This document shows positions 1 through 33,353 of a stretch of DNA of 33,353 bases, in pieces. A program made the translations under genes and the position numbers. The stretch is from an uncultured archaeon (GTDB lineage Archaea; Asgardarchaeota; Thorarchaeia; Thorarchaeales; Thorarchaeaceae). The notes beneath the pieces were generated by a model. The model was not told where the DNA came from. It made no database searches and saw only the letters and a list, made by a program, of their open reading frames with translations. The stretch covers positions 1 through 33,353 of the forward strand of contig CAYYQL010000028.1 of the NCBI GenBank assembly GCA_964473825.1. Reading direction: 5' to 3'. The number at the start of each line of letters is the position of its first letter. Position 1 is the first letter of the stretch.

Positions 1-2063
1 GTGATCCGGGAGAATATCTCCATCCCTGGAGTCCCGCATCGTGGGCATGGAATGTTCTCCAGTTCCTCTATCGAACTGAACTTGGTCGAACGCCAGTCAA
101 TTCCGCTCTGGTAGTTGCAGGAACTACATCTGCAGACGTCTTTAGTGAAGCTCCAATAGCTCGTCAACGTATTTTCCGCAATCTTCCTCGTCAGCGCCCA
201 CAGTGCGTCAGGGTCAGGATTGGCCTCACCGAGGTACACATGGGTCAACGCACCACCATCAAGGAACGGATGGAACATACCCTCCTTTTTGATACGGTGG
301 CTCAGTGGCAGGTCGGCAGCCACATCGAGGGTGGTGCTGTTCGTGTAGTAGACATTGGGCGCATCGCCCTTCAGATACTTCCGGATACCTGGATATGAAC
401 GATAGTCCTTAGCAGCCAACCGACCGGCAGCACTCTCTGCTGGGGTCCGCGTCACACCAAAGTGCAATCCTGTCTCCTCTCGATACTCATCAGCCCGCTT
501 CTTGAGATGCTTGAGCACCTTGATGCCGAAGCGTGTGCCGTCTCGCTCGTGGAGATGCTGACCGGTCTGGATAAGAGCCATCTCTTCAAAGCCCACTGTT
601 CCCAGCAGGAACTCTCTGGTGGACATGTCGATGAGGGGGTCACCATTTGGCTTTGGTTGCGTGTAGAATGGAACGCTACCGCTTGCGATGAGTTTGTCCA
701 TGAGGCGCTTCTTCTCCAGAATGACCTCCTTGGACATCTCGAGGTACTCATCCACTTTCTCGAAGAACCGGTCCTCATCAGACCGACCGATATAGGCGGC
801 TCTCCCGAAGTTGGGGGTCACCATCTGCGAGGCACCGAAGACCATGTTGCCGGAGAGGAACTCCTCCATCTCCTCGTCAGTGCTGGCGGTCCAGAGGTGG
901 GAGCAACAGCTGCTGCAGCCGGCCTCTATCTTAGAGCGCCAGTTCAGGTAGTTCTCGAAATAGGGACTACCATGAAGCGCCGTGAGTTCCGCGACTTTTC
1001 TCCATGACTCGTCATAATCGTCCTTCATGAACTCCTTTCGGAGCACGATGTTTGGCTTCGGAAAGCTGAAGGCCTTGCCTTTGTGGTCACCCTTTATCAT
1101 GACCTCCATGAAGGCATCAAAGAATTGATTGGCCTCGTCCTCGAAGTCACCATAAGTATCACGGCCGATCTTGCCGCCTGGAAGCACTGCCTCCACATCT
1201 CGCATGATCTTTGGAATACCGGGTGTCAGGTCCACACTTGAGAAGATGACCTGGCCGCCCCTTGCAACGTATTGCTGTGTGAGGGTAAATATGAGCTGCT
1301 GAGCCGCCTGCTTGATCTCCTTGTATGACTTCCCTGCCAGGAAGGGGGCCAAGAATGTGTTGAAGAAGAAATACCCTTGTCCGCCAGCGAAACTCGATTG
1401 GGCGGCAGCCAACCAGATGGCAGAGTGATTGATAGCAACCGGAAGGTGTTGTGCTGGACCGGCTGCGGATGAATGCATACCACCGAGACCGTCCGGGGCA
1501 ATCCCCAGCTTGAAAATCTGCCTCAGGTCCCACGTGGCACAGTAATCACGAGTTGAGAAATACTCACGGTCCTTGATATAGATGTCACCGCTCAGGTGTG
1601 CATCGGCCAAGTGCGGGGGAATCGTGAGGAAGGTGTGCTGCTCCATGACCTCGTCGTGGACGAGTTTCGCGATGGTCTCTGGATTCCGCATGAGGTTGGC
1701 GTTGGAGGTATGATGAGCGGGATTGATGACCAGTTGATTCAGGTCATACATCGGTACACCTACACGGGTGTAGGAGATTCGCTCCGCCTCAAAGCCCATC
1801 TCCGCAAGAACGCTGTTGCACATCTCTCGGATGAGCGGTCCTGACAAAAACTTGATACCGGAGGCGGCAATCCTGTCCATGACCCTTACTGCAACCAGTT
1901 GGGCATCACCGTGACTAAGCCTGGCCTCCTCAATCAGACTATTGATGATACGCTGCGCATCAAATGGTTCCATGGTGCCCTTGGTCGACCTGACCTTGGG
2001 CAACTTCTTCTCGCGCTTTCTCACTTCTTCACTACTCACCAATGAACTTCTGATATCCGTCAA
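1..2063 (-). CDS. nrdD: Anaerobic (class III) ribonucleoside-triphosphate reductase with N-terminal ATP cone; 3' end truncated by the window edge
   Basis: Segments translated by hand in one minus-strand frame (not in the ORF track). ATP cone KVRSTKGTMEPFDAQRIINSL; AQSSFAGGQG; finger loop GCSSCCSH (CC at 903-908); TNST...FHPFLDGGALTHVYLGE; C-terminal Zn-site cysteines; ends MEIFSRI(T), just before the expected glycyl-radical Gly. Start is TTG 2063 or GTG 2039. Confidence 0.95.
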   Translation of the reverse strand, partial: MTDIRSSLVSSEEVRKREKKLPKVRSTKGTMEPFDAQRIINSLIEEARLSHGDAQLVAVRVMDRIAASGIKFLSGPLIREMCNSVLAEMGFEAERISYTRVGVPMYDLNQLVINPAHHTSNANLMRNPETIAKLVHDEVMEQHTFLTIPPHLADAHLSGDIYIKDREYFSTRDYCATWDLRQIFKLGIAPDGLGGMHSSAAGPAQHLPVAINHSAIWLAAAQSSFAGGQGYFFFNTFLAPFLAGKSYKEIKQAAQQLIFTLTQQYVARGGQVIFSSVDLTPGIPKIMRDVEAVLPGGKIGRDTYGDFEDEANQFFDAFMEVMIKGDHKGKAFSFPKPNIVLRKEFMKDDYDESWRKVAELTALHGSPYFENYLNWRSKIEAGCSSCCSHLWTASTDEEMEEFLSGNMVFGASQMVTPNFGRAAYIGRSDEDRFFEKVDEYLEMSKEVILEKKRLMDKLIASGSVPFYTQPKPNGDPLIDMSTREFLLGTVGFEEMALIQTGQHLHERDGTRFGIKVLKHLKKRADEYREETGLHFGVTRTPAESAAGRLAAKDYRSYPGIRKYLKGDAPNVYYTNSTTLDVAADLPLSHRIKKEGMFHPFLDGGALTHVYLGEANPDPDALWALTRKIAENTLTSYWSFTKDVCRCSSCNYQSGIDWRSTKFSSIEELENIPCPRCGTPGMEIFSRI

Positions 2064-2066
2064 TCT

Positions 2067-2345
2067 TCACTGCACCTCTAGCGCGTCCCGGATTCCGTCG
2101 AAGGTTGGTATCTCTCCACTGTAAAGCATCTGGAGGGACCCGTTGTTCTCAACTATTATGCTGGGGGTTGAAGCAATGAAGACCTGTTCCTCAAGCAATC
2201 TGAACTCGAAGTCAGGATCCATCTCTGTGAGGTCAATCTCCTCTATCTGCACACCGGTTCCATCCAAGGCCTCATACACAACCTGTTTTGCGGCGGGGCA
2301 ATTCACGCAGTTCTGTTGTGTGACAAGGTATAGAGTCGGTGGCAT
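2067..2345 (-). CDS. nrdH: NrdH-like/glutaredoxin-fold redoxin (CVNC)
   Basis: CVNC motif and cis-Pro motif STPSI. GGGAGG SD lies 5 nt before ATG 2345, which is preferred over the GTG at 2504. Stop is 3 bp upstream of the nrdD TTG. Confidence 0.8.
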   Translation of the reverse strand: MPPTLYLVTQQNCVNCPAAKQVVYEALDGTGVQIEEIDLTEMDPDFEFRLLEEQVFIASTPSIIVENNGSLQMLYSGEIPTFDGIRDALEVQ

Positions 2346-2746
2346 GTTTTTCCTCCCGGCGATTGTCTCAGCACCCTCTCCCAGTTGAGGGGACAGTGAG
2401 GCCTTTGCCGCCAGTGGCATAAAAGGATTTACCTCCACTGAAAGACTCTCTGGATGGGACAGACGGCCTCGAGAGCGAAACTTATTCGGGCGGCGCTTGG
2501 ACACACCTCTATTTCCTCTGGCCGACTATTAAGGTCGTAGATTTTGTCGACTTGACATCAAACAGGGGGCTCACAGACTGTGCCTCCGAGCATCTCATCA
2601 GACCCAAGGTGAACCGACCGACCAAGCTTCCCAGACGCGGAACCGCGCCAAAGAGCCAACTATCATGAACTGAGGGAAGAGTGATAAGACGACATTCTCG
2701 TCCGGTGGCCCAAGATACCTCAACGCATTGACAGGGAGCAGAAGAT

Positions 2747-3370
2747 ATGGCAACCTATCTCAGAACACGAACACCAGTTGATGGATGGAAGAGACTCATC
2801 CGGAAGATCATGGGCGCCGGAATGACAAGAACAGACGAACGTGGAATGAGGACAAGATGGCTTGACAATGTAATGGTGCATATTCTCGAACCCTACAAGG
2901 ACAGAGTCACTGACTTGTATCCGTTCAGTGAGAAGGTTCTCAAGGAGAAATATGCCACCCAACTGCTGAGCCCCAATCGTCTGGATTTTGAGTATACATA
3001 TGGTGAGCGACTCAACGCTTGGGGTGACGGGGAGATAGACCAGATCGAATACGTTGTACGCAAGCTGAAAGAGAACGTCCATAGCCGGAGGGCGGTTGCC
3101 ACAACGTGGGACCCACGTGTGGACCCGAATCATGACGAGGTCCCATGTCTGAACCATTTTGTGTTCATGGAGCGAGATGGACTACTAGACCTCTCAGTCA
3201 TGATTAGATCCAACGATATGTATGGTGCATGGCCTGCTAATGTCTATGCCATAGGTGAGCTTCTCAGAGATGTCGCAGGGAAGACAGGTCTCAGAACAGG
3301 GCATCTCACAACGGTATCGGTCAATGCGCACATCTACGAACACGACTGGAGTAGAGCTGCACAGCTCTAG
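2747..3370 (+). CDS. thyA: Archaeal-type thymidylate synthase
   Basis: YTYGERL, SRRA, catalytic VPCL, RSNDMYGAWPAN, NAHIYE; divergent from the nrd genes. Confidence 0.9.
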   Translation: MATYLRTRTPVDGWKRLIRKIMGAGMTRTDERGMRTRWLDNVMVHILEPYKDRVTDLYPFSEKVLKEKYATQLLSPNRLDFEYTYGERLNAWGDGEIDQIEYVVRKLKENVHSRRAVATTWDPRVDPNHDEVPCLNHFVFMERDGLLDLSVMIRSNDMYGAWPANVYAIGELLRDVAGKTGLRTGHLTTVSVNAHIYEHDWSRAAQL

Positions 3371-3421
3371 TCAAACTTAAGGCGTACTATTCATATAGTG
3401 CTTTAACTAATCTGTCAGAAA

Positions 3422-3440
3422 AGGTTACCACATGTAATCT
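3422..3440. promoter_or_regulatory. Imperfect palindrome AGGTTAC-N5-GTAATCT, candidate operator of the adjacent Lrp gene
   Basis: 6/7 inverted repeat about 15-30 bp downstream of a TATA-like TTTAAC (3402-3407), upstream of the Lrp start. Confidence 0.3.
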
Positions 3441-3464
3441 AGGATACACCCACTCTGTGGGGGA

Positions 3465-4088
3465 TTGGCTCAGGTGGACAACATAGACAAGGAAATCATT
3501 TCGATTCTGTACAGAGATGGTCGAACTACGCTATCAGACATGGGCGACGAGCTCGGTATGTCACATGTGGCTGTGAGCAAGAGACTGGACAACCTCATCA
3601 AAGAGGGCTTGTTGCAGGTCACAGCCGGCGTCAGTGCCGAGAAGATGGATATGAAAATCCTATTCATGGGAATTGAAACCGAAAACATGGATGTAGCAGA
3701 TAGGATAACCGAGAAGTACGAAGACTGTCCACGTCTTCTGATGCTTGCGCCAGTGACGGGACGATACAACTTGTTTGCCATAATGCTTGCTGAAGACACA
3801 TGGAGTCTCGAGTCAATCATAGGGACCTGTAGCATGCGGACAGAACCCGGGGTCAGAAGATCTGAGACCTGGTTTGGAAACGCGCCGCTCGTCCCCGACT
3901 ATCTGCCGGTAGACCTCGCACCGGTGAGAGAAGACCGCACCACCACACCCTGTGGAAGAAACTGTCTGAAGTGCCGCCGATATGAGAACGAGAAGTGTAT
4001 AGGCTGCCCACCAACAGACTCCTACAAAGGCCTGCTCTGGGTTTCTCCGAAGACAAAACCAAAGCGGTCACGAAAAGGCAAGAGTTAA
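3465..4088 (+). CDS. Lrp/AsnC-family transcriptional regulator with C-terminal Cys-rich domain
   Basis: N-terminal HTH ([29 protein letters not shown]...VSKRL), RAM-like VTGRYNL, tail CGRNCLKC...CIGCP. Confidence 0.85.
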
Positions 4089-4123
4089 TTTCTGTCACTG
4101 CCCGCCACACCCATGTGAACGAG

Positions 4124-4714
4124 ATGAGTGGTCCATTCATACATGACCTGGCTGTTGTAGACGAAGGAGCTCAAATCGGCAACGGGACACGTGTCTGGCA
4201 TTTCGCACACGTCAGAGGGTCCGCAAGAATCGGCAGCGATTGCATCATCGGAAAGGATGTCTATGTGGATGCAGATGTAGTCATAGGCGACCGAGTGAAG
4301 ATTCAGAATGGGGTCTCCGTGTACCACGGAGTCACAATAGAAGATGATGTGTTCTGCGGGCCGCACATGACCTTCACCAACGACATGTATCCCCGCGCCT
4401 TCAGTGAGACTTGGAGCTTCATAAAGACTCTTGTGAAGAAAGGCGCCTCGATCGGAGCCCACGCCACGATTGTCTGCGACACTACCTTGGGGGAATACTG
4501 CATGGTAGGAAGCGGCGCTGTGGTAACAAGAAACGTGCCAGATCACGGACTGGTCATTGGCAACCCAGCACGTCTAATAGGATTCGTGTGTACCTGTGGT
4601 CGACCTCTAAAGAAGGAGGTCGAAAGGGATGACAAGACAGTAACGTTCCAATGCGACGAATGTGGAGAGAAAATCATTATTCCCAAGGCAGACTTCAAGT
4701 ATAAGGTAAGGTAA
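4124..4714 (+). CDS. Hexapeptide-repeat N-acetyltransferase (WbpD/WlbB-like) with C-terminal zinc ribbon
   Basis: [45 protein letters not shown]...CDEC. ATG 4124 chosen because the longer start overlaps the Lrp gene. Confidence 0.88.
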
Positions 4715-4720
4715 CAGCCC

Positions 4721-6802
4721 GTGTCACATGTCTACAAGAGATTCGTCCAGGAGAAAATAGCAAATCTGATTGGCAACACAGAAAACATCCGAAACTGCAC
4801 AGTCATTGCTCACATTGATCACGGCAAGACGACTCTCACTGATTCCTTGATTGCGGCATCAGGACTCCTGTCGGATCGCGTGGCAGCCAAAGCCAGACTT
4901 CTTGACTACGATATGATAGAACAAGAGAGAGGTATCACTATCAAAGCATCCGGCATCTCCCTTCTTCACGAGAAAGGGAAGAAGAAACATCTCATCCATC
5001 TTATCGACACACCAGGACACATAGACTTCTCCAGTCATGTCACGAGAGGGCTCCGGCTCACTGATGGAGCAATTGTCGTCGTTGACGTTATCGAAGGTAT
5101 CATGGTGCAGACTGAAACAGTGACGCGTCAGGCCATGCAGGAACTGGTCAGACCCTTGCTCTTCATCAACAAGATCGATAGACTGGTCAAGGAGAAGAAA
5201 CTTGATGCAAAGAAGATTGCATCTGAGATCAGCAAGGTGACACGCGAGTTCAATGGAATGCTCGGGAAGTATCTTGACGACGAATGGCTGGAAGAATGGG
5301 AAGTATCATTCAACAAGAACTCTCTTGTGATTGGTTCAGCCCTCGACAAATGGGGGATTTCACTCTCAACGCTTCTGACCAGGACAGATGGAAGCAAGGA
5401 TGAGACCCGTCTTGCAGAGGCCTTTCTTGATATACTCGGTGAGGTCGTTGAATGCTATAAGAACAATGACCAGGAATCCCTCCACGATAAGTACCCCGTG
5501 GCTCCTGTGCTTCTTGATTCTCTTGTTGAGGTCATTCCAAACCCACCATCAGCTCAAAGGTACAGAATGAAGAGGATCTGGGAGGGGGACATCGGTTCAG
5601 ATAGCGCAAGGCCCCTTGTCGAGTGTGACCCAAAGGGACCAACCGTGATTCTCGTGGGCAATGTTGAACCCGACCGACACGCAGGGACTGTTGCATCTGT
5701 ACGCATATTCTCGGGTCAGCTTGAGAGAGGGACGCCCCTTAGAAACCTCAGATCAAATACCGTGAGCAAATCACTCCAGATTGGTATCTCCATGGTGAAG
5801 TCAAGAGTAGCCCTGCCATCGATTCCAGCTGGCAATCTTGCCTTTGTCACGGGAATCAAAGACATCGCAATTGGAGACACATTGGTGGCAACTGAAACGG
5901 ATATGGATACCCCTATGAAGGGGCTTCAGTATCCAACAGAGCCGGTCGTTACATATACTGTTGAACCACAGCTACTAAGAGAGCTTGCAGAGGTTCAGGA
6001 GGAAATCACAGAATTCGCTGAGGTCGATCCCGCATTGGACTTCTATGTGAACCCCGAGACTGGAGAGATGTTGCTATCCGGTGCAGGAGAACTTCACATT
6101 GAGATTACAGTTGAGAAGCTCGCAAGACAGGGAATACGAGTCAGGCTTGGTGAGCCAATCGTACTGCTGAAGGAACAGATGACCAAGGACGGGGCGAGCA
6201 GCTCAGCAGGAACTGAGGGAACAAGCAACTTCACTGTCCGTGCAATAGTCACTCGCGAAGAAGAGTCAGTGAGAGAGCTTGGCACAGTGATTGCATCTCA
6301 CCCGCCTTCCTCATGCTACTTGGTTGACCAGACTGGAAAAGTCGGCCAATACGATGACGAGACCGAGTGGATACAAGAGGCATTCAATGCTGTTAGGAGA
6401 AGTGGGACAGTTGCCGGAGAGCGTATGCGGAAGGTCACGCTGGTGTTAGAAAAGGCAAGCATCAAGATAGAGTCACCCGAGACCTCTTGGAGAGACATCA
6501 CTCAACCGCTCGTAAAGGCCGCTCGTCAGAGCATCAAGTCTGGCGAACCGAGAGTACTCGAACCTTGGACTCGCCTTGAAATCAGTGCACCGGAAGACTA
6601 TGTGGGCGCCACAACCTCTATTCTTGCGAGAAGAAAGGGAAACATCATTGCAATCGATTCTGAGAAGATGCTGTACCATATCGAGGCGGAGATTCCTGTA
6701 CGTCAGTCATTTGGTCTGGCTAACGAACTCCGAACATCGACGTCAGGTTGGGTCACGTGGGGAGCAAGACCCGGAGAGTATAGAGAGATGCTATCCCGAT
6801 AG
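4721..6802 (+). CDS. Translation elongation factor 2 paralog (aEF-2p type), lacking the diphthamide HRG motif
   Basis: Intact G motifs AHIDHGKT, RGITI, DTPGH, NKID; SGAGELHIE; LEP. The domain IV loop reads KIESPETSWRD instead of HEDxxHRG. Confidence 0.88.
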   Translation: MSHVYKRFVQEKIANLIGNTENIRNCTVIAHIDHGKTTLTDSLIAASGLLSDRVAAKARLLDYDMIEQERGITIKASGISLLHEKGKKKHLIHLIDTPGHIDFSSHVTRGLRLTDGAIVVVDVIEGIMVQTETVTRQAMQELVRPLLFINKIDRLVKEKKLDAKKIASEISKVTREFNGMLGKYLDDEWLEEWEVSFNKNSLVIGSALDKWGISLSTLLTRTDGSKDETRLAEAFLDILGEVVECYKNNDQESLHDKYPVAPVLLDSLVEVIPNPPSAQRYRMKRIWEGDIGSDSARPLVECDPKGPTVILVGNVEPDRHAGTVASVRIFSGQLERGTPLRNLRSNTVSKSLQIGISMVKSRVALPSIPAGNLAFVTGIKDIAIGDTLVATETDMDTPMKGLQYPTEPVVTYTVEPQLLRELAEVQEEITEFAEVDPALDFYVNPETGEMLLSGAGELHIEITVEKLARQGIRVRLGEPIVLLKEQMTKDGASSSAGTEGTSNFTVRAIVTREEESVRELGTVIASHPPSSCYLVDQTGKVGQYDDETEWIQEAFNAVRRSGTVAGERMRKVTLVLEKASIKIESPETSWRDITQPLVKAARQSIKSGEPRVLEPWTRLEISAPEDYVGATTSILARRKGNIIAIDSEKMLYHIEAEIPVRQSFGLANELRTSTSGWVTWGARPGEYREMLSR

Positions 6803-6804
6803 TT

Positions 6805-9102
6805 CTAGCGTCGTATGTAAAACCGGCGACTCATCTCTTCGCCGAGAAAAGCAAGCACGCGTCGATCGACCATGGCAACACCATCCATCATCTTCAGAGC
6901 ACGTGCCATATTGGAAAAGACGGCATTGAGATACGGTTGAGACCTCAATGTCTCTGATTGATCAACCATCTGCAGATAGGCCTCTGTTATCTTGATCAGG
7001 CCCAACCAGTCATCTGATAGGATGAAACTGAAGTGCGTATCTGAGAAGCGCTCGGCCAACCTTGGCTGCTGGGTGCGGTCAATACTGGCTCTGTACCGGT
7101 TCTCCAGAACTAGAGCGAATTGAAAGAGGACACTTGAGAGGGACAGTGCCGTCGCCTTGATGAACTCCGAAGACTCGTCGAATGAAGAACCACTGGCTTC
7201 AACCTCCTGAAGCTTGACAGCTGAATCATACAGACCAGTAGCAAGTTCTGAATAGTCTCTGTTCCGATAGAATAAATGAAGTGTCTGAGCCAAGCTCGTC
7301 TGGCCCCTCCAGTATTGAGCAAGGAGGGAGTCGGTGTTATCCACGCTTTGTGTCACAGGATCCGAGACCTCACCTGTCATCTCAAGCTTCACAGAATCGA
7401 GATTCAGCTTCGAAATAGCAAGAGCCTGCATCAGAGGGACAACATCCATGATTCCATTATCCTGACTAGCAAGAGAACTGCAACGATTTCGAAGGGTCAG
7501 CCACGAATTGTTCATGAATGGTACAACAAGTGCTACGCCATCAATGAATACATCATCGTTCGTTGCTCGAGCATCGGACAGCATCCTATCGATGTCATCG
7601 AGAAGTCTCAGGAAACGGTCGGGCATGGAGCCTCCGTGTCGAAGAGTCAACCAGACAGTATTGTATGTAGCTATTGCGACTTCTGTGAATGCACGGGTAT
7701 CAGTTGGAAACAAAGGTGTGTATTGGACCAGTAGCCTACGAATAGACGCGTAGTCAACACCCACAGGAGTCTCAAGCTTACGAAGCCTTGACAATTCTAG
7801 ACCGATCTGGCTTCCGAGCAGGACCAGTTCCGATATCCTTCCGTCGCTGAGCAGTTTCGTTCTCATATCAACTGCACGTTCAAAGGCTTCGATGCCTGTG
7901 TCCCAGAACTCATTAGACTCACACGCAAGACATAGCCAGCCTATCGAGTGGTCACAGACCGCCAGCTCAAGTTCAGCATCCTCGATATCCCCGAGGATAG
8001 AGCGGGCGCGGGACAAATACTCCAGTGAGAGAGTAATGCTTCGATGGTCGCTCTGAAGACCATGCGTGAATCCAAGGGCAGCAAGGCATCTGTAGAGGTG
8101 CATGTTCTGCTCCTGAGTAAGACCTTCCATGCCCTCATAGATACTCAGGCACTCCTCCAGTCGCTTAATAGCCTCAGGAACACCCTCAAACCATCCATTT
8201 GCCAGGATATTCGATCCAATTAAGAGATAGGCAAGACCGAGGTCATCTTTGGAAGCAAGTTCAATGTTCACGGCCTCTCTGTATAGAGAGGTGGCTGTAT
8301 CAGCCAGTGCTCTGGCAGTCTGGTGATGCACTGAGTCGTCACGGGTTTCGTTGATGGCCAGCTGGAGGGTCACATCTGCCAGTTTGATGCTGTCATGCTC
8401 CTTCTTAGCAAGGTCAGCAAGTCCGTGCAAGATGTTACGTGACTGTTGATACTTGCCCAGCTCGGTCAGGACAGCGGCTTCATCCAAAGATAGATCGAAA
8501 TGCGTTTCCTCCATGTTCATGTCTCGAGAGAAACCAATCAGGCGGTTGAGCAGTACATCGGCACAATCAAACATACCTTCACGAAGAAGCATATGAATGG
8601 CATAGTGAGACTCATGAATGGCCAGTTTTGTGGACGCTTCATGACCGCGTTCGAAGATAGCCTGGAGGGTCAGCAAAGTCTCATCGGTGAGAAAGGGTAA
8701 GAGGGGGCGCAGGTTGAGACTCATGGCCGTGTACATGGACTGTGCGAGGTCGCCCAGAATATCGAGCAAGACCGGGATTGTATGCACATCTGGAAGTAGT
8801 TCGCTCTCTTCTCGTCTATGTGCCGTTGTGAACCTAGTATCTAGCAGCTGAAGCATCTGAGGAAGAGTTCGGTCCTCCCTGAAAGAGAGACGCACCGACA
8901 GTTCCGTGAGCTTCGCACTGGCAATACCCGGCCTACGAAGGATGATCTCCTCAACTGCTCGAGCAACCTCGAATGCAATATCAACGTCGTCTTCTTTTCG
9001 TCTTGATATGTTCTGAATCGCTGACAACCCGTCATCAAGAGACATGGCTCCGCAGAGGATGTCTCTCAGTGTGACGATTGCCAATGATTCCACTATTCTC
9101 AT
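6805..9102 (-). CDS. Large helical TPR-like/alpha-solenoid protein of unknown function
   Basis: 765-aa Leu/Ala-rich ORF filling the gap between flanking genes; TPR-like helices (LGLAYLLIG, LAALGFTH, LAVCDHSIGWL, GIEAFERAVDMR). Confidence 0.7.
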   Translation of the reverse strand: MRIVESLAIVTLRDILCGAMSLDDGLSAIQNISRRKEDDVDIAFEVARAVEEIILRRPGIASAKLTELSVRLSFREDRTLPQMLQLLDTRFTTAHRREESELLPDVHTIPVLLDILGDLAQSMYTAMSLNLRPLLPFLTDETLLTLQAIFERGHEASTKLAIHESHYAIHMLLREGMFDCADVLLNRLIGFSRDMNMEETHFDLSLDEAAVLTELGKYQQSRNILHGLADLAKKEHDSIKLADVTLQLAINETRDDSVHHQTARALADTATSLYREAVNIELASKDDLGLAYLLIGSNILANGWFEGVPEAIKRLEECLSIYEGMEGLTQEQNMHLYRCLAALGFTHGLQSDHRSITLSLEYLSRARSILGDIEDAELELAVCDHSIGWLCLACESNEFWDTGIEAFERAVDMRTKLLSDGRISELVLLGSQIGLELSRLRKLETPVGVDYASIRRLLVQYTPLFPTDTRAFTEVAIATYNTVWLTLRHGGSMPDRFLRLLDDIDRMLSDARATNDDVFIDGVALVVPFMNNSWLTLRNRCSSLASQDNGIMDVVPLMQALAISKLNLDSVKLEMTGEVSDPVTQSVDNTDSLLAQYWRGQTSLAQTLHLFYRNRDYSELATGLYDSAVKLQEVEASGSSFDESSEFIKATALSLSSVLFQFALVLENRYRASIDRTQQPRLAERFSDTHFSFILSDDWLGLIKITEAYLQMVDQSETLRSQPYLNAVFSNMARALKMMDGVAMVDRRVLAFLGEEMSRRFYIRR

Positions 9103-9150
9103 CCCTCGACTAGGTCGAACCCGGTGTGTTCCATGTTAAAAGCCTTCACG

Positions 9151-9864
9151 CTATTCTATCAAGAACTCGGTCCACGAACGTGAGGTCTCAGTCCCTCGCA
9201 TTCGCTCCATCCTCACGTAATGACGAGGTCCTGAATCGGAATCGTCAATTCTGAATCGTAGCACGGCATCAGCGATGTAAGAAAAGGTGGCATAGGTCTT
9301 GTCATCATGAACACCCTCCTCAAGAATGTACATAATACTGTGTGACCCCTGTTTGAGTCGTCCGCTCAGGCGTTGAACCGCACGGGGCATCTTGGCAGGA
9401 TTGGAATGCAGGATAAGCGTTGAGAGGCTATCGATCACGACTCGAGCAACAACAAGGTTCTCAAGCACTTCCGAGAGAACTATCCCCAATTCGCTGATAT
9501 CGTCCACTTTTGCAAGAGAATAAGAACTCTTGCTCTGAGGTGCGCCCATGCGTTCAGAGTAACCATCGATGAAGACGAACTGACCGGACTCCTCGTATTC
9601 CTCAATCGACCAACCGTGACGACTCATGTCATTTCGAATGACTCTGGGAGAAACGTCGGTGGTAACAAACACGGCCGGAAATCCGAGACGAAGTCCCTCT
9701 GCAAGAAAGCCCTCAGCATAGGTTGTCTTGCCACAACCTATCGGCCCGAGAAGCATGATTGATACTTGCGTCAGCTGACCGAACTCCACCAGATCGCCAA
9801 GCATCGGAGTTACTTTGGCAGATTCTGAACCAGATATTTCCGAGCCCTTATCGTTCATGTACAT
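9151..9864 (-). CDS. KaiC/RAD55-like RecA-superfamily ATPase, single domain, CII-like, lacks the EE pair
   Basis: Walker A GPIGCGKT, Walker B RVVIDS, FSYIADAV, arginine-finger ERMRG; TTDV in place of TxEE. Confidence 0.85.
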   Translation of the reverse strand: MYMNDKGSEISGSESAKVTPMLGDLVEFGQLTQVSIMLLGPIGCGKTTYAEGFLAEGLRLGFPAVFVTTDVSPRVIRNDMSRHGWSIEEYEESGQFVFIDGYSERMGAPQSKSSYSLAKVDDISELGIVLSEVLENLVVARVVIDSLSTLILHSNPAKMPRAVQRLSGRLKQGSHSIMYILEEGVHDDKTYATFSYIADAVLRFRIDDSDSGPRHYVRMERMRGTETSRSWTEFLIE

Positions 9865-9875
9865 ACACCTTCAGT

Positions 9876-10619
9876 CTAGCTACCAGGACTGATCTCACCT
9901 GGCCATACCCTGATACCTTCATCGGTAATCCGCATGGAGTGAATACGAGAGCTATGTTTCGAGCCCCTCAATTTCAGTACCTCTATCGATCGTGTCCGTG
10001 ATGTATCACTTATCTTCTCGTTGTAGAGTACTATTACGCCGGACGCCAGGAAGGCCTCTATGTCAAAGACACCAAGTCCCGTATCCCGGGCGGGTATCTC
10101 GCTGGTCAGAACTAGGGTGGTGTCCTTCTCGGTTATGCTAGCGCATAGTTTGAAAAATTCCTCTCGCAGAATGTCTCGACTCTTGAATTTGTATGCCAGA
10201 ATGGACAGTGTGTCAATCACTACTCTCTTCGCATTGATCCTATCGATATGGCTGTGGATTATCGCCTCCAATCCTGATAGGTCAAAGCTGGGATACTCAT
10301 ACAGGTTCTTCGGTTGAGGATGTGCAGGAGACAGATCAACAATGGCCATCTTCCCCTGTTTCACCAGTTCTTCCAGATCCATACCGAATCTCATCATATT
10401 CCGCTTGATAGCACTGGGGGGTTCCTCTAGAGTTACCAGAACGCCAGGCTCGTCATAGACGGCGGCGCCTTTGTAGATGAACTGGTTGGCGAGAATGCTC
10501 TTACCAGTACCCGCCTTCCCTGCCACAAGTATCGTGTCCCCCTTAGGAAATCCGCCCTCGATCAGCTCATCCAGACCAGGGATACCTGTCTTAATCCGCT
10601 CAATTGTATAGTCATTCAT
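9876..10619 (-). CDS. KaiC-like RecA-superfamily ATPase, single domain, CI-like
   Basis: TGIPGLDELIEGGFP, Walker A GKAGTGKS, catalytic TLEE, RVVIDT, EAFLASGVIVL, IEVLKLRGSKH. Confidence 0.92.
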   Translation of the reverse strand: MNDYTIERIKTGIPGLDELIEGGFPKGDTILVAGKAGTGKSILANQFIYKGAAVYDEPGVLVTLEEPPSAIKRNMMRFGMDLEELVKQGKMAIVDLSPAHPQPKNLYEYPSFDLSGLEAIIHSHIDRINAKRVVIDTLSILAYKFKSRDILREEFFKLCASITEKDTTLVLTSEIPARDTGLGVFDIEAFLASGVIVLYNEKISDTSRTRSIEVLKLRGSKHSSRIHSMRITDEGIRVWPGEISPGS

Positions 10620-10948
10620 TAGTCAACACCTCTGCTTTGTGATAGACGAGATCCAAGTATCATCTTCAGGAGTGCATCGGGTTCGGGTATGCCTGTAACG
10701 GCCACCCCTCCAATCATTATCGTAGGCAATGCAAACACACCGTATTCCTCTGCCACCTCGGGGTTCTCAGAGACATTGATTGTGTTGACTCTGAACATGT
10801 CAGACTCGAACTCGCCTATGGTCTCCAACAGAACTTCTTCAGCACGAGGACAGAAGGCACAGGTGTCAGACTTGAAGAAGATTATCTCTATCTGAGAGAA
10901 ATCAGCGTCTTGTTCGACCGCTTCTTGACTCTCTCCATCTTCAACCAA
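10619..10948 (-). CDS. Thioredoxin-fold redox-active disulfide protein (CAFC)
   Basis: CAFCP and INVSENPEVAEEYGVFALPTI. Its stop overlaps the KaiC-like start by 1 nt (TAATG). Confidence 0.85.
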   Translation of the reverse strand: MVEDGESQEAVEQDADFSQIEIIFFKSDTCAFCPRAEEVLLETIGEFESDMFRVNTINVSENPEVAEEYGVFALPTIMIGGVAVTGIPEPDALLKMILGSRLSQSRGVD

Positions 10949-11037
10949 TGAACCGTCTCCTAGGCCGCGCCGAGGCTAAGGCGCATGAGGTAACAAATCA
11001 CTTGAATGTTTCTCACACATCTCTCTGAGGGCAGGAG

Positions 11038-11415
11038 CTATTCCATGAGATGTCGGATCTTGGTGGCGGCCTTACCAACGGCCCGTGCATGATACCTGAT
11101 TCGCTTCGGCATGAGAGCTGCAAGAATGAAGGGTTGACGTGTGCCTGCAACCTTCTTGAAGACTGCTTTTCCCTCAGAGCAGCGCACAGTGATATCGCGG
11201 AGCTGTCCCAGTTTCAGTTCATCTCTCATCCGTTCAACAGTAGATGCAACATATCCCGACATAGCCGCAACCACCTCCCGATTTGTAGTAGGACTCGCAG
11301 CAGAGGCCATAAGCAGACCGTCTTCTCTAGCCAGTATAGACGCACCAAATCCGCCCTCTCTGTTCATCTCTTCCAGGATCTCTGCCAAGGCTCTATAGTC
11401 AGGACGCTTATCCAT
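11038..11415 (-). CDS. Roadblock/LC7 (MglB/LAMTOR-like) domain protein
   Basis: SILAREDGLLMAS...VVAAMS...LKLGQLRDITVRCSEG is the typical roadblock pattern; 125 aa. Confidence 0.88.
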   Translation of the reverse strand: MDKRPDYRALAEILEEMNREGGFGASILAREDGLLMASAASPTTNREVVAAMSGYVASTVERMRDELKLGQLRDITVRCSEGKAVFKKVAGTRQPFILAALMPKRIRYHARAVGKAATKIRHLME

Positions 11416-11538
11416 TTCTCACACCCGGTCCTAGGACCGCATGCTTTGAATTGCGCATCCACTATTAAAGTATGACCTGCTCTACTCTAACCCAGAAAGC
11501 ATTCGCTCTTCTGAGAGTTGCATTCCACCACAGTAGGA

Positions 11539-11544
11539 TTTTAA
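11539..11544 (+). promoter_or_regulatory. Putative archaeal TATA box (TTTTAA) for the small GTPase gene
   Basis: AT-rich box about 30 bp upstream of GTG 11575. A reverse TTTAAT at 11464-11469 may serve the roadblock gene. Confidence 0.45.
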
Positions 11545-11574
11545 GGTCGAATACTCATCAAAGATTACAGGGAA

Positions 11575-12117
11575 GTGAATAGTGTGCCAGCCGAATACCG
11601 ATTCAAGGTCGTTATGCTGGGAGATGGAGCAGTAGGGAAGACTGCGCTTACCACACGGTTCACTCAAGATCATTTTAGTGCCGATTACAAACGTACGATT
11701 GGAAGCGATTTTGCTGTCAAACGGTTGGTTCTTCCCGAACGAGACAGCAATGTCACCATTCAAGTCTGGGATCTTGCTGGTCAGCCCAGATTCGAGATTG
11801 TTCGACAGTCGTTCTACCGCGGTGCGAGAGGTGCACTCCTTGTCTACGACGTCACCCGGAGGAGGACATTCCTGAATCTCGACCGCTGGCGAAAGGAAGC
11901 ATCTGATAACACAGGCCGAGAGATTCCCGTAGTCGTCGTTGCAAACAAGGTGGACCTTGAAGAGAGCAGAGTAGTGCAGACCGAGATGGGCAAACAGTAT
12001 GCTGAGAGCATCGACTCCATATACGTTGAGTCAAGCGCTTTGACCGGGGAGAACGTTGAGAAGGCATTTGAGCAACTATGCACGATCATGATTGACTCAA
12101 GTAGAAGCAAATCCTGA
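11575..12117 (+). CDS. Rab-like small GTPase
   Basis: GDGAVGKT, TIGSDF, WDLAGQPRF, FYRGA, NKVD, SSA; no terminal prenylation Cys motif. Confidence 0.93.
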   Translation: MNSVPAEYRFKVVMLGDGAVGKTALTTRFTQDHFSADYKRTIGSDFAVKRLVLPERDSNVTIQVWDLAGQPRFEIVRQSFYRGARGALLVYDVTRRRTFLNLDRWRKEASDNTGREIPVVVVANKVDLEESRVVQTEMGKQYAESIDSIYVESSALTGENVEKAFEQLCTIMIDSSRSKS

Positions 12118-12126
12118 GTTTTTCGG

Positions 12127-13266
12127 CTATTTCATGCGCCTAGGTTTCCCCTTGAGCAGACCAAGACCCTTCTTGCACTGCCATAGAACATAGAACACTC
12201 GCTTGTCCCGAAGAACCTCTGGGTCATATTGACTGCGAAGGTCCTCAAACTTCTGGATAAGCTCATCCCGTCTTGAGCCGCCCGTGTCGGAGTTGACCTC
12301 TTCTAAGAGCTGTTCAAACGGCTCCATCACATGCTCCAACTCGGCGATGTCCCAGCGGATGATGGCTCCACTTCCATCAGATGTCAGGAATCCTCGTTCA
12401 TTGTGAATCCATTCGATTCCGTCAATCTCGCTGTCTGTTGTGGCTTCACCCACCACTTTGCCGGTCTCGAGGTTCCACACGAAGAGGTTCTTGTTGCCAG
12501 ATCCGGACACCAAGTATTTCTTATCCGTACTGAACACAACTGACCGCACCTCGCCAGAGTGCCCACGTAAAACACACTCCTTAACTAGCTCTTCTCCCGA
12601 CGAGTCCCAGATAATGATATCGTGATCAGAAGACCCGGAAGCCACACGAGAGCCATCAATGGAAAAGCGAACAACCTGTACAGCAGTTCGATGTTCATCA
12701 ATCCATTGCTTTTTCTCGCCAGTGTTTCCATCCCACAACCCGATTGATGCATCAACACTTCCCGACACTATCTTCGCATCGACCGGGGACCATTCACAGC
12801 TCACAACGTAGAGGGAGTGACCCTTCATTCTGTGTATCTTCTCTCGATTGTCGACATCCCAGATGATCATCGTTGTATCGCCACTCCCTGAGAGCAGCTT
12901 GCTGCCATCGGGTGAGAAAGACAGGGACAGGACTGGGTAAGTGTGTCCCTCTAGTCTGGCCAGGCATTCACCGGTTCGTATATCCCAGAGTTTCACCACC
13001 CGATCGACGCCGCCAGAGGCTATGATGTCGCCACGCGGGCTAAAGGCGATAGATGTACAAAGAAACTCATCCTGAAGACGCTGAATCTCATCCCCGTTAG
13101 AAACATCAAATAACCGAATAGCACGGTCTTGAGTCGCCGAGGCAATCATCCGCCCAACCTTATTCATGGCGAATCTACGAGTGATATCGTCTGCCACCTT
13201 TGCAGGAGGTTTCAACACCTTGGGCCTAAGAAAAAGGGTAATCTCTGGTCTTTCCATATGGTTCAC
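12127..13266 (-). CDS. WD40-repeat beta-propeller protein with C-terminal helical, basic tail
   Basis: Repeated GH...SGS.D....WD units (about 7 blades); tail ...VLWQCKKGLGLLKGKPRRMK. The start may be ATG 13257. Confidence 0.92.
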   Translation of the reverse strand: MNHMERPEITLFLRPKVLKPPAKVADDITRRFAMNKVGRMIASATQDRAIRLFDVSNGDEIQRLQDEFLCTSIAFSPRGDIIASGGVDRVVKLWDIRTGECLARLEGHTYPVLSLSFSPDGSKLLSGSGDTTMIIWDVDNREKIHRMKGHSLYVVSCEWSPVDAKIVSGSVDASIGLWDGNTGEKKQWIDEHRTAVQVVRFSIDGSRVASGSSDHDIIIWDSSGEELVKECVLRGHSGEVRSVVFSTDKKYLVSGSGNKNLFVWNLETGKVVGEATTDSEIDGIEWIHNERGFLTSDGSGAIIRWDIAELEHVMEPFEQLLEEVNSDTGGSRRDELIQKFEDLRSQYDPEVLRDKRVFYVLWQCKKGLGLLKGKPRRMK

Positions 13267-13349
13267 CCTGAGAAGACTTGAGTTCTCGGCGAGATGTATT
13301 TGCTAAAAGTGTTATGAATAGAGAAGGCGTGCATAGATTCAGAGACCTT

Positions 13350-13916
13350 CTACATCATGCCACCGTCTTCGAGAATCTTGATTGCCAGCTCTAAGAATGA
13401 GGCCTCAACATTCTCTCCGGTCTTGGCAGAGGTCTCGATGAAGGAAGACTGAATCCCCTGCTTCCCAATGCTCTCGGCGAATGCCTTACCCTCCTCAGTT
13501 GTGACGATTGTCTGCTTCATGACAGGGTTGTCCTGGAATTGCTCTCTCAGGTCAATCTTGTTGCCTATGATCACGACAGGGATCTTCTTTCCTGCATTCT
13601 TCCAGCATTCGTCGAGCCAGTTGGGCAGGTTCTCAAACGAGGCTCGCTCGACAGTGGAGTAGACAGCAAGTGCGCCTTGAGCCCCTCGGTAGAACGTCGA
13701 ACGGACATTCTTGAAGTGTTCCTGGCCGGCAAGGTCCCAGATCTGGATACTCACGTCGTGACCACCCTCAAGGGACATCTTCTTCACTGCAAAGTCAGCA
13801 CCTATAGTAATCATGTAACTCGCCCTGAACCCCTCGCCCATGTACGTTCTTCGTAGCGAGGTCTTCCCTACCGAGCCATCTCCCATGAGAACGATTTTGA
13901 ATAACGCTGTAACCAT
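13350..13916 (-). CDS. Rab-like small GTPase with an insertion after G4
   Basis: GDGSVGKT, TIGADF, WDLAGQEHF, FYRGA, NKID, ETSAK; no C-terminal Cys. Confidence 0.93.
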   Translation of the reverse strand: MVTALFKIVLMGDGSVGKTSLRRTYMGEGFRASYMITIGADFAVKKMSLEGGHDVSIQIWDLAGQEHFKNVRSTFYRGAQGALAVYSTVERASFENLPNWLDECWKNAGKKIPVVIIGNKIDLREQFQDNPVMKQTIVTTEEGKAFAESIGKQGIQSSFIETSAKTGENVEASFLELAIKILEDGGMM

Positions 13917-14090
13917 TTTACAACCACCCTGCGGCCTGTGAGGCTCACAGCCGGCATCGGCCTAGTAGACCGGTTGGCCTAGGTAAGCTAGTACGACTAT
14001 TTGACGTTTCCCCTACTAGATTCAACCAGTCAGTCTGATGTGGTGAGTCTTGTAACCTGCAATAAGAAGCTTCCTTGTTCCTTTTCACAC

Positions 14091-14128
14091 AATAGTTTCG
14101 GCAACCAGCCACCTCTCGAGGTGTTTAT
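14091..14128 (+). promoter_or_regulatory. Candidate DNA-damage-response element AATAGTTTCGG plus downstream TATA-like TTTAT for the polB2 operon
   Basis: Contains the ANTTTC core (14094-14099) known from Sulfolobales UV/NQO-inducible promoters, 24 bp upstream of TTTAT (14124-14128). Confidence 0.4.
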
Positions 14129-14237
14129 CCAATACAACGATGGTGTAAGGAAAATGTCAGAATTGTTTGGGAGGAAAGTATGTTCTGGAAGTTAACAGAG
14201 AGATTACCTCTGAGCTCGTCACAGAGAGGAAAAATCG

Positions 14238-14504
14238 ATGGGTCGCACTGCACGAACATTCAGAGATGCTCTTGATATCGAAGAAAAACGCTGGGGAGAA
14301 TTCAGACGCACCCTGAGGGCCTCACAGAGAGGACTTCTTGACAGGGTCTTTGAAAAGGCCCGACAACACGCTGATGCAGGTTCCATGATTATCACCCCCC
14401 GAATCATGGAGGTTGTTCTTGTAGCGGCATTGATGGAATTGACGGCAGACCTTGAGCGGCTCGATGCCCGTATCTCCCAACTTGAACAGCAGCTTGGGAA
14501 ATAG
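14238..14504 (+). CDS. Small helical PolB2-associated protein
   Basis: MGRT..TFR...E...W..FRR.L pattern typical of the small gene preceding archaeal polB2; 5 bp upstream of polB2. Confidence 0.8.
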   Translation: MGRTARTFRDALDIEEKRWGEFRRTLRASQRGLLDRVFEKARQHADAGSMIITPRIMEVVLVAALMELTADLERLDARISQLEQQLGK

Positions 14505-14509
14505 CGAAG

Positions 14510-16780
14510 ATGAGAAAAATAGGATGGCTAATGGATGCCAGCATAGACGCACAACAGCATGCTCTCACTCTGTGGATCAGGATTGGGGGTAAGACTCGTG
14601 GATATACCTATCACGACTTCAAGCCCTCGGTCTTCGTTTCTACTGACCTTTTGAGAGACCCTGAATGGCCCAAAGACAGAATCATAGAATTGGTGAAAGA
14701 ACACCCTCTCGTTGTAGATTCGCAGGTGGTCCGGCGTTTCGTGGACGTATATGATGTTGAACCACAAGAGGTCGTTGAGGTGTTCACATCCCCCGATTCC
14801 ATTCAGGAGCTGGCCGAGGATCTGGAGAGGTTGCCCGGTGCAACGGTGTTCAACGCAGATATAGATCCGATTCAACAGTTCTTCATAACGAGAGAGATAT
14901 TCCCCTTCGGACGAGTAGAGTTGGAATTCAGCGAACAGACCGTAACCAAGATCAAGTGTATCGACAGTAGAGAGGCAGTTCAGTATGAAGTGCCAGATCT
15001 CCGAGAGATTCGGATTGAGGTCTTTGTGGGTACGGACAGGCTGTTTCCGAGATTGGAAGACCCGATTCACTACATCGAGATAGAGAGCGGCAGAGAAATC
15101 ATCACCATAAAGGAGAGAAACGAACGGGAGACCCTAGAAACGTTTCAGAGGACCATCGACTACATCGACCCGGACATCATAGTGACACAGGGGGGTGACG
15201 AGGACCTGTTCCGTTATCTCACTATCAGATGCAGGGTTAATGATCTCGAGCTAGTTCTCTCCCGTGACGATACACCACTCCGGGTGCAATACCGCGAGCC
15301 AACGTCGTTCTGGCAATACAATAGAATCGTGTACCGCTCCGGCAACCAAGTCATGTTCAACGGTAGAATACATATCGATCGAACTGAAGGCTTCTCCTAT
15401 TCTCCCTCCGGCATGGAAGGAATCATCGAGGGGTGTAGACTTGCATTTGCACAACCTCAACGCGTTGCACGGATGTCTATTGGCGGGGTGAATGCTGCAG
15501 TTCAGTTCTATAATGCATATCAAATGGGAATTCTGATTCCACCAGTAAAGAGAAACCCCGAGTTTCTCAAGTCAGTCAATGAACTAGCCACTATCGACCG
15601 TGGAGGACTGATTCTTCAACCTCAACCTGACATTTATGAGAACATAGCAGAATGCGACTTCTCGTCCATGTACCCAACGCTCATGGTGACTCGGAACATA
15701 AGCCCCGAAACCATCTGCACACGGGAAGACTGTCCCTTTGACTATGAGCACTGTATAGAGGTGCCAGGTCTTGACTTCCGCCTGTGTAATCAGAAGCGCG
15801 GGATAGTAGCCAAGTCACTGGAACTGATTCTCAAGAAGCGGAAGGAGTTCAAGAGACTCATCCGAGAGGGAACGAACACTGCACGGTATGAGCGGATGCA
15901 GAACACTCTGAAGGGAATCTTGGTCTCCTGCTTCGGATATCTCGGGTTCAAGAATGCAAAATTTGGACGAGTAGAGGCTCACGCTGCAGTCACCGCACTA
16001 GCCAGAGATGTACTGCTAAGAACCCAAGAGATAGGAGAGGAGATGGGGTTGGAGATGGTTCACGGTATCGTAGACTCACTCTGGGTGAAGTCTGACAGTA
16101 CGATAGATTATGAGCATGTGAAGGACTTTTGCGAACGGGTCACAGAAACAGTGGGAATCGAAATGGCATTGAAGGGCATCTATCGATGGATGGTGATTCC
16201 TTCGTCAAGACTCCATCCCACAATAGCTCCCTTGAACCGGTACTACGGCGTCTATAGAAATGGAGGGATAAAGATTAGAGGGATTGAAACGCGACGGCGC
16301 GACACATGCCTCTATGTAGGGGACTGCCAGCAGGAGATGATCAAGGTCCTTGCTCGGGGTAAGGATAAGGAGGGGTTTCTCGACAGAATACCGGAGGCAT
16401 ATGAGACGTGTAGAAGATACATACAAAGGCTCAATGAGGGACATGTTGATATCCGGGATCTGGTTTTGAACTCCCGTCTGACCCGAGAGCCACAGGATTA
16501 TCGGACAAACTCACGCGCGTCAATTGTTGCACAGCAGCTCATCAAGGCAGGAAGGGAGTTACACGCCGGGCAAAAAGTACGATACGTCATGGTTGATGCA
16601 GGTTCTCAGAATCCACTGACAAGGGTGAAAGCTCTAGAGCTTCTCAACGAGAACACGCATTACGACGCTGCAGCCTATGCAAAACTGTGTTTCAGAGCCT
16701 TTGAGAATCTGATACCGGCCCAGTACATCTCAGGAACTAAGGCTCATTCTGTGTATCAATATGCCAACGATGTTCACTGA
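14510..16780 (+). CDS. polB2: Family B DNA polymerase, PolB2 (Dpo2) group, degenerate exonuclease
   Basis: Motif A DFSSMYP, motif B KGILVSCFGYLG, motif C HGIVDS (versus YGDTDS), KIRGIETRRRD; no recognisable Exo I DIE. Confidence 0.9.
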   Translation: MRKIGWLMDASIDAQQHALTLWIRIGGKTRGYTYHDFKPSVFVSTDLLRDPEWPKDRIIELVKEHPLVVDSQVVRRFVDVYDVEPQEVVEVFTSPDSIQELAEDLERLPGATVFNADIDPIQQFFITREIFPFGRVELEFSEQTVTKIKCIDSREAVQYEVPDLREIRIEVFVGTDRLFPRLEDPIHYIEIESGREIITIKERNERETLETFQRTIDYIDPDIIVTQGGDEDLFRYLTIRCRVNDLELVLSRDDTPLRVQYREPTSFWQYNRIVYRSGNQVMFNGRIHIDRTEGFSYSPSGMEGIIEGCRLAFAQPQRVARMSIGGVNAAVQFYNAYQMGILIPPVKRNPEFLKSVNELATIDRGGLILQPQPDIYENIAECDFSSMYPTLMVTRNISPETICTREDCPFDYEHCIEVPGLDFRLCNQKRGIVAKSLELILKKRKEFKRLIREGTNTARYERMQNTLKGILVSCFGYLGFKNAKFGRVEAHAAVTALARDVLLRTQEIGEEMGLEMVHGIVDSLWVKSDSTIDYEHVKDFCERVTETVGIEMALKGIYRWMVIPSSRLHPTIAPLNRYYGVYRNGGIKIRGIETRRRDTCLYVGDCQQEMIKVLARGKDKEGFLDRIPEAYETCRRYIQRLNEGHVDIRDLVLNSRLTREPQDYRTNSRASIVAQQLIKAGRELHAGQKVRYVMVDAGSQNPLTRVKALELLNENTHYDAAAYAKLCFRAFENLIPAQYISGTKAHSVYQYANDVH

Positions 16781-16782
16781 CA

Positions 16783-18129
16783 TCATTCGGTTATTGCGTG
16801 TGCCTGCAGTGCGACTCGTGGCCTGAGCTCCCGTACAGGGATTCCAGTCTCCGCCGACACCTTCATTATATCATCAGCCTCGGGCTTGATGTTGATTATG
16901 CTGCCATCTGGGCCTCTTGATATTTTCACACGAATCATGTAATCTTTGTTATCGATTTCCAGCTTACAGACAATAGTCTCGCGGGCGGCCTTCAGCCGCT
17001 GCCAGGATGTGTACCGGATTCCCAGAGTACCAAGGTGCCGAATCATGACCTCGGCAATGCTCTTCAAACCGGTCTTGGCTGCAATGACTTTGACTACAAA
17101 GCAAGGTCGGTTCTTCTTGCCATATGCCGGAATCATCACCACATCATATGCTAATCCCTCCGACAGTAGCGTGTCAAACAGACTGCCCATGACTTCGCCG
17201 TCAACATCATCCACATTCGCTTCGATTACGATAACACTATCATCATTCCATTGTTCAAACACTTCAGCCCTCTCCTCTCCACGAGTGGGGGCCCTAGCCT
17301 CTTGACCAGCCTTCCCTTCCGTCTTCTCCGGTTTCTTGAGTTCTGGAGCTTCTGCAGCACCTTCCGCCTCCTTGAAATTGCCAAGTGATATCCTCATCCT
17401 GTTGGGAACCTCTCCCAGATCACGTGACCCAAACCCGGTACCCTGCTGTGAAATAATGAAATTCTCAGTGGAATCTACGTATTCCTGAGTGAGGGAAACC
17501 AGAAGGGCCGCTCCAGTGGGAGTCAGAATCTCGGTCTCGGCTCTGCCAGTGAGAAATGGAACATCATGAGCAACCAGTATCTCAGCCACAGCGGGAACTG
17601 GAACCTCCAGCTCGCCATGTTCGGTCTCGATGGTGCCACTGCCAACTGCAACTCGCGTCGCCACAAATCTCACTTCATTGAGAAGGCCCATCTTCTCAAG
17701 GAGATACACGGTTCCGACAATATCTAGAACAGTATCAACCTGGCCAGTCTCGTGGAGATGCAACTCCTCAACAGTGGTATCGTGTGCTCGCATCTCGGCC
17801 TGAAGAATCTCATCCAGTGCCCTCTCCGCCAACTTTGCGGCGGTCTTAGAGAGCTCTAGTTCCTCAGAAACAGTCTGTAACACTTCTAACATCGACTTCG
17901 GACTGAGTCGGATACCCTTATCCCCCACGACCTCGAGTCGCTTACCGTTCACTCCAGCCTTTTCCTCTTGAACAACCTTGACTCGCAGAGTCGGATCGTA
18001 GATAAGGAGGGCTGCAGCAACCGGCAACAACGCATCGTCTTCTCCCATTAGATCGAGAAGGGCAGCTAAGAACATATCTCCTGATGCACCAGCTTCTTGA
18101 ACATCGATTAGAGCAGTCTTCTTGGTCAA
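16783..18129 (-). CDS. larC: Nickel pincer cofactor nickel insertase LarC (full length)
   Basis: GASGDM, HLHETG.VD..LDIVG, HG.L.VPVPA, TPTGAA, ANVDD, KKNRP, TLGIR, KPE. TTG 18129 with an upstream GGAG SD is preferred over 18234. Confidence 0.85.
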   Translation of the reverse strand: MTKKTALIDVQEAGASGDMFLAALLDLMGEDDALLPVAAALLIYDPTLRVKVVQEEKAGVNGKRLEVVGDKGIRLSPKSMLEVLQTVSEELELSKTAAKLAERALDEILQAEMRAHDTTVEELHLHETGQVDTVLDIVGTVYLLEKMGLLNEVRFVATRVAVGSGTIETEHGELEVPVPAVAEILVAHDVPFLTGRAETEILTPTGAALLVSLTQEYVDSTENFIISQQGTGFGSRDLGEVPNRMRISLGNFKEAEGAAEAPELKKPEKTEGKAGQEARAPTRGEERAEVFEQWNDDSVIVIEANVDDVDGEVMGSLFDTLLSEGLAYDVVMIPAYGKKNRPCFVVKVIAAKTGLKSIAEVMIRHLGTLGIRYTSWQRLKAARETIVCKLEIDNKDYMIRVKISRGPDGSIINIKPEADDIMKVSAETGIPVRELRPRVALQAHAITE

Positions 18130-18295
18130 TGGAATTGGTACTCCTTTCTTTAGAGGTCTGCAACTGCAGGCTGACACTGCAATCCTTTTCTTTCTTTCGT
18201 AGTGGAGAATAAGGACGCGGCGCCACAAGGTCAATCTGTTCTTAAATAGAAACCTGCGACAGGGGCACTCACTGCCATTAATCTGTCACTATAGC

Positions 18296-19075
18296 CTATT
18301 CAGGCACGCCTCTTCTCCATTGGTCGAAGATCGCCATGTACATGCATTCAGTGGGGCTTATCCACATTGCAGATGAATCAAAGGCCTCGTCCACTAGATC
18401 GACCGGAGCATCACGAATAAGCACAGCAGGTATAGACTCATCAGACTCGCCCATGAGCACGGTACATGCAGATGCCAAGTTGTCTGCCACTGCTCTACGT
18501 GTTATCCGGAGCTCATTGCCGAATAGATCTCTACGTCCTCGGTCGTCCATGACAGGCCGGAATCCTGCCACGCCCAGGGCCATACCAATATTGCCGAGTC
18601 TGAGAGGTTGCGTTCTGCTGTCAATGATAATCACTCCAAGCTTCACTCCCCATCGTTCCCGAATCTCCTGGCTTATTCGCATAGCACTAGCCTTCGCATC
18701 GACCGGCAACAGTGAGGCATAGCCTGCTGGAACGTTAGACTTGTCAACTCCGGCATTCGCCATGAGGGTGTTGTTCTTGATGGTCAATACAACATGAGGA
18801 ATACCGCCAAGAATCTCATCCGCCTCATCTAGTACTAGCTGAGCCACAGGGGGAGTGATGTCATATTTCAGGCCCAGATTGCGAGCTACATCAGTCACTC
18901 TGACATCATCCAATTTGACAACCCTACCCTCAGTCGTGCCCAATGGGGTCTCTGCAATGCCCATGATGTCACCCACCTTGGGCTCGAGTCCTTGGGACTC
19001 CATGTGCTGCGAAATCACGCTGAGGAAGTCATCCTCTTGTGTGATGATACGAGTCCTTATCGGAAATAGTTCCAC
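18296..19075 (-). CDS. cofE: Coenzyme F420-0:L-glutamate ligase
   Basis: ANAGVDKSN, VIIIDSR..PLRLG, DDRGRRDLFGNELRIT..AVAD.LAS, MGE..E.IP. Confidence 0.9.
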   Translation of the reverse strand: MELFPIRTRIITQEDDFLSVISQHMESQGLEPKVGDIMGIAETPLGTTEGRVVKLDDVRVTDVARNLGLKYDITPPVAQLVLDEADEILGGIPHVVLTIKNNTLMANAGVDKSNVPAGYASLLPVDAKASAMRISQEIRERWGVKLGVIIIDSRTQPLRLGNIGMALGVAGFRPVMDDRGRRDLFGNELRITRRAVADNLASACTVLMGESDESIPAVLIRDAPVDLVDEAFDSSAMWISPTECMYMAIFDQWRRGVPE

Positions 19076-19162
19076 TGCACAGCCTCAACACTTCCGCGAC
19101 ACAGACCGCAAATAAACCATACCTCTCCCTCACTCGGCAGTGTCATGAGAGAGTATAATGAT

Positions 19163-20578
19163 CTATTCTCGCTGAAGCTTCATCCGCGCACCCATTATGC
19201 ACGAGTCGCCCTTTCGTCCGCCCATCGGATTGTCCCGCGTCCCCATTGAGTTCATACATCTGGCGGTCACAGCAGCACCCATAGCAAGCCCGTCCTCAAC
19301 GAACACAACCTGACGTGATGGTTTGAGAGGCATCAGCTTGCCACTGAGAAGTTCCGCAAGAAGAAGGGCGGGTTTCTGCCCAGTCACGAGTGCTCGCCCT
19401 GTTAGCCCAAAAGAGGTTTCGGGGAGCACAATATTCCTGAAGTCACAGATGCTTATCAGACGATATGCCAGTCGGGCCATCAGTAGGTCTACGATAGCCA
19501 GGAATAGACCTCTTCCACCCTCCTCGACAATCTCGAAACCATGTCTTGATAACAGAGGCAAGTCTGAACCATTCTTGCCAACGTCTATGCCGATGAGCAA
19601 GGTCCCAGACTCGGCTGCCGCATCGGTATTCACAGGAACTGTACCGTACCGCTCCACTCCATCGGGAACTTCCTCAACTTTGATTATCTTCTCAAGCCGC
19701 TCAACCCATCGCTCCACCTTTAGATCGATATTCCTTTTGGATTGGGAAGCCAAATCGAGCATGACGGCATCAGGTCTGCTCGAGAGTCCCGAACCCTTTG
19801 CCAGAGCATCAGGAATGGCCCCTGCAAGCCCTGCAAACGAACCAACAGTATGAGCATAGGGATAGGAGTCGTCAACGACTCTGCCGGCAAGAGTCGTCCC
19901 AAAGTCCAACGTCAGAACAGGATTTCGAAAATCGATATCTGTGCCTTTGACAGCGCCTTTGATTCCTGCAGTGACAAGCTCTCCCTCCATCTCATTGGCC
20001 ACGATTTCGGTATTTGCTGGAGGAAGGCAGCTTGCGACGGCTCCATCGAAATACACCTTCTTGAGCCAAGTGTACCCTCGAACGCCGGGAGGGAGATTCT
20101 CAGGAGACATCGATGCGGTCATCTTTCGTGGTGGAACCCCAGCATCAAGACAGCCCTGTGCCAGCGCCTTGATTACGCTGTGGACTTCTTGTGGCGTTGT
20201 GAACCCTGCGCTTATGCCGGTAGACCTGACCACGAAATGGATATCCTTCTCTATGTCGAGCTTGGCCTTTGACACTGCACTCTCGAGGATATCAGCAACC
20301 ATCTCAGTGACCGATTTCTCTGTCAAGGGCACACCTGCGATTGTTTCACCAAAGCTCAACTCGTCGTCTCTTGGCTGACGGATGTCCCGTGTCATGCGTA
20401 CTTCTTTTGCCACCTCAAAGATCTCGGCAGTCTCGAGATTGGTGGCCACTATGATGCACTTGGTGGTCGTATTTCCGAGCTCTACTGACGCAACTGTATA
20501 GAATGGACCAACCTTCAGTGAGGATGCACTGACTCTTCGAGGATGTACTATTTCGGGTTTCATCAGTGTCAACTCCAT
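19163..20578 (-). CDS. Methanogenesis marker 14 family protein (DUF2114), ASKHA-fold ATPase-like
   Basis: YTVASVELGNTTTKCI, VVRSTG, ANEMEGELVTAGIK, DFRNP..LDFGTTLAG, DGLA.GAA..ARCMNS.G. ATG 20578 lies 7 bp after the mtrH stop. Confidence 0.85.
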   Translation of the reverse strand: MELTLMKPEIVHPRRVSASSLKVGPFYTVASVELGNTTTKCIIVATNLETAEIFEVAKEVRMTRDIRQPRDDELSFGETIAGVPLTEKSVTEMVADILESAVSKAKLDIEKDIHFVVRSTGISAGFTTPQEVHSVIKALAQGCLDAGVPPRKMTASMSPENLPPGVRGYTWLKKVYFDGAVASCLPPANTEIVANEMEGELVTAGIKGAVKGTDIDFRNPVLTLDFGTTLAGRVVDDSYPYAHTVGSFAGLAGAIPDALAKGSGLSSRPDAVMLDLASQSKRNIDLKVERWVERLEKIIKVEEVPDGVERYGTVPVNTDAAAESGTLLIGIDVGKNGSDLPLLSRHGFEIVEEGGRGLFLAIVDLLMARLAYRLISICDFRNIVLPETSFGLTGRALVTGQKPALLLAELLSGKLMPLKPSRQVVFVEDGLAMGAAVTARCMNSMGTRDNPMGGRKGDSCIMGARMKLQRE

Positions 20579-20585
20579 TGGTTTC

Positions 20586-21521
20586 TTAGAGGAGCTTCTT
20601 GAAGGGGTGCTCGTCGGAGGGTTCAATGCCAAGCTCAGCCTTGACAGACTCCGCAGTGAAAATGTCACCCATACTAGCTACAGGAAAAACACGTCTTGCA
20701 TTCTTCAGTGGGCCGTAGAGGACGAAATCAGCACCCATCATCTGGAGCATAAGACTGGAGGCGACATCACAGAACATGTGAACCTCCTTATCTATCTTCT
20801 TTTGGTTCTTTAGCCAGGTCCAAGATGCCGGTGCATTGTGGATTCCTGACCCGGTAGGCAACCCATAGACAGACTTCGAAACGAAGGTGAAGGCCACTGC
20901 AGAACCTGCACCAGCACCCATGGCTGTGGTTGCGGTGTCGATAAGCGGCTTCCGAACGCCGACCTCCTTCGCGAGGGCAAGAAGACCCGAAGAACTACCA
21001 TCGATTCCAGTATCTAATACTGCCCTCCGTCCGCCGATGGAAGAATCACGAGGATTGAATGCGAGGATGATGGCTGATTCTGGACCGATTGCTGCAATCT
21101 CTTCGAGTTCTTTTTTCTCCACCGAAACACTGATCGAGTTGTAGATTGCTCTGTCAAGACACCCAATCTCTTCTGCGTGTCGAAGTCCCGCCATTCGAAC
21201 TTCAGATTCTGTTGAATCGATTAGGAATGGGACATCAGAGACTTCGGTGACAAAATCAATGAACTTGTGCATGGCCTCATCAGTCTGTGAACATATCTGC
21301 AGCATACAGGGATTCCCCGTGATGTCAGACATCTCTTCTTGAGCAGCTATCTGCTCTTCCGCCTTCTCCCTGTCGAAGCTGCCCCTATTGGCGTCTTCCA
21401 GGAGTTTGTCCCCATGGTAGAAGATTGTGCCTACAAGAACCGTTGGCAACTCGCCAGGCGATCCTCCTATCTCAACATCGCAGATTTTGTAGATGACCTG
21501 TTCTTTCTCAAACACAAACAT
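20586..21521 (-). CDS. mtrH: MtrH-family methyl-pterin:corrinoid methyltransferase (canonical motifs)
   Basis: MFVFEKEQ, GG.PGE.PTVL.GTIFY, FLIDST, IYNSI, GSGIHN, GADFVLYGP. Confidence 0.92.
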   Translation of the reverse strand: MFVFEKEQVIYKICDVEIGGSPGELPTVLVGTIFYHGDKLLEDANRGSFDREKAEEQIAAQEEMSDITGNPCMLQICSQTDEAMHKFIDFVTEVSDVPFLIDSTESEVRMAGLRHAEEIGCLDRAIYNSISVSVEKKELEEIAAIGPESAIILAFNPRDSSIGGRRAVLDTGIDGSSSGLLALAKEVGVRKPLIDTATTAMGAGAGSAVAFTFVSKSVYGLPTGSGIHNAPASWTWLKNQKKIDKEVHMFCDVASSLMLQMMGADFVLYGPLKNARRVFPVASMGDIFTAESVKAELGIEPSDEHPFKKLL

Positions 21522-21523
21522 AT

Positions 21524-22228
21524 CTACATCTCCTTTCCAATCAAGACAGTACCAGATTCCATCTCGCGAACTTCAATGCCCACAGTAGTGGGATGTAGTG
21601 AAAGAGAAGCTCCCAGAACAAACTGTTCCAACAGAGATGTCATCGGATCCAAGTACAGGTTAAACTCCGGAAGAACCGATATTCCTGCACCGAGGGTTCT
21701 GCGAACGGCACGTTCGGCCTCTACAGTGAACTCAACCCAATAAGGACCCCCTTGAAACGGTTCAGTCTGGCGAGCAAGAAGAGATTCAGCCTCATCACGA
21801 ATCTTGTCCGGATCTGTGACATTCATCAAGTCGATGAGTTGCACTTGCTCTCTGAATCGGTCTATTGCCTCCATTGGAATATTCTCAATATAGGGAATCG
21901 CACCCGGTGCATTCAGAATCTTCCGATTGTCTTGGTTGATACCATATTGATGAAGACAGCTCAACGATGCACCCGTTCTGTGCCCGGGTACTTCTGGACC
22001 ACAAAGAATGAGATATCGGATGTTTGCATTCGAGATGGTGTTGACAACTACACGTTCAATGCCGATATTCTCGGTCTTGCATGTCCCGATTATGGCATAC
22101 CTGCTGTTGACTTCAATCTTCTTCCCCAGAGTGCATATAGCAACACTCAGCGATGGGTCACCTACTTCAAAATCCCCCGCAACAACAGGCCAATCTCGAG
22201 TATTGTGTTCACCAGACATCTTCTTCAC
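21524..22228 (-). CDS. mtrA: Soluble MtrA-type corrinoid protein with no transmembrane anchor and an MtrB-like C-terminal tail
   Basis: WPVVAGDF.VG, CKTENIGIE, CGPEVPGH (axial His83), GAIPYIEN, RFREQV. The C-terminal 60 aa contain no TM-length hydrophobic run. Confidence 0.9.
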   Translation of the reverse strand: MKKMSGEHNTRDWPVVAGDFEVGDPSLSVAICTLGKKIEVNSRYAIIGTCKTENIGIERVVVNTISNANIRYLILCGPEVPGHRTGASLSCLHQYGINQDNRKILNAPGAIPYIENIPMEAIDRFREQVQLIDLMNVTDPDKIRDEAESLLARQTEPFQGGPYWVEFTVEAERAVRRTLGAGISVLPEFNLYLDPMTSLLEQFVLGASLSLHPTTVGIEVREMESGTVLIGKEM

Positions 22229-22230
22229 CT

Positions 22231-23148
22231 CTAGTTGTAGGTTGGGGGATCAAACAACGCTGCGTCGCGTCCAAGAGTTCGACTGGCTTCAGCAACGGCT
22301 GTTGCCAGTGCATTTCCAATCAATGCAACAGCTGCATATACTTCCTTTGTACGGACCATTGAACCATACATTATGCAGTCAGTAGCAAACAACTGGGCTG
22401 CAACGGTTGATGCAACAACCGTAGAGAGGTGAGTGATGTCATCATCTAAGCCCTCTTGGCGTATGAACTTCCAGGCCGATGGTGCATTATGTGGACCAAG
22501 ACAGGTGGGGAGTCCAAGCTCGGACTTGATGGCAAGAATTGTCCTGTACTCGAGACCGTATCCTGCACCAACTGGCAGAGTTGCGGGATCTACCAACACT
22601 TTCTCAACACCCATTGAGCGGGATTCTTCGAGCATCTTCCGGACGGTGTCCATTCGGTCGGACAAGTTGGTTGCCCGTGGAGACCAACCCAGAACAACAG
22701 CCATGTTCAACGAGCTCTCTCGAAGCAAATCTTTCTCATCATTCTTCATCGAGAGATTGATTGAGTTGTAGATTGCTCGATCAGCGAGACCGGTCTCATC
22801 GCAATATTCGATTCCGCGTTTTCGGGCCTTCGCACTGGTAGACTCGAACATAAAGGGTCCTTCAAACGAGTTGGCAAGCCAGGAGATGTGCTTCTCCATC
22901 GCCTCAGGTGTCCGTCCGAATGCCTGTATCACGAGGGGATGGCCTGTTCTATCCTCCATTTCTACGCCGGTGGCAATCCAGTCAGAGGCCAGTTCCTCAT
23001 TAAACAACCCCTGTTTCGTGTTCTCCACAATTGGCTGTCCCTTGAAGAAGAGACCACCTATGAGGACGGTAGGGTTCTCTCCGGGCTGACCGCCTACGGT
23101 CACACCGCCGAAATCATAGGATACCTGATTCTTCTTGAACACGAACAT
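22231..23148 (-). CDS. mtrH: Second, divergent MtrH-family methyltransferase
   Basis: MFVFKKNQ, GGQPGENPTVL, FMFEST, IYNSIN, VLVDP, GPHNAPSAW, IMYG. ATG 23148 lies 10 bp after the metF stop. Confidence 0.88.
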   Translation of the reverse strand: MFVFKKNQVSYDFGGVTVGGQPGENPTVLIGGLFFKGQPIVENTKQGLFNEELASDWIATGVEMEDRTGHPLVIQAFGRTPEAMEKHISWLANSFEGPFMFESTSAKARKRGIEYCDETGLADRAIYNSINLSMKNDEKDLLRESSLNMAVVLGWSPRATNLSDRMDTVRKMLEESRSMGVEKVLVDPATLPVGAGYGLEYRTILAIKSELGLPTCLGPHNAPSAWKFIRQEGLDDDITHLSTVVASTVAAQLFATDCIMYGSMVRTKEVYAAVALIGNALATAVAEASRTLGRDAALFDPPTYN

Positions 23149-23158
23149 AGCGACTCTT

Positions 23159-24115
23159 TCACCTAGGTCTTGGGTAGAGGCCTGCACCTTTAACTAGTTC
23201 GGGGATTGCGCTCTCCCAGCCCACACCCATGATATGAATCCCATCCACTCCGTTTATCTTACGAACGTCTTCGATTGTTTCTGAGGCTATGAGGAGTCCC
23301 TCTGCTCTAACAGCTTCGCGCTTATCAGCACCCTTCAAACCTCTCCCCGCATCATCAAGCCGGGAAATCATTGAATCGGGGATCTTGATGCCAGGAATGT
23401 GCTTGTTCATGAATCTGGCCATCTTAGGACCCTTCAGAGGGATTATCCCAGCTAGGACTCCAGCATCAAGTCCGTCGATGCCCTTCATGAACTCCTCCAG
23501 ACGACTAGTATCATAAATGGCTTGGGTCTGAAAGAACCTAGCCCCCGCTGCCTGTTTCTTCTCAGTCCGCCAGATATGCATCTCAAGAGGGTCGGCATAG
23601 GGATTGAAAGTGGCTCCGATGAGGAATGTCGGGGTTCCCTCCAGTTCTTGCCCGGACAGGTCTGTTCCGTGCATGAGATGCTTGGCTATCTGTAGTGCCT
23701 GGATAGAGTCCATGTCATAGACCATCTTTGCCTCTGGATGGGATCCAAGTAGAGTATGATCACCTGTGATGAACATGAGATTACGCACGCCGAGCGCGTA
23801 GGCGCCATAGAGCTCGCTCTCAAATAGGATTCGGTTCCTGTCTCTCGCAGACATCTGCATTATGGGCTCGGCTCCAGCCTGAAGAATGAGATGGGCACAG
23901 ACCATGCTGCTCATTGTCGGTATACCCCGAACATTATCAGTGATGTTGATTGCATCACAGTATTCAGCAACCAGATGGGTGTGCTCACGGATTATGTTGG
24001 CGTCGGAACCATGAGGGGGTGTGATCTCTCCTGTTACGACTAACTCATTCTTCTCGAGTAGGGAAGCTAGATGACTGATTGGCAGGTTTGATTTCTCCAG
24101 ATTATTTGCTTGCAA
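23159..24115 (-). CDS. metF: Methylenetetrahydrofolate reductase, flavin subunit
   Basis: TGEITPP, NITDN, RDRNR, ITGDH, KKQAAGARFFQTQ, AGIIPL, IPGIKIP, GIHIM; exact start uncertain. Confidence 0.92.
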   Translation of the reverse strand: MQANNLEKSNLPISHLASLLEKNELVVTGEITPPHGSDANIIREHTHLVAEYCDAINITDNVRGIPTMSSMVCAHLILQAGAEPIMQMSARDRNRILFESELYGAYALGVRNLMFITGDHTLLGSHPEAKMVYDMDSIQALQIAKHLMHGTDLSGQELEGTPTFLIGATFNPYADPLEMHIWRTEKKQAAGARFFQTQAIYDTSRLEEFMKGIDGLDAGVLAGIIPLKGPKMARFMNKHIPGIKIPDSMISRLDDAGRGLKGADKREAVRAEGLLIASETIEDVRKINGVDGIHIMGVGWESAIPELVKGAGLYPRPR

Positions 24116-24213
24116 CCGAGCGACTTCTCTGCACCCTTATTTCATTTCCGAGCCCAAGAGATGTCAGTCACCATGTTATACGCATGTTTCTATTATACAG
24201 CGCAGGAGGATAT

Positions 24214-24873
24214 CTAGAAGAAAGCTCCGTGTTCAAGCTCTCGAGGACCACGAGCAAGGCTCCAGTCCTTGAGGTCCCAAATCTTCTTGATATTCTCTTC
24301 TTTTCCAAGAGCCTTGAGGCGATCGTATATCAGCTGCCATACACACTCGGTATCTTCATCCCTCTCGCACATACCATCCATTGAACCACCACACGGACCA
24401 TTCAAGATACCCTTGGCACAGCGTGCGATGGGACAGATGCCCCCTGTAAGATCAAGGATGCATTCTCCACACATGACACACTGCTCATGATGGTGAAATC
24501 TCTCGGGCATGTTTCCGAGAAACTCAGAGTCAGTTGCAGGGAACGATTCTTTCTCAGGATGCAGCTGCGTTAGTGTCTGGGTAGCAACGCCGCATGCTTG
24601 AACAAGGAAGGCATCGGCATTCTCAACAATCTCTTTGTTCTCTTCGAGCTCTTGCTCGAAAGCGTTGATGTCACACATTCCGCCCTCAACGAAGACGTAT
24701 CCAAGCACCTCCTTGCCATTCTCTTCCAGGAAGTCACCCATGTCCTCAAGCTGAAGGATGCCCCCCACATCACACATCTGTGCGCAGCCGGAGTCTCCAA
24801 ACAGGACAATGCGAGGCTTCCCTTCTAGCATCTCGAGTATCTTCTCGGGCGATTTCAGTTCCATGACAATCAA
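24214..24873 (-). CDS. metV: Methylene-THF reductase Fe-S/Zn subunit MetV
   Basis: GCAQMC..GG, ACG, CVMCGEC.L..TGGICPIARCAKG.LNGPCGG...CE...CVW. TTG 24873 gives the typical MIV...K start. Confidence 0.88.
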   Translation of the reverse strand: MIVMELKSPEKILEMLEGKPRIVLFGDSGCAQMCDVGGILQLEDMGDFLEENGKEVLGYVFVEGGMCDINAFEQELEENKEIVENADAFLVQACGVATQTLTQLHPEKESFPATDSEFLGNMPERFHHHEQCVMCGECILDLTGGICPIARCAKGILNGPCGGSMDGMCERDEDTECVWQLIYDRLKALGKEENIKKIWDLKDWSLARGPRELEHGAFF

Positions 24874-24940
24874 GCAGCAATTCACCCAGTTCGTGGAGCA
24901 CATAAACGACTAAAAGCTATTCCCTGACTGCACTCCCGTC

Positions 24941-26242
24941 TCATTCAGCTGGCACAACTTGCTCCAATCTCTCAAGGGCTCCCTCAGGCAGCATCGTGAA
25001 CAAGCGCTGAACAGTATCATAGCTGAGACGTGCTTCCACAATGATTGCATTCTCGCCAAATTCCTCTTTCTCCACATGACCGTTGTCGTGCAACCAGGAA
25101 AGCATTCTCATTCCCGCCGACTCGTAAGGGATAGTGACATGGTATCTGTGGAGAGCAGGCAAGCTGCGTCTGACCTCAAGAACCAATTCTTCAAGGTTCG
25201 TCTCTTCCTTTGCGGATATTGGAACAACAGCACGTCCGACATCCTGCAGCAGAGTAATCCGTTCACGTAAAGAGATATCCTCCATAAGGTCGATTTTGTT
25301 CAAGGCTACTACCAGAGGAATGCCATTCACACCAATCTCCTTGAACGTGTCAATACAGGCTCCAACCTTCCGATTCATCTCATTAACGGAGTCAGTGGCG
25401 TCTACGACCAGAATGATGACGTCAGCGTTCCCAATCTCCATGAGAGTCGTGTTGAAAGCATCAAGAAGCTCAGGGGGAAGATCACTGATGAAACCTACAG
25501 AGTCACTTACGACGACCTGCCTTCCAGGGATGTCAATGCGCCGTGTCTTCGTTGACAGCGTGGTGAATAGCTGGTCCGCCACCTTTACCTCGGAACCTGT
25601 AAGATCGCGGTGCAGAGTGCTCTTTCCTGCATTGGTATAGCCTGTCAGAGTCACTTCTAAGAAGCCGACCTTCGACCTCCTCTTACGTTTCAATTCCTGA
25701 ATATCGGATATCTTCTCTAGTTTAGAACGGATGGTGGCAATACGTCTACGAAGTTCCATAGTGCGGATGTTCAGCAGGTCTTCTCCTGCACCGACTTGTT
25801 CTCCCACAGGTCGGGCACCCGTGTGTTCACTCTGAAGTTGTATCCGTAGCTGATGTCGGATGAAGGGAAGTTCATATTCAAGTCGCGCTTGTTCAATCTG
25901 CAGTTTGGCTTGGGGTGTCCTTGCATGCTTGCTGAATATCTCGAGTATCAGCTGGTTTCTGTCACGAACCTCAACATTCCATTTCTCCATGAGGCGATAC
26001 ATCTGACTGGACTTCAGCTGTGGGGAGAAGAGCACAACATCGGGCTTGCTGATATCAATGTGAGTTGCAATCTCTTCGACCTTTCCCGAGGATATAGCAA
26101 AACGAGCGGATTTCGGTCCGACAATATCGATTGCCTCCACCACAGCATAACCTGCGGTCTCAGCTAATGCCTGGAATTCATCCAGAAGATCATGTTCGTC
26201 ATATTCTCGGCTCTGAACCAAGAGAGCTCTCAGGGATTCCAT
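24941..26242 (-). CDS. hflX: Ribosome-splitting GTPase HflX
   Basis: DR..LILEIF..HA, AKLQ.E.A.L.Y, GYTNAGKS, LFTTL, DSVGFI, NKID, ISA. Confidence 0.95.
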   Translation of the reverse strand: MESLRALLVQSREYDEHDLLDEFQALAETAGYAVVEAIDIVGPKSARFAISSGKVEEIATHIDISKPDVVLFSPQLKSSQMYRLMEKWNVEVRDRNQLILEIFSKHARTPQAKLQIEQARLEYELPFIRHQLRIQLQSEHTGARPVGEQVGAGEDLLNIRTMELRRRIATIRSKLEKISDIQELKRKRRSKVGFLEVTLTGYTNAGKSTLHRDLTGSEVKVADQLFTTLSTKTRRIDIPGRQVVVSDSVGFISDLPPELLDAFNTTLMEIGNADVIILVVDATDSVNEMNRKVGACIDTFKEIGVNGIPLVVALNKIDLMEDISLRERITLLQDVGRAVVPISAKEETNLEELVLEVRRSLPALHRYHVTIPYESAGMRMLSWLHDNGHVEKEEFGENAIIVEARLSYDTVQRLFTMLPEGALERLEQVVPAE

Positions 26243-26347
26243 TACGTAATGTCAAAAGCCAAGGGTCTTAAACGGTTTGATTCGTGAATTGACCCAAGAA
26301 TGGCCAGCAGTTGCTTTGTATCGCATTGAAAAACTCGGGTTGATATA

Positions 26348-28381
26348 ATGGAGCACTTTGAGATAAAGAACAAGGACTTTCTTGCAAGGTTGGGCAGATT
26401 CTCAACAAGGCACGGGGATGTTGACACACCACTTCTCATGCCCGTTATCCATCCGGGTAGGTCCGAGATCAGGCCGCGACAGCTAAGAGAGCAGTTTGGT
26501 TACCAGATGGTTATCACTAATTCATACATCATCAAGTCAAAGAAGGAATTCCGTGAGCGAGCCCTTCAGGAGGGAGTCCATAGCCTGCTGGACTTCGATG
26601 GGCCAATAATGACTGACTCTGGTACATTCCAGATGTACTTCCATGGGCTGCCTGAGGGAGAGATCGATCCCTTAGACATAGTGCGGTTCCAAAGGGAGAT
26701 TGGCAGTGACGTTGGGACTATTCTTGATGTGTTTTCTGAACCTGATGCGGGGAAGATGAGGGTTGAGAGAGATGTGAATATCTCTCTTGAGAGAGCTCGG
26801 AAATCCGTGGCCGAAAAGGCTGACATGTACTTAGCTGGAACAGTCCAAGGCGGAGTCTATGAAGACCTGAGGAGAAACGCTGCACGTGAAATGGCCGCCT
26901 TAGATATCGAGATCCACCCGATAGGGGGTGTTGTTCCGCTGATGGAACGATACAGATTCGCTGATGTTATTAGAGCAACTCTTGCAGCCAAGAGCCGACT
27001 TCCCCCGAATAGGCCAGTTCATCTCTTTGGATGTGGACATCCGATGTTCATGGCCATCGCAGCCCTTGCCGGATGCGATTTCTTCGATTCTGCCTCCTAC
27101 GCGAAATTCGCCGATGCCGGTAGAGTTCTGTTACCAACGGGCACAGTGCATCTGGAGAACCTGCGAGAACTGCCCTGCAATTGTCCTGTGTGCAGCGGCA
27201 CCACTGCTGATGACTTGAAACAATTGCCGAAGAAAGAACGTGTGATGGCGCTCATGCGCCACAACCTTTACGTGACGGCATCTGAGATGCGACGAATACG
27301 TCAGTATATCGTTGACGGAAAGCTCATCGAGCTGGCCTCTGCCCGAGCCCGAGGTCATCCTACCCTTCAGGAAGCCCTTCAGGTGATCATAAACAGTCAG
27401 GCAATGCTTGAAGAGAATGATCCTGTTGGAAAGGGGGCGTCTATCTTCTACACTGGCCCCGAAACAGCAATCCATCCGGCCTTTGTCAGACAGCATCTCA
27501 GAATCATGAAACGGTATCTCTACTGGACAACAGATACGCTTCTTCTTGTCCCCCATATGGGAGATCGTCCCTTTTCCGATACGACAGGCATGATCGCAGA
27601 TGCTGTCCGCGCTGTTACTCCAGACAGGGCCATCCTAGTCTACGTAACACCCTTTGGTGTGGTGCCGCTAGAGCTTGAGCATGTATATCCTGCCCAACAG
27701 ACCCTATTCCCAACAACAATCGACGCCTATACGGTAGATACAGCCAAAGCGCGGGTACTGGAACTACTGGAGAAGATGCGATTCAGAAAGGCATACTGGT
27801 TCCTGAGGGATGTCTATACAAGCACGTTTCTCTCAGCAGTCACTCCCGTTATCGACATCGAAACCCTTGACAGTGCAACCGCAGTGGCCGAAATAATCCC
27901 GAAAGAAGAGAAGAAGAAGGAGGGTGCTTTGAGAAAGCTTCGTGCGCTCTTCGCCTATCAATGGGGAATCAATGTTTCAGACACCTTCCTAGAGAGCTTA
28001 GAAGTTGTCTACTCAAGGTCAACGGGAAAGATACGTCATCTTAAACGCGAGGGGGAGATTCTCTTCACCGTCGTGCCAACAACAGGGATGCTCACTCCCA
28101 CATTTGAAGGGGGACTCAAGCTTCTTGCTCAAAAAATCCCGGAAGAGTATATTGTCACAATGGAGGAAGAAGCCTCAGAGTTTGTTGCTGCAGGCAAGTC
28201 CGCATTGGCCAAGTTCGTGACAAGCGCAAGTCACACACTGCGGGCAGGCGAGGAAACTCTCGTTGTTGATCCAGCAGGGAATCTTGTCGGAGTGGGGAAG
28301 TCAATCCTGAATGGCCGCGAAATGCTCGCATTCCACAGAGGCGTAGCAGTGATGACTAGGCACTCGAAGAAGCGGAGCTAG
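26348..28381 (+). CDS. tgtA: Archaeosine tRNA-guanine(15) transglycosylase with C-terminal PUA domain
   Basis: TP.LMPV, MTDSGTFQ, PIGGVVPLME.Y, HLFG.GHP, DFFDSASY, CNCPVC...HN Zn site, PUA-like GKS..AKFV...G.AV..R. Confidence 0.93.
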   Translation: MEHFEIKNKDFLARLGRFSTRHGDVDTPLLMPVIHPGRSEIRPRQLREQFGYQMVITNSYIIKSKKEFRERALQEGVHSLLDFDGPIMTDSGTFQMYFHGLPEGEIDPLDIVRFQREIGSDVGTILDVFSEPDAGKMRVERDVNISLERARKSVAEKADMYLAGTVQGGVYEDLRRNAAREMAALDIEIHPIGGVVPLMERYRFADVIRATLAAKSRLPPNRPVHLFGCGHPMFMAIAALAGCDFFDSASYAKFADAGRVLLPTGTVHLENLRELPCNCPVCSGTTADDLKQLPKKERVMALMRHNLYVTASEMRRIRQYIVDGKLIELASARARGHPTLQEALQVIINSQAMLEENDPVGKGASIFYTGPETAIHPAFVRQHLRIMKRYLYWTTDTLLLVPHMGDRPFSDTTGMIADAVRAVTPDRAILVYVTPFGVVPLELEHVYPAQQTLFPTTIDAYTVDTAKARVLELLEKMRFRKAYWFLRDVYTSTFLSAVTPVIDIETLDSATAVAEIIPKEEKKKEGALRKLRALFAYQWGINVSDTFLESLEVVYSRSTGKIRHLKREGEILFTVVPTTGMLTPTFEGGLKLLAQKIPEEYIVTMEEEASEFVAAGKSALAKFVTSASHTLRAGEETLVVDPAGNLVGVGKSILNGREMLAFHRGVAVMTRHSKKRS

Positions 28382-29519
28382 TTGGCGCCGGTGATTGGAA
28401 GAGGGGATGACCTGGAATTTTCCGAAGAGCCTCCACGCCACCGACAGGAAGTATCATGACTTCAGGACGGGGCGCATAGAGACGAAGCTCCTGCCCACTC
28501 TCAATCTCGGATTCCGGGGGCAATAGAGCCTGTGCAGAGATGTCACCCACATTGAAATAAATCTCAAGGGAGTTCCCGACAAATATTGTGCGTTCAACTT
28601 CACCCACAATCATGTTGTCCCTCGGGTCAGTCTTCTCCAGATGTAAGTCCTCAGGACGGATGGCGCACTTCACCATCTCCCCTTTCTCGAAGGGATAGTC
28701 CGAGATTGTGGTCTTACCAGCAATGGTCTGCCCTTTGGGAATAGCCACCTCAATGTAATCGGAGAGTGCTGTTATCTCTCCATCAATGAAGGTGCACTGA
28801 CCGATGAAGTCGGCTACAAAGACAGTCTGAGGAAATGAGTATATCTCTCTGGGGGGGCCAAACTGCTGAATATATCCGTGATCCATCACAGCTAGTTTGT
28901 CGGAGATGCTCAATGCCTCATGCTGATCATGAGTGACATAGACGGTGGTGATGCCCAACTCCTTTTGAATCCGGATGATTTCTTCACGCATCTCTACACG
29001 CAGCTTGGCATCCAGATTTGATAATGGCTCATCCAGTAGCAAAAGGTCGGGTTCGATGACCAAGGCTCTAGCAAGCGCAACACGTTGCTGCTGGCCTCCA
29101 GACAACTGATGAATATGTCTCCTCTCAAGACCCTCAAGACGCACAAGCCTCAGTACCTCTCGGACACGTCTATCAATGGCCTCTTTGGTGTATTTCATCC
29201 CTTTGACACGCTTCAGTCTCAGACCGTATGCAATATTTCCGTACACATCCATGTGAGGCCAAAGAGCATAATTCTGGAAACACATCCCCGTATTGCGCTT
29301 GTGAGGGGGAACATCTGTTACATCCCTATCATCGAAGTATACATGACCTCGATCGGGTTTGTAGAAACCAGCAATCAGGCGCAACAGAGTTGTCTTGCCG
29401 CATCCTGAGGGGCCAAGGAGAGTAGAGAGTTCTCCTTCTTTTAGTACTATGTTCACTTCATCAGTAGCAACGATTTCACCGAATGTCTTTCGGAGATCTT
29501 CTAGTCGAATTTCTACCAT
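28356..29519 (-). CDS. ABC transporter ATP-binding subunit (PotA/FbpC family)
   Basis: GPSGCGKT, FQNYALWPHM, LSGGQQQR, LLLDEP, VTHD, TOBE-like C-terminus; start ATG 29519. Confidence 0.95.
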   Translation of the reverse strand: MVEIRLEDLRKTFGEIVATDEVNIVLKEGELSTLLGPSGCGKTTLLRLIAGFYKPDRGHVYFDDRDVTDVPPHKRNTGMCFQNYALWPHMDVYGNIAYGLRLKRVKGMKYTKEAIDRRVREVLRLVRLEGLERRHIHQLSGGQQQRVALARALVIEPDLLLLDEPLSNLDAKLRVEMREEIIRIQKELGITTVYVTHDQHEALSISDKLAVMDHGYIQQFGPPREIYSFPQTVFVADFIGQCTFIDGEITALSDYIEVAIPKGQTIAGKTTISDYPFEKGEMVKCAIRPEDLHLEKTDPRDNMIVGEVERTIFVGNSLEIYFNVGDISAQALLPPESEIESGQELRLYAPRPEVMILPVGGVEALRKIPGHPLFQSPAPTSSASSSA

Positions 29520-29529
29520 CCATAACACC

Positions 29530-31773
29530 TCATATACCTGTGATTGCCGAGGACCTAGCACCAAGGAGTTTGTTTGTTATAGTTATGACAAACATCTGGA
29601 GTATCATCATAAGCACTCCTAGGCAAGCGGCATTGAAGTACCCGCCGTACTGACCCGTTGCATTCAGCACCTCATTGGTCCAGAATGTCATAGGTGCCCA
29701 ATTTCTTCCCACGCTACCCAGTATCAGACTAGTACTGACCTCGCTCACCGAATACACAAAGGAGAGCAACGATCCTGCAAGAACACTCACACCAATCAGA
29801 GGCAGCGTGATTCTCGCGAAAGTCTGGTTCTTACTCGCCCCCACGTTCATGGATGCCTCCTCTAGTGCAACAGGTGTTGACAGAAGCCCGGCGTATGCAG
29901 CCCTTACCGTGAACGGAAACTTGCGTATTGTGTAAGACATTGTTATGAGAAACGCCGGAAAACCTGCTGGAAAGAAGGGACTGCCGTAGAAAAGCGTGAA
30001 GTAGCCTGTTGCAATTACGATTCCCGGTAGAGCAATCGGAGAGGTCACCAGCAAGTCCAGCCAGGTCTTACCCGGGATATCCCTTCGTGCAATCAGATAT
30101 GCCGCACTCGTTCCAAGTAATACGATGAACACGGTAGCAATGGTACCATATAGCAAGGTTAGATTGATTGACTGGGCAACATTGGTATACTGCCAGAGAA
30201 CAGAGTAGTTGTCCAACGTCCATGCTGTCGGAAGTGGAGAATCAGTCGCCCAGTTACCTGCGAATGAGAGGATAATCACACTGATCTGCGGTATCAGTGC
30301 CAGAAACAGCACCGGAATGAGAACAACGTAGAGCAGCAAGCTCGTAGGAACTCGAATGCGACTCTTGAGAATCCATTCAGGAAGCTTGTCGCGATACTTC
30401 GGAATCCGAGATAGAGCAGTATGGAAGGCAAGAACAGCAAACAGAAGAATGGCTGAACTATTGAGCCCTGTGCGAAGAAGGAGAACCGCCTCGAAGAGCC
30501 ACCCACAGACAATAACAGCACCGTTGAGTGACAGTCCTTGTGACTCGAGCCTTCTCGTTCGTGGATTCCACTGTCCGCCTTTTGAGCCAGAAGCGTAAGA
30601 ACGGAGCGATGTGTATTTTCGAATTGCCAGGAAACCAGTCAATGCAAATATCAAGAGGAGAATCCCAATCGCAGGCCCAGCAGGATCTATCTGGCCACTC
30701 TGAGTTGCAATGCTCGCAAAGACCTGGTAGGCCAGAGTCTTCTGTGCCTGCTGGTGCTCATAGAAGACAATCGGTGTGCCAAGATCTTCAATACTGAGAA
30801 TGAAGGTCAGGATTGCTCCAGCCTGAATGCCGGGCATGGCAAGAGGAAGTGTAACCGACCTGAACAGCTTGAAGCCCGTGGCACCTAGATTCTCAGCTTG
30901 TTCCTCAAGTGATGGGTCTATGCTCATGAAAGACGAGTATGCATTGAGATACACAAGCGAAAAGAAAGAGAGGGATTGCACAAAGATAATTGCAGCAAGG
31001 CCTTGAAACTCGAAGCGAAATGGTGTCACACCAAGCATTGTGTAGAAGAGGTTGTTGAAGAAGCCTCTCGGTCCAAGGAAACGCTTGATGCCGATTGCAC
31101 CAATGAAGGGAGTGGCGAGGATTGGAAATATCAAAACAGTCCGGACGATAGATTTGCCCGGAAACTCATACCTGGCGATGATGAATGCGAAGAAGACGCC
31201 GATGACTACGGAAAAGGCTGTCACAACTAAAGCAACGTATATCGAGTTGAGAACGGCGCCCAAATCGACTCCACGGATGACCATGAGGTCGCCTGCGAAG
31301 AGGACTGTCCTGAGGTCGATATAGCTGTCCCACTGACCAGTATTGGAGTTCCATTGCCATGGCCAGAAATTGGAGTTGGAGAACAGATTGGAGATGTGGA
31401 ATAGAGAGGGTAGTCCAGTGTTTGGGTCAACCAAGGAGAACGCCACCACACTGACGAGGGGTGCTATCAGAAAGAGGCCGAAGACGATGATGACTGCAGC
31501 TAGCTGTAGTGCTGAGAGGGTATCCAGTTCCTCCCTCAGCTTCGTATAGGTCTTCCGAACACTTCCCGAGGGATCTCTTGCAAAGGAGAGCACAGCGTAT
31601 CCGCCAGACCTGATGGAGCCAACAGCCCGACGGCCCAACCCCAGACTCCGACTCTTGATTCCACCAGGAATCCTTTTGGCCCCTGATACAATCTGGTCAG
31701 TGAGTCTTACTGACTCGAGTTCTTCACTCTCATCAAGAGGCCTGTCGGCCTCTTTGCTCTCCTGCAATGCCAT
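29530..31773 (-). CDS. ABC transporter permease with duplicated TMD (FbpB/ThiP family)
   Basis: Many hydrophobic helices; two EAA loops (LEEQAENLGA, LEEASMNVGA). Confidence 0.93.
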   Translation of the reverse strand: MALQESKEADRPLDESEELESVRLTDQIVSGAKRIPGGIKSRSLGLGRRAVGSIRSGGYAVLSFARDPSGSVRKTYTKLREELDTLSALQLAAVIIVFGLFLIAPLVSVVAFSLVDPNTGLPSLFHISNLFSNSNFWPWQWNSNTGQWDSYIDLRTVLFAGDLMVIRGVDLGAVLNSIYVALVVTAFSVVIGVFFAFIIARYEFPGKSIVRTVLIFPILATPFIGAIGIKRFLGPRGFFNNLFYTMLGVTPFRFEFQGLAAIIFVQSLSFFSLVYLNAYSSFMSIDPSLEEQAENLGATGFKLFRSVTLPLAMPGIQAGAILTFILSIEDLGTPIVFYEHQQAQKTLAYQVFASIATQSGQIDPAGPAIGILLLIFALTGFLAIRKYTSLRSYASGSKGGQWNPRTRRLESQGLSLNGAVIVCGWLFEAVLLLRTGLNSSAILLFAVLAFHTALSRIPKYRDKLPEWILKSRIRVPTSLLLYVVLIPVLFLALIPQISVIILSFAGNWATDSPLPTAWTLDNYSVLWQYTNVAQSINLTLLYGTIATVFIVLLGTSAAYLIARRDIPGKTWLDLLVTSPIALPGIVIATGYFTLFYGSPFFPAGFPAFLITMSYTIRKFPFTVRAAYAGLLSTPVALEEASMNVGASKNQTFARITLPLIGVSVLAGSLLSFVYSVSEVSTSLILGSVGRNWAPMTFWTNEVLNATGQYGGYFNAACLGVLMMILQMFVITITNKLLGARSSAITGI

Positions 31774-31811
31774 GGCTTTCTCCTCTGTGCGATCTGTTTC
31801 GATGTCTTGTG

Positions 31812-33257
31812 CTACGGCAGCAGTGCCAGCACTTGGTCTCTTACGTTGTTATACTGGGCCTTTGCAGCCGTCGTCCAGAGAGATTGCATCGCTGACGCAT
31901 AGACGCTGTCATAGATCATGTCATCGTTGATCTCTATGGCGTACTCAAGTGTGAACTTTCGGTTCAGACCGGAGTCCGGATCCTCAATCGTGACGGGGGT
32001 ACCCATAAGAGATGCGTAGTAATCCAGCTGTGTTTCATCGATATGTCCATCGTAGTATGCATCTACAATCGTCTGCCAAGTGTCAACAAGCTGAGTGTGA
32101 GAGTCAGTGAAGACAGACTCGAAGTACTTGACAAATGCTGTGTTACTCTGAAGCGACAAGGTGTCATTGAATTCGATCCCTGTGGTCTGCACAGTATTGT
32201 TGAAAGTGTTGTAGAGCTCGGGGTTATCCAGACCCAGAGGCTGATCAAAGGCCTCACGCATGACAGGCATACGAAGGATGTTCTCATGCATCCAGAGCGA
32301 CTGCGCATATGGCGAAAGAACCCAGTCTAGAAATGCCTCCGCATGATTCGGGTTGGGAGTGTTGTGCGCAATAGCAATCGGGTCACCATTCACAATAGAC
32401 TGACCTTCAGGCAAGATGTACTCACAGTCAGGGTTCTTTGACTGGGTTAGATAGCCGTAGAAGTCGATGGACATTGAAATGCCAACTTGGCCGTTCTCAG
32501 CTGCGGACTGTGTTTCAACAGAGCCCACATAGATATTGGAGCTTCCAGCCATCCGAGCCATGTTGATCCATCCTTCATCCCATCCCAGCCCTTGTGTCAT
32601 AATCTCATAGATTCGAGTATTTGACGTTGTCCCAGGAGCATTTCCCATGGCGATTGTTGGAATCGTGGGAAGGAGGCTTCCATATGTGGCATTTGCCAGA
32701 TCTGTCCACTTGCGGGGCACTGGTAAACCATAGTCATCCAGAAAGGCATGGTTCACAGTGAACCCGAACGAAGATATGGCAGCGGCAACCCACATTGGTT
32801 CGCCCTCTGAGTTGTTTCGCTTCATGTTCGCACCAGCCAATGTATCATTCACTCGTGAGAGGGCGCTCTGCATCAACGGGCTGGTGAGAGGGCGTAAAAG
32901 CTCATCACGCATCAGTTGATCAAACAATGTTGGACCACCACCCCAACAGACATCAACGTCTCCAGCATCAATGAGGTTGTTCCAGAACTCAGCGCTAGGC
33001 GTCCTCCAGACTATATCGGTGATTGAGTGCTCTTGTGCGTACTCACTTGCGAGAAACTCAGACTCATAGACACTGTGTATGGCAACGTCGTGCCGTGTAA
33101 GAATCGTAATCGACTGTCCTTCTCCGTCCGTTGGAGTAGTTGGACCGCCGCCACCCCAAAACAGAAATCCTGCAATTCCGCCAACAGCAACGATAGCAAT
33201 CACTACGAGGGCAATCACTATCGTCTTGGTGTTTCTTGTGCTTTCAAGCTCACTCAT
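31812..33257 (-). CDS. ABC transporter substrate-binding protein (AfuA/FbpA/thiamine-like), N-terminally membrane-anchored
   Basis: N-terminal TM helix plus GGGGPTTPT linker; DVCWGGG, P..W.DL, P.TTS, DPIAI, AEAFLDWVLS..AQ. Confidence 0.88.
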   Translation of the reverse strand: MSELESTRNTKTIVIALVVIAIVAVGGIAGFLFWGGGGPTTPTDGEGQSITILTRHDVAIHSVYESEFLASEYAQEHSITDIVWRTPSAEFWNNLIDAGDVDVCWGGGPTLFDQLMRDELLRPLTSPLMQSALSRVNDTLAGANMKRNNSEGEPMWVAAAISSFGFTVNHAFLDDYGLPVPRKWTDLANATYGSLLPTIPTIAMGNAPGTTSNTRIYEIMTQGLGWDEGWINMARMAGSSNIYVGSVETQSAAENGQVGISMSIDFYGYLTQSKNPDCEYILPEGQSIVNGDPIAIAHNTPNPNHAEAFLDWVLSPYAQSLWMHENILRMPVMREAFDQPLGLDNPELYNTFNNTVQTTGIEFNDTLSLQSNTAFVKYFESVFTDSHTQLVDTWQTIVDAYYDGHIDETQLDYYASLMGTPVTIEDPDSGLNRKFTLEYAIEINDDMIYDSVYASAMQSLWTTAAKAQYNNVRDQVLALLP

Positions 33258-33353
33258 TTTTCTATTCCTCTCTCAGAATCCTCTTTATTCCGTATCCAAA
33301 GTCATAGGCAGACTGACCTTTGTACCCCGGTAATTAAGCCTTTTCGAAAGGAG

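What the first reader, a model, noticed from the sequence alone, without database searches (positions are those of the whole stretch)
19163..24873. Membrane-free Mtr-derived methyl shuttle coupled to the folate reductase MetVF: candidate H4F/H4MPT methyl bridge
Seen: metV, then metF-mtrH'-mtrA*-mtrH-marker 14 with gaps of only 10, 2, 2 and 7 bp. No mtrC/D/E/F/G or mcr is present in the window, and MtrA has its His ligand but no TM anchor. Known: in methanogens MtrH moves CH3 from methyl-H4MPT to the MtrA corrinoid and MtrE passes it to CoM with Na+ pumping. The MtrH family also includes an H4F-specific member (MtgA of Desulfitobacterium). MetVF is the acetogen-type methylene-H4F reductase. Partial mtrAH sets are known in non-methanogenic archaea. 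Inference: the second MtrH replaces MtrE as exit enzyme, giving CH3-H4F to Co-MtrA to H4MPT (or the reverse). That would be a soluble pterin-to-pterin transmethylase joining both C1-carrier branches of the Wood-Ljungdahl pathway, with marker 14 as corrinoid reactivase. I do not know of a characterised example.
Basis: partly seen in the sequence, partly recalled or inferred. Interest (0 to 1): 0.88.

Follow-up and report, generated by a model that had tools for sequence, protein, structure and literature searches.

The report
Soluble two-headed Mtr remnant in Thorarchaeia
An Asgard archaeon that makes no methane keeps a membrane-free version of the methanogens' vitamin-B12 methyl-transfer machine, rebuilt with two different enzyme heads and a docking tail, which probably passes methyl groups between folate and a second one-carbon carrier, a reaction I found no published example of.

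Summary
Observation confirmed: metV, metF-mtrH'-mtrA*-mtrH-marker 14 (gaps 10/2/2/7 bp), then cofE, in a Thorarchaeia genome lacking mtrBCDEFG. mtrH'-mtrA-mtrH holds in 40/40 relatives sampled, metF abuts it in 38/40, and the triad recurs in one other Asgard family. MtrAH plus an Mtr-linked marker in Thorarchaeia is published (Adam 2022).

Not found in papers searched: (1) MtrA* replaces its membrane helix with a tail resembling the MtrB N-terminus that docks the MtrH dimer (top blind PDB and Pfam hit, weak E-values); (2) the two MtrB-contact residues are split between the paralogs, as a heterodimer predicts; (3) MtrH' is its own subfamily with a fixed, remodelled pterin pocket, and its rate covaries with MetF (rho 0.51), not MtrH.

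Best reading (0.45): a tethered cobamide shuttles methyl between folate (MtrH'/MetF side) and a methanopterin-type carrier. Against: this genome lacks CdhD/E, so it is no Wood-Ljungdahl junction; 86/87 genomes lack MptG; several relatives keep the operon without Mer, Mtd, Ftr or Cdh. MtrH' is not MtgA. Marker 14 is ASKHA-fold; reactivase role unproven. The scan noted this operon before in other genomes.

The parts
24214..24864 (-). metV, Cys-rich small partner subunit of MetVF
   Evidence: PF12225; 12 Cys at conserved spacing; present at the locus in 21 sampled genomes, absent in 16 others
23159..24115 (-). metF, methylene-pterin reductase of the MetVF type; single copy in the genome
   Evidence: PF02219; one match per genome in 75/87; nearest non-Thorarchaeia relatives 40-44% identical
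22231..23148 (-). mtrH', divergent MtrH subfamily with a remodelled pterin pocket (G32, F35, E102 at 22843-22845; N128, D187, H220, N221 kept; Arg202 at 22543-22545 corresponds to M. mazei Arg211)
21524..22228 (-). mtrA*, cobamide-binding domain (residues about 10-160; His83 at 21980-21982), disordered linker (170-174), beta-rich tail, no membrane helix
   Evidence: fold match to 5laa Z 26.4, rmsd 1.3, 152 aligned
21620..21682 (-). MtrB N-terminal-like hairpin inside the MtrA* tail (invariant Pro187-Glu188, matching MtrB Pro8-Glu9), the element that docks the MtrH dimer in methanogen Mtr
   Evidence: profile of 31 tails: best PDB hit 8q3v_B residues 7-26, E 0.011; Pfam MtrB best family, 8/31 members, best E 0.0035; hhalign to three MtrB E 2e-4
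20586..21521 (-). mtrH, canonical methanogen-type MtrH (T32, Y35, Q75, D102, N128, D195, H228, N229, Lys patch)
   Evidence: TIGR01114 above cut-off; groups with methanogen MtrH 95/95; residues
19163..20578 (-). methanogenesis marker 14 (DUF2114), ASKHA-fold protein; its position after mtrH is also found in a methanogen mtr operon
   Evidence: Methanosphaera mtrH-marker 14 gap of 4 bp; model pLDDT 87 and ASKHA matches, best Z 17.6, rmsd 3.7, 253 aligned
18296..19075 (-). cofE-like gamma-glutamyl ligase, probably part of the operon; the weakest F420-type of three paralogs (185 bits against 223 and 270)
   Evidence: sits between an mtrH end and marker 14 in another Asgard family; rate covaries with marker 14, rho 0.56

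Best explanation
The operon encodes a soluble, re-engineered Mtr. MtrH' and MtrH form a heterodimer in place of the MtrH homodimer. MtrA* clips onto the dimer interface through its fused MtrB-like hairpin, and its His-ligated cobamide domain swings on a flexible linker between the two TIM-barrel sites. The canonical MtrH exchanges the methyl group with a methanopterin-type carrier (scavenged, or made without MptG). MtrH' exchanges it with folate, the pool that MetVF reduces or oxidises, so folate takes the place of CoM and MtrE and no sodium is pumped. The result joins two C1 ladders at the methyl level. In this genome, which has no acetyl-CoA synthase corrinoid protein and no methionine synthase, the link would let C1 from glycine, serine and histidine breakdown reach the Mer-Mtd-Mch-Ftr-Fwd ladder, or let that ladder supply folate C1. 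My estimate from remembered potentials, not computed here, is that transfer from H4MPT to H4F is downhill by roughly 20 kJ/mol. Shown: genes, synteny, residue patterns, tail similarity, rate covariation, gene inventory. Inferred: heterodimer, tethering, catalysis by MtrH', pterin assignments, direction.
For: Triad H'-A-H in 40/40 sampled Thorarchaeia loci and in a second Asgard family; metF adjacent in 38/40. The tail matches the MtrB N-terminus in two blind library searches. PMC12774963 shows MtrB residues 1-23 binding the MtrH dimer interface with salt bridges Arg5B-Asp5H and Glu9B-Arg211H. The Glu9 equivalent is invariant in MtrA*. Arg211 is kept in 43/43 MtrH' and in 0/41 neighbouring MtrH; the acidic residue 5 is kept in 36/41 MtrH and replaced by Lys in 40/43 MtrH'. 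MtrH' keeps pterin-ring residues N129, D196, H229 and N230 in 43/43 and the corrinoid-contact loop (M/L200, P201, aromatic 156; contacts from bioRxiv 10.64898/2026.07.03.736320). It has fixed G32, F35 and D103E and lacks the K242/K243 patch, while being as conserved as MtrH (65% against 64% mean identity). Rates covary MtrH'-MetF rho 0.51 (p 8e-5, 53 branches) against MtrH-MetF 0.19. Fhs is in 81/87 genomes and FolD in 5/5 tested, so folate is a real carrier. MetF is kept beside Mer in this genome. No MetE/Mes family gene in 87 genomes.
Against: MptG is absent from 86/87 genomes including this one, so canonical H4MPT synthesis is not shown. Genus g10 and G053 and G076 (83-97% complete) keep the operon without Mer, Mtd or CdhD/E, and Ftr was missing in the four tested; the methanopterin side has no visible outlet there. 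G010 (one contig) and G014 keep MtrH' with no MetF found. MtrH' and MtrH rates do not covary (rho 0.03). In the second Asgard family metVF is not next to mtrH'. The flanking housekeeping genes are syntenic too, which weakens synteny as evidence. The MtrB similarity spans only about 20 residues with weak E-values. D102 is essential in MtgA (PMC7154762), so D-to-E could reduce activity. Asgard MetF may be of the ANME-1 type proposed to act on H4MPT (PMC9012536).
Confidence: 0.45

Rival explanations
1. One carrier only. Thorarchaeia use a single pterin (folate, or one methanopterin-like compound on which MetF also acts, as proposed for ANME-1). MtrH' is the docking or weakly active half of the dimer. 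MtrA* passes the methyl group to or from something else, for example the MtaA-like enzymes and a thiol.
For: MptG in 1/87 genomes. Operon kept where Mer, Mtd, Ftr and Cdh were not found. In methanogen Mtr, MtrA was seen bound to the membrane-proximal MtrH protomer. D103E at an essential position. Two MtaA-like genes and an MtaC-like corrinoid gene on contig C83. Mer is found in only 43/87 genomes against MetF in 75/87.
Against: MtrH' keeps four pterin-ring residues and the corrinoid-contact loop invariant, and D103E is fixed rather than variable. Its rate tracks MetF. This genome keeps both complete enzyme ladders, including both Mer and MetF.
Confidence: 0.25
2. Two neighbouring modules. MetVF plus an MtrH' homodimer works like AcsE or MtgA, exchanging methyl between folate and other corrinoid proteins (MtaC-like, CdhE). 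MtrA*-MtrH-marker 14 is a separate remnant with its own job.
For: Rate covariation splits the operon into MetF-MtrH' (0.51) and MtrA-MtrH-marker 14 (0.27-0.35), with MtrH'-MtrH at 0.03. This genome has an MtaC-like corrinoid protein and RACo homologs but no third MtrH to serve them. MetF and MtrH' both evolve about twice as fast where metV is missing from the locus, which is mostly in CdhD/E-bearing genomes.
Against: The Arg that pairs with the MtrB-type Glu is kept only in MtrH'. The H'-A-H triad persists where metF is absent or elsewhere (G010, G014, G396).
Confidence: 0.2
3. Methyl supply for methionine synthesis: MetF and MtrH load MtrA*, which donates to a core methionine synthase, as predicted for MesA.
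For: MetF normally serves methionine synthesis; MesA is predicted to take methyl from MtrA (PMC7857596).
Against: No PF01717 match in any of 87 genomes and no homocysteine methyltransferase domain in 5 tested.
Confidence: 0.04

Closest known systems
Methanogen Mtr complex MtrA-H (PMC10998594, PMC12774963, bioRxiv 10.64898/2026.07.03.736320)
   Same: MtrA cobamide domain with its His ligand on a flexible linker; canonical MtrH; MtrB N-terminal docking element; marker 14 directly after mtrH.
   Different: No MtrCDE, F, G or membrane anchor, so no CoM site and no Na+ pump. The MtrB element is fused to MtrA. There are two different MtrH instead of one, and linkage to metVF and cofE.
Thorarchaeia 'canonical MtrAH' plus marker m26 as methanogenesis remnants (Adam et al. 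2022, PMC9635834)
   Same: Same lineage and, in all likelihood, the same mtrA, mtrH and Mtr-linked marker (I did not confirm that m26 is DUF2114); suggested there to act as a methyltransferase.
   Different: The passages and supplement I searched do not mention the second MtrH subfamily, the metVF linkage, the MtrB-like tail or a mechanism.
MtxXAH of Methanosarcinales (PMC12978539)
   Same: Stand-alone MtrA and MtrH homologs outside the mtr operon, function unresolved.
   Different: One MtxH, with MtxX (marker 4) rather than marker 14 in that operon; MtxA/MtxH sequences were not compared here.
MtgA of Desulfitobacterium hafniense (PMC7154762) and other Asp75-type MtrH-family enzymes
   Same: MtrH-family TIM barrel moving methyl between a corrinoid and a pterin; shows the family can use H4F.
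   Different: MtrH' has Q/E75, G32 and E102, scores 165 against a cut-off of 550, and lies outside the Asp75 group. The third MtrH copies of many Thorarchaeia, beside B12-binding and RACo genes, are the Asp75 type.
MtrA-MtrH fusions of Atabeyarchaeia and Freyarchaeia (PMC11291895)
   Same: Membrane-free MtrA and MtrH in Asgard archaea.
   Different: A single fused protein on a separate long branch, followed by a thymidylate-synthase-like gene, in genomes without marker 14.
MetVF of acetogens and MetFV of ANME-1 (PMC9012536)
   Same: metV next to metF, Cys-rich MetV.
   Different: Here coupled to an Mtr remnant; pterin substrate unresolved.

Membership tests
Membrane Mtr (MtrA-H) | MtrC, D, E membrane core | tested here: not met
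   No MtrE by HMM; no MtrC, D or E by blastp or phmmer; genome 95.7% complete
Membrane Mtr (MtrA-H) | MtrA with C-terminal membrane anchor; separate MtrB, F, G stalk subunits | tested here: not met
   No hydrophobic helix; no separate mtrB, F or G; only an MtrB N-terminal-like segment fused to MtrA
Membrane Mtr (MtrA-H) | MtrA cobamide fold with His ligand | tested here: met
   His83 invariant; Z 26.4, rmsd 1.3, 152 aligned to 5laa
Membrane Mtr (MtrA-H) | Canonical MtrH with the full pterin-site residue set | tested here: met
   Downstream copy above the TIGR01114 cut-off, groups with methanogen MtrH 95/95, residues kept
MtgA (H4F-specific MtrH-family enzyme) | NF047990 cut-off and S32/D75/D102 site | tested here: not met
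   165 and 192 bits against 550; G32/Q75/E102 in MtrH'; outside the Asp75 group, though MtgA itself was not in the tree
MtgA (H4F-specific MtrH-family enzyme) | Methyl transfer between cobalamin and H4F | not testable with these tools
   Needs an assay
MtxXAH | mtxX beside mtxA and mtxH | tested here: not met
   The genes flanking mtrA and mtrH are metF, mtrH' and marker 14 in the window and in the relatives sampled; MtrA* scores 162 against the 279 cut-off of NF010654
Wood-Ljungdahl pathway junction | Corrinoid iron-sulfur protein CdhD/E to accept the methyl group | tested here: not met
   Absent in this genome; 46/87 in the class
Two-pterin metabolism | Folate-dependent enzyme set | tested here: met
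   Fhs, FolD, FtcD, GlyA, GcvPHT, FolP present; FolC and FolA not found with E. coli queries
Two-pterin metabolism | H4MPT-type enzyme set | tested here: met
   Mer, Mtd, Mch, Ftr, FwdC in this genome; patchy in relatives
Two-pterin metabolism | H4MPT biosynthesis through RFAP synthase MptG | tested here: not met
   Absent here; 1/87 in the class. Salvage or another route is not excluded; other mpt genes were not tested
RACo/RamA corrinoid reductive activators | ASKHA ATPase fold | tested here: met
   Marker 14 model matches many ASKHA folds
RACo/RamA corrinoid reductive activators | RACo-type domains with an Fe-S cluster domain | tested here: inconclusive
   Only DUF2114 matches in Pfam; RACo ranks 23rd in Foldseek among kinases and Kae1; three conserved Cys, two of them near the C-terminus
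ANME-1-type MetF (proposed H4MPT-specific) | Placement in the ANME-1 MetF clade | not tested
   No named ANME-1 MetF was available for a tree; nearest named relatives were 40-44% identical

The most novel reading that the evidence does not exclude
Thorarchaeia rebuilt the methanogen sodium pump into a soluble heterodimeric pterin-to-pterin transmethylase: an MtrA-MtrB fusion tethers one cobamide between an H4MPT-type site and a newly evolved folate site, joining two C1 pools otherwise held to be separate, with marker 14 as its ATP-dependent cobamide loading or repair factor.
Probability: 0.35. Interest if true: 0.82.

Novelty: new variant of a known kind. Interest (0 to 1): 0.66.

Why it matters
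What Mtr remnants do in archaea that make no methane is an open question, and these are Asgard archaea, the group closest to eukaryotes. The operon gives a specific, testable answer using small soluble proteins. A pterin-to-pterin methyl transfer would be a new reaction linking the folate and methanopterin C1 pools. The MtrA-MtrB fusion and the split of docking residues between two MtrH paralogs would show how a membrane ion pump was turned into a soluble enzyme. It is also a membrane-free setting in which to find the function of methanogenesis marker 14. The loss of MptG across the class questions the usual assumption that Thorarchaeia make H4MPT.

Tried and rejected
Complex prediction of MtrH'+MtrH+MtrA* gave no verdict (score 0.30, mark 0.32) and is not used as evidence either way. 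No RNA holder was listed for the operon. The ESM Atlas search of the MtrA* tail returned no usable hit. The fold search of the full MtrA* model tested only the cobamide domain, not the tail. Marker 14 has no sequence relative in the PDB. The promoter and terminator scan was at chance level and uses a bacterial consensus. The Thorarchaeota mixotrophy paper PMC5864231 is not held. Methionine synthesis was rejected as the outlet. An MtgA-like origin of MtrH' was rejected. A recent duplication of the neighbouring mtrH is not favoured, because Thorarchaeia MtrH groups with methanogen MtrH to the exclusion of MtrH', but the long MtrH' stem (0.81) leaves its origin unresolved and no topology test was run. 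MtxH, MtoA and MtgA sequences were not in the tree.

Full report
Observation. The genes are as described, all on the minus strand: metV (24864-24214), metF (24115-23159), mtrH' (23148-22231), mtrA* (22228-21524), mtrH (21521-20586) and marker 14 (20578-19163), with gaps of 10, 2, 2 and 7 bp from metF onward. A cofE-like gene follows after 87 bp. Close homologs are named Candidatus Thorarchaeota. The genome is 95.7% complete. It has no MtrE by HMM and no MtrB, C, D, E, F or G by comparison with Methanosarcina and Methanosphaera subunits. MtrA* has the MtrA fold (Z 26.4, rmsd 1.3, 152 aligned), an invariant His83 and no membrane helix.

Distribution. MtrH is found in 84 of 87 genomes of the class, mostly in two or more copies. 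In 40 loci from 16 genera, mtrH'-mtrA-mtrH was always present, marker 14 followed wherever the contig reached, and metF lay directly upstream in 38. MetF is single-copy in 75 of 87 genomes. Among 400 Asgard genomes, marker 14 occurs only in this family (79/85) and in G396 of another family. G396 has the same triad at 45-50% identity, cofE between an mtrH end and marker 14, and metVF on another contig not abutting mtrH'. The pair mtrH-marker 14 is also the 3' end of the Methanosphaera mtr operon. The flanking hflX, tgtA, larC and polB are syntenic as well, so synteny alone is modest evidence.

The MtrA* tail. Instead of a membrane helix, MtrA* has a disordered linker and a 60-residue beta-rich tail with invariant Pro187-Glu188. 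A profile of 31 tails finds MtrB residues 7-26 as its best hit among 177,635 PDB sequences (E 0.011). MtrB is also the best Pfam family (8 of 31 members, best E 0.0035), and the profile aligns to three MtrB N-termini at E 2e-4. Each value is weak, but the top hit is a subunit of the same complex. In M. mazei Mtr, MtrB residues 1-23 bind the MtrH dimer interface, with salt bridges Arg5B-Asp5H and Glu9B-Arg211H, and the two active sites face opposite ways (PMC12774963). Glu188 corresponds to MtrB Glu9. Arg211 is kept in 43/43 MtrH' and none of 41 neighbouring MtrH, while an acidic residue 5 is kept in 36/41 MtrH and is Lys in 40/43 MtrH'. I infer that the ancestral docking surface has been divided between two paralogs, as in a heterodimer held to MtrA* by the fused hairpin.

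The two MtrH. The downstream copy is canonical: above the TIGR01114 cut-off, grouped with methanogen MtrH (95/95), with all pterin-site residues and the Lys patch. MtrH' forms its own clade (100/100, stem 0.81) outside the Asp75 group that holds the third MtrH copies found beside B12-binding and RACo genes, and it is far below the MtgA cut-off. It is as conserved as MtrH. It keeps N129, D196, H229 and N230 and the corrinoid-contact loop, and has fixed T32G, Y35F and D103E and no K242/K243 (residue roles from PMC12774963, PMC7154762 and bioRxiv 10.64898/2026.07.03.736320). This looks like an altered but maintained pterin site. It does not identify the pterin. Across 28 genomes and 53 branches, relative rates covary for MtrH'-MetF (rho 0.51, p 8e-5) but not MtrH'-MtrH (0.03) or MtrH'-MtrA (0.15); MtrH covaries with MtrA (0.31) and marker 14 (0.35). 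MtrH' is thus tied to the MetF side.

Genome context. This genome has both ladders: Fhs, FolD, FtcD, GlyA, GcvPHT and FolP; and FwdC, Ftr, Mch, Mtd and Mer. It has no CdhD/E, no MetE or Mes (0/87 in the class) and no homocysteine methyltransferase domain. Apart from the operon, the only methyl-handling genes I found are two MtaA-like and one MtaC-like gene on contig C83. The module is therefore not a junction of a complete Wood-Ljungdahl pathway here. In the class, CdhD/E is in 46/87, Mer 43/87, Mtd 59/87, Mch 81/87 and Fhs 81/87. Genus g10, G053 and G076 keep the operon without Mer, Mtd or Cdh, and Ftr was missing in the four tested. MptG, the usual first step of the methanopterin side chain (my own knowledge), is in 1 of 87. 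G010 and G014 keep MtrH' without MetF. These are real difficulties for a universal H4F/H4MPT bridge. Also unexplained: metV is at the locus in 20 Cdh-negative and 1 Cdh-positive genome, and missing from it in 14 Cdh-positive and 2 Cdh-negative genomes (kin are not independent, and metV elsewhere was not excluded).

Marker 14 and CofE. The marker 14 model (pLDDT 87) is an ASKHA fold, matching pantothenate kinase, Kae1, dehydratase activators, RACo and the diol dehydratase reactivase without a clear winner. Two RACo homologs exist elsewhere. An ATP-dependent cobamide chaperone role is plausible and unproven. The operon CofE is the least F420-like of three paralogs in a genome where FolC was not found, so it may add glutamates to a pterin; this is inference.

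Mechanism and rivals. Most likely (0.45) the tethered cobamide moves methyl between a methanopterin-type carrier at MtrH and folate at MtrH', with MetVF setting the folate side. I hold the soluble tethered architecture more firmly (about 0.65) than the pterin assignment. Rivals: one carrier with MtrH' as a docking or weak partner and another exit (0.25), which fits the MptG loss and the ANME-1 proposal for MetF (PMC9012536); two separate modules (0.2); methionine synthesis (0.04).

Novelty. Thorarchaeia MtrAH and an Mtr-linked marker are published as remnants (PMC9635834), and other Asgard MtrAH fusions are described (PMC11291895). I found no paper on the second subfamily, the metVF linkage, the MtrB-like tail or pterin-to-pterin transfer, within a library that lacks most subscription papers. 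The scan noted the operon in other genomes; those notes are not independent support. Verdict: a real, class-wide new variant of Mtr with a well-supported anatomy and an open chemistry.

Noticed in passing
class-wide genome search; L161: RFAP synthase MptG is found in only 1 of 87 Thorarchaeia genomes although Mch, Mtd and Mer are common, so the identity or source of their 'H4MPT' is open.
   Followed up: partly
L031-L070, L083: metV at the locus and CdhD/E in the genome are nearly mutually exclusive (1/21 against 14/16), with contrasts inside genera g12 and g13; MetF and MtrH' evolve about twice as fast where metV is missing.
   Followed up: partly
L097:4028-5341, L105:8731-10005, also L100-L106, L109, L110: In other Asgard families the MtrA-MtrH fusion is followed by a gene of about 400-450 aa with a thymidylate-synthase-like domain; in L109 and L110 a cofE homolog and RimK-like ligases lie upstream.
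   Followed up: no
L096 and L116 (G396 contigs C86, C91): An RRXRR-family gene, likely a mobile element, follows mtrH, and a copy of the mtrH C-terminal end precedes cofE-marker 14 on another contig.
   Followed up: partly
L128:8001-12247: A metagenome locus has mtrH-marker 14 converging on mtrB-mtrA and two small genes, with no mtrCDE nearby; possibly another stage of Mtr break-up.
   Followed up: no
L071-L086: Many Thorarchaeia have a third, Asp75-type MtrH beside a B12-binding protein and a RACo activator; this genome lacks it.
   Followed up: partly
L117 (G000 contig C83:1639-4831): Two MtaA/CmuA-like genes flank an MtaC-like corrinoid gene; a possible methyl donor or acceptor system.
   Followed up: partly
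L049, L050, L052, L055, L057, L069, L070, L083: One or two family-5 solute-binding protein genes are inserted just upstream of metF, sometimes between metV and metF.
   Followed up: no
window 2747-3370 (+) and 3-2063 (-): Methanogen-type thymidylate synthase (TIGR03283 above cut-off) near an anaerobic ribonucleotide reductase; a consumer of methylene-pterin in the same window.
   Followed up: partly
window 9151-13916: Two KaiC-like ATPases, a WD40 repeat protein and a Ras-family small GTPase, typical Asgard eukaryote-like genes; the 765-aa ORF at 6805-9102 has no Pfam match.
   Followed up: no
window 4721-6802 (+): An elongation factor G/2-like GTPase of 693 aa.
   Followed up: no
window 16783-18234 (-): A larC nickel-insertion gene follows cofE in nearly all relatives.
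   Followed up: no
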